Source of the DNA: an uncultured Actinomycetota bacterium
GTDB taxonomy: Bacteria; Actinomycetota; Actinomycetes; Streptosporangiales; Streptosporangiaceae
Length of the DNA: 64,000 nucleotides
Reading direction: 5' to 3'
NCBI GenBank assembly: GCA_963719705.1
Contig: CAVRCV010000012.1
Span: 4,581-68,580 of the forward strand
Below are positions 1 through 64,000 of this stretch, one piece after another. Under the pieces are notes generated by a model. The model was not told the DNA's origin and did not search any database. It saw only the letters and a list, made by a program, of their open reading frames with translations. Numbering within the stretch: position 1 is the first letter of the stretch; every line of letters starts with the position of its first letter. Made by a program: the position numbers and the translations under genes.

Positions 1-626
1 TGCGGTTCGCCCGCGCCTACGGCCGCCGGGGCGTGATCCCGCTGACCGGCGACTGGACCGGGCACGGCCGCACCGGCATCGGCTTTTACGACCCGAAGAA
101 CGGCACCTTCCATCTGCGCGCGTGGCCGCAGGGCGGGCGGTACAAGTACGACTTCCGGTACGGGCCGCCCGGCATGATCCCGCTGACCGGCGACTGGACC
201 GGCAACGGCCGGTCCAGCGTTGGCTACTACGACCCGGAGAACGGCACCTTCCACCTGCGCCTGTCGCTGACCTCGTCCCGGACCTACCGGGCTTTCCGGT
301 TCGGGCCGCGGCACATGATCCCGCTGGCCGGGAACTGGGGCCGGGGCCGCCGGGACGGAGTCGGCTACTACAACCCCAGCAGCGGCCGGTTCCACCTGCG
401 CGACTCGCCGAGCCCGGGCCGGGCCAGCGCCGTGTTCCGGTTCGGGCCGCGGCACATGATCCCGCTGGTCGGGAACTGGGGCGGCGGCAGCCGGGACGGC
501 ATCGGCTATTACAACCCGCGCAACGGCTGGTTCCACCTGCGCAACTCCGCGGGCAGGCTCAGCTACGCGTTCCGGTTCGGCCCCCGGCACATGATCCCGC
601 TGGCCGGCGACTGGGCCGGCCGATAA
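1..626 (+). CDS. FG-GAP/VCBS-like repeat protein, C-terminal fragment (5' end outside window)
   Basis: Open in frame from the window edge. Four ~48-aa (144-bp) repeats of FR(F/Y)GP..MIPL(T/A/V)G(D/N)W.G.GR..(I/V)G(F/Y)Y(D/N)P..G.FHLR. Stop TAA at 624-626. Confidence 0.5.
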   Translation, partial: RFARAYGRRGVIPLTGDWTGHGRTGIGFYDPKNGTFHLRAWPQGGRYKYDFRYGPPGMIPLTGDWTGNGRSSVGYYDPENGTFHLRLSLTSSRTYRAFRFGPRHMIPLAGNWGRGRRDGVGYYNPSSGRFHLRDSPSPGRASAVFRFGPRHMIPLVGNWGGGSRDGIGYYNPRNGWFHLRNSAGRLSYAFRFGPRHMIPLAGDWAGR

Positions 627-629
627 GGC

Positions 630-672
630 CTGACCTGGCCGGCGGCCCAGTCGCGCCGGGCCGCCGGCCAGG

Positions 673-676
<4 letters not shown>
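630..676. terminator. Bidirectional terminator-like hairpin between convergent genes
   Basis: Perfect 18-bp inverted repeat CTGACCTGGCCGGCGGCC (630-647) / GGCCGCCGGCCAGGTCAG (659-676) with an 11-nt loop. The right arm overlaps the pobA stop codon. Confidence 0.5.
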
Positions 677-1921
<1,245 letters not shown>

Positions 1922-1990
1922 TCATGCCGTGGCCGCCGCGGGCGGGCAGACTGCTGCCATCAGCCGCTGCCCGAGAGGAGCTGATTCACG

Positions 1991-2929
1991 GTGATCCGTC
2001 ATCGAGTCCTGGCCGCGTCGCTGGCCTGCGTCACAGTCTGCGCGACCGCCGCGGCAACCGTCGCACTGGCCAGCGGGGCGCAGGGCGCTGCCGCGGCACC
2101 CCGCGCCAGGCACGCGGCCGGGCTGCGGGTGCCCCCGCTGTCCGGAGCCGCACTGGCTACCGCGGCCGGGCACTGCGCGGCCTGGGCCGCCAACGCCGGC
2201 TTTGCGGACAACGGCTACCTGGGCGGCTCGCTCACGACCGCGGTGGCGGTGGCGCTGGCCGAGTCCGGCTGCGACCCGTCCGCCTGCTTCGACAACACCA
2301 CGAAGGAGAACTGCACGCCGCCCGGGCCGCCGGCCGACTCGGTGGACCGGGGCGCCTGGCAGCTGAACAGCAAGGTGCCGGGAGCCGCCTCGAATAAGTG
2401 CGCGTTCAACGGCCCCTGCTCGGCTACCGCCGCCTACCGGGTGGAGTCGCAGGACGGCACGTTCTTCGCCGCCTGGGTCAGGTACTCGACCGACGACTAC
2501 GCCGGGTTCCTGCCCGCCGCGCAGTCGGCCGTCAACGCGCTCCGGGCGGGCGCGGTGACCAGCGGGGTGATCGGGTCCTGTCTCGGGTATCCCGGCGACC
2601 GGGCGAACGCGAAGGTGATCCTGGCGAACTGCGGCAGCGCGGCGGCCGACCAGATCTGGCGGGTCAGCGGCGCCGCCATCCGGACCCGCAAGGGCCTGTG
2701 CCTGACCGCGGCATCCCGCCATCCCGGTGCGGTGCTGCTCGGCCGGTGCGGCACCGGCTCGCGCCACCTCCGGCCGACCCAGCGCTGGCTGGCGCACGGT
2801 GACGACTCGCTGTACAGCCCCGGCGCACGGCGCTGCCTGACCGACCCGCGCGGCGCGGACAAGCCGGGCGCGGTGATCGGCCTGACCCGCTGCAACGGAG
2901 CCAGGAATCAGACCTGGTGGCTGCCCTGA
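1991..2929 (+). CDS. Secreted lysozyme-like/lytic-transglycosylase domain protein with C-terminal ricin-type beta-trefoil lectin
   Basis: N-terminal hydrophobic signal (ASLACVTVCATAAATVALASGAQGA). AESGCD...DRGAWQLNSK is a transglycosylase-like motif. The C-terminus has repeated (Q.W)-type lectin motifs (DQIWRV, TQRWLA, NQTWWLP) with paired Cys. Confidence 0.65.
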   Translation: MIRHRVLAASLACVTVCATAAATVALASGAQGAAAAPRARHAAGLRVPPLSGAALATAAGHCAAWAANAGFADNGYLGGSLTTAVAVALAESGCDPSACFDNTTKENCTPPGPPADSVDRGAWQLNSKVPGAASNKCAFNGPCSATAAYRVESQDGTFFAAWVRYSTDDYAGFLPAAQSAVNALRAGAVTSGVIGSCLGYPGDRANAKVILANCGSAAADQIWRVSGAAIRTRKGLCLTAASRHPGAVLLGRCGTGSRHLRPTQRWLAHGDDSLYSPGARRCLTDPRGADKPGAVIGLTRCNGARNQTWWLP

Positions 2930-2981
2930 TCCGGCAGGGGCTGCCGGGCCGGGTGGCGGCGAACGGTCTATTGTCGCGGGT

Positions 2982-4337
2982 ATGAGCCAGAACCCTGCCG
3001 TGGGCGGCCCCGCGCTGGCCCAGGAGCGCCGCCTGGTCACCGAGATCCCCGGACCCGCCTCCCGCGAGCTGCTCGAACGGCGGCAGCGCAGCGTGGCCCG
3101 CGGGATCGGCCATGTGCTGCCGGTCTTCGTGACCGCGGCCGGCGGCGGGGTGGTCATCGATGCCGACGGCAACTCGCTGATCGACTTCGGCTCGGGCATC
3201 GCGGTCACCTCGGTGGGCAACAGCGCCGAGCTGGTGGTGCAGCGGGTCACCGAGCAGGTGGAGCGGTTCACCCATACCTGCTTCATGGTGGCCCCGTACG
3301 AGGGCTACGTCGCGGTCTGCGAGGAGCTGGCCAGGCTGACTCCCGGCGACCACGACAAGCGGTCGGTGCTGCTCAACTCCGGCGCCGAGGCGATCGAGAA
3401 CGCGGTCAAGATCGCCCGGCATGCCACCGGCCGCCAGGCGGTCGTGGTGTTCGACCACGCCTACCACGGCCGGACCAACCTGACCATGGCCATGACCGCC
3501 AAGAACATGCCGTACAAGGACGGCTTCGGGCCGTTCGCCGGCGAGGTCTACCGGGTGCCGATGGCCTACCCGTTCCGCTGGCCGGGCGGCCCGGCCCGGT
3601 GCGAGGCCGAGGCGCTGGACGTGGTCACCAGGCTGATCCGGGCCCAGGTGGGCGAGAAGAACGTGGCCGCGGTGGTGATCGAGCCGATCCAGGGCGAGGG
3701 CGGCTTCGTCGTGCCGCCGGACGGCTTCCTGCCCGGCCTGGCCGCCTTCTGCCGCGAGCACGGGATCGTGTTCGTCGCCGACGAGATCCAGTCCGGGTTC
3801 TGCCGCACCGGCGACTGGTTCGCCTGCGACCACGAGCGGGTGGTGCCCGACCTGATCACCACGGCCAAGGGGATCGCCGGCGGGCTGCCGCTGGCCGGGG
3901 TCACCGGACGGGCAGCGATCATGGACGCGGTGCATCCCGGCGGCCTGGGCGGCACCTTCAGCGGCAACCCGGTGGCGTGCGCGGCGGCGCTCGGCTCGAT
4001 CGACACCATGGGCAAGCAGGACCTGCCGGCCGCCGCCCGCCGGATCGGCGACATCATGCTGCCCCGGCTGCGCCGGATGGCCGAGGCGCACCCGGTCATC
4101 GGCGACGTCCGGGGGCGGGGCGCGATGATCGCGATCGAGCTGGTCAAGCCGGGCACCATCGAGCCGGACGCGGCCGCAACCGCTCAGGTCGCCCGGTCCT
4201 GTCACGCGGCCGGGCTGCTCGTGCTCACCTGCGGGACGTTCAGCAACGTGCTGCGCTTCCTGCCACCGCTGGTCATCGGCGAGGCCCTGCTCGAGGAGGG
4301 CCTGTCGATCCTGGAGGACGCGATCGCCGGGCTGTAA
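2982..4337 (+). CDS. gabT: 4-aminobutyrate aminotransferase (class III PLP aminotransferase)
   Basis: 451-aa intact ORF. The N-terminus RRLVTEIPGPASRELLERRQRSVARG...LIDFGSGIAVTSVGNS...FTHTCFMVAPYEGY is typical of actinobacterial GabT. Also ADEIQSGFCRTG and TTAKGIAGG (PLP Lys region). Confidence 0.85.
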   Translation: MSQNPAVGGPALAQERRLVTEIPGPASRELLERRQRSVARGIGHVLPVFVTAAGGGVVIDADGNSLIDFGSGIAVTSVGNSAELVVQRVTEQVERFTHTCFMVAPYEGYVAVCEELARLTPGDHDKRSVLLNSGAEAIENAVKIARHATGRQAVVVFDHAYHGRTNLTMAMTAKNMPYKDGFGPFAGEVYRVPMAYPFRWPGGPARCEAEALDVVTRLIRAQVGEKNVAAVVIEPIQGEGGFVVPPDGFLPGLAAFCREHGIVFVADEIQSGFCRTGDWFACDHERVVPDLITTAKGIAGGLPLAGVTGRAAIMDAVHPGGLGGTFSGNPVACAAALGSIDTMGKQDLPAAARRIGDIMLPRLRRMAEAHPVIGDVRGRGAMIAIELVKPGTIEPDAAATAQVARSCHAAGLLVLTCGTFSNVLRFLPPLVIGEALLEEGLSILEDAIAGL

Positions 4338-4527
4338 CCCCGCGGTCCCGGCCGTATCCCCGGCCGCCGGTCACGTCAGCATGCCCGGAACCCCTATCTG
4401 ACCGGCGCTTTCCGGAATAAAATGGCCCAGACAATTTTGCCAGGATAGGCATGCGCGCGGCCGGGGCTGCCCGCGCTGCGGAGGCAGCGGGGAGCAGGGG
4501 CGGGCCGCCAGGTTCTGGTGAGGGGGG

Positions 4528-5340
4528 ATGTACGTGGGCAACAGGGCCGCGTCGCCAGTGGCCAGCGTGGACCGCGCGCTGCGAATCATGGAGGTGGTCG
4601 GCGGCTCGTCCGGCGGCATCTCGCTCGATCAGCTGGCCGGGCAGCTCGGCATCCCGAAGAGCTCGCTGCACCGGATCCTCGCGGCGCTGAAGTACCGCAG
4701 GTTCGTCACGCAGCCCGAGCCGGGCGGCTCCTACTTCCTCGGCAGTGAGCTGCTGGCCACCGCGTTCCGCTTCTACGACATGCTGGACCTGCCGACGCTG
4801 ATCCACCCGCTGCTCGCCCGGCTGGCCGACGAGCTCGGCGAGACCGTGCACCTGGCCGTGCTGGCCGGCGGCTACGTGGTCTACCAGGACCTGATCTACT
4901 CGCCGCGGTCGATCAGATCGCACGAGGTGATCGGCGAGCGCGACCTGGCGCACGCCACGGCGGCCGGCAAGGCGCTGCTGGCCTGGACCTACCCCACCGA
5001 TGAGGCGGTGCGGTCCTGGGCGGGGCAGTCCTGGGCAGGGCAGACCCAGGCGGGATCGCGGCAGCTGCTGCCGATGGTGACCGAGCGGACCATCAGCTCG
5101 GTGCCTGCCCTGGCCAGCTACCTGGCCCTGGTGCGGGCCACGGGGTATGCCTGCGACCTGGAGGAGAACGAGATGGCCGTGCAGTGCGTGGCCGCCCCGG
5201 TCTTCCTCGGCCGGCTGATCCCGGCCGCGGCGGTCGGGGTCAGCCTGATCGCGGCGGGCGCCGACACCGGCCGGCTGGCCGAGATCGGCGAGTTCCTGGT
5301 CGCTGCGACCCGGCACTGGTCAGCCACGTCGCGGCCATAA
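4528..5340 (+). CDS. IclR family transcriptional regulator
   Basis: VDRALRIMEVV..ISLDQLAGQLGIPKSSLHRILAALKYRRFV winged-HTH followed by an IclR effector domain (HLAVL.G..VVY). Confidence 0.8.
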   Translation: MYVGNRAASPVASVDRALRIMEVVGGSSGGISLDQLAGQLGIPKSSLHRILAALKYRRFVTQPEPGGSYFLGSELLATAFRFYDMLDLPTLIHPLLARLADELGETVHLAVLAGGYVVYQDLIYSPRSIRSHEVIGERDLAHATAAGKALLAWTYPTDEAVRSWAGQSWAGQTQAGSRQLLPMVTERTISSVPALASYLALVRATGYACDLEENEMAVQCVAAPVFLGRLIPAAAVGVSLIAAGADTGRLAEIGEFLVAATRHWSATSRP

Positions 5341-5374
5341 CGGCCATCGGCGCCGACGGCCGACTAATGCGTCA

Positions 5375-6724
5375 TCAGCCCTGGTAGAAGCGGTCGATCG
5401 CGGAGAAGGCCTCGTCCAGGATGGCCAGGCCCTCCTTGGTCTCGGACTCCGAGATCGTGCACGGCGGCACCGCGTGCAGCCGGTTGAAGTTGATGAACGG
5501 CATCAGGCCGCGGGCCCGGCACTGTGCCATCAGCTCGTCCATGGCCGCCGATGAGCCGCCGTACGGCGCCAGCATGGCCCTGGTCGCCCGGTCCGACACC
5601 AGGTCGAGCGCCCAGAACACGCCGGCTCCGCGCACCTCGCCGATCACCGGGTGCCTGGCGGCCAGCTCGCGCAGGCCGGGGCCGAGCACCTCGGCGCCGA
5701 TCCGGGCCGCGTTCTGGACTATCTGCTCGTCCTTCATCGCGTCGATGGTGGCCACGATCGAGGCGCAGGCCAGCGGGTGGCCCGAGTAAGTCAGCCCGCC
5801 GGGGTACACCCGCTCGTCGAAGGTGGCCGCGATCTCGTCCGAGATGATCACCCCGCCGGCCGGCACGTAGCCGGAGTTCGAGCCCTTGGCGAACGTGATC
5901 AGGTCGGGCACCGCGCCGTGCGGCTCGAACGCGAACCAGCTGCCGGCCCGGCCGAAGCCGCACATGATCTCGTCGGCGATCCAGATGATGCCGTACCGGT
6001 CGCAGAGCTCGCGCACCCCGGCCAGGTAGCCGGGCGGCGGCATCAGCACCCCGGCGGTGCCGACGATGGTCTCCAGCAGCACCGCGGCGATCGTGCCGGG
6101 GCCCTCCAGCTGGATTACCTGCTCCAGGTGCGCCAGCGCCCGCTCGCACTCCTGCGCCTCCGTGCTCGCCCAGAACGCGGACCGGTACAGGTACGGGCCG
6201 AAGAACCGGACGTGCCCGACCGCGAACTCGTTCGGCCACCGCCGCGGGTCCCCGGTCGCGTTGATCGCCGCCCCGGTGTTGCCGTGGTAGGAGCGGTAGA
6301 AGCTGAGCACCTTGGTCCGGCCGGTGTGCAGCCGTGCCATCCGGATCGCGTTCTCGTTCGCGTCCGCGCCGCCGTTCGTGAAAAAGACTTTCTCCATCCC
6401 GTCCGGGGCCAGCGCGGCCAGCCTGGTAGCGGCCTCGCCGCGCTGGTCGTTGGCGTGCTGTGGCGCGATCGTCGCCAGCCGGGCCGCCTGCGCGGCGATC
6501 GCCGCGGTCACCCTGGGGTGCTGGTGCCCGATGTTGGTGTTCACCAGCTGGCTGGAGAAGTCCAGGTAGCGCTTGCCGTCGTAGTCCCAGAACCAGCAGC
6601 CCTCGGCGGCCGCGATCGGCAGCGGCTTCAGCTTCTGCTGCGCCGACCAGGAATGGAACACATGCGCCCGGTCCATCGCGAAGACCTCGGCGCCGCGGGC
6701 CGGGTCTGCTGCGTGCTCGGTCAT
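5375..6724 (-). CDS. Class III aminotransferase (omega-amino acid:pyruvate / beta-alanine-pyruvate type)
   Basis: Start ATG 6722-6724 is preceded by AGGAGG at 6-nt spacing (MTEHAADPARG...). Motifs: HVFHSWSAQ, YLDFSSQLVNTNIGHQHP, ADEIMCGFGRAGSWF, FAKGSNSGYVP. The 797-aa ORF in the track is an upstream read-through artefact. Confidence 0.8.
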   Translation of the reverse strand: MTEHAADPARGAEVFAMDRAHVFHSWSAQQKLKPLPIAAAEGCWFWDYDGKRYLDFSSQLVNTNIGHQHPRVTAAIAAQAARLATIAPQHANDQRGEAATRLAALAPDGMEKVFFTNGGADANENAIRMARLHTGRTKVLSFYRSYHGNTGAAINATGDPRRWPNEFAVGHVRFFGPYLYRSAFWASTEAQECERALAHLEQVIQLEGPGTIAAVLLETIVGTAGVLMPPPGYLAGVRELCDRYGIIWIADEIMCGFGRAGSWFAFEPHGAVPDLITFAKGSNSGYVPAGGVIISDEIAATFDERVYPGGLTYSGHPLACASIVATIDAMKDEQIVQNAARIGAEVLGPGLRELAARHPVIGEVRGAGVFWALDLVSDRATRAMLAPYGGSSAAMDELMAQCRARGLMPFINFNRLHAVPPCTISESETKEGLAILDEAFSAIDRFYQG

Positions 6725-6741
6725 GGCTTGCCTCCTGCTCG

Positions 6742-8238
6742 CTACTGGTTGACCGGGAAACCGAGGCTGACACCGCCATGGCTGGGATCCAGCCAGCGCG
6801 AGGTGACCGCCTTGCCGCGGGTGTAGAAGTGCACGCCCTCGGTACCGTGCACGTGCGTGTCGCCGAACAGCGAGGCCTTCCAGCCGCCAAAGGAGTAGTA
6901 GGCCATCGGGACCGGGATCGGCACGTTGACGCCCACCATCCCGACCTCGACCTCGCGGGTGAACCGCCGGGCCGCTCCCCCGTCGTTGGTGAAGATCGCG
7001 GTGCCGTTGCCGTACGGGCTGCCGCTCACCACCGACAGCGCCTCGTCGTAGCTGTCTGCCCGGACCACGCACAGCACCGGCCCGAAGATCTCGTCGGCGT
7101 AGCAGCGCATCGCCGGGGTGACCCGGTCCAGCACGCTGGGGCCGAGCCAGAACCCGTCCGGCGAGCCGCCGGTGACCGGGTGCCCGCGGCCGTCCACCGC
7201 GAGCACCGCGCCCTCGGCAACACCGGAGTCCAGGTAGGACGCGACCTTGTCCCGGTGCGCGCGGGTGACCAGCGGCCCCATCTCCGCCGCCTCGTCGTCG
7301 CCGGGCCCGACCCGCAGCCTGGCCACCCGGTCGGCGATCCGGCTGACCAGATCGTCGCCCGCCTGGCCCACCGCCACCACGACCGAGATCGCCATGCACC
7401 GCTCCCCCGCCGAGCCGAACCCGGCCGATACCGCCGCGTCGGCGGCCAGGTCGAGGTCGGCGTCGGGCAGCACCACCATGTGGTTCTTCGCTCCGCCCAG
7501 GGCCTGCACCCGCTTTCCGGCCGCGGTGCCGGACTCCCATACGTAACGGGCCACCGGGGTGGATCCGACGAAGCTGACCGCGCGCACGTCCGGGTGCGCC
7601 AGCAGGGCGTCGACCGCCTCCTTCGCCCCGTGCACCACGTTGAACACCCCGTCCGGCAGCCCCGCCTCGGCCAGCAGGCCGGCCAGCAGCACCGAGGCGG
7701 ACGGGTCCTTCTCCGACGGCTTGAGCACGAACGTGTTGCCGCAGGCAATCGCGATCGGGAACATCCACATCGGCACCATGGCCGGGAAGTTGAACGGGGT
7801 GATGCCGGCCACCACGCCGAGCGGCTGGCGGATCGAGTAGGCGTCCACCCCGGTGGAGACGTTCTCCGAGTACCCGCCCTTGATCAGGTGCGGAATGCCG
7901 CAGGCGAACTCGACTACCTCAAGCCCGCGGGCCAGCTCGCCCGCCGCGTCCGCGGCCACCTTGCCGTGCTCGGCGCTGATCAGCGCGGCCAGCTCGGCCT
8001 GGTGGCTGCGGAGCAGCTCGCGGAACGCGAACAGGACGTTCACCCGGCGGGCCAGTGAGGTATCCCGCCAGGCCCCGAACGCGGCAGCGGCGGCCTGCAC
8101 GGCCAGGTCCACCTCCGCCGCGGTGGCAAAGTCCACCGAGCCGGTGACCTGCCCGGTGGCCGGGTTGTAGAGGTCGCCGCGCCGGGCCGCGTCGCCGGCC
8201 CACGGCTTGCCGCCGATCCAGTGCGTACAGTGCTTCAT
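6742..8238 (-). CDS. mmsA: CoA-acylating methylmalonate/malonate-semialdehyde dehydrogenase
   Basis: 498-aa intact ORF. MKHCTHWIGGKPW..., FNFPAMVPMWMFPIAIACGNTFVLKPSEKDP and GERCMAIS (catalytic Cys) follow MmsA/IolA-type aldehyde dehydrogenase order. Confidence 0.85.
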   Translation of the reverse strand: MKHCTHWIGGKPWAGDAARRGDLYNPATGQVTGSVDFATAAEVDLAVQAAAAAFGAWRDTSLARRVNVLFAFRELLRSHQAELAALISAEHGKVAADAAGELARGLEVVEFACGIPHLIKGGYSENVSTGVDAYSIRQPLGVVAGITPFNFPAMVPMWMFPIAIACGNTFVLKPSEKDPSASVLLAGLLAEAGLPDGVFNVVHGAKEAVDALLAHPDVRAVSFVGSTPVARYVWESGTAAGKRVQALGGAKNHMVVLPDADLDLAADAAVSAGFGSAGERCMAISVVVAVGQAGDDLVSRIADRVARLRVGPGDDEAAEMGPLVTRAHRDKVASYLDSGVAEGAVLAVDGRGHPVTGGSPDGFWLGPSVLDRVTPAMRCYADEIFGPVLCVVRADSYDEALSVVSGSPYGNGTAIFTNDGGAARRFTREVEVGMVGVNVPIPVPMAYYSFGGWKASLFGDTHVHGTEGVHFYTRGKAVTSRWLDPSHGGVSLGFPVNQ

Positions 8239-8398
8239 CCGCCCTCCTCTGCCTGCCCCGAGCTTATCCGGGGCCGCCAGCCCGGCCCGTTCCAGCAGGC
8301 CAGGATGCCCGCGAGCGGAGGCGCGAGCCGCCAGCGCCTGAATCAGCCGGTAGCACGGTGCAGGGCAGCACCGGCTAGCGTCCCGCTAACATCGGCGT

Positions 8399-8890
8399 AT
8401 GGCGCACACGCCCGGTGGTTCCGGCGGACGCGGTCCGCATCCGCCGCTGCTGCTGGATCAGGTCTCCCGGCAGATCATCGAGCAGCTCCAGCAGGACGGG
8501 CGCCGGTCGTACGCGGCGATCGGGAAGGCGGTCGGGCTGTCCGAGGCCGCGGTGCGGCAGCGGGTGCAGCGGCTGACCGAGAGCGGCGCCATGCAGATCG
8601 TGGCGGTCACCGACCCGCTGACGCTCGGCTTCCGGCGGCAGGCCATGATCGGCATCCGGTGCGGCGGCGACCTGGAGCGGGTGGCCGGTGACCTCGCGGC
8701 CATGACCGAGATCGACTACGTCGTGGTCACGGCCGGCTCGTTCGACCTGCTGATCGAGGTGGTCTGCGCGGACGACGACGACCTGCTGGAAGTACTCGGC
8801 CGGGTGCGCGCGATCCCGAGCGTGACCAGCACGGAGACCTTCGTTTACCTGAAGCTGCGCAAGCAGACCTACAGCTGGGGCACGCGGTAA
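8399..8890 (+). CDS. Lrp/AsnC family transcriptional regulator
   Basis: LDQVSRQIIEQLQQDGRRSYAAIGKAVGLSEAAVRQRVQRL HTH plus a RAM/AsnC_trans_reg C-terminal domain. Divergent from mmsA. Confidence 0.85.
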   Translation: MAHTPGGSGGRGPHPPLLLDQVSRQIIEQLQQDGRRSYAAIGKAVGLSEAAVRQRVQRLTESGAMQIVAVTDPLTLGFRRQAMIGIRCGGDLERVAGDLAAMTEIDYVVVTAGSFDLLIEVVCADDDDLLEVLGRVRAIPSVTSTETFVYLKLRKQTYSWGTR

Positions 8891-9001
8891 CCGCGGCAGC
8901 CGCCGCGCCGGGTGCTGTGCCGGGTGCTGCGGATCTAGCAGTGTGACTCCCGTCACGCAACTGAATCAGTTCCTCAAGGCAGGATGTGCTACGATATCCG
9001 T

Positions 9002-9030
9002 TGAATCCAGAGACCGCTGAATCCAGAGAC
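9002..9030 (+). promoter_or_regulatory. Direct 13-bp repeat pair in AT-rich leader (candidate regulator binding site)
   Basis: TGAATCCAGAGAC at 9002-9014 and 9018-9030, 3-bp spacer. A related CTGAATCAG lies at 8961. The site is 30 nt upstream of the aminotransferase start and directly downstream of the Lrp/AsnC gene. Confidence 0.3.
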
Positions 9031-9060
9031 TTAGCACGCAGACTTACAGCTGGGGGCGAG

Positions 9061-10461
9061 ATGACCACCTCACCTGACCGCGCCGACGACCAGGCCAGGG
9101 GCGCGGCCTGGCAGCAGTCCGCCAAGCGGCACATGTGGCTGCACTTCAGCCGGATGTCGGCTTACGCCGACGCTGACATGCCGCTGATCGTGCGCGGCTC
9201 CGGCGAGTACGTCTACGACGAGCACGGCCGGCGTTACCTGGATGGCCTGTCCGGGCTGTTCGTCAACCAGATCGGGCACGGCCGCCGGGAGGTTGCCGAG
9301 GCCGCCGCGCGGCAGGCGAGCGAGCTGGCCTACTTCCCGCTCTGGTCGTACGCGCACCCGCGGGCGATCGAGCTGGCCGAGCGGCTGGCCGGGCTGGCGC
9401 CGGGCGCCCTGAACCGGGTGTTCTTCACCACCAGCGGCTCGGAGGCGGTCGAGTCGGCCTGGAAGCTGGCCAAGCAGTACTTCAGGAAGACCGGCCAGCC
9501 TGGCCGGTACAAGGTGATCAGCCGCGAGATCGCCTACCACGGCACATCCCTGGGCGCGCTGGCGATCACCGGGCTGCCCGGCCTGAAGGAGCCGTTCGAG
9601 CCGCTGCCGGCCGGCGGGGTCCGGGTGCCGAACACCAACTTCTACCGGGCGCCGGATTTCGTGGCGGCCGACGAGGCCGAGTTCGGCCGGTGGGCGGCGG
9701 ACGAGATCGACCGCGCGATCGTGCGCGAGGGACCGGAGACGGTCGCCGCGGTGTTCCTGGAGCCGGTGCAGAACTCCGGCGGCTGCTTCCCGCCCCCGCC
9801 CGGCTACTTCGAGCGGGTCAGGCAGGTCTGCGACCGGCACGGGGTGCTGCTGGTGTCGGACGAGGTGATCTGCGCGTTCGGCCGGCTCGGCCACTACTTC
9901 GGCGCCGAGCGCTACCGCTACCAGCCAGACATCATCACCTTCGCCAAGGGCGTGACGTCCGGCTACGCCCCGCTGGGCGGGATGCTGGTCGCGGACGAGC
10001 TGATGGAGCCGTTCAGCCAGGGCGAGTCCAGCTTCACCCACGGCGTGACCTTTGCCGGGCACCCGGTCTCCTGCGCGGTAGCGCTGGCCAACCTGGACGT
10101 GTTCGAGAAGGACGACCTGCTCGGCCATGTGCGGGCGAACGAGGGCGCGTTCCGGGCCACCCTGGAGCGGCTGTCCGACCTGCCGATCGTCGGTGACGTG
10201 CGGGGGGACGGCTACTTCTACGGGATCGAGATGGTGAAGGACAAGGCCACGAAGCAGACCTTCTCCGACGAGGAGTCCGAGCGGCTGCTGCGCGGCTTCC
10301 TGTCCGGTGCCCTGTTCCAGGCCGGCCTGGTGTGCCGTGCGGACGACCGCGGCGACCCGGTCATCCAGCTCTCCCCGCCGCTGACCTGCACCCAGCAGCA
10401 CTTCGACGAGATGGAGCAGATCCTGCGGGACGTGCTGAGCCGGGCCTGGGCCAGGCTCTAG
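9061..10461 (+). CDS. Class III aminotransferase (putrescine/omega-amine type)
   Basis: ATG 9061 (MTTSPDRAD...). Motifs: HMWLHFSRM, YLDGLSGLFVNQIGHGR, SDEVICAFGRLGHYF, FAKGVTSGYAPLG. Intact. Confidence 0.8.
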   Translation: MTTSPDRADDQARGAAWQQSAKRHMWLHFSRMSAYADADMPLIVRGSGEYVYDEHGRRYLDGLSGLFVNQIGHGRREVAEAAARQASELAYFPLWSYAHPRAIELAERLAGLAPGALNRVFFTTSGSEAVESAWKLAKQYFRKTGQPGRYKVISREIAYHGTSLGALAITGLPGLKEPFEPLPAGGVRVPNTNFYRAPDFVAADEAEFGRWAADEIDRAIVREGPETVAAVFLEPVQNSGGCFPPPPGYFERVRQVCDRHGVLLVSDEVICAFGRLGHYFGAERYRYQPDIITFAKGVTSGYAPLGGMLVADELMEPFSQGESSFTHGVTFAGHPVSCAVALANLDVFEKDDLLGHVRANEGAFRATLERLSDLPIVGDVRGDGYFYGIEMVKDKATKQTFSDEESERLLRGFLSGALFQAGLVCRADDRGDPVIQLSPPLTCTQQHFDEMEQILRDVLSRAWARL

Positions 10462-10617
10462 CGTCCGCCGGCCCGGCCACCCGGCCGGCATCCCCCTGGT
10501 CGGTTCCCTGGCCCGTTCCCTGGTCTGGCCGCCCCGCCCCTGGCCGCAACCGGGTGTTCCGGTGACAATGTGCCGGGGGCGCCAGCCGGCGCCCGCTGGA
10601 ACCGGCCGGGAGGGCAT

Positions 10618-11832
10618 ATGGCGCGGCGGAATCTGACCGGAGCAGGACCGATGAGCCGGGGGCCAGGCGGCGCCCGGCGGCGGGCAGTGGCCCGGCGGCG
10701 GGCCGCGGCCGGGAGGGCATATGGCACGGCGGCCGTGGCGGCCGCGACCGGGCTGGCGGCCGCCGGCTGGGCGCTGGCGGCGGCGCCTCCCGCGGCAGCA
10801 AGCGGGACCGCGGCCAGCCAGCCCGCCGCGGTCAGCCAGCCCGCCGCGGCCGCGTCCTGGAAGATCGTCAAGACCGTGCACGGCAGCCAGGACCCGGAGT
10901 TCACCGCGGTGACCGCCGCGAGCAAGACCTCCGCCTGGGCGTTCGTGGCACCGTCGCTGGGCAGCGCGGCACCGACCGCCTGGCGGCTGTCGGGCTCGTC
11001 CTGGAAGAAGTCCGCGTTCCCCGGCAAGCCGAACGAGCAGGTGGTGTCGGCCTCGTCGGCCTCGGCATCGGATGTATGGGCGGTCACCTCGAACTTCACC
11101 CAGTCCCGCGCGCTGTGGTGGAACGGGCACCGCTGGGCGGTCAAGGGCACGATTCATGACGCGCTGGACGACGTGGTGGCGCTCGGCGCGAGGAACGTGT
11201 GGGCGTTCGGCTCGACGATCTTCCCCGGCCAGGCGGGCGCCTGGCACTACAACGGGCACTCGTGGAAGCGCGTCTCCTCCGGCAGCGGGCTGTCCGGCGG
11301 CAGCGCGGGACCGGCCGGCAGCATCTGGGCCTTCGGCGGCAAGAACGTGGCGCACTGGAACGGGCACCGCTGGTCCAAGACCTCGGTAGCCTCGCTGCTG
11401 CCGTCCGGCTCGCTCAGCGACCCGCGGGTCACCGGCGTGGTCGCCCGCTCCGCCCGCAACGTCTGGGCGGTCGGCACCGGCGGCCGCCAGGACGAGGGCG
11501 GCCCGGTGGTGGTGCTGCACTACAACGGCCATCACTGGAGCCGGGCGGCCACCGACACCGGCGCCGGGGACCCGTTGCCGGCCGTGGTCGCCCCGGACGG
11601 AACGCACGACCTGTGGATCCCGGTGCCCGGCTTCGACGGGCGGAGCTCGGTCATGCTGCGCTACGCGGGCGGCCGCATCCAGAAGGTCGGCCAGCCCCGG
11701 CCCGGCAGCGAGATGGCCGTGCTGGCCGTCGCCGGGGTACCGGGCAGCGGCCGGGCGCTCGGCGCGGGTGCCGCCTACCGCAAGGGCCAGCCCGGCACCG
11801 GCCAGTCGGCTCTGCTGCTTGAGTACCACTGA
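10618..11832 (+). CDS. Secreted hypothetical protein with beta-propeller-like W-A-F/V-G repeats
   Basis: Arg-rich N-terminus (RRRAVARRRAAAG) then a hydrophobic Ala-rich signal. Recurrent (V/I)WA(F/V)(G/T) and NGH.W motifs. No family recognised. Confidence 0.5.
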   Translation: MARRNLTGAGPMSRGPGGARRRAVARRRAAAGRAYGTAAVAAATGLAAAGWALAAAPPAAASGTAASQPAAVSQPAAAASWKIVKTVHGSQDPEFTAVTAASKTSAWAFVAPSLGSAAPTAWRLSGSSWKKSAFPGKPNEQVVSASSASASDVWAVTSNFTQSRALWWNGHRWAVKGTIHDALDDVVALGARNVWAFGSTIFPGQAGAWHYNGHSWKRVSSGSGLSGGSAGPAGSIWAFGGKNVAHWNGHRWSKTSVASLLPSGSLSDPRVTGVVARSARNVWAVGTGGRQDEGGPVVVLHYNGHHWSRAATDTGAGDPLPAVVAPDGTHDLWIPVPGFDGRSSVMLRYAGGRIQKVGQPRPGSEMAVLAVAGVPGSGRALGAGAAYRKGQPGTGQSALLLEYH

Positions 11833-11844
11833 GCTAGCGGCGAC

Positions 11845-11888
11845 TTCACCGGGTGGCCGGTCGGGTAACCGTCCGGCCACCCGGTGAA
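11845..11888 (+). terminator. Strong hairpin terminator after the secreted-protein gene
   Basis: Perfect 16-bp inverted repeat TTCACCGGGTGGCCGG (11845-11860) / CCGGCCACCCGGTGAA (11873-11888), 12-nt loop, followed by T-rich TTGTTGCTCTTTCGTT. Confidence 0.55.
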
Positions 11889-12187
11889 TTGTTGCTCTTT
11901 CGTTACCAGGTTTGCCTGCCTCGAAAGCCCTTCCCGCGTGTCTTACAAGTGAGGTATCGCAGGCGCACAGGGGTTGCCTGCGGTGCCCTGAGGTCGGGAG
12001 GCACCGTGATGGGCGAAGGTGACCAGTGGGCAGCGCTGGACAGCCAGTATGAGCGGCTTGTTGACACTTCCATGCCATTGCCGGTCATCCAGGCCCCGGC
12101 CGACCCGGCAAAGCGGGATCACCGGCGGATCGGGCTGACCGCCAGGACCGAGCTGGCCAGGCGCAGCCGTAGGCGCCGGCACCGGGT

Positions 12188-13924
12188 CTAACGGCCGGGC
12201 CGGGCTACCCGGCCGCGGCGGCCAGCTGCTGCCGCAGGTGACCGATCGCCTGCGGCACCGGCACCCGCGTGCTTTTCGCCGGTCGCGCGGCTGGTGATCT
12301 CCACCACCCCGTCGGCAAGGTCCCGGCTGCCGACGCTGACCCGGAAGGGTATCCCGGTCAGCTCCGCGTCGGCGTACTTGACCCCGGCCCGCTCGTCCCG
12401 GTCGTCGAGCAGCGCGTCCACTCCGGCCGCGAGCAGGTCCCGGTACAGCGCGCCGGCCGCCTCGACCGCGGCGGGGTCGCGCAGGCTGAGCAGGATCACC
12501 GTGACGGCTGCCGGGGCTACCTGCGGCGGCCAGGCCAGGCCCGCCTCGTCGTGGTGCACCTCGGCGATCGCCGCGACGGCCCGCTCAACCCCGATCCCGT
12601 AGCTGCCCATGATCGGCACGATCGGGGTGCCGTCCGCGCCGTCGACGGCGACCCCGAGCGCGGTGGTGAACCTGCGGCCGAGCTTGAAGATGTGCCCGAC
12701 CTCCATCGCCTGGATCTGCTCCAGCGCCGCGCCGCACCGCGGGCACGGCTCCCCCGCCGACACCTCGCGCAGGTCGGCCCAGCTGCCGACGGCGATGTCC
12801 CTGGCCACGTCCACGCCGGTGAGATGCACCTCGTCGGCGTTGGCCCCGGTGGCCATGTCCCGCCGCCCGCGCAGCGCCTCGTCGGCGATCACCGGCAGCC
12901 CGGTCACGCCCACCGCGCCGAGGCTGCCAGGGGACGCGCCGAGCGCGGCGCGGATCTCGTCCGCCTGAGCCGGGCGCACCTCGGCAGCGCCGGTGGTGTC
13001 GATCAGCTTCTGCTCGGCCAGCGGATGGTCCCCGCGCAGCAGCACCAGGGTGAGCTTGCCGTCGATGAAGTACACCAGCGTCTTGATCTGGCGGTCCGCG
13101 GCCAGGCCGTGCTTGTTCGCCAGGTCCTCGATCGTGCGCACCCCGGGGGTGGCCAGCCTGGCGGGCGCGGCCGGGTACCCCGCGCCGGGCTCGTCCCCGA
13201 CGGCCGCGAGCGCGGAGGTGGCCTTCTCCAGGTTGGCCGCGTAGCCGCAGTCCGGGCAGCGCACCACCCGGTCCTCCCCGGCCGGGGACGGGCACATGAA
13301 CTCCAGCGAGTCGGTGCCGCCCATGGTCCCGTTCGAGGCCTCGACCGCGAACGCCGGGATGCCGAGCCGTTCGAAGATCCGCTCGTAGGCGCCCCGGTGC
13401 GCCTCGAACGACGCGTCCAGGCCGGCCTGGTCCGCATCGAAGCTGTAGGAGTCCTTCATGGTGAACTCGCGCACCCGCATCAGCCCGCTCTTGGGCCTGG
13501 GCTCGTCCCGGAACTTGACCTGGAACTGGTACCAGGACTGCGGCAGATCGCGGTAGGAGGACAGCTCAACCGCCAGCGTGGCAAAGATCTCCTCGTGGGT
13601 GAACCCGAGCACCATCGCGGCGCCCTTGCGGTCCCGCAGCCGGAACATCTCCTCGCCGATGATCTCCAGGCGGCCGCTGCGCTCCCAGATCGACGCCGGG
13701 TGCATGCACGGCAGCAGGAACTCCTGTGCCCCGATCCGGTCCATTTCCTCCCGGATGATCCCGATCACCCTGGCCCGGACCCGCATGCCAAGCGGCAGCA
13801 TGGAGTAGTGGCCGGCCATCAGCTGCCGGATGAAGCCGGCCCGCAGCAGCAGCCGGTGACTGGCCGCATCGGCGTCGGCGGGATCCTCCCGCAGCGTCGG
13901 GATGTGCAGCTGTGACCAGCGCAT
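12188..13924 (-). CDS. proS: Prolyl-tRNA synthetase (3' end frame-shifted as assembled)
   Basis: MRWSQLHIPTLREDPADA...HRLLLRAGFIRQL..G.YSMLPLG... is class II ProRS order. After ..ATGEKH the frame yields an Arg/Ala-rich tail, while the adjacent frame reads TRVPVPQAIGHLRQQLAAAAG with a stop at 12205. The break is at the T4 run near 12272. Confidence 0.85.
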   Translation of the reverse strand: MRWSQLHIPTLREDPADADAASHRLLLRAGFIRQLMAGHYSMLPLGMRVRARVIGIIREEMDRIGAQEFLLPCMHPASIWERSGRLEIIGEEMFRLRDRKGAAMVLGFTHEEIFATLAVELSSYRDLPQSWYQFQVKFRDEPRPKSGLMRVREFTMKDSYSFDADQAGLDASFEAHRGAYERIFERLGIPAFAVEASNGTMGGTDSLEFMCPSPAGEDRVVRCPDCGYAANLEKATSALAAVGDEPGAGYPAAPARLATPGVRTIEDLANKHGLAADRQIKTLVYFIDGKLTLVLLRGDHPLAEQKLIDTTGAAEVRPAQADEIRAALGASPGSLGAVGVTGLPVIADEALRGRRDMATGANADEVHLTGVDVARDIAVGSWADLREVSAGEPCPRCGAALEQIQAMEVGHIFKLGRRFTTALGVAVDGADGTPIVPIMGSYGIGVERAVAAIAEVHHDEAGLAWPPQVAPAAVTVILLSLRDPAAVEAAGALYRDLLAAGVDALLDDRDERAGVKYADAELTGIPFRVSVGSRDLADGVVEITSRATGEKHAGAGAAGDRSPAAAAGRRGRVARPGR

Positions 13925-14259
13925 GAACGCAGCCTGCCTCCGGCATAGGGATTTCGCGGAAGAACGCATTCTAGGCGCTCAGGCGGCCTGCCGACCGCTC
14001 AGTTTCGGGCAGGCCGGTACCGGGCAACTCTCCCGCATGCCGTCGGATGCCTCGGCTCGCCGGAAGCTCTCCTTCACCCTGGGCATCGCGTCGATCTTCG
14101 ACCTTACCGGGGCGACGATCTACCGGATCACCCGGCCGAGCCTGCCAGCCAGCCAGTCACCGGCCGCCGACCCGTTCCGGGCGGCGATGAGCACGATCAT
14201 GGCCGCTCGCCGGGATGCGGCCCTGCGTGCGCACGATGAAAGCGGCGTGACCTTACCGG

Positions 14260-14640
14260 ATGACAGACTCCGAGATCTCCGCCCATCCGACCGAGATGCC
14301 GTCGACGGAGATGCCGTCGGTGGAGCAGGCGATCGCGCTGCGGGAGCAGGCGCCGGAGCTCTACGAGCTGTGGCTGCGGATCGCCAGGGACAAGGCGGCC
14401 ACCGCCAACTACGTGGAGCGCGCACCCTACGAGGTGCCCGAGCGGCTGGCCCAGAGCGCACGACCGCGGGCGCTGCTGGCCCTGGTCGTCGTGCTCTCCT
14501 TCTGCGGGTACCTGGCCTGGCTCGGCGGTCCGGGGCCGTATATCGGCGGCCTGATCGCGATCGCTGACCTCGGCGCGATGTTCGGCGTGTTCTTCGGGCT
14601 GCGGCCGGAGCTGCTGGCCGGGCAGCCGGGGCAGTGCTGA
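14260..14640 (+). CDS. Hypothetical small membrane protein
   Basis: 126-aa ORF with two predicted TM helices (ALLALVVVLSFCGYLAWLG, IGGLIAIADLGAMFGVFFGL). May be joined by a frame break to the upstream ORF starting at 14037 (MPSDASARRKLSFTLGIASIF...). Confidence 0.3.
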   Translation: MTDSEISAHPTEMPSTEMPSVEQAIALREQAPELYELWLRIARDKAATANYVERAPYEVPERLAQSARPRALLALVVVLSFCGYLAWLGGPGPYIGGLIAIADLGAMFGVFFGLRPELLAGQPGQC

Positions 14641-14676
14641 CCGGGGCAGTGCCGACCGGGGCAGGGCTGACCGGGA
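14626..14676 (+). repeat. 15-bp tandem repeat (3.4 copies) spanning the stop codon
   Basis: CCGGGGCAGTGCTGA / CCGGGGCAGTGCCGA / CCGGGGCAGGGCTGA / CCGGGA. Confidence 0.6.
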
Positions 14677-14785
14677 CCGCTAAATGCTACAGATCCTTGG
14701 ACGGAGGGAGAGCTAACTGTAGAATATTGTCCCGTGCCCGCCGTACCGGACGGCGGCGCAGGCATCAGGAGCGGTACGGCCTGCC

Positions 14786-15683
14786 ATGACCACCAGCACC
14801 ACTGCGCCCGCGAGCACCGGCCCCGCGGTGACCCGTCGCCGTGAGCTCGGCGAGACCAGCGCCCGCTCCCTGCTGATGACCGTGCTGGGCGAGTACGTGC
14901 TGCCCCGCGGCGAGCCGGTCTGGACCTCGGCGCTGGTCCGGGCGCTCGGCCTGCTCGGCATCGAGGAGAAGTCCGCCCGCCAGGCGCTGGCCCGCAGCTG
15001 CGCCGAGGGCTGGCTGGCCTCGCAGCGACTGGGCCGCCAGGCGCGCTGGCAGCTGACCGAGCCCGGCCGCCGCCTGCTGTCGGACGGGGCGAGCCGGATC
15101 TACTCGTTCGGCCGCCAGGACCGGCCGTGGGCCGGGACAGTGGCTGGTGCTGCTGGTCAGCGTGCCGGAGGCAAGGCGGGAGCTGCGGCACCGGCTGCGT
15201 ACCCGGTTGCAGTGGGCCGGCTTCGGCACGCCGTCGCCGGGCGTCTGGCTTTCCCCGCACACCGGCCCGAGGCGCAGGCCCGCCGGATCCTGGCCGATCT
15301 CGGGCTGGCCGCTGCCTCGGTGTCGCTGCTGGCCAGCTACGGCTCGATCGGCACTCAGGCGGGCCTGGCCCGGCAGGCCTGGGACCTGAACGCGGTAGCG
15401 GCCAGGTACTCCGACTTCATCGACGCGTTCGCCGGAGCGTGGCCGGACGGCCGGACATCCCAGGCGGCCCCGGCGGCCAGGGCGATAGCCAGTTGTTCAC
15501 CGCGGCACCCGGCTGGTGCACGAGTGGCGGCGGTTCCCGTTCCTGGATCCGGGACTGCCGCCCGAGCTGCTGCCGCCCGGCTGGATCGGAGCCGCCGCGG
15601 CCCGGCTGTTCGCCGAGCGGCACGGCGAGTGGCATGGCGGCGCCCAGCGGCACTGGGACTGCCTGACTGGACACACCCGGTGA
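14786..15683 (+). pseudogene. PaaX family transcriptional regulator, about 3 frame breaks as assembled
   Basis: N-terminus ARSLLMTVLGEYVLPRGEPVWTSALVRALGLLGIEEKSARQALARS. Middle in a second frame: LLVSVPEARRELRHRLRTRLQWAGFGTPSPGVWLSPH. C-terminus in a third frame: RLVHEWRRFPFLDPGLPPELLPPGWIGAAAARLF...HTR, stop at 15681-15683. Breaks at ~15125, ~15265, ~15485. Confidence 0.75.
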
Positions 15684-17415
15684 GCGCCGCCCCCGACCTG
15701 CGGCGGGTGCCGTTCGACACCGATCCGGGCCGGTACCGGCACTGGCGGCTGGCCACCGAAGGGCCGGTGGCCACGCTGACCCTGGACGTGGCCGAGGACG
15801 GCGGGGTGGCACCCGGCTACCAGCTCAAGATGAACAGCTACGACCTGGGCGTGTACATCGAGCTGTACGACGCGGTGCAGCGGCTGCGGTTCGAGCACCC
15901 GGAGGTCCGGGCGGTGATCGTGACCAGCGGGAAGGAGCGGATGTTCTGCGCCGGGGCGAACATCGGCATGCTGGCCTCGTCCTCGCACGCCTGGAAGGTG
16001 AACTTCTGCAAGCTCAGCAACGAGACGCTGGCCGGCGATCGAGGACGCCACGGCGTGTTCCGGCCAGACCTACATCGCGGCTCTCAGCGGCACCGCCGCG
16101 GGCGGCGGCTACGAGCTCGCGCTGGCCTGCGACGAGATCGTGCTGGTCGACGACGGCTCGTCGGTGGTGGCGCTGCCCGAGGTGCCGATGCTCGGCGTGC
16201 TGCCCGGCACCGGCGGGCTGACCCGGCTGACCGACAAGCGCGGCGTGCGACGGGACCGCGCCGACGTGTTCGCGACCACCGCCGAGGGGGTCCGCGGCGA
16301 CCGGGCGGTGGCCTGGCGGCTGGTGGATGCGACCGTGCAGGCGCGCGACTTCCCGGCCGAGATCGACGCGCCAGGGCGCAGGCAGCCGCCGGGCGCTCGG
16401 CCCGGCGTGCGGCCGACGGGCAGCCCGGCGTCGCGCTGACCCCGCTGCGCCGCGAGACCGCGGACGGGCGACGGCGAGACCGGCACGGACGGCTGCCGAT
16501 CCGGTATGACCACCTGCTGGTCGAGATCGACCGCCGGGCCGGCACCGCGACCCTGACCCTGGCCGGGCCGGGCCGCCCGGGCGAGCCGGACGAGGTGCCG
16601 GACACGGTGGCTGACCTGCACCGGCAGGGCGCGGCGGGCTGGGCGCTGGCCGCGGCACGGGAACTGGACGACGCGATCGTGCGGCTGCGGGCAGACGAGC
16701 CGGAGGCCGGCACCTGGCTGCTGACGGACCAGCGGGGACCCGGCGGCCGTGCTCGCGCTGGACGAGCTGCTGCTGGCGCACCGGGACGACTGGCTGGTGA
16801 ACGAGATCATCCAGTACTGGAAGCGGGTGCTGCGGCGGCTGGAGGCGACCTCGCGGAGCCTGATCGCGCTGATCGAGCCGGGCAGCTGCTTCGCCGGGCT
16901 GCTGCTGGAGCTGGCGCTGGCCGCCGACCGCCAGTACATGCTGGACGGCGTCTTCACCGACGAGCCCGAGCCCGCCCCGGCCGCCGCGATCTGCCTGGAT
17001 GAGTTCAGTGCCGGGCTGCTGCCCGGCAGCGGCGGGCGGACCCGGCTGGCGGTCCGGTTCGGCGGATGACCAGCAGGCCCTGGCGGCCGCGGCGGCGGCC
17101 AGCGGGCAGGACTGCTGGCGGCGGCCGAGGCCGGCCGGGCTCGGCCTGGTCACCGAGACCCCCGACGACCTGGACTGGGCCGACGAGCTGCGGCTGGTGG
17201 TGGAGGAGCGGGCCAGCTTCTCCCCCGACGCGCTGACCGGGATGGAAGCCAGCCTGCGCTACCCCGGACCGGAGACATGCGAAACGAAGATCCTCGGCCG
17301 GCTCACCGCCTGGCAGAACTGGATCTTCCAGCGGCCCAACGCGGCCGGGCCGGACGGGGCGCTGCGCCGTTACGGCACCGGCCAGCGGGCCGACTACGAC
17401 AGGAGGCGAGTCTGA
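15680..17415 (+). pseudogene. boxC: Benzoyl-CoA-dihydrodiol lyase (2,3-epoxybenzoyl-CoA dihydrolase), at least 5 frame breaks as assembled
   Basis: GTG 15680 overlaps the paaX stop (GTGA). Pieces read YRHWRLATEGPVATLTLDVAEDGGVAPGYQLKMNSYDLGVYIELYDAVQRLRFEHPEVRAVIVTS, then AAGGGYELALACDEIVLVDDGSSVVALPEVPMLGVLPGTGGLTRLTDKR, then SRSLIALIEPGSCFAGLLLELALAADRQYML, then ETKILGRLTAWQNWIFQRPNA. Breaks at ~16035, ~16375, ~16740, ~17040, ~17100-17140. Confidence 0.8.
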
Positions 17416-17416
17416 C

Positions 17417-18931
17417 ATGACGCGCCAGGAGACGCGGCCCGCCAGCCGGCGCACCGGGCAGCCCGCGGAGATCATCGGCGAGCTCGGCCCGCGCCCGCGA
17501 GGGGCCGGTCAGCGTCATCGACTACAGCGAGCGGATCCCCAACAACGTGGGCCTGGCCACCGACCGGCGGCTGCAGCGGGCGCTGGAGTCCTGGCAGCCG
17601 AAGTTCCTGGACTGGTGGTCCGCTGCTCGGCCCGTCGGTGCCGACCAGGGACGTGTACCTGCGCACCGCCACCGCGATCGGCCGGGACGGCTGGGCCAAC
17701 TGGGCCAGGGTGCCGATGGAGCAGCTACCGCTGGGGCATCTTCCTGTCCGAGCGCGAGCCCGGACCGCCGGATCGGGTTCGGCCAGCACCTGGGCGAGCC
17801 CGCCTGGCAGGAGGTGCCCGGCGAGTACCGCAGCGACCTGCGGCGGCTGATCGTGATCCAGGGCGACACCGAGCCCGCCTCGGTGGAGCAGCAGCGGCAC
17901 CTGGGCGCGACCGCGCCGAGCCTGTACGACATGCGCAACCTGTTCCAGGTCAACGTCGAGGAGGGCCGCCACCTGTGGGCGATGGTGTACCTGCTGCACG
18001 CCTACTTCGGCCGGGACGGCCGGGAGGAGGCCGAGCAGCTGCTCAAGCGCAACTCCGGCGACGCTGGACAGCCCCCGGATCCTGGGCGCGTTCAACGAGC
18101 AGACCACCGACTGGCTGTCGTTCTTCATGTTCACCTACTTCACCGACCGGGACGGCAAGTACCAGCTCGGCACGCTGAAGGAGAGCGGCTTCGACCCGCT
18201 GGCCCGCACCTGCGAGTTCATGCTGCGGGAAGAGGCGCACCACATGTTCGTCGGCACCACCGGGGTGCAGCGGATCGTGCAGCGCACCGCCGAGCTGATG
18301 GCCGCCCACGGCACCGATGACCTGTGGCGGCACGGCGGCATCCCGCTCTCGGTGATCCAGAGGTACCTGAACTTCCAGTTCTCGGTGTCGCTCGACCTGT
18401 TCGGCTCGGAGACCTCGACCAACGCCGCCGCCTACTACACCGCCGGGCTCAAGGGCCGGTGGATGGAGACCCGGCGCCGGGACGATCACCTGCTGGCCGG
18501 ACGACACCATGGACGTGCCCGGTGGTGCGGGACGGCGCGATCAGCACCAGGACCCGGTGCCGCTGCTGACCGCGCTCAATCTCGACCTGCGCAACGAGTA
18601 CATGCTGGACTGCGCCCGCGGGCTGCGGCGGTGGAACGCCGAGCTGGAGCAGGCCGGGGTCGAGCAGCGGCTGGCCCTGCCGCACGAGGGCTTCAACCGG
18701 AAGGTCGGCTGCTTCGCCGGGCATCACGTCAGCCCGGACGGGCGAGCTGCTGGCGCCGGCGGAGTGGGCAGCGGCAGGCGCCGGGCTGGCTGCCGACCGC
18801 CGATGACCGGGCCGGGGTGGCCGGGCTGATGCAGCCGCACTACGAGCCGGGCGAGTTCGCCAGCTGGATCGCCGCCGCCCGGCGTGGGCATCAACGACCT
18901 GCCGGTCGAGTACGACTACGTGCGGTTCTGA
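17417..18931 (+). pseudogene. boxB: Benzoyl-CoA 2,3-epoxidase (oxygenase) subunit B, at least 8 frame breaks as assembled
   Basis: ATG 17417 follows AGGAGG. Pieces read IDYSERIPNNVGLATDRRLQRALESWQPKFLDWW; DVYLRTATAIGRDGWANW; YRWGIFL; AWQEVPGEYRSDLRRLIVIQGDTEPASVEQQRHLG...NLFQVNVEEGRHLWAMVYLLHAYFGRDGREEAE; FFMFTYFTDRDGKYQLGTLKESGFDPLARTCEFMLREEAHHMF (di-iron E..H); LPHEGFNRK; EYDYVRF-stop. Confidence 0.8.
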
Positions 18932-18933
18932 CG

Positions 18934-19822
18934 TGCTTCGACGGCCGGCTGCTGGTCGACGCGCACGCGCACGTGGCCCGGCTCCCGACCCTGTCCGCCG
19001 ACTGGCAGGCCTGGGTGCGCACCTTCGGCGGCGGCGTGCCGCTGGACGAGCTGTTCGACGCCGACGGCGACGCCGCGGCCGGCGGCGATCGACGAGCACT
19101 TCGCCCGGCAGGGCGCCGACCACGTGCTGCTGTTCTGCGAGTACAGCCCCAAGGTCACCGGCATGCAGCCGATCGAGGACGTGCTCCCGCTGGCCGCGGC
19201 GAACCCGGCCCGGTTCCGCCCGGTCGCCAACATCAACCCGCACCTGCATTACCCGGTGGCCAGGGAGCTGGCCCGGCAGGTCGGCCTGGGCGCGGTCGCG
19301 CTGAAGATCCATCCGGTGCACGGCGGGTTCGAGGCCAGGGACCGGATGCTGTACCCGGCCTACGCCTGGGCGCAGCAGCGCCGGCTGCCGGTGATCGTGC
19401 ACTGCGGCACGTCGACGTTCGCCGGGTCGGTCGAACGCCTACGCCGACCCGGTCCTGCTGGATGAGGTGTTCCGCGACTTCCCCGATCTCACCGTGGTGC
19501 TCGCGCACGGCGGCCGGGGCTGGTGGTACGACCAGGCCGCGTTCCTCGCGCTGATGCGGCCGAACGTCTGGCTGGAGGTGTCCGGCCTGCCGCCGCACCG
19601 GCTGCCGACTACTACGGGCCCGGCCAGCTGCGCCGGCTGGCCGACAAGATGATCTTCGGCACCGACTGGCCGGGCGTGCCCGGCGTGGCCCGCAACGCCC
19701 GCGCCCTGGAGAAGGTGCTGCTGGACGCGGGCTGCACCCCCGGACAGGTGGCCGCCGCCTGGGGCGGCAACGCCACCCGCGTCTTCGGCCTGTGCCGCGA
19801 CCACGCGCACGACCCCAGCTGA
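18934..19822 (+). pseudogene. Amidohydrolase-2 family metal-dependent hydrolase, at least 3 frame breaks as assembled
   Basis: Collinear pieces: LLVDAHAHV; LLFCEYSPKVTGMQPIEDVLPLAAANPARFRPVANINPHL...LGAVALKIHPVHGGF...LPVIVHCG; FRDFPDLTVVLAHGG; KMIFGTDWPGV...NATRVFGL. The start codon is uncertain. Confidence 0.6.
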
Positions 19823-19829
19823 CCGGACG

Positions 19830-20346
19830 GACCTGCTGCCGCGCGCGGCGGCGGCGCTGGCGCGCCCGGCAGCGAGCCGCGGGCGGCTGACCTGCTCGCT
19901 GCGGTGCTGGCCGATGGTGACGCAGCGGCCTCGCGGGCGGTGGCCAGGCTCGGGCTGGACGCAGCCGAGCTGGTCGCGGCGGCACGCGCGGCGGACGACC
20001 CGCCCGCCGGCCGCCATGAGATGGACCCGGACGGGTGGCTGCGGCAGGCCGGCCAGGAGGCCAGGCGGCACGGTCAGGGAGCTATCGGGACCGAGCACCT
20101 GAGTGCCTGCGGGACTGGGTGCTCGGCCCGCTGGGGCCGACCGAGTCGGCGAGCCTGCAGCGACTGCCGTCAGGCAGCGGCCCGGCGGACCAGGTCATGG
20201 CCCGCGGCCACTGCTTCGACGCGGGGAAGATCTTCCCGGTCCGGCCGAGCGCGGTCCTGGCCGTGGGCGCCGGCGAGCTCGTCGCGAGTGCCCGCGACAC
20301 GGCGGTGCTGGTGAGCGGCCACGGCTGCCCTTTCGTGATCACGTAA
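19830..20346 (+). pseudogene. Clp N-terminal (Clp R) domain protein remnant, frame-shifted
   Basis: LLAAVLADGDAAASRAVARLGLDAAELVAAAR and ...QEARRHGQGAIGTEHL resemble the two Clp_N repeats. The frame breaks after GTEHL (~20100). The N-terminus is not resolvable. Confidence 0.3.
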
Positions 20347-20360
20347 AGAAAATAGTGCTA

Positions 20361-21064
20361 TCACATGCTTTTGTTTACGTCCTGGCGCGAGACTGGCTCA
20401 CCGTAGCGGCGGCGGCGCATCTCGGCGGTGACGTCGGCCAGCTCGGCGGCGGTCAGGATGCTGGGTGAGCCATACGAGCGGGCCAGGCGGTAGACCCGGG
20501 CCAGCCATTCCAGCAGCAGGGCCCGGTCGTAGGCCTCGGCGAGGGTCCGGCCGCAGCAGACCGCGCCGTGGTTGCGCAGGATACGGCCTGCCGTCCGGTC
20601 AGCGCGCGGGCCGCGGCACCGGCCAGCTCGTCCGAGCCGAACCTGGCGTAGGGCGCGACCCGGACCGGGCCGCCCAGGCCGGTGATCGCGTAGTGGATGG
20701 CGGGCAGCTCGTCGCAGCCCGCCGACAGCGCGATGACCTCGGCCGAGTGGGTGTGCACGATCGCCCGGGCCGCGGTCGCCGCGTAGATCGCCAGGTGCAT
20801 CGGCGCCTCGGAGGACGGTACGGCCAGCTCCTGGCCGGCCCGGGCGGTCCGGTGACCTGTTGGCGAGATCAGGCAGATGTCGCCGGGGCGCAGGTCGCGG
20901 TAGCCGACGCCGGACGGGGTGATCGCGACCTCGCCACCGGGCAGCCGGACGCTGAGGTTGCCCGCGGTGCCGATGGCCAGCCCGTCATCCAGTAGCCGCG
21001 CGCAGCAGGCGACCAGCTCAGCCCGCACGGCGCGCAGCTGGGCCGGGCTGCTGGTATCCACCAC
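20361..21064 (-). pseudogene. Class II aldolase/adducin family protein (fuculose-phosphate-aldolase-like), one frame break
   Basis: GTAGNLSVRL...ITPSGV.Y..L, SSEAPMHLAIY, IVHTHS. After ALTGRQAV (~20590) the adjacent frame continues LRNHGAVCCGRTLAEAYDRALLLEWLARVY... to stop TGA at 20361-20363. Confidence 0.7.
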
Positions 21065-21099
21065 CCCAGGATGCCGGATCCCGCCGGCGGCAGTAGCGT

Positions 21100-21744
21100 G
21101 TGGCCGTGCCGTCTGGTGCTCACTTGCTGGCCTTTGCCCTGCTGTCGCTCGCGCTGATCGTGGTGCCGGGGCCGAACGTGCTGTTCGTGATCAGCCGCTC
21201 GCTGCAGCTCGGCCGGGCGGCCGGCATCGGTACCGCGGTGGGCGGCCAGGGCGGGGTCTACGTCCAGGTGAGCGCCGTGGCGCTCGGCATCGGGGTGCTG
21301 GTCGAGCGGTCCGCGATCGTGTTCACGGCGATCAAGCTGGCGGGCGCGGCCTACCTGGTGTACCTGGGGGTGCAGGCGGTGCGGCACCGCCGGTCGCTGG
21401 CCGAGGCGCTGAGTGCGGCGGTACCGGCCAAGACCCGGCTGGCGATCTTGCGGGACGGCTTCCTGGTCGGGCTGACCAACCCCAAGGCCGCGATCTTCTT
21501 CGCCGCGGTGCTGCCGCAGTTCGTCAACCGCGGGGCCGGTCACGTGCCGGCCCAGATGCTGCTGCTTGGCGCGATCTTCATCGCGATCGCGATGGTGTCG
21601 GACAGCACCTGGGCGCTGGCGGCCGGCACGGCCAGGGCCTGGCTGGGCCGCTCGCCCCGGCGGCTGGAGCTGATCGGCGGCAGCGGCGGCCTGGTCATGA
21701 TCGGCATCGGCGCCAGCCTGGCCCTGACCGGCCGCAGCGACTAG
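21100..21744 (+). CDS. LysE/RhtB family amino-acid exporter
   Basis: FALLSLALIVVPGPNVLFVISRSL, about six TM segments, ~210 aa. Typical LysE topology. Confidence 0.8.
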   Translation: MAVPSGAHLLAFALLSLALIVVPGPNVLFVISRSLQLGRAAGIGTAVGGQGGVYVQVSAVALGIGVLVERSAIVFTAIKLAGAAYLVYLGVQAVRHRRSLAEALSAAVPAKTRLAILRDGFLVGLTNPKAAIFFAAVLPQFVNRGAGHVPAQMLLLGAIFIAIAMVSDSTWALAAGTARAWLGRSPRRLELIGGSGGLVMIGIGASLALTGRSD

Positions 21745-21761
21745 CTCCCCCAGGCCGGCGA

Positions 21762-22664
21762 CTAGCTCCCCAGGCCGGCATAGGCCACGGCCAGGCGGGC
21801 GGCCAGCGCCGCGTTGTCCACGATCAGCCGCTGGTTGACCTCGACGCTGCGGCCCTCGCTCAGCTCCTCGACACCGGCCAGCACGGCCGGGGTCACCGCC
21901 TGCCCGGTGATGCCGGACTGCTGCACCCGCCGCACCGCCTCGGTGACCAGCGCATCCAGGTCAAGGCCGCCGTCCGGCGGCCGGGCCAGGATCAGCCCGG
22001 ACGCCGGGCTCAGCTGCCAGTGCGCGGCGGCTACCCGGGCCGCCTCCTCGATCCCGGTGATCACCGCGGACACCGGCGGGCCGCCGTCGGCCCGGTAGAA
22101 CAGCGGCAGCGTGCTGGTCCGCCAGCCGAGCACCGGCACGCCGAGGGTCTCCAGCAGCTCGGCGGTGGCCGGCACGTCCAGGATTGACTTGGCCCCGGAG
22201 CAGACCACGACCGCCGGGGTGCGGGCGAGCTGCGGCAGGTCGGCGGAGATGTCCAGGCTCTCGGCGAAGTCTCGGTGCACGCCGCCGATCCCGCCGGTGG
22301 CCAGGAACCGCAGCCCGGCCGCCCGGCACACGGCCAGCGTGCCGCCCACCGTGGTCGCGCCCAGCGCGCCCTGGACCACGCACGCGGCCAGGTCGCGCGC
22401 GCCGCACTTGCGCGCGCCCTGGCCCGCCTCGGCGAACCTGGCCAGCTCGGCCGCGCTCAGCCCGACCCTGATCGCGCCGTCCAGCACGCCCACCGTGGCC
22501 GGGACCGCGCCGTGCGCGCGCACCCGCTCCTCCGACTGCCGGGCGGCCAGCAGCCCGCGGCCCGCCGAGAAGCCGTGCGAGACCAGGGTGGTCTCCAGCG
22601 CTACCACCGGCTGGCCGTCCCGCAGTGCCCCGGCCACCTCGTCCGCCACCCGCAGGAAGCTCAC
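21762..22664 (-). CDS. psuG: Pseudouridine-5'-phosphate glycosidase
   Basis: 300-aa intact ORF. VAGALRDGQPVVALETTLVSHG, GATTVGGTLAVCRAAGLRFLATGGIGGVHR, VVCSGAKSILD. Confidence 0.85.
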   Translation of the reverse strand: MSFLRVADEVAGALRDGQPVVALETTLVSHGFSAGRGLLAARQSEERVRAHGAVPATVGVLDGAIRVGLSAAELARFAEAGQGARKCGARDLAACVVQGALGATTVGGTLAVCRAAGLRFLATGGIGGVHRDFAESLDISADLPQLARTPAVVVCSGAKSILDVPATAELLETLGVPVLGWRTSTLPLFYRADGGPPVSAVITGIEEAARVAAAHWQLSPASGLILARPPDGGLDLDALVTEAVRRVQQSGITGQAVTPAVLAGVEELSEGRSVEVNQRLIVDNAALAARLAVAYAGLGS

Positions 22665-23461
22665 GGCATCGCCCCCATCGTCGCCACCGCCCTGGCCGCC
22701 GCGGTGAGCCCCAGCTCGATCCCCCCGACGATATAGCCGGCCGCGAACGCGTCCCCCGCGCCGGTCGCGTCCACCGGTACCGTCGGCCGGGCCGGGTAAT
22801 GCCGTCCGGCCGCCAGCACGCCGCCGGGACCCAGCTTGACCACGAGCTCGGTGCCGGGCACCGGGCCGATCAGCTCGGCCTCGGCCCGGTTGCCCAGCAG
22901 CACGTCCGGCCGCAGGCCGGTGATCAGCTCCCGGAGCCGGCCCGGCCCGGCGGCGGCAATCGCCGCGGTCGAGGACAGGTCAATGCTCAGCCGGGCCGAG
23001 CGACGGGCCGCGGCGCGTGCTGCCGCCAGCGCCGCGGTCCGGATCGGCTCGGTGACCAGGCTGTAGGCGGGCAGGTGCAGCCAGCTGCACCCGGCCAGCC
23101 AGGCCCTCGCATGACCGTCCGCGGCCAGTTCCGGGCCGACGCCGCGGTCGGTCAGCATCGAGCGCCTGCTGCCGGAGTCCGACAGCGAGACGATCACGCC
23201 GGTCCGGCCGGCCAGCACCGGCCCGGCCAGCTCGACCCCGCGCCGGGCCAGTTCCGCGGCAACCAGCCCGGCGGCCGGGTCGCTGCCGCGCGCCGCGATC
23301 ACCCGGCTCCGGCCGCCCAGCGCCGCCACCCAGGCGGCGACGTTGGCCGCCTGGCCGCCGACGCCCAGCGAGGTGATGGCCGGCGTGTCGGTCTCCTCGG
23401 CCACCGGCCCGGACAGCCGGACCACCACGTCAACGTGCGCATCACCAAGAACGCAGATCAC
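22661..23461 (-). CDS. psuK: PfkB family sugar/nucleoside kinase (pseudouridine kinase-like)
   Basis: ATGA overlap with psuG. GTG 23461 gives VICVLGDAHVDVV..GGQAANVA...DATGAGDAFAAGY (PfkB signature). The longer 355-aa ORF overlaps the neighbouring gene. Confidence 0.7.
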   Translation of the reverse strand: MICVLGDAHVDVVVRLSGPVAEETDTPAITSLGVGGQAANVAAWVAALGGRSRVIAARGSDPAAGLVAAELARRGVELAGPVLAGRTGVIVSLSDSGSRRSMLTDRGVGPELAADGHARAWLAGCSWLHLPAYSLVTEPIRTAALAAARAAARRSARLSIDLSSTAAIAAAGPGRLRELITGLRPDVLLGNRAEAELIGPVPGTELVVKLGPGGVLAAGRHYPARPTVPVDATGAGDAFAAGYIVGGIELGLTAAARAVATMGAMP

Positions 23462-23475
23462 ACCCGGAGTCTGCC

Positions 23476-24548
23476 CTAACGGCGGAACGCGGCCCGGGTT
23501 GCGGCTGCGGTGGAGCTGAAGTACTCGGGTGGTTCGATGAAGCCCCACTCGTTGAAGGTCGCGCCCTTGGTGATGGCGCGCCGGTAGCCGAAGCAGGCGA
23601 GGTAGAGCGTCCGGATATACATGACCGCTTCGAGCCGGTCGAGTTCCTCGCCGGTCGGCTCGACATGCCGGCGGTAGGCACCGACGGCAGCGTCGATCCA
23701 CTCCTGGTTCGGCCGGCGCGGGTTCCACGAACCCGCGCCCCAGATCAGGTAAGCGAGGTCGGCGAGCCGCGGCCCGCGCCCGGACGCCTTCCAGTTGATC
23801 GCGACTGGCCCCTGCTCGCTCAGCACGGCGTGATCGGGGGCGTGCAGGAGGTTTCCGTGCAGCAGGCCCTCCGGCAGGCCGTGACCGTCGTCGGCCGAGA
23901 GCACCTGGCCGCGGAGCCGCTCGAATCGCTCGCGCTCGGCGGCGGCGACCTTCGTGTCGACGGCGTCGAGAAACGACAGGGCCGCCAGCAGGTCCTGACG
24001 CGGCGTGCCCTCACGGCTCGGGTCCTCACCACTTGCTCCACCGGGGCGGCCGGCGGATTCGTCATACGGCAGCGCGTGCAGCCGTCCGAGCAGCTCGCCC
24101 ATCATGGCGAACTTCGCGGCACCGTCAGGGAGCCGGACCCCCTCAACGAACCGCGTCACCAGGACCGCGCTGCCCTCGAAGTCAGATACCGCCTCGTCGG
24201 CCGCCAGGCGCTCCGCGGGATAGTCCTGCCGCTCCAGGAACCTGAGGATTGCAGCGTCGCCGTCAGCGCCGGCCCGCGGCCGGGCGGGGGGAACGCGCGG
24301 GCGACCCACGGGCTGCCGTCATTGCGATCGATCCGGAACACATAGGTCTTGTGCACGCTGAGCCTGGTCGCCCCGACCGGGTCAATGCCGTAGCGATCCC
24401 GGAGATGAGCGAGCAGCCGCTCGGGAACTGGCTCGTGGTGCATGCGCACGCCGAGGCCCTTGAGATCCGTCAGCGCTCCGGTGTAGCGCTGACCGGTCTG
24501 CTCGGCGTGGCGCCGGACAGCCTTCTTGAAGCTGGCGTCCCTGGTCAT
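23476..24548 (-). pseudogene. APH-type phosphotransferase family protein, one frame break at a homopolymer
   Basis: N-terminal ORF (MTRDASFKKAV...SPWVARAFPP) and C-terminal ORF (ARPRAGADGDAAILRFLERQDYPAERL...GLLHGNLLHAPDHAVL...LADLAYLIWG) join at the G6/C6 run at 24285-24290. HGNL..N and D-containing APH catalytic-loop motifs are present. Confidence 0.7.
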
Positions 24549-24945
24549 GGCAAGTCTCCCCTTGACACCCTGGTCCCCCAGCGACGCGGTGTTGGAAGAG
24601 GCCTGTGACATTGCCGACCGAGAGGGCGAATCCCCTTCGCCGCTAGAACTCCGGCTGGGGCGGATGTTCCACAGCTCGGCGACCGGTCGCCGCCGTGAAC
24701 AAACTCTTCCTGAGGCTCCCGGTCTTCGTCAAGCGCAGAACGCGCTCCCGGCGGCACCCCGGTGACCCGTGGCCAGCGGAATTGGCGGCCGGGCCCGCCC
24801 GCGCTAGCCTCTGGCCGGTGAGCAGCGCGACGGAGGAGCCGGCCTGGCTGGCTCGTGACACCGGGCCGCTGCCGGCCGTCATCACGGTCCCGCCACCACC
24901 GGGCGGGCTGCCAACGGGCCGGCCGGGACGGACCGGCTGACCCGG

Positions 24946-26417
24946 ATGCTGGGCATCGCGTCGGCGGCCAGCATCGGCAGCTCCATCGCGATCATGGTCG
25001 CGGTCTCGGTGGTCCGGGACGGCTGGGCGCTGCCGGCCGCGCCGCTCCCGCCGGCCGGGCCGCCGTGGGGGCTGTCCCCGCACGTCTCGCTCACCACGGT
25101 GACCATGGCGCTGTGGGCGGCGGTCGCACTCGGCGGGACCGGCGTCGGAGCGGGGCTGGCCGCGGTGGCCCGCGGCGCCCGGCCGCCGGCCCGGCTGCTG
25201 ATCGCTGCCTCGCTGGTCGCGGTCGCCGCGCTGACCGTGCTGCCGCCAGCCGGCTCGGGCGACGCGCTCAGCTATGCCAGCTACGGCCGGATCGCCGCGA
25301 CAGGCCACAACCCGTACCTGATGACCCCGGCCCAGCTGGCCGCGGCCGGCGACCCGGTGGCCAGGTCCGCGCCGCTGCTGTGGCGGCACACCGTGTCGGT
25401 CTACGGCCCGGCGGCCACCGCCGAGCAGTGGGCCGCCGCCGAGCTCGGCGGCGGCTCGGCGCTGCGGATCACGTTCTGGCTGAAGCTCTGGGACGCGCTG
25501 GCGTTCGTGCTGGTGCTGGCGGGCCTGGACCGGATGCTGCGCGCCGACCCGGCCCGGCGGGCCAGGGCGCACCTGCTCTGGTCGGTCAACCCGCTGCTGC
25601 TCTGGGTCCTGATCGCGGCCGGGCACGCTGACCTGATGGCCGCCGCTGCCGGGCTGGCAAGCGTGGTCATGCTCGGCCGCGTGGACCGGGCGGGTCAGCC
25701 AGGCACCAGCTGGGTGACCCGGCTGGCCCGTCCGGCCGCCGCCGGCCTGCTGGCCGGGCTGGCCGGCGACATCAAGATCAGCTACCTGCTGTTCGCGGCC
25801 GGGATCGCCTGGGCGCTGCGCCGCTCCCCGGCCGCGCTGGCCGCCGCGGCGGCCGGGGTGCTCGCCGTGCTGGCGCCGTCCTACCTGTGGTTCGGCACCC
25901 CGTCGCTGACCGCGCCGCTGCTGCGCGGCGACCAGGCGGGCCGGATCAGCTTCTACCGGCTCCTGCACCTGCCGCAGCAGCCGGGCTGGATCGTGCTGGC
26001 GGTGTCCGCTGCCCTGTTCCTGGCGGTGGCCGCGGCCATGCTGGCCCGGCTGCCGGACCCGCCCGGTCTGCGCAGTTGGCCCTGCCCGCCGCCCTCACGC
26101 CGGTCCTGGCGCTGTCGGTGGCCTGGCTGTTCACCTGGTCCTACCAGCTGCCCTGGTACGACACGATGGCGATCTGCCTGCTCGCGCTGTACCCGGCCGG
26201 CTGGCTGGACTGGCTGGTGCTGGCCCGGCTCGCCGTCGCCACGCTCAGCCAGGTGCCCGGCACCGACGACGCCCTGCACCACCTGTCCTACCTGGGCCGG
26301 GCCTACCTGGATATCGAGCTGATCGCGACTCCCGTGGTCATGCTCGCCGCGCTGGCCGCCCTGCTCTGGCTGTGCCTGACCCGCTCCTGGCACCTGGCCC
26401 AGGTCCGGGCAGGATGA
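24946..26417 (+). pseudogene. GT-C fold membrane mannosyltransferase (MptB/DUF2029-like), one frame break
   Basis: Many TM helices. GDALSYASYGRIAATGHNPYLMTPAQL...LLWRHTVSVYGPAAT resembles the MptB/PimE-type loop. The C-terminus continues in the frame of ORF 25887..26417 (LALPAALTPVLALSVAWLF...). Break at ~26070. Confidence 0.6.
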
Positions 26418-26460
26418 CAGCGGCATGACCGCCCGCTAGTGCTGCACATCTGATGCAGGA

Positions 26461-29388
26461 CTACCGGGCCGTGACCACGTTGACGATGCGGCCGGGGACC
26501 ACCACCATCCGCTCGACCGGCCCGGCCTGGCCGACGTACCGGGCGAAGTCGGGGTGCTCCTTCAGGATCTGGCTGGTCAGCTCCTCACCGGCATCCGGCG
26601 GCGTCTCGATCCGGAACCGGACCTTGCCGTCCACCCGGACCGGAACGATGACCATCGGCGCCGCCCCGGCCAGGTCGCCGGGCTCGGGGAAGGGCGCGTA
26701 GCAGACCGATCCGTCGTGGCCCAGCCGGGCCCACAGCTCCTCGGCGATGTGCGGCGCCAGCGGCGCGACCATCAGCACCAGCGGCTCGGCCAGCGCCCTG
26801 GGCAGCGCGCCGCGGGCCGCGACGATCCGCTGGGCCAGGTTGTTCAGCTCCTGCAGCCGGGCGACCGCGATGTTGAACCGCAGCCCGCACGAACAGCTCG
26901 CGGACCGAGCTCACCGTGTCGTGCAGCTGCCGGGCGGTGGCGGCGTCCAGCTCGCCGTCGTCCACGATCAGCGCGCCGGTCTGCTCGTCGATCAGGTTCC
27001 GCCACAGCCGCTGCAGGAACCGGTAGACCCCCACCACGTCGTCGGTCTGCCAGGGCCGCTCGGCCTCCATCGGGCCGATCGCCATCTCGTACATCCGCAG
27101 CGTGTCGGCCCCGTAGGCGGCGTACATCTCGTCCGGGCTTATCCCGTTCTTCAGGCTCTTGCCCATCTTGCCGATCCGCCGGGTGACCGGCTCGCCCTGC
27201 CAGCACGGACCGCCGTCGGCCCCGGCGGCGACCTCGGCGGCCGGCACGTAGAAGCCGCGGGCGTCGGTGAACGCGTCGGCCTGGATCATGCCCTGGTTGA
27301 ACAGCCGCCGGAACGGCTCGGCGGTCGACACGTGACCCAGGTCGTACAGCACCATGTGCCAGAACCTCGAGTACAGCAGGTGCAGCACCGCGTGCTCGGC
27401 CCCGCCCACGTACAGGTCCACGCCGCCCTCGCCGGGCGGCGCCCCGGCGGGCACCATCCAGTACCGCTCGATCACCGGGTCGACCAGCGCCTGGTCGTTG
27501 CGCGGATCCAGGTAGCGCAGGTAGTACCAGCACGATCCGGCCCACTGCGGCATCACGTTCAGCTCGCGCCGGTAGCTGCGCGGCCCGTCGCCCAGGTCCA
27601 GCTCGACCGTGGCCCAGTCCCGCGCCCTGGCCAGCGGCGGCACCGGCTCGCCAGCGTCTAGGTCCTCGCCGTCCGGCTCTGGGGCCCGGAACTCGGTCAG
27701 CTCGGGCAGGGTGACCGGCAGCTGGTCATCGGGCAGCGCGACCGGCAGCCCGGCCTCGTCATACACGATCGGGAACGGCTCGCCCCAGTACCGCTGCCGG
27801 GAGAACAGCCAGTCCCGCAGCCTGCAGGTCCGCTGCCGCGAACCCGTGCCCGGACTCCTCCAGCCAGCCGGTGACGGTCGCGATCGCCGCCTGCACGCTG
27901 GCCCCGGCCAGGTCGACTCCGGTGCCGGACCAGCCGGAGTAGGCGCCATCGCCGCTCAGCACCTCGGTCACGGGCAGCCCGAACTCGCGCGCGAATGCCA
28001 GGTCCCGCTCGTCGTGCGCGGGCACCGCCATGATCGCCCCGGTGCCGTAGTCCATCAGCACGTAGTCGGCCAGGAACACCGGCATCGCGCGCGCCGGTCA
28101 CCGGGTTGGTCACGTGCGAGCCGGTGAACACACCGGTCACCGGGACCGGCCGGCCCGGTGCCGCTCCGCCGCCGCCGCCGCGTGCTCCCGGTAGGCCGCC
28201 ACCGCGGCGGCCGGGCCTGCGCCGGACCGACGCTGGGCGACCGCCGCGAACTGCCACGCCTGCGGGGTGCCGTCCGGCCAGTCGTCCGCGATCAGCCCGT
28301 CGGCCTGCGGGTGCTCGGGGGCCAGGACCAGGAAGGTGGCACCGGGCAGGGTGTCCGGGCGGGTGGTGAACACCGTGACCAGGCCGCCGGGGCGCCCGGC
28401 GCCTGGCCCGGCCTGGCCAGCATCGAACCGGATAGCGGCGCCGTCGCTGATCCCGATCCAGTTGCGCTGCATCACCTTGATCGGCTCCGGCCAGTCCAGC
28501 GTGTCCAGCCCGGCCACCAGCCGCTCGGCGTAGGCGGAGATCCGCAGCATCCACTGCCGCAGCGGCCGCCGGAATACCGGGAAGTTCCCCACGTCGCTGC
28601 GGCCCTCGGCGGTGACCTCCTCGTTTGCCAGCACCGTGCCCAGGCCGGGGCACCAGTTGACCGGCTCCTGCGAGATGTAGGCCAGGCGGTACTCGTTCAC
28701 CACCTTCCGGCGGGTCAGCTCGTCCAGCTCAGCCCACGGCAGGCCGCCGGGGTTCGCCTGGCCGGACGGCTGCCGCGTCCCGGCCTCGAACTCGGCGACC
28801 AGCTCGGCGACCGGCCTGGCCCGGCCCTGGACGGGGTCGAACCAGCTGCCGAACAGCCGCAGGAAGATCCACTGGGTCCAGCGGTAGTAGCCGGGGTCGG
28901 TGGTCACGATCTCCCGTCTGGTGTCGTGGCCCAGGCCCAGCCAGGCGCAGCTGGGCGCGCATGATCTCGATGTTCCTGGCGGTGGTGACGGCCGGGTGCT
29001 GCCCGGTGCTGATCGCGTACTGCTCGGCCGGCAGGCCGAACGCGTCGTAGCCGTACGGATGCAGCACCGCGTGCCCGGTCATCCGCAGGAACCGGGCGTA
29101 CACGTCGGTGCCGACGTAGCCGACCGCGTGGCCGACGTGCAGTCCGGCCCCGCTCGGGTAGGCGAACATGTCCAGCATGTAGAACTTCGGCCGGCCGGCC
29201 ATCCGGTCGAAGCCCGCCGATAGCGGCCCGACCGGGTTCGGCGCCCGAAAGGTCCCCTCCGCTTCCCACCGGTCCTGCCACGCCAGCTCGATCCGGTTGG
29301 CCAGGGCCGCGTTATACCGAAACGGGGGCTCGGCGCTCGTGCCGTCGCCTGATACTGCAACCTGGTCGGCGCTGACCTGCTCGCTCAT
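26461..29388 (-). pseudogene. leuS: Leucyl-tRNA synthetase, at least 5 frame breaks as assembled
   Basis: Six collinear ORF pieces (28729..29421, 28137..28907, 27697..28653, 27759..28085, 26585..27949, 26461..26778). Motifs: PSGAGLHVGHAVGY (HIGH), [39 protein letters not shown] (KMSKS). Breaks at ~28950, ~28145, ~28088, ~27840, ~26890. ATG 29388 is preceded by GGAGGA. Confidence 0.85.
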
Positions 29389-29418
29389 CGGATCCTCCAA
29401 CGGTAGATAAATGGGAAA

Positions 29419-29441
29419 CAAAAAAGCCCCGCTGAGGGGCT
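29419..29441 (-). terminator. Intrinsic terminator inside the leuS 5' leader
   Basis: Minus strand reads AGCCCC-UCAGC-GGGGCU followed by UUUUUU. It ends 30 nt before the leuS ATG. No upstream minus-strand gene exists for it to terminate. Confidence 0.5.
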
Positions 29442-29442
29442 G

Positions 29443-29480
29443 CCGCGCTGACGAGTCCTGCCGGGGTGCGGTCAGCGCGG
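29443..29480 (-). promoter_or_regulatory. Perfect 10-bp hairpin overlapping the leader-ORF stop codon (attenuator element candidate)
   Basis: CCGCGCUGAC (18-nt loop) GUCAGCGCGG on the minus strand. The 5' arm can alternatively pair with UCAGCG in the downstream terminator. Confidence 0.4.
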
Positions 29481-29513
29481 CCCGGTAAGGAGGAGGTTGC
29501 GGCGAACGGTCAT
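29472..29513 (-). CDS. Candidate 13-aa leuS leader peptide MTVRRNLLLTGPR
   Basis: AUG ACC GUU CGC CGC AAC CUC CUC CUU ACC GGG CCG CGC UGA. Three consecutive Leu codons. A TATCCT -10-like hexamer ends 6 nt upstream of the AUG (possible leaderless start). Confidence 0.35.
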   Translation of the reverse strand: MTVRRNLLLTGPR

Positions 29514-29621
29514 GCCCTCAGGATACCGGCCTGGGCCGGCCGGGAAAAGCGCAAACCACTGGACACGAAAGGCCGGGACATGAAATGCCGGGACGCGAAT
29601 CACCAGGCAATACTGGGCAGC

Positions 29622-31101
29622 ATGGACCTGGACTTCGCGACCGCATCCGAGCTGACGCAGGCACTGCGGGACAAGGCCGTTTCCAGCCGGGAGCTGCTGG
29701 CACACCTGACACGCCGGATCGAGCGGCACAACCAGCGGATCAACGCGATCGTGGCGCTGGATCTGGACCGGGCCGAGGCGGCCGCGGCGGCCGCCGACCA
29801 GGCCACCGCCAAGGGCCGGGCGGATGGGGCGATGCCGCCGCTGCACGGGCTGCCGATGACGGTCAAGGACGCATGGGAGACCGAGGGCCTGGTCACCACG
29901 TCGGGCGCGCCCGAGCTGGCAGATCACGTGCCGGGCAGCGACGCGCTGGCGGTGGCCCGGCTGAAGGACGCCGGGGCGATCGTCATCGGCAAGACGAACA
30001 CCCCGCTGTACGCCGGCGACGTGCAGACCTTCAACGACGTGTACGGGGTCACGAACAACCCGTGGAACCTCACCCGCACCGCGGGCGGGTCCTCCGGCGG
30101 GGCCGCGGCCGCGCTCGCGGCCGGCCTCACCCCGCTGGAGCTGGGCAGCGACATCGGCGGCTCGATCCGGAACCCGGCCCACTACAACGGGGTCTACGGG
30201 CTGAAGCCATCCTGGGGCATCGTGCCGACCCGCGGCCACATCCCCGGCCCGCCGGGCAGCCTGGTCGAGGCCGATGTCGGCACCGGCGGCCCGCTGGCCC
30301 GCAGCGTCGCCGACCTGGAGCTGGCACTTGGCGTGGTCGCCGGGCCGCTGCCCGAGGACGCGGCCGCCTGGCGGCTGGAGCTCAGGGCCGGCCCGCCGGT
30401 CAGCGACGTGTCAGGGCTGCGGGTGGCCACGGTCTTCGGCGCGGGCGACGGGCTGCTGCCGCTGGCCGGCGACGTGCGGGCCGGGCTGGAAGCCTTCGCC
30501 GGCCGGCTGGCCAGTGCCGGTGCGTCGGTGGAACCGGTGCCGCTGCCGGTGCCGCTGGCCGACGGGCTGCGTACCTGGGCGCAGCTGGTACTGCCGATCA
30601 TCGGGGTCGGCCTGCCCGACCATGAGTACGACGACTTCCTCCGGCTGGAGGCGCCGGGCCAGGCGGCGGCCAGCCCGGAGAATCCGCTGCTGCTCGCCGC
30701 GCAGTCCTTCGTCAGCCGGTACCGGACCTGGATGACCGCGCACGCGGTCCGGCAGCACCAGCGCGCCGCCTGGGCCGGGCTGCTGGAGCGCTATGACGTC
30801 GTGCTCGCCCCGGTGATGCCGACGGCGGCGTTCCCGCACGACTTCACCTCGATGCCGGACCGGCAGCAGGACATTGACGGCGTCCCGGTCCCGGCGCTGG
30901 TCACGCTGGCCTGGTGCGGCGCGATCGGAATCCGTGCTGCTGCCGGTGGTGACCCTGCCGGCCGGGCCGACTCCGGCCGGGCTGCCGACCGGGATCCAGG
31001 TCATCGGTCCCTTCCTGGGCGATCTGCGCCTGCTCCGGATCGCCGGGCTGATCGATGCGGCAGCCGGGCCCGGCTTCACGGCACCACCAGGGAGCGGCTA
31101 G
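29622..31101 (+). pseudogene. Amidase (amidase-signature family), one frame break
   Basis: MDLDFATASELTQALRDKAVSSRELL..., GLPMTVKD, GGSSGGAAAALAAG..LELGSDIGGSIRNPA (AS signature). After LAWCGAIG (~30925) the adjacent frame continues SVLLPVVTLPAGPTPAGLPTGIQVIGPF... to a stop at 31101. Alternative start ATG 29580. Confidence 0.75.
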
Positions 31102-31104
31102 AGA

Positions 31105-31482
31105 TCAGAACCGCTCGACCAGATGTGCCCGGCCGGCTGACAGCTCGTAGGGCTGCGGCCAGAAATCGGTGACCCTGGCGATCAGGCCATCCCCGTCGAA
31201 GTCGAAGAAGGCCAGGCCGGGATAGCTCTCGCCCGGCTCCGACATCTCGATCCAGCTCGCCGCCGACCGCTGGCCGGCCACGATTCGCTGGACCGCCAGG
31301 TGCCACTCGCCGGGGAAGCCCTCGGCGTTGAAGCGCAGGTACGCCGCCTTGCCGCGGACCCGCTCCCTGGTCTGCGGCGCCTCGTACACCATGTCGTCGG
31401 CGAGCAGGTGCCCGAACGCCGCCCAGTCCCTCGCCTCCGCCGCCGCCCAGTAGGCAGCCACTAGCTGCTGCGTATCGGTCAT
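31105..31482 (-). CDS. SnoaL-like / NTF2-fold protein
   Basis: 125 aa. VAAYWAAAEARDWAAFGHLLADDMVYEAPQTRERV.G..AYLRFN is the typical SnoaL_2 pattern. Confidence 0.7.
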   Translation of the reverse strand: MTDTQQLVAAYWAAAEARDWAAFGHLLADDMVYEAPQTRERVRGKAAYLRFNAEGFPGEWHLAVQRIVAGQRSAASWIEMSEPGESYPGLAFFDFDGDGLIARVTDFWPQPYELSAGRAHLVERF

Positions 31483-31762
31483 GACGGGAGGCTATCCAGC
31501 GGCACCGACAGCCCGGCCGCGCCCGGCCCAGCTAGAGCTCAGCCACTCGGCGTAGGCCGCCTCACCCTGATGACGGAGGCCCGGTTCGTGCCGAACTGGC
31601 ACTGTCCTAGCGGCGGGGTGCTCGAATCCGTGGCACGGTCCCGAACCGCCGGTATGCCTCAGCCGACAGCAAGGGAGCCGCGGCGCAGTGCCCGAACACC
31701 GACTCTCGCTCGCCATCAACGGCCGCGAGCGCCAGCTGCACAGCAAGCTGGTCGCCTTTGAG

Positions 31763-33067
31763 ATGCCTGCCCCTGGCTCAGGTAACGGGAACGCCGGCGG
31801 GCATCCGGGCACCGCATGGTCGGCCGCGATCGTGGGCCTCGGCTACGTCGGCCTGCCGACGGCGGTAGCCCTGCACGGGCAGTGCCCGGAGATCATCGGA
31901 ATCGACATCAGCCAGCAGCGGCTAGCGGACATCTCCGCGCGCCGCGCCGACATCACGGCCTCCTATCAGTCGTCCCTGGACGCCGCGCTGGCGGACGGTG
32001 CTATGCGGCTGACCAGTGACCCTGCCGCCGTCGCCGGGGCCGATGCCGTGATCATCTGCGTGCCTACCCCGGTCGACTCCGATCACGTGCCCGAGGTGTC
32101 GGCGCTACGCAGCGCGTGCGCGGAGGTCGCCGCGCACGCCCGCGAGGGCCAGACCATCATCCTGACCTCGACCAGCTTCGTCGGCACCACCAGGGAGCTG
32201 ATCGCCGAGCCGCTCAAGCAGCGCGGGCTACGGGTGGGAACGGACGTATTCGTCGCCTTCAGCCCGGAGCGGATCGACCCTGGCAACCACGATCACCGCC
32301 AGGAGGAGACCCCGCGCGTGGTCGGCGGCGTCACCCCGGAGTGCAGCGCACGGGCAGCCTGGGTGATCCGGCACCTGACCGATGTCGTGTACCTGGTCAG
32401 CTCGCCGGAGGCGGCCGAGGCGACCAAGCTGTACGAGAACATCTTCCGGGCGGTCAGCCTGGCGCTCGCCAACGAGTTCGCCGATGCCTGCGGAGCGCTG
32501 CAGCTGGACCCCATCGAGGTGACCCTGGCTGCCGGGACCAAGCCCTACGGGTTCCTTGGCGCCTTCCCGGGACCGGGCGTGGGCGGGCACTGCATCCCGT
32601 GTGACCCCTATTACCTGCTCTGGCAGCTGAACCAGCAGGACCGCCCATCGCCGCTGATAGAGCAGGCGATGCGATCGATCGCCGGGCGCCCGGACCGGGT
32701 AGCCGAGCGGGGCGCCGAGCTGCTGGCGCAGGCCGGACGGCCGCTGAGCGGTGCCAGGGTGCTCGTCATCGGGGTCAGCTACAAGGCGGGCGTGCAGGAC
32801 CTGCGCGAGTCCCCGGCGCTGCCGCTCATCGCCGGGCTGATCCGCCGGGGCGCCGATGTGCACTACTACGACCCGCTGATCCCGGAGGTCCGGCTGGACG
32901 ACGGCCGGCTGATCCGCAGCGAACCGGACCCCGCTGGCGCCGGCTGGGACCTGGCAGTGATCCACACACTGCACCCGGGTGTCGACTACTCGTGGGCGCA
33001 GGACTGCCCGCTGCTGCTCGACGCCACCTATCAGTTCGACGCCGTACCGCATCGCGCGGTGGTCTGA
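31763..33067 (+). CDS. Nucleotide-sugar dehydrogenase (UDP-N-acetyl-hexosamine dehydrogenase type)
   Basis: IVGLGYVGLPTAVAL Rossmann motif, KLYENIFRAVSLALANE, GPGVGGHCIPCDPYYL (WecC/Cap5O/WbpA-type catalytic Cys motif rather than the UGDH type). The ATG 31763 start is inferred. Confidence 0.8.
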   Translation: MPAPGSGNGNAGGHPGTAWSAAIVGLGYVGLPTAVALHGQCPEIIGIDISQQRLADISARRADITASYQSSLDAALADGAMRLTSDPAAVAGADAVIICVPTPVDSDHVPEVSALRSACAEVAAHAREGQTIILTSTSFVGTTRELIAEPLKQRGLRVGTDVFVAFSPERIDPGNHDHRQEETPRVVGGVTPECSARAAWVIRHLTDVVYLVSSPEAAEATKLYENIFRAVSLALANEFADACGALQLDPIEVTLAAGTKPYGFLGAFPGPGVGGHCIPCDPYYLLWQLNQQDRPSPLIEQAMRSIAGRPDRVAERGAELLAQAGRPLSGARVLVIGVSYKAGVQDLRESPALPLIAGLIRRGADVHYYDPLIPEVRLDDGRLIRSEPDPAGAGWDLAVIHTLHPGVDYSWAQDCPLLLDATYQFDAVPHRAVV

Positions 33068-34439
33068 TGAGCAGGTCGGTGGCGGCCGGTGAGTTCCCCC
33101 GCGGCGATACGAGCACGCCGGCGGTGGTGCTGAAGTTCGACCAGAACGTCATGCACCACGGCGGACTCGGGGTCATCCGGAGCCTCGGGCGGCTGGGCGT
33201 GCCGGTGTACGGCGTGCATGAGGAGCCCTGGGCCCCGGCCGCGAGCTCCCGGTACCTCAGCGGCCGCTATTACTGGCGGCCCAGCCTCGCCGACACCGGC
33301 CGGGTGCTGGCGGGTCTGCAGCTGCTGGCCCGGCGGATCGGCAGCCCGGCCGTGCTGATCCCCACCGATGACGCCGGCTCGATCTTCCTCGCTGAGCACG
33401 GCGGTGAGCTGCGGGAGTCCTTCCTGTTCCCGGATCCTCCGCCGGCCTGCCCCGGCGCCTGGCCGGCAAGTTCTCGCTGTACCAGCTCTGCCGCCAGCTT
33501 GGCGTGCCGTGCCCGCGGGCCGCCATGCCGGAGTCCCTGGCCGCGGCACGGGAATTCGCGGCCGACAGCGGTTACCCGCTGATCGCCAAGCTGGCCACCC
33601 CGTGGCGCGGCGGCGGGCAGCTGCGCAGCACCTCGATCGTGGCGGACGCAGCCGGGCTGGACCGGGTCTACCAGGCCAGCGAGCGGGGCAAGGCCGGCCT
33701 GATGCTGCAGGAATTCGTGCCCGGCGGGCCCGGCGACGACTGGTTCTTCCACGGCTACTGCGACGCGGGCTCGGCCTGCAGGCCGGCCTTCACCGGGGTC
33801 AAGGAGCGGTCCTACCCGGCGCACGCGGGGCTGACCTGCCTGGGCCGCTCGGTCCCGAACCCCCCGCTGCGGGCGGCGATGAGCAGCCTGCTGAAGCGGC
33901 TGTCCTATCGCGGGATCGTGGACCTCGACCTGCGGTTCGACGCCAGGGACGGCGAGTACAAGCTGCTCGACTTCAACCCCCGGCTCGGCGCGCAGTTCCG
34001 GCTCTTCACCGACAGCGCGGGCGTCGATGTCGCCAGGGCCCAGTACCTCGACCTGACCGGGAGCGCGATTCCCGAGGGCGAACAGCTTGCCGGGGGCGGC
34101 TTCCTGGTCGAGAACTACGACCCGATCGGCGCGCTCGGCTACTGGCGCAGTGGTGAGCTCGGGCTCCGGTCCTGGGCCGCCTCGCTGCGCACCGTCGACG
34201 AGACCGCCTGGTTCGCCAGCGACGACCTGCGGCCGTTCGGGCTGATGTGCCTGCGCATGGGCTGGCGGATGGCGACCCGCCGGCTCGCTCGCCGGGAGCG
34301 TCCTGGTCACCGGTCCGAGCCCAGGTACGCGGCCGGCCGGGCCGTCCGGCCTGCGCCAGGCGCGCCGCGCCAGCTGGCCGGGGTCATGAACGGGCGGCCA
34401 GCTGTGCCGCACCGAAACAGGGAGGGGACACGAGCATGA
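33067..34439 (+). pseudogene. ATP-grasp family carboxylate-amine ligase (COG3919-like), one frame break
   Basis: ATG overlaps the upstream stop (TGATG). N-terminus PAVVLKFDQNVMHHGGLGVIRSLGRLGVPVYGV. After FPDPP (~33440) the adjacent frame gives AGLPRRLAGKFSLYQLCRQLGVPCP...GYPLIAKL...LMLQEFVPG...IVDLDLRFDARDGEYKLLDFNPR (ATP-grasp core). Confidence 0.65.
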
Positions 34440-35668
34440 GCGAGACCATCGACGTGGCCGTCGTGGGAGCCGGGCCTTACGGCCTGTCGGTTGCCGCGCA
34501 CCTGCGGGCGGCCGGAATTGGCTTCCGCCAGTTCGGCCTGCCGATGCGGCTGTGGCGGGCGGCGATGCCGCGCGGGATGTTCCTCAAGTCGCAGGGCTTC
34601 GCCTCGAACCTGTCCGACCCGTCCGGCCAGCACACGCTGGAAGCCTTCTGCCAGGCCACCGGCCGGCCGTATGCCAGCTACGGGCTGCCGGTGCCGCTCG
34701 ACACCTTCGTCAGCTACGGCCAGTGGTTCCAGGACGAGCTTGTTCCCGATCTCGAAGAGGTGCTGGTCACCGACCTGGTCCGGACCGGCGGCCAGTACGA
34801 GCTGAGCCTGGCCGACTCCGGCCAGGTGCGGGCCCGCAACGTGGTCATCGCCGCCGGGGTGGAGCACTTCGCCTACCTGCCGAAGCAGCTGTCCGGGCTG
34901 TCCGGCTCGGTCTGCACGCACAGCAGCGCCCATGCTGACCTGGGCAGCTTCCGCGGCCAGAGCGTGGCAGTGGTCGGCGCCGGCCAGTCGGCGCTTGAGT
35001 CAGCGGCGCTGCTGCACGAAACCGGGGCGAACGTGCAGCTGCTGGCCAGAACGCGGAACCTGGCCTGGAACGGGCAGCCCCTGGACCCGGACCGCCCGTT
35101 CCTGCAGCGGATGCGGGAGCCCGAGGCCGGGCTCGGCTCGGGCTGGAACACCTGGTTCTACTCCAACCAGCCGGGCATGTTCCGGCACCTGCCCTCCTCC
35201 ACCCGGCAGCGCCGGGCCAGGACCGCACTCGGGCCGGCCGGCGCCTGCTGGCTGCGCAGCCGGGTCACGGGCCAGTTTCCCGTGCTGCTCGGCCATTCGC
35301 TGCAGTGGGCCAGGGAGCAGGACGGCGGGGTACGGCTCGGCGTCACCGGACCGGAAGGGGCCTACCGGGAGGTGGCCGCCGATCACGTCATCGCGGCCAC
35401 CGGCTTCCGCCCCGACCTGCGGCGGCTGGCGTTCCTGAACGACCAGCTCCGCGCGCAGCTGCGGGTCACCGGTACCACGCCGGCCGTCGGGCGCGACTAC
35501 CAGTCCTCGGTCCCCGGCCTTTACTTCGTCGGTCCGGCCGTGGCGCCGACCTTCGGGCCGGTGATGCGCTTTGTCTACGGCTCCGGGCACGCGGCGACCG
35601 TGGTGGCAGGCCGGCTGGCCGGCACCACGGGCAGCAGGCAGCGCGCCGTGGTCGGAGCGCGCCGGTGA
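34436..35668 (+). CDS. FAD/NAD(P)-binding oxidoreductase (flavin monooxygenase-like, two dinucleotide folds)
   Basis: ATGA overlap with the upstream gene. DVAVVGAGPYGLS (GxGxxG) and VAVVGAGQSALESA (second GxGxxG), ATGFRPD, LYFVGP. Confidence 0.65.
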   Translation: MSETIDVAVVGAGPYGLSVAAHLRAAGIGFRQFGLPMRLWRAAMPRGMFLKSQGFASNLSDPSGQHTLEAFCQATGRPYASYGLPVPLDTFVSYGQWFQDELVPDLEEVLVTDLVRTGGQYELSLADSGQVRARNVVIAAGVEHFAYLPKQLSGLSGSVCTHSSAHADLGSFRGQSVAVVGAGQSALESAALLHETGANVQLLARTRNLAWNGQPLDPDRPFLQRMREPEAGLGSGWNTWFYSNQPGMFRHLPSSTRQRRARTALGPAGACWLRSRVTGQFPVLLGHSLQWAREQDGGVRLGVTGPEGAYREVAADHVIAATGFRPDLRRLAFLNDQLRAQLRVTGTTPAVGRDYQSSVPGLYFVGPAVAPTFGPVMRFVYGSGHAATVVAGRLAGTTGSRQRAVVGARR

Positions 35669-37052
35669 CAATAGCGCAGTACGCACCGAGCCGGGAGAGC
35701 GCGGACGCACCCGTTTCCGTCGCGCTGCCGCGGGCCGGAACTGGCCGGCCGCCAGCGCGATCGTGGCCGCTGCCGCGCTGCCGCTGGCCGACCTGCTCGG
35801 CCTGACCGCCGCGTACGCCGTGGCGGGCAGGCTCGGCTGGCCGACCACGGCGTACGTGCTGGCCGTGCTGGCCGTGCTGGCCGCGAGCGGATTGCACCGG
35901 CTGCGGATCTGCCTGCGGGTGTCCGATCAGGCCGGGCGGATCGCGGCCGCTGCCGCGCTGCCGCTGCTGGTCCTGCTGGCCTGGCTGCCGGCGGCGCTCG
36001 CCCTGCGGCTGGCGCTGTCGTCCGCCGCGGCAGTGATCTTCTTCCGCTGCCTGTGCTGCGCCGCACTGCGGGCCGCCCACCGGCGCGGCCTGCTGACCGA
36101 GGCAGCCCTGGTGGTCGGGGCCGACCCGGTCGGCGTGCAGCTGGCCGGCCTGCTGCGCGACCACCCCGAGCTCGGCCTGCGGCCGGTTGGCTTCCTCGAT
36201 AACTGGCCGTCCGGCGGGCCGCTGCCGCTGCCGCTTCTCGGCCGCCCCGCCGATCTAGCCGCGGTGGTGGCCGACAGGCACGTCCGGCGGGTCATCGTGT
36301 GCTTCCCGGCGGGAGCCGACGAGGACCTGGTGACGGTGCTGCGGGCCTGCCGGCCGCTGCCCGCCGACGTCTGCCTGGTAGCCCGGCTGCACGAGCTGGG
36401 CGCGGCTGTCCCCCGCGCCTGCCTGGACGAGGCATGGGGTATCCCGCTTGTCCCGCTGCGGCGGCTCGGGCAGGCCCCGGCCTGGCGCTGGCAGAAGCGT
36501 GCCTTCGACGTCTGCGTCGCGGCCGTGCTGCTCGCCCTGCTCGCTCCGGTACTCGCGGTGCTCGCCGCGGCGGTCCGGCTGCGGTCCGGTAGCCCGGTGC
36601 TGTTCCGGCAGGTCCGGCGCACCGGCCGGGGACGGTGCGCGCCGATCCTGAAGCTGCGCACCCTTGACCCGCATGCCGACCCGGATACCCGCTGGTCAGT
36701 GCCCGGGCAGCGATGCTCGGCGCTGGGCCGGTGGCTGCGCGGCACGCACCTCGACGAGCTGCCTCAGCTGGTGAACGTGCTGCGCGGGCAGATGTCGCTG
36801 GTGGGGCCGCGGCCCGAGCGGCCCTACTTCGCCGACCGCTTCAGCCAGCAGATCCCTGGCTACCGCGACCGGGACCGGATGCCCGCCGGGATCACCGGAT
36901 GGGCGCAGGTGCACGGGCTGCACGGTGATACCTCGATCCTGGACCGGGTCCGGTTCGATAACCAGTACATCGAGTACTGGTCACCCTGGCTGGACCTGGT
37001 CATCCTGGCCCGGACACTGACCTCGGCCGCCCCGGCCCGGGGGCGGCGATGA
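35571..37052 (+). CDS. Polyprenyl-phosphate glycosyl-1-phosphate (sugar) transferase, WbaP/EpsB-like
   Basis: N-terminal TM block, central Rossmann-like region, C-terminus KRAFDVCVA..LLAPV..., DELPQLVNVLRGQMSLVGPRPERP, GITGWAQV (bacterial sugar transferase signature). The true start is uncertain (overlaps the upstream gene by ~100 nt if 35571). Confidence 0.8.
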   Translation: MSTAPGTRRPWWQAGWPAPRAAGSAPWSERAGDNSAVRTEPGERGRTRFRRAAAGRNWPAASAIVAAAALPLADLLGLTAAYAVAGRLGWPTTAYVLAVLAVLAASGLHRLRICLRVSDQAGRIAAAAALPLLVLLAWLPAALALRLALSSAAAVIFFRCLCCAALRAAHRRGLLTEAALVVGADPVGVQLAGLLRDHPELGLRPVGFLDNWPSGGPLPLPLLGRPADLAAVVADRHVRRVIVCFPAGADEDLVTVLRACRPLPADVCLVARLHELGAAVPRACLDEAWGIPLVPLRRLGQAPAWRWQKRAFDVCVAAVLLALLAPVLAVLAAAVRLRSGSPVLFRQVRRTGRGRCAPILKLRTLDPHADPDTRWSVPGQRCSALGRWLRGTHLDELPQLVNVLRGQMSLVGPRPERPYFADRFSQQIPGYRDRDRMPAGITGWAQVHGLHGDTSILDRVRFDNQYIEYWSPWLDLVILARTLTSAAPARGRR

Positions 37053-37822
37053 CCGTGCCCAGCGGGCGGCCAGCCGCCCGCCCGCCCGCCGACACCCGGC
37101 TCAGCCTGCGCGCCGTGCCGCTGATCCTGATGTACCACGCGATCGCGGAGCCCTCCGAGGATCCGCACCAGCTGGCGGTGTCACCGGCCAGGTTCGCCGA
37201 GCAGATGGACTGGCTGGCCCGCAGCGGCCTGCGCGGAGTCGGCGTGGCGGAACTGCTCGACGCGATCCGGGCCGGCCGCCAGCGCCGGCTCGTCGGCATC
37301 ACGTTCGACGACGGCTACTCCAGCGTGCTCGACGCCGCGCTGCCGGTGCTGCAGCGGCACGGCTTCGGCGCCACCGTGTTCGTCATATCGGATCTGCTCG
37401 GCGGCACCAACGAGTGGGACCAGGGTCCGTCCTGGCGGCTTCTCGACAGCGCCGGCGTCGGCGCGCTGGCCAGCGCGGGCATCGAGATCGGCTCGCACGG
37501 CGCGACCCACGTCCGGCTGGCCGGGGCCGCGGCCGACCTGCTCAGGGCGGAGGTGCACGGGAGCCTCGGCACGCTCGGCCTGCTGGCCGGCACCGAGGTC
37601 CGCGGGTTCGCCTACCCGTACGGCTCGATGGACGCCGCCGCGCGGCAGGCCGTGGCTGAGGCCGGCTACGCCTATGGCTGCGCGGTGGCGGCATCGCGTG
37701 CCCAGCTGGGCCTCATGGCACTACCGCGGGTTTACGTCGGCCAGCGCGACAGCGCCGCGCGCCTGGCCGCCAAGCGCCGCCTGTATCGCGGCCGGATCGC
37801 ATTGCGAGGAGAGCGCCAGTGA
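37049..37822 (+). CDS. Polysaccharide deacetylase (CE4/NodB homology)
   Basis: ATGA overlap with the upstream gene. LMYHAI, GITFDDGYSSV (canonical TFDDG), IGSHGATH, FAYPYG. Confidence 0.8.
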   Translation: MTVPSGRPAARPPADTRLSLRAVPLILMYHAIAEPSEDPHQLAVSPARFAEQMDWLARSGLRGVGVAELLDAIRAGRQRRLVGITFDDGYSSVLDAALPVLQRHGFGATVFVISDLLGGTNEWDQGPSWRLLDSAGVGALASAGIEIGSHGATHVRLAGAAADLLRAEVHGSLGTLGLLAGTEVRGFAYPYGSMDAAARQAVAEAGYAYGCAVAASRAQLGLMALPRVYVGQRDSAARLAAKRRLYRGRIALRGERQ

Positions 37823-38943
37823 AAGTCCTGCATGTCATCACGGGCCTCGGCGTCGGCGGCGCCGAGCTGCAGCTATGGTCGGTGCTCCGGCATTCCCGCC
37901 ATGCGGCCGACGTCGTGACGCTGTACAACCCCGGCCCGGTCGCCGAGCGGCTGCACGGCGACGGAGTGCACGTCCGCGACCTCGGGATGCAGCGCAATAC
38001 GCAGCTGGCCGCGCTGCCCAGGCTCCGCCGGATCATCAGCGACGGCGGCTATGACGTCGTGCACACCCACCTGTACCGGGCGCAGATCTACGCCCGCCCG
38101 GCGGCGCGGCTGGCCCGCACGCCCGCCGTGGTGACGACCGAGCACTCGATCGGCGAGACGCACATCGAGCGGCGCAAGATGACCGCGGGAGTCCGCGCCC
38201 TGTACCTGGCCACCGACTACCTGTGCTGCGACGCGACCATCGCGGTGTCCGACGCGGTGCGCGACCGGCTGGCCAAGTGGGGCGTTCCGGCCAGGAAGAT
38301 CACCGTCATCCCGAACGGGGTGGACTTCAGCCGGGCCGCCTTCGACCCGCAGGCCAGGACGCGGATCCGCGCCGAGTTTGACATACCGCCCGGCGCGTTC
38401 GTCGTCGGCGTGCTTGGCCGCCTGGATCCGATCAAGCGCTACCACATGGTGATCGAGGCCGTGGCCCCGATGCTGGACCGCGAGCACAAGCTGCTCATCG
38501 TCGGGGACGGGGACGAGCGCGCGCACCTGGAGGAGGTCGCCCGCGCGCACGATGTCAAGGATGACGTGATCTTCGCCGGCGAGCGGCACGACATCGGCGC
38601 GATGCTCTCGGCGCTCGACCTGTTCGTCGCCTCGTCCTCGCAGGAGACCTTCGGGCTTTCCGTGCTCGAGGCGCTCGCCAACGGCCTGCCGGCCCTGTAC
38701 ACCGCCTGCCCGGCCCTGGACGATGTGCCGACCGCGCGGGCGCGCAAGGTGGCGGGCACGCCGGAGGCGCTGCGGGCCGAGATCGCGGCGGTGATGGCGG
38801 CGCCGCTCCCGCCGCGGGAGCCCGCGCCGGAAGTGCAGGAGAACTATGGCATTGAGGCGGTGGCCGGCCGGATTGACGACCTCTACGAGGGCCTGGTCGC
38901 CAGGCCGGGCCGCCGCGGTACCAAGGCGGCCGCCCGTCGATGA
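37819..38943 (+). CDS. Glycosyltransferase family 4 (GT-B)
   Basis: GTGA overlap with the upstream gene. MKVLHVITGLGVGGAE, C-terminal FVASSSQETFGLSVLEALANGLP (E..7E-type motif). Confidence 0.8.
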   Translation: MKVLHVITGLGVGGAELQLWSVLRHSRHAADVVTLYNPGPVAERLHGDGVHVRDLGMQRNTQLAALPRLRRIISDGGYDVVHTHLYRAQIYARPAARLARTPAVVTTEHSIGETHIERRKMTAGVRALYLATDYLCCDATIAVSDAVRDRLAKWGVPARKITVIPNGVDFSRAAFDPQARTRIRAEFDIPPGAFVVGVLGRLDPIKRYHMVIEAVAPMLDREHKLLIVGDGDERAHLEEVARAHDVKDDVIFAGERHDIGAMLSALDLFVASSSQETFGLSVLEALANGLPALYTACPALDDVPTARARKVAGTPEALRAEIAAVMAAPLPPREPAPEVQENYGIEAVAGRIDDLYEGLVARPGRRGTKAAARR

Positions 38944-40271
38944 CCAGCCAGGCCGAGACCCTATCCGCCCCGGCGGCGACTTCCGCCGAGACGGCCGACG
39001 CGCTGCTGCGCGCGGTCGCGTTCCTGGCGCTGCTGGGCATCCTCGGCCTGATCGGCTGGCATATCTGGCTCAAGGCCCGCGGACTGTCCGGCATCGGGGT
39101 CGTCTACACGGTCGTGGTCAGCAGCTACGTGCTGTCGCGGTACGGCCTGGCCGCGCTCTACCGGAAGCCCCGCGAGGCCGGCCTCGAGCCGAATGTCGCG
39201 ATCATCGTGCCGGCCTTCAACGAGGGGCTTGCCGTCGTCCGCACCATCGATTCCTGCCTCGCCATCGACTACCCGCGGGAGAAGATCGAGCTCGTCGTGG
39301 TGAACGACGGCTCCAGCGATGAGACCTGGCAGTACATGCTGCAGGCGGCCGGCCGGCATTCCCCCGGCGTGGTGCGCTGCATCGACCTCGGCTCCAACCA
39401 GGGCAAGCGGGCCGCCATGGCGGCGGGCGTGCGGGCCACCAAGGCCGAGATCATGGTGTTCATCGACTCCGACTCGCTGCCGGCCAGGGACGGCGTGCGC
39501 AAGCTGGTCCAGGTCTTCGCCGACCCGAAGGTGGGCGCGGCCTCCGGGATCACCTTCGTCCGCAACGCCACCACGAACGCGCTGACCAAGATCCAGCAGG
39601 CCCGTTACTACGTCTCCTTCCAGCTGCTGAAGAGCGCCGAGTCGGTGGTCGGCGCGGTGGCCTGCAACCCTGGCTGCTTTTCCGCCTACCGCCGCAGCGC
39701 CGTGCTCCAGGTGCTGGAGCGCTGGGAGAACCAGCGCTTCCTCGGCGTGCCGTGCACGTTCGGCGACGACCGGGCGCTCACCAACATGATCCTGCGCAAG
39801 GGCTGGATCAGCCGCTACCACTCGGGCGCGTTCGCCTGGACCGAGGTGCCCGAGAACTACCGGAAGTTCTTCCGCCAGCAGCTGCGGTGGAAGAAGTCCT
39901 GGCTGCGGGAGGGCCCGATCCTGATGTCGCACATCTGGCGGACCCGGCCGCTGGCCTTTCCCGCAGTCTGCATCCAGACGCTGGCGGGCCTGCTGAGCCC
40001 GTTCATCCTGATCTATAACCTGGGCTGGCACACTTACGTCACCGGCGTGCCGCCCGCGCTGTACGGCATCGCGCTCTACCTGGTGGCCTGCACCTACGGG
40101 CTGCTCTACCGGTCCCAGCGCAACGACGGCCTGTGGAAGTGGGCCATCATCGGCACCTTTTTCTTCATCGCCTTCTCACCCCAGCTCATCTGGGCGGGCT
40201 TGCGCATCCGGGACACCTCCTGGGGAACCCGCGCGGTCGCGCCAGCAGAGCCGGCCGGAGGTACCTCGTGA
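38940..40271 (+). CDS. Processive family-2 glycosyltransferase, class I hyaluronan synthase (HasA)/NodC-like
   Basis: ATGA overlap with the upstream gene. TM-flanked GT-A domain: AIIVPAFNEG, VVNDGSSDET, NQGKRAAMA, IDSDS, FVRNATTNALTK, FGDDRALTN, QQLRWKKSW (QxxRW), C-terminal SWGTR. Confidence 0.8.
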   Translation: MTSQAETLSAPAATSAETADALLRAVAFLALLGILGLIGWHIWLKARGLSGIGVVYTVVVSSYVLSRYGLAALYRKPREAGLEPNVAIIVPAFNEGLAVVRTIDSCLAIDYPREKIELVVVNDGSSDETWQYMLQAAGRHSPGVVRCIDLGSNQGKRAAMAAGVRATKAEIMVFIDSDSLPARDGVRKLVQVFADPKVGAASGITFVRNATTNALTKIQQARYYVSFQLLKSAESVVGAVACNPGCFSAYRRSAVLQVLERWENQRFLGVPCTFGDDRALTNMILRKGWISRYHSGAFAWTEVPENYRKFFRQQLRWKKSWLREGPILMSHIWRTRPLAFPAVCIQTLAGLLSPFILIYNLGWHTYVTGVPPALYGIALYLVACTYGLLYRSQRNDGLWKWAIIGTFFFIAFSPQLIWAGLRIRDTSWGTRAVAPAEPAGGTS

Positions 40272-40284
40272 GGAGTGAACGTCC

Positions 40285-43200
40285 ATGACCGGACGCATCA
40301 GACGAACCACCGGGCGTGCCGTCATCGCACTGCTGATGGCCATCCTGGCCCTGCTGTTCGCCCGGCCGTTCGACGTGCTGCCCGCACACGCCCAGCCGAC
40401 CACGATCATCTCGCTCACGTTCGACGACAGCGATGAGGACCAGTACACCAACGCGTTCCCGCTCCTGCAGCAGTACGGGTACACCGGCACGTTCTTCACG
40501 ATCACCGGGTACATCGGCGTCAACTCGGGCTACATGACGCTGCCCCAGCTACAGGCGCTCTACGCCGCCGGGAACGAGATCGCCGGCCACACCGTGCTGC
40601 ACGAGAACCTCCTGCAGGTCAATACCGCGGAGGCAACCCGCGAGATCTGCGAATCCCGTAACACGCTGCTGAACTGGGGGTTCCCGGCTACCGGCTTCGC
40701 CTACCCCTACGGCGCCTTCAACTCAGCCACTGAGAGCATCGTGGCGCAGTGTGGCTATGACTACGCGCGCTCGGACTTCAGCCTCCAGTCGCCGGCGGCT
40801 GCTCGGGCTGTGGCTATACCGACCCGGTCCCGCCCGCCGATCCCTACAACATCGCGGCACCGCAGTCGATCCAGGACACCTGGACGCTGGCGCAGATCGA
40901 GAGCCTGGTGACGAACGCCGAGAGCACCGGCGGCTGGGTGCCGATCATCTTCCACCACGTCTGCGATGACGCCTGCGACCCCTACTCGATTACCCCGGCG
41001 AATTTCAGCGCCTTCCTGGCCTGGCTGCAGACGCAGCCGGTCTCGGTCGAGAACATGAACCAGGTGATGGGCGGCCCGGTCAACCCCTCGGTCAGCGTCC
41101 CGTCGGTGCCGCCGGCCCCGCCCGGCACCAACGGGGTCGCCAACCCCACACTGGCGACCGCCGACCCCAACAACCCGGGCGTTCCTGACTGCTGGATCAC
41201 GTCCGACTACGGGACCAACACCGCCAGCTTCGCCGAGACCAGCCCCGGCTACGACGGGTCATCCACGGCCGAGACCATCACCATGAGCGGCTACAGCAAC
41301 GGTGACGCGAAGCTGCTGACCAGGCAGGACCTCGGGCAGTGCGCGCCGAGCGTGGTGGACGGTGACCAGTACGCCCTCTCGGCGGAGTACCAGAGCACGG
41401 CGACCACCCGGTTCGCGATCTACACACAGCAGCCAAACGGTGGCTGGGAGTACTGGATGGAGAGCCCTGTTTTCGCTGCGTCCAGTAACTGGACGCAGGC
41501 ACAATGGGCCACGCCGGCCATACCAGCCGGCGTCACGGCGGTGAGCTTCGGGCTCATCATCGAAGCCAACGGCACTCTGACCACCGACGACTACTCGCTG
41601 GAGGATACCGGCGGCCCGCCGACCTACCCGACGGTGTCGCTGACCGGCCCGGCCGCGAACTCGACCCTGAGCGGGCCGGTGACCTTCACCGCGAACGCGT
41701 CGTCCGGTGTCGGGATCCAAGACGTGAACTTCCTCGTCGACGGGGTGGTCGTGGCGACGAGCACGTCGGCGCCTTACACCGCGACCTGGAATTCGGCGAC
41801 CGTGGCCGACGGGCCGGTGACGGTGACGGCCCAGGCCGTCGACATCTCCGGCGACCAGACGACCACGGCGGGGCAGTCGGACACGATCTCGAACGCGGCC
41901 AGCCGGGGCGGCAGCCTGATCGCCAACGGCCTGCTCACCACCAACACCGGCGGCGGATCCACGCCGGACTGCTGGCATGAGGGCGGCACGGGCACCTTCA
42001 CGCCCACCTGGAGCTACAACACCAGCAACGGACCGCCGGGCGGCGGCGACTCCGAGACCGTCGCGATCAGCTCCTACACCAGCGGCGACGCGGTGCTGGA
42101 CCAGAACCAGAACGGCAGCGCCTGCACGCCGGGGGTCACCGCGGGGCAGCAGTACACCCTGGGCGCCTGGTACAAGTCGACCGCGGCGACAAACATCCTG
42201 GCCTGGTACCTGAACTCCAGCGGCAGCTGGGTGTACTGGACCCAGAGCCCCGCGTTCGCCGCCTCCAGCGGCTGGGCGCAGGCCGGCTGGACCACTCCGG
42301 CGGTGCCGGCCGGCGCCACCGAGCTGAGCTTCGGCCTCGACCTGAACACGGCCGGCTCGCTGACCACCGGTGACTACACCATGACGGCCGGGGCGCCGGC
42401 GCCGGCCACGGTGACGCTGACCGGCCCGTCGTCCGGGGCGACGCTGAGCGGGCCGGTGACCTTCACCGCGAATGCCTCCTCCGAGATCGGCGTGGCGAAC
42501 GTCGCCTTCCTGGTCAACGGCGTGGTCGTGGCGACCAGCACCTCCGCTCCCTACACCGCGACCTGGAACTCCACCTCGGTCAGCGACGGCCCGGTGACGG
42601 TCACCGCCCGGGTCACCGACGCGGCCGGCAACCAGGTCAGCACCACAGGCCAGCCGGACACCATCGCCAACGCGCCCAACCAGGGCGGCAACATGCTGGG
42701 CAACAACCTGCTGCAGCTCAACACCGGCGGCGGATCCACGCCGAACTGCTGGCACGAGGGCGGCACCGGGACCAGCACCTACTCCTGGTCCTACAACACC
42801 GCCAACAGCCCGCCGCCCGGCGGCGACTCCGAGACCGTCGCGATCAGCTCCTACACCAGCGGCGACCGGATCCTCACCACCACCCAGGACACCAGCGCCT
42901 GCTCACCCAGGGTCACCGCCGGGCAGGCCTACACCCTCGGCGCCTGGTACCAGTCCACCGCGGCGACCAACATCATCGTCTACTACCTCAACTCCAGCGG
43001 CAGCTGGGTGTACTGGACCCAGAGCCCGGCGCTCCCCGCCGCCAGCGGCTGGACGCCCGCGGCCTTCACCACGCCGCTGGTGCCGTCCGGCGCCACCGAG
43101 CTGAGCTTCGGCGTGGGCCTGGGCGCGGCCGGCTCGCTGACCACCGGCGGCTACACGATGACGGCGGGCCCGCCGGTGCCGCCCAGCGTGTCGCTGACCG

Positions 43201-43949
43201 GCCCGTCGTCCGGGGCGACGCTGAGCGGGCCGGTGACCTTCACCGCGAATGCCTCCTCCGAGATCGGCGTGGCGAACGTCGCCTTCCTGGTCAACGGCGT
43301 GGTCGTGGCGACCAGCACCTCCGCTCCCTACACCGCGACCTGGAACTCCACCTCGGTCAGCGACGGCCCGGTGACGGTCACCGCCCGGGTCACCGACGCG
43401 GCCGGCAACCAGGTCAGCACCACAGGCCAGCCGGACACCATCGCCAACGCGCCCAACCAGGGCGGCAACATGCTGGGCAACAACCTGCTGCAGCTCAACA
43501 CCGGCGGCGGATCCACGCCGAACTGCTGGCACGAGGGCGGCACCGGGACCAGCACCTACTCCTGGTCCTACAACACCGCCAACAGCCCGCCGCCCGGCGG
43601 CGACTCCGAGACCGTCGCGATCAGCTCCTACACCAGCGGCGACCGGATCCTCACCACCACCCAGGACACCAGCGCCTGCTCACCCAGGGTCACCGCCGGG
43701 CAGGCCTACACCCTCGGCGCCTGGTACCAGTCCACCGCGGCGACCAACATCATCGTCTACTACCTCAACTCCAGCGGCAGCTGGGTGTACTGGACCCAGA
43801 GCAAGGCCATCGCCGCCTCCGCCAGCTGGGCGCAGGCGTCTTTCACCACGCCGGCCGTGCCGTCCGGTGCCACCGAGCTGAGCTTCGGCGTGGGCCTGGG
43901 CGCGGCCGGCTCGCTGACCACCGGCGGCTACACGATGACGGACAACTAA
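40285..43949 (+). pseudogene. Secreted CE4 polysaccharide deacetylase fused to four CBM-like jelly-roll and three Ig-like modules (about 1221 aa), one frame break
   Basis: Signal peptide (AVIALLMAILALLFARPFDVLPAHA), SLTFDDSDEDQY, AGHTVLH, FAYPYG. After CGYDYARS (~40780) the frame of ORF 40908..43949 continues upstream as PVAGGCSGCGYTDPVPPADPYNIAAPQSIQDTWTL...GGWVPIIFHHVCD. Then the repeated modules follow. Confidence 0.7.
41628..43949 (+). repeat. Three tandem 777-bp coding units (Ig-like + CBM-like); units 2 and 3 share ~605 bp of perfect identity
   Basis: Units start at ~41628, ~42405, ~43182. 42421-43025 is base-for-base identical to 43198-43802. Identical antisense ORFs at 42551..42778 and 43328..43555 confirm the 777 offset. 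Confidence 0.9.
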
Positions 43950-43950
43950 C

Positions 43951-45516
43951 TTGGCTGGACATCAGCCCCGGGCGATGCCAGAACGAAGCGCACTCGCACG
44001 CTGGCGGCGGCGGGCGGCCGCCCTCGCCGCCGCGGTGGTGATCTCGAGCCTGCTCGGCGCCGCCGGGTACGGGTTCGTGCTCAAGTCACTGCCCTACCAC
44101 ACGCCGCAGCTGCTGCCGCCTCAGGTGAGGGTCACCGCGCAGGATCTCGCCGCCCTCTCGACCTACCCGGGTGGTGTCCGCGGGGTGCCGGTGCTCACCT
44201 GGCGGGATGTCTCGCACCGGCCCGGCTTCCTGGTCACGACGCCGGCCCGGTTCGCCACTGAGCTTGCGGTGCTGCGCCGGGACGGGTTCCACAGCGTCCG
44301 CCCGGCCGCGCTGGCCGCGCTCGCCGCCGGGCGGCACGTCGCCCTGCCCGCCCGGCCGGTCATGCTGACCTTCGACGGCGGCCTGGCCAGCGACTGGACG
44401 ACGGTCGATCCGATTCTCCGGCAGTACGGCTTCACCGCCGTCGTGTTCATCGACCCGGACGACGTGGCGCTCAAGAGCCCTTCCTACTTCCTGACCAGCG
44501 AGGAGCTCAGCGCGATGGCCGCCTCCGGGCGCTGGGATATCGGCCTGCAGCTCGCTGACGAGCGGGTACCGATGACGGCTGTCGAGCGCCGGGCGGCCGG
44601 CCTGCCGCGGGTGGGGAGAACCGAGCTCGAGACGCTGACCGAGTGGAGCGAGCGCACCGCAGTCGATGCGGCCGCGAAGCAGGACGAGCTGGCGGACATC
44701 ACCGGCAGGCCAGTCACCGCCTTCGCCTGGCCGGTGGCGCTGACCCAGGGAATCAGCAACCTGGAGGCGCCGCAGGTGCTTTACCCGGTACTCAGGCGGC
44801 TGTTCGGCGTGGTCTTCGGGCGCCCCGCCAGCGGAGCGGCGACTTTCATCACCCCCGGCTCGGCCGGGCGGCCGCTGCCGCGCCTGCAGATCACCGCGGC
44901 GACCACGCTGCGGGCGCTGGCCGAGAACATGCGCGTGGGGGTTCCCAGCCCGCCGCCACCGGCTCCGCTGGTGCTGCCCTGGACGGCCGACAGCGGCCAG
45001 TGCGTGCGGGATAACGGCACCCTCAGGCTGCGCGGCCGCGGCTTCGAGCTGTGTACTGCCGACGCCGACGGCAGCCAGTGGCGCAACTACCAGCTCAGCC
45101 TGGACCTCGGCTTCGTTAAGTCGGCCGACCTGACCGCGATCATCGAGCTTCGGCTCAGCACCGTCGGGCGCATCGAGATCGCGATCGGCAGCGTCGGGTT
45201 CAGCGTGAAGCAGCTCGTTGGCCTGCACTGGAGGCTGCTGGGCACGTTCACGGCGCCCCGGCCCGCCGCGGGCCGCGGAGCGACGCTGTCCTTCCTGCAT
45301 ACCGGTGCGCTGTCGGCCACCCTGCGGCTGACCGGGTCGGTACTCGCGATCCGGGTGGGCGGGATAACGGCCAGGATGAAGGTAAGCCCGGCCATCAGCC
45401 ATGGCGTGATAGCAGTAGGCCTCGTGTCGCCGAGCCGCATCGAGACGGTCACCTGCAGCCGGCTGCACATCAGCGTCGGCCCGGTGCCGACGACAGCCGG
45501 GTCGGACGGCGACTAA
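43951..45516 (+). CDS. Membrane-anchored CE4-like protein with degenerate NodB motif and C-terminal beta-sandwich (ConA/LamG-like) domain
   Basis: One N-terminal TM (AAALAAAVVISSLLGAAGYGFVL). VMLTFDGGLASDW replaces TFDDG. The C-terminal ~190 aa is beta-rich (WRNYQLSLDLGF.., IEIAIGSVGFSVK..). TTG 43951 or ATG 43975 start. Confidence 0.6.
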   Translation: MAGHQPRAMPERSALARWRRRAAALAAAVVISSLLGAAGYGFVLKSLPYHTPQLLPPQVRVTAQDLAALSTYPGGVRGVPVLTWRDVSHRPGFLVTTPARFATELAVLRRDGFHSVRPAALAALAAGRHVALPARPVMLTFDGGLASDWTTVDPILRQYGFTAVVFIDPDDVALKSPSYFLTSEELSAMAASGRWDIGLQLADERVPMTAVERRAAGLPRVGRTELETLTEWSERTAVDAAAKQDELADITGRPVTAFAWPVALTQGISNLEAPQVLYPVLRRLFGVVFGRPASGAATFITPGSAGRPLPRLQITAATTLRALAENMRVGVPSPPPPAPLVLPWTADSGQCVRDNGTLRLRGRGFELCTADADGSQWRNYQLSLDLGFVKSADLTAIIELRLSTVGRIEIAIGSVGFSVKQLVGLHWRLLGTFTAPRPAAGRGATLSFLHTGALSATLRLTGSVLAIRVGGITARMKVSPAISHGVIAVGLVSPSRIETVTCSRLHISVGPVPTTAGSDGD

Positions 45517-45670
45517 GAGCGCCGGCATAGGGCCTTGAACGTCGAAAGGGGGCGCGCGTGCATAGGACGGTGACTGCCGCCATCGGCAGGTCTGGACGGG
45601 TGGCGCCGTCCGGCAGTAGCCGGAATAATCGGATCTGTAACGCTCCGCAAAGGGTTGTGCAGGCGCTCTG

Positions 45671-46750
45671 ATGGCAATCGCGACGAGTGCTACCGAAGCC
45701 GCTTCCCAGGGATCGAGCCAAATGCAGCCTGACACCAAAGCTCCGCTCAGCAGCTCCATCCAGGAGGCTCCCCAGCGTAATTTCGCGCGTGTCGTGCGCG
45801 GGTACGATCCGCGGCAGGTTGAAGACTATTTGCAACAGCTCAGCGGCCAGTCAGTCCAGCAGCGCGAGCAGGCACACGCGCTCAGGCAGGAGCTGATCGA
45901 GGCCCGCCAGCGGATCCAGGAGCTGGAGCACCGCACGCACTTCGGGCTCGGCCCCCGGATCGAGGAGGTGCTGCGGTTCGCGGAGGACAAGGCCGTCGAG
46001 CTCCTCAGCACGGCGGAGTCGACAGCGCAGGAAACGGCCGGCGCTGCCGAGGCCGAGGCGGCGCGGTTCCGCGTGGTCGCCGAGGGCGAAGCGGCGGAAC
46101 TGCGGGCAGCGGCCGAGCGCGAGGCGGCGGAACTGCGGGCAGCGGCCGAGCGCGAGGCGGCGGAACTGCGGGCAGCGGCCGAGGACGAGGCGGCGGAACT
46201 GCGGGCCAGCGCCGAGCGCGAAGCCGACGAGGTGATACAGCGCGCCGCCGAGGCCAGCGAGCAGGCTATCCACACCCGGCGCTACGCCGACAAGCACTCC
46301 CGGCGGCTGCTCGGCGACGCTCAGAGGAACGCCGACCGGATCGTGGCGCAGGCAGGCCAGCTGCTGGCCGACGCCAAAGCCGAGGCCGACCGGATCCGCG
46401 CGGCGCCCCAGGACCGGATCGACGAGGCCACGGCACAGGTCAGCCAGCTGCTCGCGGACGCCAGGACCGAGGCCGATCAGATCCGCGCGGCCGCCCAGCC
46501 CGCAGCCGATGAGCTGAAGGCACAGGCCGGCCAGCTGCTCGCCGACGCCAAGGCCGATGCCGACCGGATCCGCGCGGCCGCCCAGCGCCAGGTCGACGAG
46601 CTGCGCAAGCAGAAGGAAAACATCGCGGTGCACCTGGCTGAGCTCAGCCAGGTGCTCGGATCGCCAGCGTCCGACATCGCCGATCAGCCGCAGTCCGGCA
46701 CCGGCGAACACGCGGCCGGCAACGGCCAGAGCGCTGACGGCGCATCCTGA
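45671..46750 (+). CDS. DivIVA-domain coiled-coil protein
   Basis: FARVVRGYDPRQVEDYLQQL (DivIVA N-terminal motif) followed by a long Ala/Glu/Arg coiled coil with internal repeats. Confidence 0.7.
   Translation: MAIATSATEAASQGSSQMQPDTKAPLSSSIQEAPQRNFARVVRGYDPRQVEDYLQQLSGQSVQQREQAHALRQELIEARQRIQELEHRTHFGLGPRIEEVLRFAEDKAVELLSTAESTAQETAGAAEAEAARFRVVAEGEAAELRAAAEREAAELRAAAEREAAELRAAAEDEAAELRASAEREADEVIQRAAEASEQAIHTRRYADKHSRRLLGDAQRNADRIVAQAGQLLADAKAEADRIRAAPQDRIDEATAQVSQLLADARTEADQIRAAAQPAADELKAQAGQLLADAKADADRIRAAAQRQVDELRKQKENIAVHLAELSQVLGSPASDIADQPQSGTGEHAAGNGQSADGAS
46088..46219 (+). repeat. 33-bp tandem repeat x4 (11-aa hendecad EAAELRAAAER)
   Basis: Units at 46088, 46121, 46154 and 46187. 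Units 2 and 3 are identical. Confidence 0.85.
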
Positions 46751-46771
46751 GACGGCACGCTGCCGGGCGCG

Positions 46772-47905
46772 CTAAGCCCGGTCGACCGTGAAGTGGGTGA
46801 ACTCAAACTCCGTGTAGTCACCGCGGATGCCAACCCGGCCCGGCTGGGTGATCGGCGGCACGTCGCCCGCACCGCTGTCGAGCGCCTGCAGCCGCAGCTG
46901 GCCGTTCAGCCAGAGCATTATCTGGACGCTATCGTTCTTGTTCACCACGCTCACCCGGACCTGCTCCCAGTGGCCGGTCACGCTCTTGCCCCGCAGGGTG
47001 GCCAGCGTGTAGTAGCTGCCTCCGTCGACCGCCCCGCCCGGCACCTTCTTCTTGATCACGATGACGCCGTCCACGCGGTCGACGCTCACCACGTAGAGCA
47101 GGGCCGGGCTCTGATAGCGAAGGAACACGTGGACGCCCTGCCAGCCGGGCGTCGGCCCGTTCGACGGGGGCACGAAGCGCTGCACTAGCAGGTCGAAAGA
47201 GACCGTCACGTTCTGGAAATCTCTGCGCTGGGTAATGAGGCGGAAAACCGACGAGTCGGTGTTGGTCACCGACCTCGGCCCGGTCGGCCCGCGGTCCGGC
47301 AGGCCAGTCCAGCCCGCGTTGTCGTGCACGAACAGCGACCCGCTGGTGACGATCCAGGTTGGTGAGCGCACAGCGGCCGGATTGCCGGGATTGAAATACG
47401 CGAACTCATTCGTGATCAGGCGATTGGGCCCGCCGAAGTTATCCGAGAGCAAAGGCCGGTGCTGCACCACGATCACCACGATGATTGCGGCCGCGACCAG
47501 GACGGCGAAAGCCGTCCAGCCCAGCCAGGTTTGCCTGCGGGTGGGATGCCAGCCGAGTGCCCTGGCCGGCCGCACCGGGCCGGGCGGGGTTCCGGTGGTA
47601 GCCGGCTGCTGCGACCAGACCGGATCGGCACCGTCGTCCGTGGCGGCGGGCTGCTGTGACCAGACGGGATCGGCGCCGGCATCGGCCGTGGCAGGCTGCT
47701 GTGACCAGACCGGATCGGCGCCGGCATCGGTGGCAGCCGGCTGCTGTGACCAGATGGGATCGGCCGTGGCAGGCTGCTGCGGCCAGACGGGATCGGCGCC
47801 GGCATCGGCCGTGGCCGGGTACTCCGGCCCGTCCGCGTCGGTACCTGCGCCGCCCGTGGATGAGTGCACAGGTTGAATTCTCCGGGTCCGGCGGCTAGAC
47901 CGCAA
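46772..47905 (-). CDS. Membrane-anchored protein with Pro/Gln-rich repeats and extracytoplasmic ConA/LamG-like (DUF1080-like) domain
   Basis: N-terminal repeats GADPVWSQQPATADA, one TM (WLGWTAFAVLVAAAIIVVIVV). C-terminal beta-sandwich pattern: VTVSFDLLV..., VHVFLRY, GHWEQVRVSVVN, GRVGIRGDYTEFEFTHFTV. Confidence 0.5.
   Translation of the reverse strand: MRSSRRTRRIQPVHSSTGGAGTDADGPEYPATADAGADPVWPQQPATADPIWSQQPAATDAGADPVWSQQPATADAGADPVWSQQPAATDDGADPVWSQQPATTGTPPGPVRPARALGWHPTRRQTWLGWTAFAVLVAAAIIVVIVVQHRPLLSDNFGGPNRLITNEFAYFNPGNPAAVRSPTWIVTSGSLFVHDNAGWTGLPDRGPTGPRSVTNTDSSVFRLITQRRDFQNVTVSFDLLVQRFVPPSNGPTPGWQGVHVFLRYQSPALLYVVSVDRVDGVIVIKKKVPGGAVDGGSYYTLATLRGKSVTGHWEQVRVSVVNKNDSVQIMLWLNGQLRLQALDSGAGDVPPITQPGRVGIRGDYTEFEFTHFTVDRA
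47600..47815 (-). repeat. ~45-bp imperfect tandem repeats (about 5 copies) encoding (G)ADP(V/I)W(S/P)QQPA(A)T(A)D(A)
   Basis: Recurrent GGCTGCTGTGACCAGACCGGATCGGCGCCGGCATCGG-type units on the plus strand. Confidence 0.6.
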
Positions 47906-48229
47906 CTAACCTCGCATGCCGAATCATGAGCCGGCCAGGCTGCGGCCGGCAAAACCCGCTCTGAACCTTGCAGAAAAAATCTCCCTAGCCAATGATCAAG
48001 CTCAGGTACCGGTTCTCATAATCTTCCGGACCCGCCTGGGGTATTATTCGCCCGAGTAATCTGGCAGTGACATTGCGGCAGGGATTCGCCGGGCCGGGCC
48101 GGTCAGGGCGGAGCAAACCGGCCGCACGGTCACGGACAGCCCGGCTGCCCGGAGACCGGCAGGCTGGGCACGCGGCACGGCGCCGGTCAGATTTTCGTCT
48201 ATTCGGACGAGGGATCATCATCCAAACGG

Positions 48230-48994
48230 ATGAGGACGAAGCAGGCTCTGACCCACCAAAGTGGGCAGGTGGAGGTTCTGCGCGTGCTCATCGTCGATGA
48301 CCACCAGATGGTCACCGAGGCGTTAGCCTCGCGGCTGTCCGCAGCGCCAGATCTCTGGATTGCCGGGTGCTGCACGGCCGGCGATCCCAAGCTGGCCGAA
48401 ACCGTGCGCTGGCTGCGGCCGGACGTGGTCACGATCGAGGTCGAATCGCTCGGTCCGGACATCGGCAAGGTCATGCGGGAGATCAAGGCGGCCGGGCCCG
48501 CTACCCACGTAGTCGTCGTCAGCGCAGGCCACGACATCGGTCACGCGGTGGCCGCAGCCAGGGCGGGTGCGGACGCCTGGGTGTCCGCCGACCAGGGCGC
48601 GGACGAGCTGGAGCAGGTCATCAGGGGAGTGTGCCATGGCCACTCCTGGTTTCCCTCGGAGATGCTCGGCCAGATACTGAACGAGCTGCGCGATGATGTC
48701 AGCCGGGCCGCAGAGCGAACCGATCCGCTCGATGTGCTGAGCCCGCGGGAACGAGATGTCCTGACCTGCATGGCCGATGGAAAGCGCGGACGGCAGATCG
48801 CCGACGAGCTGTCCATCTCGACCGACACGGTCCGTACGCATGCCAACAGCATCTTCGCCAAGCTGAACGTGCACAGCCGTCTTGAGGCGGTCAGCGTGGC
48901 CAGGGAGGCCGGCCTTGGCTCACGGCCGAGCGTGAGGACGAACGGTAACCGGCTGACGAGCGCCGCTGACTGGTCACCGGCCCGGCGCCGCTGA
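48230..48994 (+). CDS. LuxR/NarL-family response regulator with atypical receiver (phospho-acceptor Asp replaced by Glu)
   Basis: VLIVDDHQMV acidic pocket is present, but PDVVTIEVES replaces the ..D.. phospho-acceptor and the conserved Lys position reads AWVSA. C-terminal LSPRERDVLTCMADGKRGRQIADELSISTDTVRTHANSIFAKL HTH. In-frame TTA at 48323-48325. Confidence 0.75.
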   Translation: MRTKQALTHQSGQVEVLRVLIVDDHQMVTEALASRLSAAPDLWIAGCCTAGDPKLAETVRWLRPDVVTIEVESLGPDIGKVMREIKAAGPATHVVVVSAGHDIGHAVAAARAGADAWVSADQGADELEQVIRGVCHGHSWFPSEMLGQILNELRDDVSRAAERTDPLDVLSPRERDVLTCMADGKRGRQIADELSISTDTVRTHANSIFAKLNVHSRLEAVSVAREAGLGSRPSVRTNGNRLTSAADWSPARRR

Positions 48995-50208
48995 TGATCA
49001 CAGATGAAGCTGCCGTCGCGCCAGCGGTTTCCGGCCGGCCAGCCGGGCGGCGGGTTCGCGTCGCGTCGGTCATTACCCGGCTGGAGGGCGGGGCCGGCGT
49101 GCTGGCCTTTCGCGGGGCCAAGGCCGTGGACCCGGCGGACTTTGAGCTGACGATCGTTACCGGCAGCGGCAGCGGCAGCCGGCTGCTCGATGCGGCTGCG
49201 GCGGCCGGGCTGGAAGTCGTGGTAGAGCCCTCGCTCCGGGCGCCGATCACGCCGTTCAGCGACCTGAAGGCCTTTCAGCGGCTGGCCGCTGTTTTCCGGG
49301 AGCGGGGCTTCGACGTCGTGCACACGCACTGCGCGAAGGCTGGTGCCATCGGCCGCCTGGCCGCGCGGCGCGCGGACGTGCCGTGGATCGTGCACACCTT
49401 CCACGGATTCCCGTTCCATGAGTTCCAGTCGCCAGCCCGGCGGCAGGCCTACGTGTCCATCGAGCGGCGGCTTGGCCGGTTCACCGACCTCTCCCTGTGC
49501 GTGGGCGCCGGGGTGGCAGCAGAGACGGCACGGCGGGAACTGGCAGCGCCGGACCGGATACGCACGATCGGCGTGGTCGTCGACCCGCCAGCCCCGGCCC
49601 GGCCGGGCGGCCCTGGCCAGGCGCGCAGCCGGGCCCGGCTGGAGCTTGACCTTCCTGCCGATGCCATGGTCGTCGGCGTCGTCGGCCGGCTGACCTACCA
49701 GAAGGCGCCTGAGGACTTCCTGGCCGCGCTGCGGGAACTAGGCCGGCCGGAAGTGATCGGCATCTGGATCGGCGGCGGCGAGCTGGCCGGCCGCATCGGC
49801 CGCCTCGCCAGGGCAATGCCCGGAGTGCGGGTGGTACTGACCGGCGAGCGCACGGACGTACTCGACCTGCTGCCCGCTTTCGATGTCTTTGCCCTGCCCA
49901 GCCGCTACGAAGGACTGCCTACGGCGGTGGTGGAGGCGATGCTCTGCGGCGTGCCGGTCGTGGCGACCGCGGTCAACGCGGTGTCCGACCTGGTGGTGCC
50001 GGGAGAGACCGGCCTGCTGGTACCGCCGCGACGGCCGGACCTGCTGGCCGCGGCGTTGCGCTACCTGCTCGACTCGCCGGCCGCCGCCGCCCGGATGGCT
50101 ACTGCCGCCCGGGCCCGTCTCGGTGACAAGTACGGTGAGCAGGCGCTGCGCGAAGCGCTGACGGCCGCGTACGCGCCAGCGGCGCCGGCCAAAATGAACA
50201 TTAGCTAA
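48994..50208 (+). CDS. Glycosyltransferase family 4 (GT-B)
   Basis: VASVITRLEGGAGV, DVVHTHCAKAG, C-terminal FALPSRYEGLPTAVVEAMLCGVPVVAT. The start overlaps the upstream stop. Confidence 0.75.
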   Translation: MITDEAAVAPAVSGRPAGRRVRVASVITRLEGGAGVLAFRGAKAVDPADFELTIVTGSGSGSRLLDAAAAAGLEVVVEPSLRAPITPFSDLKAFQRLAAVFRERGFDVVHTHCAKAGAIGRLAARRADVPWIVHTFHGFPFHEFQSPARRQAYVSIERRLGRFTDLSLCVGAGVAAETARRELAAPDRIRTIGVVVDPPAPARPGGPGQARSRARLELDLPADAMVVGVVGRLTYQKAPEDFLAALRELGRPEVIGIWIGGGELAGRIGRLARAMPGVRVVLTGERTDVLDLLPAFDVFALPSRYEGLPTAVVEAMLCGVPVVATAVNAVSDLVVPGETGLLVPPRRPDLLAAALRYLLDSPAAAARMATAARARLGDKYGEQALREALTAAYAPAAPAKMNIS

Positions 50209-50435
50209 CAACTAATGGCGATACCGGAATTCTGGCCTGACTTCTGTCAACTTGCTACCGTTATCGTGCGTCGTACCTGATGTGACCCCCGGTATCCAGG
50301 GGTGGAGGTTCCGGTGTGGTCACGCCTGAAAACGTACTATTACAGTTGCCTGGATTCGAGGGAACTGGCCTAAATGCCCGAATCGTAACCGGGTGAGCGG
50401 GCCCGGGCTCTCGGAGCCGGGGGGGAGCAGGGGCC

Positions 50436-51205
50436 ATGGAATCTGAGTATGCCTGCCGTCACCGAACGAGCCCGCGTTCAGCGGGCGAGGCAGCAGCGCC
50501 GGACCATCCGGGAAGCAGCGTGCCAGGCGGTCCGGCAGCGGCCAGCCTGGTACTTGGTGACAAGCACGTGGTGTTCCTCGATGCGCTGTCCGCAGTCCTC
50601 GTCCAGCACGGATATTCGGTCGGCGCGGTGGCCCGGAGCGCGGCCGAGATGGTCGCCTACGTGCGCCAGCAGCAGCCCGACGTGTGCCTGATCAACCGGA
50701 ATCTCGCGGCCGATGACGGCACCGGTGCCATCCGCCAGGTGATCGACAGCAGCTCAGGTACCAGGGTGTTCGTGCTCGGCTCCAGCACCGACACCGAGTC
50801 CGTGATGAGAGCGCTGGATGCCGGGGCCGTGGGCTACCTGCACAAGTCACGGGGGATCCTGACGCTTGTCTCGGCGATCGAGCGCGTGCTGCTCGGCGAG
50901 ATCGTGGTCGACGTCCCGCAGGTGACGCCCGCGCGCCGGCCGGGCGGGCCATCGACGCGCACCAGCTCGCGGCGCACCTGACCGGCCGGGAGCGGGAATG
51001 CCTGGAGATGCTGGTGGAAGGGCTGGATACGGCGGCGATGATCGCGCGGCTCGGGGTGTCGCGCCCTACCGTCCGGACCCATGTCCAGGCGGTACTGAAC
51101 AAGCTGGGGGTTCACTCGCGCCTGGAGGCAGCGTCCTTAGCGGTGCGGACCGGGGTACTTGACGCCTGGCGCGATGACAGCCTCGGCAGCCGCCGGGCGG
51201 TCTGA
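50436..51205 (+). pseudogene. LuxR-family regulator with pseudo-receiver domain, one frame break
   Basis: LVLGDKHVVF (DD pocket degenerate), PDVCLINRNL (Asp replaced by Asn), GYLHK retained. After VPQVTP (~50940) the adjacent frame continues RAIDAHQLAAHLTGRERECLEMLVEGLDTAAMIARLGVSRPTVRTHVQAVLNKL. In-frame TTA at 51137-51139. Confidence 0.65.
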
Positions 51206-51217
51206 CGGCCCGCCCGG

Positions 51218-52501
51218 CTACAGCCAGGCTCTCAGGTCGGCGATCGCGACCAGCGGCAGGCTCCAGCGCAGCGCGGCGACCTCGAAGTCGGCCGCGCTGG
51301 CCATGGTGCCGTCGCGGTTCATCAGCTCGCAGCAGACGCCGACCGGCGGCAGGCCGGCCGCCAGGCAGAGCGCGACCGTTGCCTCGGTGTGCCCGGCCCG
51401 CTCGGCGAGCAGTCCCGGCCTGGCCCGCAGCGGGTGCACGTGACCCGGCCGCAGGAAGTCGGACGGGACCGCCGACGGGTTCGCCAGGCGCCGGACCACC
51501 GCCGCGCGCTCGGCCGCCGACACCCCGGTGCCGGTGCCCGCGGCCAGGTCGACCGGGACTGCGAAGGCGGTGCCGTGCCGGTCGCCGGGGCCCGGCACCG
51601 GGCCGATCTCCAGCCGGTCCAGCACCTCGGGAGCGCACGGGACGGTCGGGTGCCCGCACACCTCGGTGAGCAGGAACCGGAACGCGGCGGGCCGCAGGCT
51701 CGCGCCGCCGAAGATCACATCGCCCTCGTTCTCGGCGTCCGGGTCCCAGACCGCTACCGCGCCGCCGGCCGCGATCGCGGCCACGGCCTGGTCCACGGCG
51801 GCCCGGCCGGACCGGTTCCCGGCTGCGCCCGACCCGGCTGACGCCCCCGTGGCCAGCGCGGCGGTGGCCGGCGCGGCCGTGGCCAGCGCGGCGGCGACCA
51901 GCGGGAGGTCGTCGCGAGCGGCCTGGCCGCGCCGGGCCACCAGCCGGTCCACCAGGTCGAGCTCCAGGTTGACCCGGTCTCCGGCTGCCAGCCGGTCCAG
52001 GGTAGTGGCCCGGCGGGTCACCGGCAGCACGACGACCGAGAACCGGTCCCGCAGCCGGTCGGCCACCGTGACGCTCACCCCGTCGAGCGCGATCGGCGCC
52101 TTGGCCACCAGCCGCGGCATGAGCCGCTCCGGCGGCCGGATCCAGATCCGCAGGCACTCGCCTTCCGGCTCGACCCTGGCCACCTTGCCGACGGCCTCGA
52201 CATAGCCCTGGACCAGGTGGCCGTTGAGCGCGTCGCCGAGCATGAGCGGCAGTTCCAGGTTCACCGGGTGACCGGCGGTCAGCGTGCCGAGGGTGGAGCG
52301 GCGCCTGGTTTCGGGGGTCAGCGCGGCTGCGAACTCCGCCTCGCCGAGCTCGGCGACGGTCAGCCGGACGCCGCTGACGCAGACCGAGCCGCCATGGGTG
52401 AGCCCGGCCAGGCTCCGGGCCGCCTGTACCTGCACGTGCGCGTCGCCAGCGCGGGTGACGACGCCAATCTCAGTGATGTGACCAGTGAACACAGCTGCCA
52501 C
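51218..52501 (-). CDS. Fusion of riboflavin synthase (two lumazine-binding repeats) and 3,4-dihydroxy-2-butanone-4-phosphate synthase; no GTP cyclohydrolase II domain
   Basis: N-terminal half: (M)FTGHITEIG...GGSVCVSGVRLTV...NGHLVQGYVEAVG...IALDGVSVTV. Ala-rich linker. C-terminal half: ENEGDVIF, HGTAFAVPVD, GTGVSAAERA, FLRPGHVHPL, GHTEATVALCLAAGLPPVGVCCEL. The likely true start is the second GTG (52492), giving MFTGH. Confidence 0.75.
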   Translation of the reverse strand: MAAVFTGHITEIGVVTRAGDAHVQVQAARSLAGLTHGGSVCVSGVRLTVAELGEAEFAAALTPETRRRSTLGTLTAGHPVNLELPLMLGDALNGHLVQGYVEAVGKVARVEPEGECLRIWIRPPERLMPRLVAKAPIALDGVSVTVADRLRDRFSVVVLPVTRRATTLDRLAAGDRVNLELDLVDRLVARRGQAARDDLPLVAAALATAAPATAALATGASAGSGAAGNRSGRAAVDQAVAAIAAGGAVAVWDPDAENEGDVIFGGASLRPAAFRFLLTEVCGHPTVPCAPEVLDRLEIGPVPGPGDRHGTAFAVPVDLAAGTGTGVSAAERAAVVRRLANPSAVPSDFLRPGHVHPLRARPGLLAERAGHTEATVALCLAAGLPPVGVCCELMNRDGTMASAADFEVAALRWSLPLVAIADLRAWL

Positions 52502-52503
52502 GA

Positions 52504-52640
52504 CCCCTCTGCTGGTTGCGAGGGCGGGGTCTCACCGCGTGGCCCCGGAATCGCACCGGGTCGCTCCGCCGGTCGGGCGGATGCTGGCCGGCTATCCGGC
52601 CGCACCGTGGAATTGCACCACCGGCAGCGTAGCAGCCGGG
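52504..52640 (-). promoter_or_regulatory. Candidate FMN (RFN) riboswitch
   Basis: Minus strand has, in the right order, GUGG-UGCAAUU-CCAC (P2-like), UAGCCGGCCAGC (compare AGCCCGCGAGC), UCCGCC-CGACC-GGCGGA, CCCGG-UGCGAUU-CCGGG (P5-like), and GCC-ACGCGGU. CUGCU...AGCAG closing helix has a 3' side that runs into the GAGGGG SD of the rib gene. The 3' GUCCGGAUGG box is not clearly seen. Confidence 0.45.
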
Positions 52641-52688
52641 ACAGGCCTGCCTACTGGGCAGTACGGCGATGCCCCGGCTGCCGCTCTG

Positions 52689-53561
52689 CTAGGTCCCGCG
52701 CTCCCAGGTGACCGTGAAGCTGGTGCAGCCCGGGTTCAGCGGCCCGGTCATCAGGGTGTCCTGCCCGGACTCGTCGACCCCGTTGATCTGGTCGTACGGG
52801 AACGTGCAGATATTCCCGGAGGTGGACCCGGACTTGACGGTCGCGCCGTACAGGGTCCAGGTGGTGAACCTGGCGATCGGGTAGACCCCGGCGGAGCCGC
52901 TCGGCGCCTCGGCGATCCACTCCGCACTGGAGTTGGCGCAGCTGGAGCAGGTCTGAGTGGTGGTGAAGCTGTTGGCCGAGTGCGTGGAGTCGGTGATCTT
53001 GAGGGTGTAAGAGCTACCGCTCACGGTCACCGACGAGCTGATCACGTCGCCCGGCTGCACCGTGTCGCCGACTACCTGGATGTCATTGGCGGGATACATC
53101 TCCCACCAGCTGTAGTGGTAGGCGGTGCCCTGGTAGCACTCCGCCATGGTGCCGTCCTGCTCGACGCTGGCGCTGGCGAAGCCGTCAATGCCGGTCCAGA
53201 AGGCGATGAGCGAGGTCTGCGACGTGCAGGTGACCGTGGGCTCCTTCCATTTGCCGGACACCTCGCTGTAGGTCCGCTCGATATCGGCGTACCCCGCCCA
53301 GTTCGAGCTCTCCACGGTGGTGTTGCTGCCGACCCGGTGCTCGCGGACCTGCCGGGGCCCGAAAGCGCCCGGATGGGAACCGATCAGACGATCAAGGAAC
53401 GCCCGGGCCGCCCGCGCGGCAGTCACGGACCCGTGCTGGCTGACACCGTGCTGGCCGGAGGAGCTGGCGCTGGCCGGGACCGTGGCCGCGAGCAGCGCGA
53501 GCGCGGGGACGGCGGCCGCGGCCAGAATGCAGAACAGTAACCGGGGGAATCGATGAGGCAT
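52689..53561 (-). CDS. Secreted peptidase family G1 (eqolisin / peptidase A4)
   Basis: Signal peptide (LLFCILAAAAVPALALLAA), SSNWAGY, FWTGIDG, SVEQDG, YSWWEMYP, SAEWIAEAP (catalytic Gln/Glu context). In-frame TTA at codon 8 (53538-53540). Confidence 0.75.
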   Translation of the reverse strand: MPHRFPRLLFCILAAAAVPALALLAATVPASASSSGQHGVSQHGSVTAARAARAFLDRLIGSHPGAFGPRQVREHRVGSNTTVESSNWAGYADIERTYSEVSGKWKEPTVTCTSQTSLIAFWTGIDGFASASVEQDGTMAECYQGTAYHYSWWEMYPANDIQVVGDTVQPGDVISSSVTVSGSSYTLKITDSTHSANSFTTTQTCSSCANSSAEWIAEAPSGSAGVYPIARFTTWTLYGATVKSGSTSGNICTFPYDQINGVDESGQDTLMTGPLNPGCTSFTVTWERGT

Positions 53562-53706
53562 TGCGTGGCCCTTCGTCAGCGGGGAGACGGGAGTTACCTA
53601 CCCGGACGGCAGCGGGCGGACGCTTTCCCGGCCGCCATTTCCCGGTTAACGTCGAAGCGGCCGCGAAACGGCGCGGCCGCCCCCGCTTCACGACCGAGGA
53701 GCTGCT

Positions 53707-54372
53707 ATGTGCCGTCGTCGCCACATGCGAACTCTCCTGTGCACCGGCCTGATCGCCGCGGCCGCCTGCCTGCTGACCGGAGCCGTGCCAGCGGCCGCCG
53801 CCACCGCCATTACCAGCGCGAACTGGGCCGGGTACGCGGCCCATTCGGCGACTTACACCTCGGTAACCGCCACCTGGGTGCAGCCGAAGATGACCTGCGG
53901 CACGTCGGGGTATGCGCAGGCGTTCTGGACCGGCCTCGATGGCTATTCCAGCGCCAGCATCGAGCAGGCCGGCACCGGGGCCGGCTGCTCCGGCAGTTCG
54001 CCGGAGTACTACGCGTGGTACGACCTGTACCCGGCCGACCCGGTCTACCTCAGCAAGACCGTCAATGCCGGTGACTCTGTCACCTCGACCGTCTCCGCGA
54101 CCACCAAGGACGTCTTCACCATCACGATCTATGACGCGACCCAGGGCTGGACCTACACCACGCACCAGACTGACACGGCCGCCGCCAGGTCCTCTGCCGA
54201 GGTGATCGCGGAGATAACGAACCCGCCCAGCACCGGTAAGCACACGGTGACCTTCTCCAGTGCGGAGGTGAACGGCGGGACGCTCGGCGCGTCCGACCCG
54301 ACCCTGATCACCTCGCCGGGCGTGACCTGCGGCGCGATCACTGACGGCACCGAGTTCACCTGCACCTGGTAA
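53707..54372 (+). CDS. Secreted peptidase family G1 (eqolisin / peptidase A4), short form
   Basis: Signal peptide (LLCTGLIAAAACLLTGAVPAAA), SANWAGY, FWTGLDG, SIEQAG, YAWYDLYP, SAEVIAEI. Divergent from the first G1 gene. Confidence 0.75.
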   Translation: MCRRRHMRTLLCTGLIAAAACLLTGAVPAAAATAITSANWAGYAAHSATYTSVTATWVQPKMTCGTSGYAQAFWTGLDGYSSASIEQAGTGAGCSGSSPEYYAWYDLYPADPVYLSKTVNAGDSVTSTVSATTKDVFTITIYDATQGWTYTTHQTDTAAARSSAEVIAEITNPPSTGKHTVTFSSAEVNGGTLGASDPTLITSPGVTCGAITDGTEFTCTW

Positions 54373-54445
54373 CGGCCAGGCCCAGCCGCGGGCGTCGAGA
54401 TGAAGTAGCGCGCCGCCATGCTCGAGGACCTGCTGCTCCGTCCTT

Positions 54446-55129
54446 GTGTCGCGGCACTCAGGCATGGCAGAGGGGTTCAGTACGATGCGGCTCATGACCG
54501 GGAAACGGGCCGACACGCTGCTAGCGCTGATGTACCTAATCGAGCACTTCACCCTTGCCCGCGCCTGGGAAAACCTGACCGACGATGAGTTCTTCTGGGA
54601 GCCGTTCACGACGACCTGGAGCATTCGCCGGCCGGACCAGTGCCCGACACCGAACCCGTTCGGAGCCGGCGAATGGGTGGCCGACTTCGAGATCCCTGAG
54701 CCAGCCCCGGTCCCGATGACCACCATCGCCTGGCTGTACTGGCACATCGGATCCATGCCGGGCCGTCTGTGCGACGTCGACCTCTTGGGCGGGACCCACA
54801 CCATGGCCAGCGGCTGGACCTCCCCGTACCTGACCCACCACCCGATCTTCACCAGCGCTGCCGAGGCCGTCACCGCGCTGCGTGACGGCTGGCAGAGACT
54901 CCGCGAGGCGATCGAGCGGGCCGATGACGACCAGCTCGAAGCGACGACCGCCGGGTACACGTATGCCGCGGAGCCGCCAAGGGGCGGCGTGTGCATGGCC
55001 GGCCCGCCGGGTGCCGCGCACCCGGCCGCGCACTTCATCGCGGGCACGCTCACCGAGGTAAGTCATCATGGTACTCAAATCGGCGCTCTGCGCGATCTTT
55101 ACGCGTGGCGACAGATCGGCCGCCGCTGA
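54446..55129 (+). CDS. DinB-superfamily protein
   Basis: Four-helix pattern with LIEHF..., WLYWHIG and C-terminal TLTEVSHHGTQIGALRDLY (His-rich DinB motif). Start uncertain (54446/54485/54494). Confidence 0.6.
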   Translation: MSRHSGMAEGFSTMRLMTGKRADTLLALMYLIEHFTLARAWENLTDDEFFWEPFTTTWSIRRPDQCPTPNPFGAGEWVADFEIPEPAPVPMTTIAWLYWHIGSMPGRLCDVDLLGGTHTMASGWTSPYLTHHPIFTSAAEAVTALRDGWQRLREAIERADDDQLEATTAGYTYAAEPPRGGVCMAGPPGAAHPAAHFIAGTLTEVSHHGTQIGALRDLYAWRQIGRR

Positions 55130-55130
55130 C

Positions 55131-55943
55131 GTGGCTAGCCGGGCGGAGCGGGCGCTTTCCTTCGGGGCGGTCGCCGGTGACTACGACCGGCTGCGGCCGG
55201 GGCCGCCCGCGGCGGCGGTGAACTGGCTGCTGCCCGGCCGGGCCGGCGTCGTGGTCGACCTGGCCGCCGGTACCGGGCTGCTGTCGCGTGCGCTGACGGC
55301 CAGGGCGGGCCGGGTCATCGCGGTGGAGCCGGACCAGCGGATGGCGGCGGTGCTGCGTGCCCGCTCGCCGCTGGTCACCGTGCTCGAGGGGCGCGGCGAG
55401 GCGATCGGACTGCCGGACGCCAGCGCCGACGGCGTGTTCATCTCGTCGGCCTGGCACTGGCTGGATCCGGCCCGGGCGCTGCCCGAGATCGCCAGGGTGC
55501 TGCGGGACGGCGGCCGGTTCGGCGCGATCTGGACCGGCCGGGACCGGCGGGTCGGCTGGGTGCGTGAGGCCGACCTGGCTGTCCGGCGGGCCGTGCTGAG
55601 CAGCCGCGAGGACGGCCCGGACAGGTCCGACAGCCGGGACGCCGGGCCTGAAAGCCGCAGCGAGCGGCTGTTCGGGCCGCGCCAGCGCGAGATCGAGCTG
55701 CCGCAAGACGCCCCGTTCGGGCCGCCCGCCACCGCGTCGTTCGAGTTCAGCCGGACCATGACGATCGACGACATGGTTGGCATGCTGGCCACCTACAGCG
55801 GGGTCATCACCGCCAGCCCGCGGGACCGGGCGGCCGGGCTCGACCGGGCCAGGGCGGTGCTGGCCGGGCAGTTCGGCACCGCCGGTACGGCCGAGGTGCC
55901 GATGCGCTCCTGGTGCTGGCGCGCCGACCGCCTGCCCAGGTGA
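55131..55943 (+). CDS. Class I SAM-dependent methyltransferase
   Basis: VVDLAAGTGLLSRAL (motif I), VIAVEPD, DGVFISSAWHW. GTG 55131 lies 2 nt after the DinB stop. The ORF track gives the alternative ATG 55068. Confidence 0.7.
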   Translation: MASRAERALSFGAVAGDYDRLRPGPPAAAVNWLLPGRAGVVVDLAAGTGLLSRALTARAGRVIAVEPDQRMAAVLRARSPLVTVLEGRGEAIGLPDASADGVFISSAWHWLDPARALPEIARVLRDGGRFGAIWTGRDRRVGWVREADLAVRRAVLSSREDGPDRSDSRDAGPESRSERLFGPRQREIELPQDAPFGPPATASFEFSRTMTIDDMVGMLATYSGVITASPRDRAAGLDRARAVLAGQFGTAGTAEVPMRSWCWRADRLPR

Positions 55944-55946
55944 CGC

Positions 55947-56381
55947 GTGCCGGGAGTACAGTGCCCGACTGTGGCGGGTACCGACCGGGTTAAGCGGAAG
56001 ATCAGCAAGCGAGCCACGGACTTCATCGCCACCGCACCGGTGCCGCAGGAGCCGGTACTGGCCGGCGCGCAGGTCACCAGCGGGGTGAGCAGGAAGTGGA
56101 CCTGGCTGTCCCCCGGTGTCCGGATGTTCGGCCGGACGTACTACCTGACCCTGACCGAGCAGCACCTGCTGTTCTGCTGGATCTCGGCCTGGACCGGCAG
56201 GCCGAGGGCAGTAACCATGACCGTGCCCAGGGATCAGGTCCAGGTGGAGGATTTCAGCCTGCGCGGCCAGATGGGCTGGATCCGGTGCCGCGTGCCCGAC
56301 CGCCAGGCGCCGATGACACTGCGGTTCTTCCACTTCTGGCGGCCCGAGGTGGAAACCATGCTGGCCGCACTCAGCCGTTGA
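55947..56381 (+). CDS. Hypothetical protein (possible bacterial PH-like fold)
   Basis: 144-aa ORF with coding-like composition (RTYYLTLTEQHLLFCWIS...). No family recognised. Confidence 0.4.
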   Translation: MPGVQCPTVAGTDRVKRKISKRATDFIATAPVPQEPVLAGAQVTSGVSRKWTWLSPGVRMFGRTYYLTLTEQHLLFCWISAWTGRPRAVTMTVPRDQVQVEDFSLRGQMGWIRCRVPDRQAPMTLRFFHFWRPEVETMLAALSR

Positions 56382-56405
56382 CGTACTGACGGAACGTCAC
56401 TTACG

Positions 56406-57653
56406 TTGCTCCTGATGAGCGACGTACTTGCTGGCCAGCACGCCGCCGAGCGGGACGAAGCGGCCGGGCTGGAAGCCGTCTTCGCCGGGGCCCGGTCCCG
56501 CTTCTCCTCCCTCCGCGGGGATTTCGTGTTCCTGGATGCCCCCGGCGGCAGCCAGGTGCCGGACGAGGTCGGGGCCGCGGTGGCCCGGGTCTACCGCGAG
56601 GCGAGCGGCAACATCGGCGTCCCGTACGCGACGAGCCGGCGGATCGAGGCCATCGTCAGCGAGGCCCGGGCGGTAACGGCCGGCTTTCTCGGCTGCACCG
56701 AGGACGAGGTCATCTTCGGCGAGAACATGACCTCGCTGAACTTCAGCCTGTCCCGGACCCTCGGCCGCCAGCTCAGCCCCGGCGACGAGATCGTGGTCAC
56801 CCGGCTGGACCACGACGCCAACGTGGCCCCGTGGCTGGACCTGGCCGAGGACCGGGGGCTGGTCGTCCGGCATGCCGACGTGCACGCCGACACCACGCTG
56901 GACCTGTCCGACCTGGCCCGGCAGCTCGGACCGCGGACCAGGGTGGTGGCCTTCCCGTGGGCGGCCAACGCCACCGGGACCATCGTGGACGCGGCGGCGG
57001 TCAGCGAGATCGCGCACCAGGCGGGCGCGATCGCCTGGGTGGACGCGGTCCAGTACGCGCCGCACGAGCCGATCGACGTGACCGCGATCGGCTGTGACGT
57101 GCTGACCTGCTCGGCGTACAAGTTCTGCGGGCCGCACATGGGCATCGCCTACGGCCGCCGGGAGCTGCTGGAGTCCTGGCGCCCGTACAAGGCCAGGCCC
57201 AGCGGCATGGAACCGGTCGGCCACCGGTTCGAGACCGGGGTACTGCCGTACGAGCTGCTCGGCGGCCTGCTGGCCACGTTCGCCTACACCGAGAGCCTGG
57301 GCGGGATGGCCCGGATATCGGCCTGGGAACGCCAGCTTAGTGACCGGCTGCTGGCCGGCCTGCCCGACGGCGCGACGCTGTACGGGCTGCCGACATCGTC
57401 CGGCCGGGTGCCGGTGTTCCTGGTCAACTTCCCCGGCGTCCCGGCCGGCTGGCTCAGCAAGACCCTGGCCGGCCTCGGCTTCGGGGTGTGGAGCCACGGC
57501 AGCTACTACGCGCTCGGCCTGCACGACCGGATCGGCTGGGGCGAGGCCCTGCGCATCGGCCTGGCGCACTACAACACCTTCGAGGAAGTAGACCGGTTCA
57601 ACGAGACGCTGGCCAGGCTGGCGGCCAGCTATGAGCCGGCCGGGGACCGGTAG
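56406..57653 (+). CDS. Class V aminotransferase, cysteine-desulfurase-like (SufS/CsdA-related)
   Basis: FLDAPGGSQVP, VTRLDHDANV.PW, GTIVDAAAVSEIAHQAGAIAWVDAVQYAPH, SAYKFCGPHMG (PLP Lys), C-terminal LRIGLAHYNT.EEVD. Confidence 0.75.
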   Translation: MLLMSDVLAGQHAAERDEAAGLEAVFAGARSRFSSLRGDFVFLDAPGGSQVPDEVGAAVARVYREASGNIGVPYATSRRIEAIVSEARAVTAGFLGCTEDEVIFGENMTSLNFSLSRTLGRQLSPGDEIVVTRLDHDANVAPWLDLAEDRGLVVRHADVHADTTLDLSDLARQLGPRTRVVAFPWAANATGTIVDAAAVSEIAHQAGAIAWVDAVQYAPHEPIDVTAIGCDVLTCSAYKFCGPHMGIAYGRRELLESWRPYKARPSGMEPVGHRFETGVLPYELLGGLLATFAYTESLGGMARISAWERQLSDRLLAGLPDGATLYGLPTSSGRVPVFLVNFPGVPAGWLSKTLAGLGFGVWSHGSYYALGLHDRIGWGEALRIGLAHYNTFEEVDRFNETLARLAASYEPAGDR

Positions 57654-57660
57654 GGCGGGC

Positions 57661-58389
57661 ATGCGCCCGGGTTCGGTGGTCCGGGTCGCCGACATCCCCG
57701 CGGACCGGCAGCCAGCCGGTGCCAGCGTGCGAACCCTGGTGGACACCGGTTCCGACGGGCCGGACGGCCCGGTGCCTGGCCTGACCCGCCGGGCGGTCGA
57801 GGTGCCGCCGGGGGCGCGCGGCTCAGGGACCGCGGCGGACGGCGGTGAGCTGCTGTTCGTGATCGGGGGAACCGGCCGCGTGGAGATCGATGAGCAGCCG
57901 GGCCTGCCGCTGCGGCCCGACCGCGGCCTGCTGCTCCCGCCCGGCGCCCGGTACCAGCTGATCCCGGATGACGCGGCCGGCCTGCGGCTGGACACGGTGG
58001 CGCTGCCGGGCAGGGAAGGCAAGGATGCCGGTCCGGAGGCGGCGACCAGGGACCTGCCGGACTGCGACGTGGAGCGGACCGGCGACCGCACGTTCCGGGT
58101 GCTGTTCGGCCCCGGCCGCGGCTGCGCGGTCGCGACCCAGTTCGTCGGCGAGATACCGCCCGGCCGGGCGGCCGATCACAGCCACCCCTACGACGAGGTG
58201 GTGCTGATCCTGGCCGGCCGCGGGGTGATGCACGCCGGCGGCACCGATCACCAGCTGGCTCCCGGCACCTGCATCCACCTGCCGCCGGGCCTGGTGCACT
58301 GCCTGGAGAACACCGGCACCGAGACGCTGCGGGTGCTCGGCGTGTTCCACCCGGCCGACAGCCCGGCCGCCAAGCTTCCGGCCAGCTGA
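57661..58389 (+). CDS. Bicupin-domain protein
   Basis: Two cupin-like modules. The second has GRAADHSHPYDEVVLILAGRGVMHAGG...HLPPGLVHCLENTG (H..H...E / H pattern). Confidence 0.6.
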   Translation: MRPGSVVRVADIPADRQPAGASVRTLVDTGSDGPDGPVPGLTRRAVEVPPGARGSGTAADGGELLFVIGGTGRVEIDEQPGLPLRPDRGLLLPPGARYQLIPDDAAGLRLDTVALPGREGKDAGPEAATRDLPDCDVERTGDRTFRVLFGPGRGCAVATQFVGEIPPGRAADHSHPYDEVVLILAGRGVMHAGGTDHQLAPGTCIHLPPGLVHCLENTGTETLRVLGVFHPADSPAAKLPAS

Positions 58390-58518
58390 CAGCCGCTGAG
58401 CTCCCGGAGCCGGGGATGGCGGATCCGGGCCGACCCTGATGCGGCCTGGTGCGGTATCAGGGTCGGGCGGGGGGTCATCCCGATGCGCCGGCCGCTCCCC
58501 CGGCGGCAGGCTGAGGGC

Positions 58519-58821
58519 ATGAACACCACGAACCCGAACCCCGCCGCCAGTGACACGGCCACCAGTGAAACCACGGTCATCGACTCCTCGCATGCGCTGT
58601 ACCGCCCGTACCGCGACCGGATGCTGGCCGGAGTCGCCATCGGCATCGCCCGCTACCTCGGCATCGACGTCCTGATCGTGCGCATCGCGCTGGTCGTGCT
58701 CGCCCTGGTCGGCGGCGCCGGGCTGCCGATCTACCTGGCCGGCTGGCTGCTGATCCCCGAGGAGGGCGCCAGCCAGTCCATCGCCAGCGAGCTGATCGAG
58801 TCCCTCCGGGGCCGGTCCTGA
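58519..58821 (+). CDS. PspC-domain membrane protein
   Basis: LYRPYRDRMLAGVAIGIARYLGIDVLIVRIALVVLALVGGAGLPIYLAGWLLIP is the PspC signature. Confidence 0.7.
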   Translation: MNTTNPNPAASDTATSETTVIDSSHALYRPYRDRMLAGVAIGIARYLGIDVLIVRIALVVLALVGGAGLPIYLAGWLLIPEEGASQSIASELIESLRGRS

Positions 58822-58829
58822 CCAGCGGC

Positions 58830-59573
58830 TCACCGGCGGGTGAGCGTCACGCCGTACAGCGCGCCGGGCAGCACCTCGGCGACCTGCCAGCCGTGCCGGG
58901 ACACCAGTCCGGTCAGCTCGTCCGGTGACATCCAGAGCAGGCCGAACCACGCGGTCGCCAGCCGCTGATAGCGGATCCGCATGGTGATCTGGCCTGGCAT
59001 CCGGCCGCGCTCGCGGTTGCGCCGGTGGTAGGCGAGATGGGTCTCCTCGCTCGTCTGGTGGGGATCCAGGCAGGTGCCGACGATCACGCCGGCCGGACCG
59101 AGCACGGCGCCCAGCGCCTGCAGGAACCGGCCTGCCTGGTCCGGTGCCGCCAGCAGGCCGAGGTTGTTGCCGAGCAGCAGCGCGCTGTCGAACGGCTCGG
59201 GCCCGGACCGGGCGAGATCGGCCACGCCGCCGGGGAACACTTCCCGCACCCCCCGCCGCCGGCAGGCCTCGACCGCGCCGGGCGACACATCCAGCGCGAC
59301 CACCTGCTGGCCCCGGTCCTGCAGCGCGAGGGATGCCCGCCCTGCCCCGGCGCCGACGTCCAGGACCCGCCCGACCGACCGGTCGGCTGCCCAGGCGTCG
59401 CGCCGGTCCCAGCCCGACAGGTAGTCGGAACCGTCAGCGTCGACGAACCCGTCGTCGCGCTCGCAGACGATCGCGCCGCCGCCCCCGCCGCTCCCGGCGC
59501 CCGCGCCGAGCCGGTCCAGCAGGGCACGGCCGAACGCATCGCCCTCCTCGACCTCGGCGCTCACCTGCGGCAT
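58830..59573 (-). CDS. Class I SAM-dependent methyltransferase
   Basis: VLDVGAGAGRASLAL (motif I), VVALDVSP, ALLLGNNLGLL. Confidence 0.7.
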   Translation of the reverse strand: MPQVSAEVEEGDAFGRALLDRLGAGAGSGGGGGAIVCERDDGFVDADGSDYLSGWDRRDAWAADRSVGRVLDVGAGAGRASLALQDRGQQVVALDVSPGAVEACRRRGVREVFPGGVADLARSGPEPFDSALLLGNNLGLLAAPDQAGRFLQALGAVLGPAGVIVGTCLDPHQTSEETHLAYHRRNRERGRMPGQITMRIRYQRLATAWFGLLWMSPDELTGLVSRHGWQVAEVLPGALYGVTLTRR

Positions 59574-59988
59574 GGACCGATTGTCCGGCCGGCGGGCGGC
59601 CCGCCGCCAGCGATTTTCGCTACCCGGCGGCGCGTGGCAGCGCGTTCACGAACCCGGAGGATAGGAAACTGTGGCTTGACCGCCGATATCCGCGCTACAT
59701 AGTTTCAACTGGGGCCGAAACAGCGCGGGCGCAGATTCCTTGGGGTGGGCGATGGATGAATCGGTCCGGCGCGCGCAGTCGGTTCTTCCGGTGGGCATTG
59801 ACCGGGCAACCAGGGAACCCGTGACGCTCGGCCAGGCACTGGCCGAGCCGGGGGTCTTAGCGGCGCGTTCTTCCGGACACTGCCGAGCCCGGCGTTCAAT
59901 TTCAGTACGGGTGATTTTTCGGTCGACGCCATGAACAGCGCCGCCGACCACAAAGAGCCCGAGCCGGAACGCTAACAGGAGGCAAATC

Positions 59989-60780
59989 ATGCTCGCCGAA
60001 ACAGCGCACCCTATACCAGGCACAAGCTGGTTCTTTCTGCAGAACGCAGCAGGTCAGTTCCTCGATCCCTTCGATCTCATGATCTATGCAGGGCCCCCTT
60101 TGCATCCCGTGCATCCTCCCCAGCAGTACCAGCTTGTAGCCGGCGACCGGGCCACGCTCAACGGCATTCACACTCACCGCATGGCGCTGGCTATCCAGAA
60201 CCTGCCGCACAACAACCACATCGAGGACAATCCTGCTGAGTTCAGCAATCACGACACCGTCAACGTGCCGGAAGCCGTGATGGACCCGGCGGGGCCGTCG
60301 CAGCCGGTCGCCCGGGTCGGCGTCGGCGCGGCGGTGAAGACCTACGGAGCCGGTCCCTGCCTGCCACTGCTCGTCCGGGCGACGGCAGCGAACAACACGC
60401 GGGGAGTTGGCTGCGTGCACTTGTCGGCCAACGACATGGAGTCATGGCAGGATGCCCAGAACGGGATCATGGGCATGTGCGGCCAGTTGCGCACCCAGCT
60501 GGCTGACCTCACCGCGACGTGCCATTGCTTCCTGGCCGGCGGCAGCATTGCCCCGGAGCATGACGATGATGTGCTGGATGAGTATGCCCGGACGGTGGCC
60601 GCGCTCCAGACGCTGGCGGCCAATGCCGCCAACCACATGGTGTTCGACGGCGCGCTCGTTCCCGCATCTGACCAGGATGGCGATTACATCGACGTCCTGA
60701 TCACGACCACGCATATTTACTACCAGGAAGACAACGTCGGCTCTGGCTCCGGCTCTGGGGACGGCGAAAACTCCAGTTAA
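59989..60780 (+). CDS. Orphan hypothetical protein in low-GC islet
   Basis: AGGAGG 6 nt upstream of the ATG. 263 aa. Many A/T-ending codons, unlike the neighbours. TAA stop. Cys motifs GAGPCLPLLV..GVGCVHL and TCHCFLAGG. GSGSGSGDGENSS tail. Confidence 0.5.
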   Translation: MLAETAHPIPGTSWFFLQNAAGQFLDPFDLMIYAGPPLHPVHPPQQYQLVAGDRATLNGIHTHRMALAIQNLPHNNHIEDNPAEFSNHDTVNVPEAVMDPAGPSQPVARVGVGAAVKTYGAGPCLPLLVRATAANNTRGVGCVHLSANDMESWQDAQNGIMGMCGQLRTQLADLTATCHCFLAGGSIAPEHDDDVLDEYARTVAALQTLAANAANHMVFDGALVPASDQDGDYIDVLITTTHIYYQEDNVGSGSGSGDGENSS

Positions 60781-60845
60781 GGATTCAGGATTATGATCAT
60801 CGAAACGCAGGCCCGGGTGGAGGACGACGACGACACCAGCTGAGC

Positions 60846-63800
60846 TCAGCGGAAGTCGCGGCTGCGGGCGGCGGCGATGACCCGGAGGCGGCGCAGCCGG
60901 GTGGCGAGCAGGCTGACCGCGCCGTCCAGCCGCTCGGCCCGGCCGTGTACCAGCAGCGCGTTCGCGTCCAGGCCGAGACGGCGGTACCGGTGCCAGACCT
61001 GCGGCGGGCAGATCACGTTGACCATCCCGGTCTCGTCTTCCAGGCTGAGGAACACCACCCCGCCCGCCGTTCCCGGCTGCTGGCGGTGCGTGACCAGGCC
61101 GCCGACCACCAGGCTCCGGCCGCCGGGCGCGGCGGCCAGGTCCGCGGCCCGGATCACGCCGCGCTCGGCCAGCAGCGGCCTGATGTGCGCCAGCGGGTGC
61201 GTGCCGTAGGTCCCGGTGGCCCACAGGTCGGCGAAGGTCTCCTGCGCCGCGGTCATCGGCCGCAGCGGCGGGGCGGTCAGGCCGGGAGTCGTGCCGGGCA
61301 GCTGGCCGCCGGTCATGGTCGCGGCGGCCCCGGCCGCCCACAGCGCCTCGCGCCGCCCGATGCCGAAGCAGCCGAACGACCCCGCCGTGGCCAGGGCCTC
61401 CATCGCGGCGGCCGGCAGCACGGTGCGACGGGCGAAGTCCTCCAGGCCGGCATACGGCTGCCCGGCCACGATGGCCTCGGCCGCCGAGGTGCCCAGGCTG
61501 CGCACCTCGGACAGGCCGATCCTGATCACCGGCTGGCCGGGGCCGGCTGGCCCTCTGCCAGGCCGGGCACCGGCACCGGCACCGGCTCCGGCGGCTGGGC
61601 GGGGCGGGGCGGGCTGGCGCCGGGGTATCCGTTCTGGTGAAGGTCTCCGGGGTTTTCCAGGGTGGCGAGGACGCCGCTGGCGTTGACGTCGACGCCGCGT
61701 ACCTGCACGCCGTGCCTGCGCACGTCGCCGATCAGGCTGGCCGGGGCGTAGAAGCCCATCGGCTGGGCGCGCAGCAGGGCGGCGGTGAACGCGGCCGGGT
61801 AGTAGCACTTCAGCCAGGCGCTGGCGTAGACCAGGTAGGCGAAGCTGATCGCGTGTGACTCGGGGAACCCGTAGCTGGAGAAGGCCAGGATCTTGCGGTA
61901 GATGTCCTCGGCCGTTTCCTCCTGGATGCCCCGCCCGGCCATGCCGTCCAGCAGGCGGCCGCGCAGCTCCTCGATCCGGTCCGGAGCGCGCTTGGAGCTC
62001 ATCGCCTGGCGCAGCCGGTCGGCCTCGGCCGGGCTGAACCCGGCGCAGTCGATCGCGATCTGCATCATCTGCTCCTGGAACAGCGGCACGCCGAGGGTCT
62101 TGCCGAGCGCTCGGTGCATCGAGGGATGCGGCAGGTCCGGCTCCTCGTCGCCGCGGCGGCGGCGCAGGTAGGGGTGCACCGAGCCGCCCTGGATCGGTCC
62201 CGGCCGGATCATCGCCACCTCGATCACCAGGTCGTAGAACTTGGCCGGGCGCAGCCGCGGCAGCGTGGCCATCTGAGCCCGCGACTCGACCTGGAACACC
62301 CCGACCGTGTCGGCGGCCTGCAGCATCCGGTAGACGCCGGGATCCTCCTGCGGGATCGAGTGCAGGCTCCACCGGACGCCGTGATGCCGCTCGACCAGCT
62401 CGAAGCAGTCCCGCAGCGCGGTCAGCATGCCCAGGCCAAGCAGGTCGAACTTGACCAGGCCGGTGGCCGCGCAGTCGTCCTTGTCCCACTGCAGCACGGT
62501 GCGCCCCGGCATCCTGGCCCACTCCACCGGGCACACCTCCCCCACCGGCCGGTCGCAGATCACCATCCCGCCGGAGTGGATGCCCAGGTGCCGGGGCAGC
62601 CGCTGCATCCTCGCGGCCAGGCTGGTGACCGCCTCGGGTACTCCGGCGTCCGGCGGGATCAGCTGACCGGGGCCGTACTGCCGCGGGCCGACCTGCCGGG
62701 ACCAGGCATCGAGCTGCTCCGGCGGGTAGCCGAGCGCCCGGCCGGCATCGCGCAGCGCCAGCCGGGGCCGGTAGGAGATCACGTTCGCGACCTGGGCGGC
62801 CTGCCCCCGGCCGTAGCGCTCGTAGACGTACTGGATGACCTCTTCCCGGCGGCGGTGCTCGATATCCAGGTCGATGTCCGGCGGGCCGTCCCGGCCCGCG
62901 GACAGGAACCGCTCGAACAGCAGCCCGTGCCGGACCGGGTCCACGCTGGTAATGCCGAGCGCGTAGCAGACGGCCGAGTTGGCCGCCGAGCCCCGGCCCT
63001 GGCACAGGATCCGGCTGTCCTCGCAGAACTGCACGATGTCCTGCACGATCAGGAAGTAGCCGGAGAACCCGAGGGTCACGATGACGTCGAGCTCGCGGGC
63101 CAGCTGGTCGTAGGCGCCCGGCTGGCGTTCGGCGTGCGGCGGGCCGTAGCGCTCCGGGGCCCGCCTCGCCACCAGCGCGCGCAGCCAGGCGGCCTCGGTG
63201 CGGTAGCTCGGCGGCAGCGGGAAGGCCGGCAGCTTCGGCGCGATCACGGTGAAGTCGAACGCGCACTCGCCGGCCAGCTCGACGGTGCGATCGAGCACGC
63301 CGGGGTAACGGCGCAGCCGGGCGGCCATCTCCGCGCCGGATCTCAGGTAGGCGGCCCCGGACGCGGCCAGCCAGCCGTCCATCTCGGCCAGGCTGCGCCG
63401 GGCCCGGATCGCGGCCAGCGCCTGGGCCAGCCGGGCGTCTCCAGGGCTGGCATAGTGCACGTTGCCGGTGGCGATCGCCGCCATCCCGGCCTGCCGGGCC
63501 AGCCGGTAGAGCGCGTCGTTGCGCTCGTCGTCGTCCGGCAGGTCATGGCTGGTCAGCTCGACCATGACGTGGTCGCGGCCGAACATCCCGGCCAGGTTCT
63601 CCAGCTCGCCGGCCGCCGCTTCCGGGCCGCCGGCGGCGAGCGCGGCCGGCACCGCGCCCTTGCGGCAGCCGGTGAGCACCGCCCAGTGCCCGCCGTGCGC
63701 CCCGGCGAGCTCGTCCGGCCGGTACCGCGGGCGGCCCTTGGCCCCGCCGGCCAGCTGCGCCTCGCTGATCACCCGGCACAGCCGCCGGTACCCCTCGCTG

Positions 63801-64000
63801 TCGCGGGCCAGCACCAGCAGGTGCCTGCCGCCGGGATCGGGCTCGCCCCGTGGTTCGGGCTGGCGCCGTGGTCGGGCTGGCGCCGTGATCCGGGCAGGTC
63901 CAGGCTGAGCTCGGCGCCGAAGACGGTGCCGAGCGCGATCCCGGTGTCGCGCCTGAGCCGGGCCGCTGCCTGGGCGAACTGGGGGACCCCGTACATGCCG
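60846..64000 (-). pseudogene. dnaE2: Error-prone DNA polymerase III alpha subunit DnaE2 (N-terminus beyond window), two frame breaks
   Basis: Pieces read MYGVPQFAQAA...FGAELSL; PDPGGRHLLVLARDSEGYRRLCRVISEAQL...GNVHYA...RGSAANSAVCYALGITSVDP...HLGIHSGGMVI...FQVESRAQM...FPESHAISFAYLVYASAWLKCYYPAAF; VIRIGLSEVRSLG...LVVGGLVTHRQQP.TAGGVVFLSLEDETGMVNVI...RSRDFR-stop. Breaks at ~63855-63888 and ~61535-61550. Confidence 0.85.
63855..63888 (-). repeat. 17-bp near-perfect tandem duplication inside dnaE2
   Basis: TCGGGCTGGCGCCGTG at 63855-63870 and 63872-63887 (period 17; 16 consecutive matches). Confidence 0.9.

Follow-up and report, generated by a model that had tools for sequence, protein, structure and literature searches.

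Attenuators upstream of leuS, the gene for leucine--tRNA ligase, have been predicted in Streptomyces avermitilis and S. coelicolor, and the passages on these genes in Seliverstov et al. 2005 (PMC1262725) call the elements classical attenuators, with an antiterminator and a terminator hairpin. In S. lividans, transcription start site (TSS) mapping and RNA-seq (Droste et al. 2021, PMC8079986) define a leaderless leader ORF upstream of leuS, leuL2, which encodes MRAVRLLLSEPR before its stop codon and is followed by a hairpin and a uridine stretch. The locus examined here was picked out by a sequence-only reading as a candidate leucine-sensing attenuator of a kind that its author did not know to be described for actinobacterial leuS; on that point the reading has to be corrected, as such attenuation was predicted in 2005 (PMC1262725) and received RNA-seq support in 2021 (PMC8079986). 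By the window we mean the whole stretch of DNA that was analysed, 64,000 nt of contig CAVRCV010000012.1. The element in it almost certainly belongs to the actinobacterial family of leuS leader-peptide attenuators known as leuL2 in Streptomyces lividans. Its features are as follows, and sequence reading found the mini-ORF, the Leu codons, the hairpin, the terminator, the Shine-Dalgarno (SD) sequence and the leuS ATG exactly where the sequence-only reading had put them.

29622 onward, plus strand: amidase with its ATG start at 29622 (Pfam PF01425, E = 2.7 × 10−83)
29520 to 29525, minus strand: −10-like hexamer TATCCT of the leader promoter, with 6 nt between the end of the hexamer and the leader ATG (sequence reading)
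29472 to 29513, minus strand: leader ORF of the leuL type, 13 codons plus TGA, product MTVRRNLLLTGPR, with the ATG at 29513 and the TGA at 29474-29472
29487 to 29495, minus strand: regulatory Leu codons CTC CTC CTT, which are rare codons (sequence reading and codon counts)
29442 to 29481, minus strand: hairpin A, arms CCGCGCUGAC and GUCAGCGCGG at 29480-29443, with an 11-bp stem and an 18-nt loop (reading and folding)
29420 to 29441, minus strand: intrinsic terminator T, AGCCCC-UCAGC-GGGGCU (29441-29425), with a 5-nt loop and a U-run (reading, mechanical scan and folding)
29386 to 29398, minus strand: leuS SD sequence GGAGGA (29398-29393) and start ATG (29388-29386) (sequence reading)
26461 to 29388, minus strand: leuS, the presumed regulated gene, in three fragments in different frames, each with its best match to TIGR00396 leuS_bact

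The whole leader module is held in the 233-nt gap between the amidase and leuS, and it ends 30 nt upstream of the leuS ATG at 29388, on the same strand. Because the neighbor is an amidase (PF01425) on the plus strand, no minus-strand gene terminates here, which agrees with the earlier statement that T has no upstream gene to serve. A 255-aa minus-strand ORF at 29472..30239 shares the frame and the stop codon of the mini-ORF, yet it runs antisense to the amidase and is regarded as spurious and not as a gene. There are no tRNA genes in the window.

Some details of the leader had to be redrawn. The hairpin described earlier as a perfect 10-bp stem is present at 29480-29443 but really has 11 bp, as G29481 pairs with C29442. 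Its stem begins exactly 5 nt past the last Leu codon and includes the leader stop codon in the 5' arm, and T follows 1 nt after hairpin A. Six U do come after GGGGC (29425-29420), but to write the terminator with GGGGCU and then UUUUUU counts the first of them twice, once in the stem; what actually comes after GGGGCU is five U, then G, then UUU. The AU-rich spacer is a true feature of this locus, the 30 nt before the leuS ATG having 47% G+C against 72% in the window, but it is not a conserved one, as relatives have other spacers. Taken alone, the window features are statistically weak, with 1 terminator-like site observed in the scan versus 0.7 in shuffles, and with a fold z-score of −1.7. It is conservation that shows the element to be non-random.

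The window element and Streptomyces leuL2 are alike in lying directly upstream of leuS, in having a short ORF with three Leu codons in a row and a P-R-stop end, and in a GCCGCGCUGA/UCAGCGCGGC hairpin whose 5' arm takes in the stop codon and which is directly followed by a CCCCUC/GAGGGG terminator and a U-run. They differ in that the window peptide has 13 residues and ends T-G-P-R, versus 12 residues and S-E-P-R for the leuL2 peptide, and in that the window has a simple hairpin A loop of 18 nt, where that of the Streptomyces-like leaders has a nested stem. Streptomyces leuL2 is leaderless by TSS mapping; for the window, leaderless status is indicated by sequence geometry, with TATCCT ending 6 nt ahead of the leader ATG. 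The host of the window element is an uncultured actinomycete, unlike the Streptomyces hosts of leuL2. Two metagenome contigs, L179 and L195, encode MRAVRLLLSEPR followed by a stop codon, identical to the S. lividans LeuL2 peptide, and direct reading and folding give them the same layout of −10, hairpin A and terminator T, with A and T abutting. L179, which of the two contigs is the one covered by the family-model searches, scores 85.6 bits over the full length of the covariance model described below.

The extent of the family was assessed on 80 loci from species-representative genomes, which were retrieved by the first 147 LeuS residues alone. A covariance model made from 51 non-redundant leaders finds the module upstream of leuS in 61/80 of these actinobacterial loci. 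It was not found at the sampled Acidimicrobiia loci, all 12 of which are among the 19/80 misses, together with 7 unclassified MAGs. The window scores 78.6 bits over the full length of this model, the training alignment of which contained the window. In most genome loci, the module sits approximately 90-200 nt upstream of leuS, and its layout runs from TAnnnT, 6-7 nt before a GTG or ATG, through an ORF of 10-14 codons to the hairpin and then the terminator with its U-run. The 5' arm of the family hairpin is GCCGYGCUGA, with the stop codon included, and the CCCCUC/GAGGGG terminator comes directly after the hairpin. Homologous ORFs of the form M-x(2-6)-(L/F)LL-x-x-P-(R/C)-stop are found in 58/80 genome loci, the leader ORFs of the family containing 2-4 Leu codons. 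Relatives have the equivalent leuS start, ATGAGC, behind an SD of the GGAG type. Among the carriers are Geodermatophilaceae, Streptosporangiaceae-like and Actinomadura genomes, and many soil metagenome lineages. The alignment of leuS upstream regions that had been proposed as a check on the sequence-only reading thereby came out in its favor, with the mini-ORF, the Leu run and both hairpins conserved (61/80 loci, with compensatory changes in both hairpins), and leuS leaders across Actinomycetes do show, on comparison, the combination of a leaderless-type Leu-codon ORF with two hairpins and an intrinsic terminator.

A second sample was drawn from metagenome contigs by means of a DNA pattern free of leuS sequence, CTNCTNCTNNNNGAGCCGCGCTGA, and 120 contigs were returned. 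A strict filter, the 3' arm TCAGCGYGG, was passed by 20/120, and in all 19 of those with sufficient flank (19/19) leuS lies just downstream on the same strand. A looser structural filter gave 143 family members among 201 sequences, 2 of the members being false positives, and the TAnnnT hexamer ends 6 or 7 nt ahead of the start codon in 141/143. An Rfam scan of 29200-29800 at E up to 10 returned no match to T-box, Leu_leader, Leu/phe leader or any other leader family. The sole Rfam hit was a sub-threshold one to P13 sRNA, at 24.5 bits versus a gathering score of 70, and we rejected this identity, as the hit is explained by two generic hairpins. The leuS attenuators appear to be a family for which Rfam has no curated model.

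The conserved structure is confined to hairpin A and terminator T, the only two helices that RNAalifold gives for 51 sequences. When 101 distinct sequences are aligned on the model, 97.5% of the cells in these helices are paired versus 92.4% in shuffles, a level reached by 0/500 shuffles, and 79 cells are changed on both sides where 17.5 are expected (again 0/500 shuffles), while slid controls pair at 32-56%. Helix 1, hairpin A, is 99% paired over the 101 sequences, and one of its pairs is C-G in 78 and U-A in 23, with A-U and G-U variants seen as well. Helix 2, terminator T, is 95% paired, with changes on both sides in 4/7 pairs. The last sense codon, which may be CGC (Arg), UGC (Cys) or CAC (His), changes in step with its pairing partner, and hence this position is conserved as RNA and not as peptide. 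Spacing at the junctions is also kept. The last Leu codon is 5 nt from hairpin A in 100/100 sequences; the metagenome pattern fixes this spacing, and the unbiased sample for it is the genome set, which has it in 39/39. From hairpin A to the terminator core there are 2 nt in 82/100 sequences, and the hairpin A loop is free in length, ranging from 10 to 39 nt over the same 100.

A second line of evidence concerns the ORF. The distance from start codon to Leu run is 6, 9, 12, 15, 18 or 21 nt, in frame in every case (100/100 unique sequences), and the residues preceding the run vary freely in both sequence and length. The Leu codons themselves are unusual. Position 1 in the family leaders is CTG in 56, CTC in 29 and CTT in 7, the middle position is mostly CTC, and position 3 is CTT in 81, CTC in 17 and CTG in 2 of 101 leaders, that is, approximately 80% CTT. 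The leuS coding sequences of the same loci use 87% CTG, 9% CTC and 1.1% CTT, and the coding regions of the window count CTG 96, CTC 7, CTA 2 and CTT 1. Because Leu is kept despite third-base variation, in unusual codons and across in-frame indels, we conclude that the leader ORF is translated. The choice of rare codons points to sensing of Leu-tRNA at the level of translation, as far as codon usage can suggest it, and CTC CTC CTT in the window are presumably read by tRNA-Leu(GAG).

Taking structure and translation together, we consider it quite likely that leuS is under Leu-responsive control, and the overall account that we favor, a Leu-tRNA-sensing attenuator of the leuL2 type acting on leuS, is probably correct. 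The direction of regulation, and T as the regulated step, are what we infer. Transcription would start at the leader ATG or 1 nt from it, and a 70S ribosome would translate the 13-codon ORF without a 5' UTR. In free RNA, A and T would both fold and RNA polymerase would halt at the U-run (about nt 90-95), giving little leuS mRNA. A ribosome awaiting Leu-tRNA at the last codon of CUC CUC CUU would end exactly at the base of hairpin A with A still closed, while a non-starved ribosome would proceed to the UGA in the 5' arm and unzip A. Whether A is open or closed would then report the supply of Leu-tRNA, and more read-through into leuS would be expected under a shortage of charged tRNA-Leu. Counted from the first P-site nucleotide of a ribosome placed on the last Leu codon, the stem of A begins at +12. 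In constrained folds, A remains closed while the ribosome is at the third Leu codon and is fully open once it has reached the stop codon.

The alternative that survives best, although it is rather improbable, has T as a constitutive leaky terminator, with Leu sensed after transcription, either by masking of the SD or by stabilization of the mRNA. In the masking version, the pyrimidine-rich, anti-SD-like Leu run CCUCCUCCUU would hide the leuS SD in the read-through mRNA until a stalled ribosome covers the run; in the stabilization version, a ribosome stalled near the 5' end would protect the mRNA. Masking can point to the minimum-energy fold of the window, in which CUCCUC is paired with the GGAGGA of the leuS SD, to an 8-bp match of GCAUCCUC with GAGGAUGC in L002, and to the Leu run being the preferred alternative partner of purine-rich segments. 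However, any CUC/CUU run is complementary to any GGAG, and a duplex of the leader with its own SD is no better than one with the SD of another locus, at −14.5 kcal/mol versus −14.2 kcal/mol, which gives no support for coevolution. Moreover, a post-transcriptional reading leaves the conserved spacing of A and T unexplained, and attenuation at T is preferred.

The state of leuS itself also has to be considered. Its reading frame is broken at several places in the assembly, with at least 3 frames in use, and if the breaks are real, the module may no longer control a working gene. The LeuS N-terminus of the window is 82% identical to that of a palsa-soil MAG, and the fragments score 120, 170 and 260 bits against TIGR00396 leuS_bact. 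A DNA alignment to L001, which at only 76% identity is too divergent for the purpose, left the frameshift sites unplaceable relative to homopolymers. The broken frame could be taken to mean that an intact regulatory relic stands ahead of a decaying leuS pseudogene, but this is very unlikely, given that all of the leuS fragments still match TIGR00396 strongly, that the leader matches the family model at full length (78.6 bits), and that leuS is normally essential. The C-terminus of the amidase appears frame-shifted too, and this speaks for indels in the assembly rather than decay of the gene.

Next is the question of whether T is controlled by a competing helix. The sequence-only reading had proposed two mutually exclusive folds, in which the CGCUGA of the 5' arm of A re-pairs, in the classical manner, with UCAGCG of the terminator loop and 3' arm and so excludes T. 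The 6-nt complementarity is indeed present in the window sequence, and the Streptomyces passages of Seliverstov et al. (PMC1262725) assign both an antiterminator and a terminator hairpin to the leuS elements. We nevertheless consider this alternative extremely improbable. Folding puts it at −25.9 kcal/mol versus −37.3 kcal/mol for A plus T, a deficit of 11.4 kcal/mol, and the 3' arm of A, which is a perfect partner of the 5' arm, is transcribed earlier than the proposed competitor. The terminator loops of relatives read CUGCGU, UCGUAAGG and AUGCGU, with UCAGCG absent from them, and no such helix comes out of RNAalifold or the mutual-information scan. The original observation is real, and its interpretation as an attenuator is right in kind; the alternative fold is where it is wrong in detail. 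Hardly credible, finally, is a locus with no Leu sensor, be it an independent micropeptide transcript or a fixed promoter-proximal terminator setting a low leuS level, for although the peptide end P-R or P-C is conserved, the last residue (Arg, Cys or His) follows its pairing partner as RNA-level conservation, the Leu run is the only part conserved as amino acids and has strongly non-random rare codons, the residues before it are free in sequence and length, and the element is strictly linked to leuS.

A wider search gave no other antiterminator for the favored attenuator. No third helix beyond A and T was found by RNAalifold on 51 sequences or by mutual information with APC on 100 sequences. 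For every ribosome position that was modelled in the window, the last Leu codon and the stop codon among them, T still forms with a probability of 0.97-0.98, and the minimum-energy folds of Streptomyces-like, Geodermatophilus and Actinomadura leaders retain it as well. With T held open, the 3' arm of T finds most of its pairing in the Leu run, its one recurrent alternative partner, in a fold about 10 kcal/mol less favorable, and the Leu run was rejected as an antiterminator partner, as a stalled ribosome would cover that site, which is the wrong logic. A long-range helix joining the 5' end of the sORF to the segment after the U-run was also rejected, as neither the window nor its closest relatives nor the Streptomyces-like contigs have it; the overall permutation signal for this helix, −12.75 for own versus −11.16 for cross pairings, is confounded by relatedness. 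As a separate observation, the same helix looks real in Geodermatophilaceae, with GGUGG/CCACC standing in place of GGCGG/CCGCC at −17 to −20 kcal/mol. Frameshifting under Leu starvation, at CUU-A and past the UGA, was discarded too, the nucleotide after CUU not being conserved.

How a ribosome might act on T without a competing helix can be suggested from the geometry. Tentatively, and with more doubt than confidence, we propose that the whole actinobacterial leuS leader family works without an antiterminator, and that a starved ribosome at hairpin A blocks T sterically. Hairpin A would serve as a bridge, with its base where the mRNA enters a ribosome that has stalled at the last Leu codon and its other strand leading into T after 2 nt. 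Because A brings its two ends next to each other, with T 2 nt further on, the preferred picture is that the stalled ribosome would be held against T, and specifically that a ribosome stalled at closed A would sit against the 5' arm of T and the RNA exit of the polymerase, hindering formation of the terminator hairpin. Once A has been unzipped, there would be about 28 nt of flexible RNA between ribosome and T, and T would fold. Such a steric model would explain the invariant junction spacings, the freedom of the A loop to vary from 10 to 39 nt, and the lack of a competing fold.

Several points follow for annotation and for the published label. The intergenic region can be annotated as a leuL-type leader, and the leuS leader family extends well beyond what would be expected from the two Streptomyces reports. 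Since no antiterminator could be found in about 100 diverse members, while the spacings at the base of A are invariant, the published designation as a classical attenuator does not fit. If this does reflect ribosome placement, the family would link translation to intrinsic termination in a way of its own.

The classical ribosome-mediated attenuators of E. coli are the trp, leu and pheST leaders. Common to these and the window are a leader peptide rich in cognate codons and an intrinsic terminator before the gene. The differences are in the arrangement. The regulatory codons of the window are upstream of segment 1, whereas in the E. coli leaders they are inside it. Unlike the E. coli type, the window has no 2:3 antiterminator, the 3' arm of hairpin A not being complementary to the 5' arm of the terminator; the helix overlapping the terminator that characterizes a classical attenuator was not found in the window, where A and T share no nucleotides. 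The window leader also fits the leaderless class, unlike the E. coli attenuators. T-boxes, Leu_leader (RF00512) and the Leu/phe leader (RF01743) likewise place an RNA leader with a terminator on genes for aminoacyl-tRNA synthetases or the Leu pathway, but the specifier loop, T-box sequence and stem I of a T-box were not found in the window by the Rfam scan of 29200-29800 at E up to 10.

In E. coli pyrBI and pyrE, the ribosome physically blocks the terminator hairpin, and there is no antiterminator. The pyrBI leader ORF continues across the terminator, with UTP-dependent pausing of the polymerase as the signal. Here the likeness to the window is possibly one of function only, namely that closeness of ribosome and polymerase would suppress termination without an alternative fold. 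The window ORF stops 30 nt before T, which that of pyrBI does not, and in the window closeness would be possible only by way of hairpin A as a bridge. A similar leader ORF outside leuS is that of the mycobacteria, in which, as the preprint outlines it (bioRxiv 10.1101/834739), a leaderless polycysteine sORF is the first cistron of the transcript and acts as an amino-acid-responsive attenuator. Such polycysteine sORFs, as they are presented there, are like the window leader in being rich in the codons of one amino acid and, as far as its promoter geometry indicates, in being leaderless, and they differ from it in which amino acid that is and in the genes downstream.

The stem of hairpin A, whose 5' arm holds the stop codon of the short leader ORF upstream of leuS, reads GCCGYGCUGA/UCAGCRCGGC and is almost unchanged across orders (alignment A2 columns 50-58 and 113-124), a conservation that family-wide exceeds what base pairing alone demands. 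Among the 143 family members passing the looser structural filter, two of them false positives, the leader stop is always UGA, and the nucleotide after it is C in 87, U in 32, G in 24 and never A. Variant leaders at two comparison leuS loci, L027 (1366-1488) and L040 (1364-1487), have a UAG stop two codons past the Leu run, immediately 5' of hairpin A, and no recognisable terminator was found downstream in either; L049 has the same early UAG with the terminator retained. One metagenome contig, L103, carries two identical leader copies on opposite strands, 2829-2953 (minus) and 8232-8356 (plus), and two scaffolds of a single Geodermatophilus sabuli assembly (L036 and L037) have identical leuS regions; both pairs are probably assembly duplications.

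In L011, L014, L018, L035, L043, L044 and further loci of Geodermatophilaceae (at about 1352-1490), a segment some 10 nt past the terminator U-run, CCGCCGGUAC, complements the start of the leader ORF, GUGACCGGCGG; Klenkia and Modestobacter Leaf380 have GGUGG/CCACC instead (-17 to -20 kcal/mol). This is possibly a clade-specific long-range helix, which would arise only in read-through mRNA, and it is absent from the window. L035, L051, L055 and L065 (Klenkia) have an ATG directly 3' of the U-run, about 54 nt upstream of the leuS start and in the leuS frame with no stop between, for which GAGGGG of the terminator 3' arm lies at Shine-Dalgarno distance. Because a conserved GGAG-ATGAGC start is found further downstream, we regard this arrangement as probably a coincidence.

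Around the leader, the window has these features:

26461-29388, minus strand: leuS, shared among at least three reading frames
29472-30239, minus strand: 255-aa ORF with the frame and stop codon of the leader mini-ORF
29560-29600, minus strand reading: GTCCCGGC, present twice, 13 nt apart (GCGTCCCGGCATTTCATGTCCCGGCC)
30900-31172, plus strand: amidase C-terminus, with an apparent frame shift

Each leuS fragment, despite the frame split, still matches the leuS model strongly, and together with the apparent shift in the amidase this speaks more for an indel-rich assembly than for decay of the gene. The GTCCCGGC repeat, between the leader promoter and the amidase start, could be an operator for divergent promoters, or else chance. 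The 255-aa ORF was rejected as a gene, since it overlaps the Pfam-confirmed amidase in antisense and is of the spurious kind typical of high-GC DNA; automatic annotation could nevertheless pick it and so mask the leader.

Follow-up and report, generated by a model that had tools for sequence, protein, structure and literature searches.

A nine-gene operon in a 64,000-nucleotide stretch of DNA (the window) from an uncultured Actinomycetota bacterium is a real, uncharacterised actinobacterial locus for a surface sugar polymer and is built from two separately conserved modules. The operon is known from metagenome-assembled genomes (MAGs) and metagenomes only. We tentatively favour, at slightly less than even confidence, the reading that its products make a HexNAc/HexNAc-uronic surface polymer by a synthase-dependent route primed on a lipid, that its two modules are portable, and that sequencing errors account for the frameshifts in the window.

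Gene order and coupling

An earlier, sequence-only reading had proposed nine co-directional genes, and this is borne out by the positions of the open reading frames and by GC3 frame signals all along the stretch from 31688/31763 to 45516. The five start/stop overlaps that it quoted were all located exactly: TGATG 33065-33069, ATGA 34436-34439, ATGA 37049-37052, GTGA 37819-37822, and ATGA 38940-38943. We found a sixth overlap between g3 and g4 (GTGA 35665-35668), where the GTG start of g4 overlaps the stop of g3; it is masked in the window by a frame shift in g4, and the same 4-nt overlap is seen in contig L001, a JGI metagenome contig 99.2% identical to the window. The junctions from g1 to g7 thus are overlaps of 1-4 nt, and short gaps space g7 from g8 and g8 from g9. 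These overlaps and the domain content support, at the level of sequence, one tightly coupled operon that joins a polyprenyl-phosphate sugar transferase, a HAS-like processive GT2, and CE4 proteins. The first gene had been opened at ATG 31763, but it is GTG 31688 that is preceded by a Shine-Dalgarno sequence (AAGGGAG). All nine genes had been listed, but a conserved tenth component on the opposite strand (d2) had been missed. The features are as follows.

g1: 31688..33067, + strand, nucleotide-sugar 6-dehydrogenase, UDP-HexNAc type (Pfam, TIGR03026, PDB)
g2: 33067..34439, + strand, ATP-grasp ligase (weak ATP-grasp matches; JGI family name "D-aspartate ligase")
g3: 34436..35668, + strand, class-B-type flavin monooxygenase-like oxidoreductase (Pfam, PDB)
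g4: 35665..37052, + strand, large polyprenyl-phosphate glycosylphosphotransferase, PGT (Bac_transf, CoA_binding_3, TIGR03025)
g5: 37049..37822, + strand, CE4 deacetylase, predicted cytoplasmic (Polysacc_deac_1, PDB, motifs)
g6: 37819..38943, + strand, cytoplasmic GT4 glycosyltransferase (Glyco_transf_4 and Glycos_transf_1)
g7: 38940..40271, + strand, membrane-embedded processive GT2 of the HAS/NodC/chitin-synthase type (Pfam, PDB, motifs)
g8: 40285..43949, + strand, secreted CE4 deacetylase followed by repeated units of a jelly-roll CBM-like and a Big_7 Ig-like domain (Pfam, motifs)
within g8: 42415..43941, + strand, in-frame tandem duplication of 777 nt or 259 codons (self-BLAST)
g9: 43975..45516, + strand, N-terminally membrane-anchored degenerate CE4-like protein with a C-terminal beta-rich domain (Polysacc_deac_1)
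d2: 46772..47905, - strand, Pro/Asp-rich repeats, one TM helix and an extracellular ConA-like beta-sandwich (AF2 and Foldseek)

Domain content of the encoded proteins

All domain assignments of the sequence-only reading were confirmed by Pfam, NCBIfam, and PDB matches. Pfam found all three UDPG_MGDP_dh domains in g1, which exceeds the cutoff of TIGR03026 (358 bits) and scores under the cutoffs of the UDP-ManNAc dehydrogenase and TviB equivalogs in NCBIfam. Its top PDB matches are Cap5O and the UDP-ManNAcA dehydrogenase of P. horikoshii (5e-48), and the earlier label "UDP-HexNAc-type" is reasonable. The ATP-grasp signal of g2, which has more than 2,500 homologues, is weak, with matches to CPSase_L_D2 in Pfam (4e-4) and to pyruvate/biotin carboxylase in PDB (1e-6). 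The g3 product matches Pyr_redox_3, Pyr_redox_2, and Lys_Orn_oxgnase, and in PDB it is closest to a flavin monooxygenase of S. maltophilia (4c5o/4a9w). For g4, which has five predicted hydrophobic segments, we obtained 176 bits with Bac_transf, a match to CoA_binding_3, and 313 bits with TIGR03025 (EPS_sugtrans; cutoff 296). The CE4 domain of g5 (Polysacc_deac_1, 84 bits) matches IcaB (4wcj) and PgaB in PDB and resembles the PgaB N-terminus, HfsH, and IcaB in NCBIfam, with every score under cutoff. It retains the TFDD, HGATH, and FAYPYG motifs and is predicted to be cytoplasmic because sequence prediction gave no signal peptide, TM segment, or other hydrophobic segment.

The g7 product matches Glyco_tranf_2_3 and Chitin_synth_2 in Pfam, and its glycosyltransferase domain is flanked by hydrophobic segments. 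Its top PDB matches are the hyaluronan synthases 8smm and 7sp7 (1e-28 to 1e-26, residues 147-432), and the alignment takes in the C-terminal membrane region. Across 14 homologues, the motifs DSD (176-178), GDDR (275-278), QQLRW (313-317), and WGTR (428-431) do not vary. Hence, g7 belongs to the HAS/NodC-type fold family, and we predict that it is the polymerase and translocase of the operon.

Of the three CE4 modules named earlier, only two look catalytically competent by their motifs. In addition to g5, g8 retains TFDD, HTVLH, and FAYPYG; it has a signal peptide, a Polysacc_deac_1 domain (83 bits), three Big_7 domains, and Endotoxin_C-like matches, while its orthologues in isolates consist of CE4 and a single C-terminal module. 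The ORF of g9 opens at TTG 43951, with a likely start at ATG 43975. It is CE4-like (29.8 bits with Polysacc_deac_1 and 44 bits with the PgaB N-terminal region) but lacks the metal-binding residues, with TFDG replacing TFDD and HxxxH deleted. This loss is common to loci L004, L006, and L007, and both motifs are kept in other genera. For d2, there was no sequence match in Pfam or PDB; its AF2 model (pLDDT 92.5) has CBM66, legume lectins, GH16 glucanases, and an ulvan lyase as top Foldseek matches. We found 705 homologues of d2, and all named ones among those listed are "hypothetical".

Frameshifts in the window

The sequence-only reading had treated the ATP-grasp gene as intact and g8 as encoding a protein of ~1221 aa. 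In the window itself, g2 is split into an ORF at 33067-33582 and a second one at 33504-34439 in another frame, and the figure of ~1221 is the sum of 208 and 1013 aa read over a frameshift between two ORFs of g8 (40285-40911 and 40908-43949). The opening ~29 codons of g4 are also out of frame. With three of the nine genes disrupted in the window as given, the operon might be decaying and its pathway non-functional in this organism. We regard this as highly improbable. Compared with L001, each break is a 1-nt deletion (at ~33441, ~35751, and ~40796) within a GC-rich run of the CCGG/GGCC type. The window differs from L001 by 7 single-base indels in 22 kb, and the essential LeuRS gene is likewise fragmented in the window, over at least four frames. 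Because g2, g4, and g8 are unbroken in L001 (457, 462, and 962 aa) and LeuRS is also fragmented, the frameshifts are probably assembly or sequencing errors rather than decay. The codon differences between the window and L001 are overwhelmingly synonymous, g2 included (synonymous:nonsynonymous 8:0 in g1, 4:0 in g2, 6:0 in g3, and 2:0 in g7). This excess points to purifying selection, which we count in favour of the lipid-primed reading. The two copies of the duplication inside g8 (42415-43025 and 43192-43802) are identical over 611 nt, and L001 has a single copy.

A proposed lipid-primed, synthase-dependent pathway

In the lipid-primed reading, the PGT g4 would load a sugar-1-phosphate onto polyprenyl phosphate and the GT4 g6 would add a second sugar. 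The cytoplasmic CE4 g5 may then strip the N-acetyl group from the lipid-linked (or nucleotide-linked) unit, and the ATP-grasp enzyme g2 may form an amide, with either the liberated amine or the carboxylate of a uronate as its site. Tailoring of the product would fall to the flavin monooxygenase g3, and the dehydrogenase g1 would supply UDP-HexNAc-uronic acid. On a putative acceptor, g7 would elongate the chain processively and thread this predicted product through its own channel, and therefore no Wzx, Wzy, or ABC exporter would be needed. Outside the cell, secreted g8, held to the polymer by its CBM/Ig repeats, would partly de-N-acetylate it, and the growing chain is probably bound or guided by the membrane-anchored, degenerate CE4 g9 and by ConA-like d2. 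Through its lipid-PP end, the chain could stay anchored in the membrane, or ligases encoded elsewhere could transfer it to the wall. The uronic, partly deacetylated, and possibly amidated polymer predicted earlier is plausible; an equally good role for g2 would be to put an acyl group back on a deacetylated amino sugar.

As claimed before for the operon, no flippase, polymerase, chain-length regulator, or exporter lies nearby: when the main ORFs of all 64 kb were compared with Pfam, Wzx, Wzy, Wzz, ABC-2, and GtrA were all missing from the matches. That Pfam detected no other export route we count in favour of the lipid-primed reading, together with the 1-4 nt coupling of g1 to g7, to which the masked junction of g3 and g4 belongs, and the alignment of g7 to HAS with its D-x-D, GDDR, QxxRW, and WGTR motifs. 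Against it, we count that none of g1, g5, g6, and g7 reached an NCBIfam equivalog cutoff. In keeping with the sequence-only reading, we found no characterised counterpart of the operon, from actinomycetes or others, in the searchable literature. The imp/wps/gsf clusters of A. missouriensis are of the Wzx/Wzy or GtrA type (PMC13390465, PMC12691653). Priming and synthase logic are indeed mixed here, but this is not unprecedented: WbbF of Salmonella Borreze O:54 serves a synthase-dependent O-antigen route on an undecaprenyl-linked acceptor (PMC2841628), similar to the lipid-primed, synthase-dependent polymer proposed for the operon. Further precedents that we count in favour are the amidation of GlcA by ATP-grasp enzymes in the C. 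jejuni capsule (PMC11800379) and an ATP-grasp enzyme of B. cereus, encoded next to a PGT, that N-acylates a UDP-amino sugar (PMC11626204).

Alternatively, the locus could be an ordinary characterised synthase system for PNAG (PgaC/IcaA with PgaB/IcaB, MatAB-like), hyaluronan (HasA/HasB), or chitin/chitosan, with the extra genes irrelevant. The operon shares its combination of a GT2 and extracellular CE4 with PNAG systems, g5, g8, and g9 match PgaB/IcaB models and g7 the PgaC/IcaA model, JGI names the g7 family "hyaluronan synthase", and where a dehydrogenase immediately precedes the GT2, the order resembles hasB-hasA. However, all equivalog scores are far under the cutoffs (PgaC/IcaA 130 versus 422 bits and NodC 175 versus 550 bits for g7; PgaB 62 versus 322), no PgaD/IcaD or MatA-type partner accompanies the synthase, and the d2 family is without annotation. 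For every dehydrogenase tested, UDP-ManNAc dehydrogenase and TviB outrank UDP-glucose dehydrogenase, so the enzyme is not HasB-like. We consider a known system very unlikely. NodC is the top NCBIfam match of g7, and the pairing of a NodB-style cytoplasmic CE4 with an enzyme for acylation or ligation recalls Nod-factor assembly, in which case g7 would be a NodC-like oligosaccharide synthase making short deacetylated, acylated chito-oligosaccharide-type signals instead of a polymer. This seems to us remote, as the NodC score is one third of the cutoff, NodA and NodIJ are absent, and Nod-factor chemistry has no step for the dehydrogenase that is tightly linked here. Moreover, large CE4 proteins that are secreted and membrane-anchored and carry CBM/Ig repeats, together with the ConA-like ectodomain, point to an extracellular polymeric substrate.

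Distribution of the two modules

The nine genes had been read as one system. They are a coupled operon, but its parts are independently conserved, and the operon is a fusion of two modules. The core module comprises a UDP-HexNAc-type dehydrogenase, the HAS/NodC-like GT2, CE4 proteins, and membrane-anchored, ConA-like d2. It recurs in Actinoallomurus, Actinomadura, Micromonospora, Pilimelia, and further genera, and isolates of Actinoallomurus and Micromonospora have the core genes arranged as coupled operons. Among 50 genome loci with a GT2 at least 56% identical, a dehydrogenase is present in 41 (directly upstream in 35), a g9-like gene in 46, a g8-like gene in 43, and a d2-like gene in 44. 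In a set of 80 genome loci, the GT2 is adjoined by a g9-like protein in 56 and by d2 in 45; d2 lies within the operon in Actinoallomurus and Micromonospora and is a conserved core-module member. The cassette (ATP-grasp, flavin monooxygenase, PGT, cytoplasmic CE4, and GT4) is found as a single coupled block in about 80 metagenome loci, and g3 adjoins g2 throughout ~83 scored loci, bar a few short or contig-end ones. In at least 11 loci, a g1-type dehydrogenase lies inside the cassette with a small GT2 and a CE4, and g1 is 69-75% identical to the cassette dehydrogenase of other loci; with the dehydrogenase of the core in isolates, its identity is 50-56%. A synteny search, as proposed earlier, thus recovers core and cassette separately, but the fusion is confined to a narrow, Trebonia-like clade.

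This distribution bears on a further alternative, in which two independent pathways are no more than co-transcribed. Here, the HAS-like synthase would self-prime from UDP-sugars to make a free or loosely bound exopolymer, and the product of the cassette would be a distinct, short glycan on polyprenyl-PP that has been deacetylated and re-acylated. Machinery encoded elsewhere, for example Wzx with LCP or an O-glycosylation system, would flip and use this glycan. Class I HAS and NodC are known to require no lipid-PP primer. An adjacent PGT is absent in most core-module genomes, including many of Actinoallomurus, Actinomadura, Micromonospora, and Trebonia; the synthase there presumably starts without a dedicated primer, as do HAS and NodC. 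The HAS-like GT2 is absent beside the cassette in all 80 metagenome loci scanned, where the partners differ and are PelF-type or other polymer genes, and the cassette adjoins a PelF equivalog and a polytopic membrane protein in at least 18 loci. The cassette is not specific to synthase partners and may be no more than a widespread EPS component, and in L143 it is followed by a weak Wzz match. These three points (core without PGT, unspecific cassette, and Wzz match) also count against the lipid-primed reading. Yet in the window the cassette continues into g7 via 4-nt overlaps, Pfam found no flippase in the 64 kb, and at least four arrangements bring cassette and core together (window/L001/L170, L004, L005, and L169), of which L169 has them in separate transcription units. 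We therefore rate two separate pathways as unlikely, while still giving them appreciable weight. For the lipid-primed reading, we count the recurrence of the core, that of the cassette, their repeated linkage, and an independent PGT link: in four Actinoallomurus species, an unrelated (41% identical) full-length PGT lies directly upstream of dehydrogenase-GT2. A different PGT has thus been recruited independently to the same core, which also speaks against two separate pathways.

A coupled operon of nine genes

GC3 frame plots and an ORF listing of the window (G+C ~72%) delimited nine co-directional coding regions at 31688-45516. The sequence-only reading had deduced an operon from five start/stop overlaps, and each of these was found at its exact position. 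Once the frameshifts of the window are corrected, the true operon has six consecutive overlaps of 1-4 nt from g1 to g7, and g4, g6 and g7 are translationally coupled within one contiguous gene run. Pfam, NCBIfam and PDB sequence searches upheld all domain assignments made earlier, that of g2 weakly.

Genes of the locus (g1-g9, plus strand, 31688-45516; d2, minus strand) and the evidence for their assignment
g1: nucleotide-sugar dehydrogenase; TIGR03026, 358 bits; top PDB match Cap5O/UDP-ManNAc dehydrogenase, 5e-48
g2: ATP-grasp protein, weakly recognisable; Pfam and PDB sequence searches
g3: FMO-type flavoprotein; Pfam and PDB sequence searches
g4: large Bac_transf polyprenyl-phosphate glycosylphosphotransferase (PGT) with CoA_binding_3; TIGR03025 passed, 313 bits vs cutoff 296
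g5: CE4 protein without signal peptide; Pfam, PDB searches, hydrophobicity
g6: GT4; Pfam
g7: GT2; nearest solved relatives hyaluronan synthases (HAS), 1e-28, the alignment running through the membrane region
g8: secreted CE4 protein with three Big_7 and jelly-roll modules; Pfam
g9: membrane-anchored CE4-like protein; Pfam
d2: 46772-47905, minus strand; membrane-anchored ConA-like protein

The matches of g2 in Pfam and PDB were weak (CPSase_L_D2, 4e-4; pyruvate/biotin carboxylase, 1e-6 to 1e-5). A PDB profile search with the ATP-grasp protein returned generic ATP-grasp matches and nothing further, and the AF2 model of its homologue P0121, built from a 23-sequence alignment of proteins 67-83% identical, had a pLDDT of 45. 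A promoter and terminator scan of 31-48.3 kb gave no signal above shuffled expectation, and Rfam had no match over the whole window, hence no riboswitch lead.

Frameshifts and a repeat in the window

In the window, a change of frame breaks g2 and g8 into two ORFs each, and g4 is out of frame at its 5' end. We compared these genes with L001, a 34-kb metagenome contig whose GT2 protein is identical to g7 and whose DNA is 99.2% identical over 14.2 kb. In that contig, g2 (457 aa) and g8 (962 aa) are intact, and g4, of 462 aa, overlaps g3 by GTGA. Base-level alignment showed that the window is short of one base at ~33441, ~35751 and ~40796, each time in a GC-rich run of the CCGG/GGCC type, and that it differs from L001 by 7 single-base indels in 22 kb in total. 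In the window, the LeuRS gene (26464-29448, minus strand) is broken up among at least four reading frames; in L001 it is intact (970 aa). Between the window and L001, synonymous codon differences outnumber nonsynonymous ones (8:0 in g1, 4:0 in g2, 6:0 in g3, 2:0 in g7 and 48:22 overall). Because the genes are intact in L001, the deletions are of 1 nt in GC runs, an essential LeuRS is split and the differences are mostly synonymous, the operon frameshifts are probably assembly errors. The split LeuRS and the 7 indels mark the window as an indel-rich assembly, so that arguments from its ORF lengths are unsafe. The ~1221 aa previously attributed to the g8 protein is the sum of 208 and 1013 aa across two frames.

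Self-BLAST and offset scanning detected an in-frame 777-nt tandem duplication in g8 (42415-43941, 611 nt identical), which adds one unit of jelly-roll plus Big_7; Tandem Repeats Finder missed it because of its period limit of 500. L001 lacks the duplication, and its single copy could be a collapsed repeat.

The synthase, its dehydrogenase partner and the export route

g7 has both hallmarks of synthases of the HAS/NodC/chitin-synthase type, namely the catalytic motifs (D176-S-D178, G275-D-D-R278, Q313-Q-L-R-W317 and W428-G-T-R431, invariant across 14 aligned homologues) and membrane helices on either side of the GT domain that correspond to the HAS channel region (hydrophobic segments 21-39, 340-358 and 403-421). 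Its alignment with the HAS entries 8smm and 7sp7 covers residues 147-432, including the C-terminal membrane part; 7sp6-7spa and 8smm are Chlorella virus and Xenopus HAS structures. The NodC model TIGR04242 scored 175 bits (cutoff 550) and the PgaC/IcaA model TIGR03937 130 bits (cutoff 422), so neither cutoff was reached. More than 1,700 strong homologues are labelled 'hyaluronan synthase' by JGI and 'GT2' or 'chitin synthase' by NCBI.

For g1 and the GT2-adjacent dehydrogenases of four other loci, the UDP-ManNAc dehydrogenase and TviB models outranked the UDP-glucose dehydrogenase models, and none of the tested GT2-adjacent dehydrogenases reached an NCBIfam equivalog cutoff. A HasB-type partner, that is a UDP-glucose 6-dehydrogenase, was not found in g1, whose top PDB match is Cap5O. 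Since the ranking favours UDP-ManNAc dehydrogenase and TviB, yet no equivalog cutoff is reached, a HexNAc-uronic product is a reasonable guess. The dehydrogenases of Trebonia and Pilimelia (35-39% identical) were considered as UDP-glucose dehydrogenases and rejected, as they gave the same ranking. The window showed no gene for a UDP-GlcNAc 2-epimerase.

Pfam scans of the main ORFs of the whole 64-kb window found no Wzx, Wzy, Wzz, ABC-2 or GtrA protein, in line with the earlier statement that flippase, polymerase and exporter are missing. As ABC_tran and ABC2_membrane had no match in the scanned window ORFs, the locus does not qualify as ABC dependent. The initiating PGT of a Wzx/Wzy pathway is present (g4); Pfam detected no flippase, polymerase or chain-length regulator among the major ORFs of the 64 kb, and such genes may lie elsewhere in the genome. 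The remaining genes are housekeeping or unrelated (among them aminotransferases, ProRS, LeuRS, amidase, riboflavin genes, DnaE), together with two LuxR response regulators and one further GT4 (Pfam). What the locus does hold is the gene content of a WbbF-type pathway: a priming transferase (g4), an adaptor glycosyltransferase (g6) and a HAS-like synthase (g7), with no other exporter.

CE4 proteins and the ConA-like protein d2

Three CE4 modules had been proposed. Three CE4-like proteins are indeed encoded, with intact motifs only in g5 (TFDD, HGATH, FAYPYG) and g8 (TFDD, HTVLH, FAYPYG); g9 has TFDG in place of TFDD, a deletion of the His-x3-His segment, and FAWPVA. The loss of the His pair is common to the g9 orthologues of L004, L006 and L007, while other genera retain both motifs.

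d2 had no Pfam match and no PDB sequence match; 705 homologues were found, and none of those listed bears a functional name. The AF2 model of its ectodomain (pLDDT 92.5) is a ConA-like beta-sandwich, nearest in fold to CBM66, legume lectins, GH16 glucanases and an ulvan lyase. The N-terminal part of d2 (47560-47905, minus strand) holds some five Pro/Asp-rich repeats (ADPVWSQQPA.TD.G) ahead of a single TM helix; this cytoplasmic repeat region is lacking in the d2 orthologues of isolates.

A widespread core of synthase, dehydrogenase, CE4 proteins and d2

We scanned GTDB genomes, one for each species, and obtained 408 GT2 relatives. We kept the best 80 of the 408 loci with 10-kb flanks and scored them by tblastn against all operon proteins. 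Among these best 80, 50 loci have a GT2 at least 56% identical to g7. A g1-like dehydrogenase is present in 41 of the 50 (directly upstream in 35), a g9-like protein in 46, a g8-like protein in 43 and a d2 homologue in 44. Represented among the 50 are Actinoallomurus, Actinomadura, Micromonospora, Pilimelia, Actinoplanes, Spirillospora, Actinocorallia and Trebonia, along with several MAG lineages. The core forms a coupled operon in Actinoallomurus sp. NBC_01490 and Micromonospora chersina, with the order dehydrogenase, GT2, CE4 of ~500 aa (g9-like), CE4 of ~450 aa (g8-like), CE4 of ~250 aa and d2-like protein. The g8-like CE4 of these isolates has one C-terminal module, and the ~250-aa CE4 is of the secreted NodB/PdaB type; it was considered as the orthologue of g5 and rejected on these grounds and because its similarity to g5 is marginal.

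Hence, the HAS-like GT2 with its CE4 set is a widespread actinobacterial module, one that appears to be unstudied. The association of a HasA-like GT2 with CE4 proteins, proposed from the sequence, is thus real; its d2 component had been overlooked.

A cassette with several partners

The other module of the operon, at its front, is the block of ATP-grasp, FMO, PGT, CE4 and GT4 genes (g2-g6, here with g1), which we call the cassette. Among the best 80 of the 408 genome loci, homologues of g2-g6 were present in two, L004 and L005, in differing gene orders; these are the closest relatives of the window (GT2 83-85% identical). The ATP-grasp protein itself has more than 2,500 close homologues. Three long contigs carry the coupled five-gene block without a HAS-like GT2, and a metagenome scan added 80 further cassette loci, none of which (0/80) has a HAS-like GT2. 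The ATP-grasp and FMO genes are adjacent in nearly all of these 80 loci, the exceptions being short or at a contig edge, and PGT, CE4 and GT4 are near-constant companions on sufficiently long contigs.

Partners of the cassette in metagenome loci
Type I: at least 18 loci; followed by a PelF-equivalog protein (181 bits vs cutoff 100) and, after it, a membrane protein of at least 10 TM segments
Type II: at least 11 loci; embedded dehydrogenase 69-75% identical to g1
Type III: several loci; a different PGT upstream; L143 with a weak Wzz match downstream

Type I (for example L086, L087, L096, L099, L102, L113, L131, L134, L137, L141, L157 and others) could be a Pel-like locus of actinobacteria fitted with a lipid-priming front end. 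In some of these loci a ~704-aa secreted protein without a Pfam match is encoded between the PelF-equivalog GT4 and the membrane protein. Downstream of type II cassettes are an epimerase/dehydratase, a GH18, a small GT2, a 3-TM protein and a CE4. By identity, g1 is closer to the dehydrogenase of these cassettes (69-75%) than to the core dehydrogenase of the isolates (50-56%). We had considered the cassette to be exclusive to synthase-type partners, a claim weakened by the weak Wzz match downstream in L143. On two unrelated contigs (L086, ~7.1-11.4 kb; L169, ~6.7-10.9 kb) the cassette lies directly downstream of rplM-rpsI-glmM, which makes the precursor enzyme phosphoglucosamine mutase a cassette neighbour.

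Repeated linkage of a PGT to the HAS-like synthase

The window, L001, L170, L004, L005 and L169 contain both cassette and core. L170 keeps the cassette-core order with different upstream neighbours; in L169 the cassette and d2 run in one strand direction, and g9 and g8 lie on the opposite strand. The earlier observation of a coupled operon joining a priming transferase to a HAS-like synthase holds for the most part, the frameshifts having been overlooked; its interpretation holds in part, the modular structure having been missed.

A full-length PGT, ~41% identical to g4, is also found directly upstream of the dehydrogenase-GT2 pair in four Actinoallomurus species (L013, L015, L017 and L020, at ~6.6-8.2 kb in each); that of L020 has 483 aa with CoA_binding_3 and Bac_transf. 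Beside the L020 PGT is a divergently transcribed sugar nucleotidyltransferase gene. Judged from gene neighbourhoods, the HAS-like synthase thus appears to have been tied to a PGT twice independently, in the Trebonia-like clade and in Actinoallomurus. This repeated, independent linkage to the g7 synthase family is our main argument that the coupling is functional rather than accidental, and it gives indirect support to a putative lipid-PP acceptor of g7.

Gene content, coupling, fold families, conserved motifs and the distribution of the modules are what the analysis shows. In the pathway that we propose, PGT and GT4 would build a polyprenyl-PP-disaccharide, which the cytoplasmic CE4 (g5) would deacetylate in analogy to HfsH and ArnD, and the FMO would tailor the cassette product. 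The HAS-like GT2 (g7) would elongate and translocate the chain; coupled synthesis and translocation is established for HAS, BcsA and chitin synthase. Outside the cell, g8 would deacetylate the chain, and g9 and d2 would bind or guide it. The ATP-grasp enzyme would form an amide on the freed amine, for which the B. cereus UDP-yelosamine ATP-grasp that adjoins a PGT provides a precedent (PMC11626204), or alternatively on the uronate, as does C. jejuni Cj1438C (PMC11800379).

A broader reading, which we offer tentatively, is that the cassette is a portable module for initiation and anchoring, making a de-N-acetylated, re-acylated polyprenyl-PP-disaccharide on which unrelated non-Wzy polymerases start their chains. 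In this operon the polymerase so served might be the HAS-like GT2; in other loci, PelF/PelG-like or small-GT2 systems might take that place. If so, the synthase-type exopolysaccharides of these actinobacteria would be lipid primed and possibly attached covalently to the wall, which would explain how Gram-positives start polymers of the Pel and HAS/PNAG types and keep them on the surface. Against the recurrent linkage stands the main rival explanation, in which cassette and core are biochemically independent modules: most core-bearing genomes have no adjacent PGT, and the cassette is found with several different partners. The finding would then shrink to a new, widespread and ordinary HAS-like/CE4 EPS operon.

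Comparison with known systems

Likenesses and differences between the operon and characterised systems
Class I HAS (streptococcal HasA/HasB). Like: single membrane GT2 with D-x-D, GDDR, QxxRW and WGTR, best structural-sequence matches of g7; sugar dehydrogenase gene directly beside the synthase; separate exporter not needed. Unlike: dehydrogenase of UDP-ManNAc/UDP-GlcNAc type, not UDP-glucose dehydrogenase; CE4 deacetylases, ConA-like protein and PGT cassette added here.
Salmonella enterica serovar Borreze O:54 (WecA, WbbE, WbbF; PMC2841628). Like, in gene content: priming transferase, adaptor glycosyltransferase and HAS-like synthase. Unlike: Gram-negative LPS, ManNAc homopolymer; no deacetylases, ATP-grasp or flavoenzyme.
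PNAG (PgaABCD, IcaADBC, Streptomyces MatAB). Like: GT2 synthase, the HexNAc polymer being partly de-N-acetylated by extracellular CE4 enzymes; g5, g8 and g9 most similar to PgaB/IcaB-type CE4 domains. Unlike: g7 nearer HAS/NodC than PgaC; no PgaD/IcaD or MatA; scores below equivalog thresholds; dehydrogenase, PGT, GT4, ATP-grasp and FMO extra here.
Caulobacter holdfast (HfsE PGT, HfsJ/HfsG GTs, HfsH). Like: PGT-initiated lipid-linked oligosaccharide with cytoplasmic CE4 de-N-acetylation before export; g5 and g8 match the HfsH model. Unlike: Wzx/Wzy dependent (HfsF, HfsC/I) with an outer-membrane export complex, none present here.
Pel (PelF GT4, PelD/E/G, PelA). Like: in at least 18 sister loci, the cassette immediately precedes a PelF-equivalog, after which comes a polytopic membrane protein. 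Unlike: no PelF or PelG in the window, a HAS-like GT2 instead.
Bacillus subtilis tuaA-H. Like: PGT TuaA, GT4s TuaC/H, dehydrogenase TuaD, GT2 TuaG; uronic-acid wall polymer made on a lipid carrier. Unlike: Wzx-, Wzy- and Wzz-like TuaB/E/F encoded; GT2 not a membrane synthase; no CE4 proteins.

The prevailing view of polymers made by synthases, such as hyaluronan, PNAG, cellulose and Pel, is that they need no lipid-PP primer to start; Salmonella O:54, the only textbook exception that we know of, is barely studied. The O:54 synthase both elongates and exports an undecaprenyl-linked chain without Wzx, Wzy or an ABC transporter (PMC2841628). By analogy, this WbbF pathway may be regarded as the closest formal precedent for a PGT-primed synthase, and the earlier interpretation overstated how new the combined priming and synthase logic is.

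Our literature searches for a characterised actinobacterial HAS-like/CE4 cluster returned nothing relevant, and none of the papers found deals with the core, the cassette or their fusion. The imp, wps and gsf clusters of A. missouriensis are Wzx/Wzy or GtrA systems (PMC13390465, PMC12691653), and a paper on bacterial chitin synthases concerns proteobacterial horizontal transfers (PMC5122149). Two known kinds of system are involved here: EPS made by a synthase and modified by CE4 enzymes, and lipid-linked glycans that a PGT initiates. What is new is the combination of the two, the modular history behind it and three unannotated families; the abundant families flagged in this way are the ATP-grasp protein, the ConA-like d2 and the degenerate CE4. 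PelF-type genes, too, are found behind this priming cassette. Cultured strains of Actinoallomurus and Micromonospora carry the core; Actinoallomurus sp. CA-150999 has PGT, dehydrogenase and GT2 in that order, and M. chersina has no PGT next to the core. Should the coupling prove functional, the system would be a tractable model for the initiation and anchoring of synthase-made polymers in monoderms. The predicted polymer, partly deacetylated, uronic and zwitterionic, could influence soil aggregation as well as adhesion in acidic peat soils, a habitat where these organisms are common.

Genes flanking the operon

The gene between g9 and d2 (45671-46750) encodes a coiled-coil protein of 359 aa that carries Ala/Glu-rich repeats and a DivIVA domain (35 bits); it has no counterpart in L004 or the isolate loci. 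A LuxR-type response regulator gene (48230-48994) abuts a GT4 gene (48994-50208), and a second LuxR regulator follows from 50436 (48230-51200 as a whole). This trio is kept in L001 and, in part, in L004; it is a possible regulator or extension of the polysaccharide locus. At 51218-53561 (minus strand), a single ORF combines Lum_binding (riboflavin synthase) and DHBP_synthase domains and may be a fusion created by a frameshift. The adjoining gene encodes a protein of the Peptidase A4 (eqolisin) family, which is mostly fungal and uncommon in bacteria.
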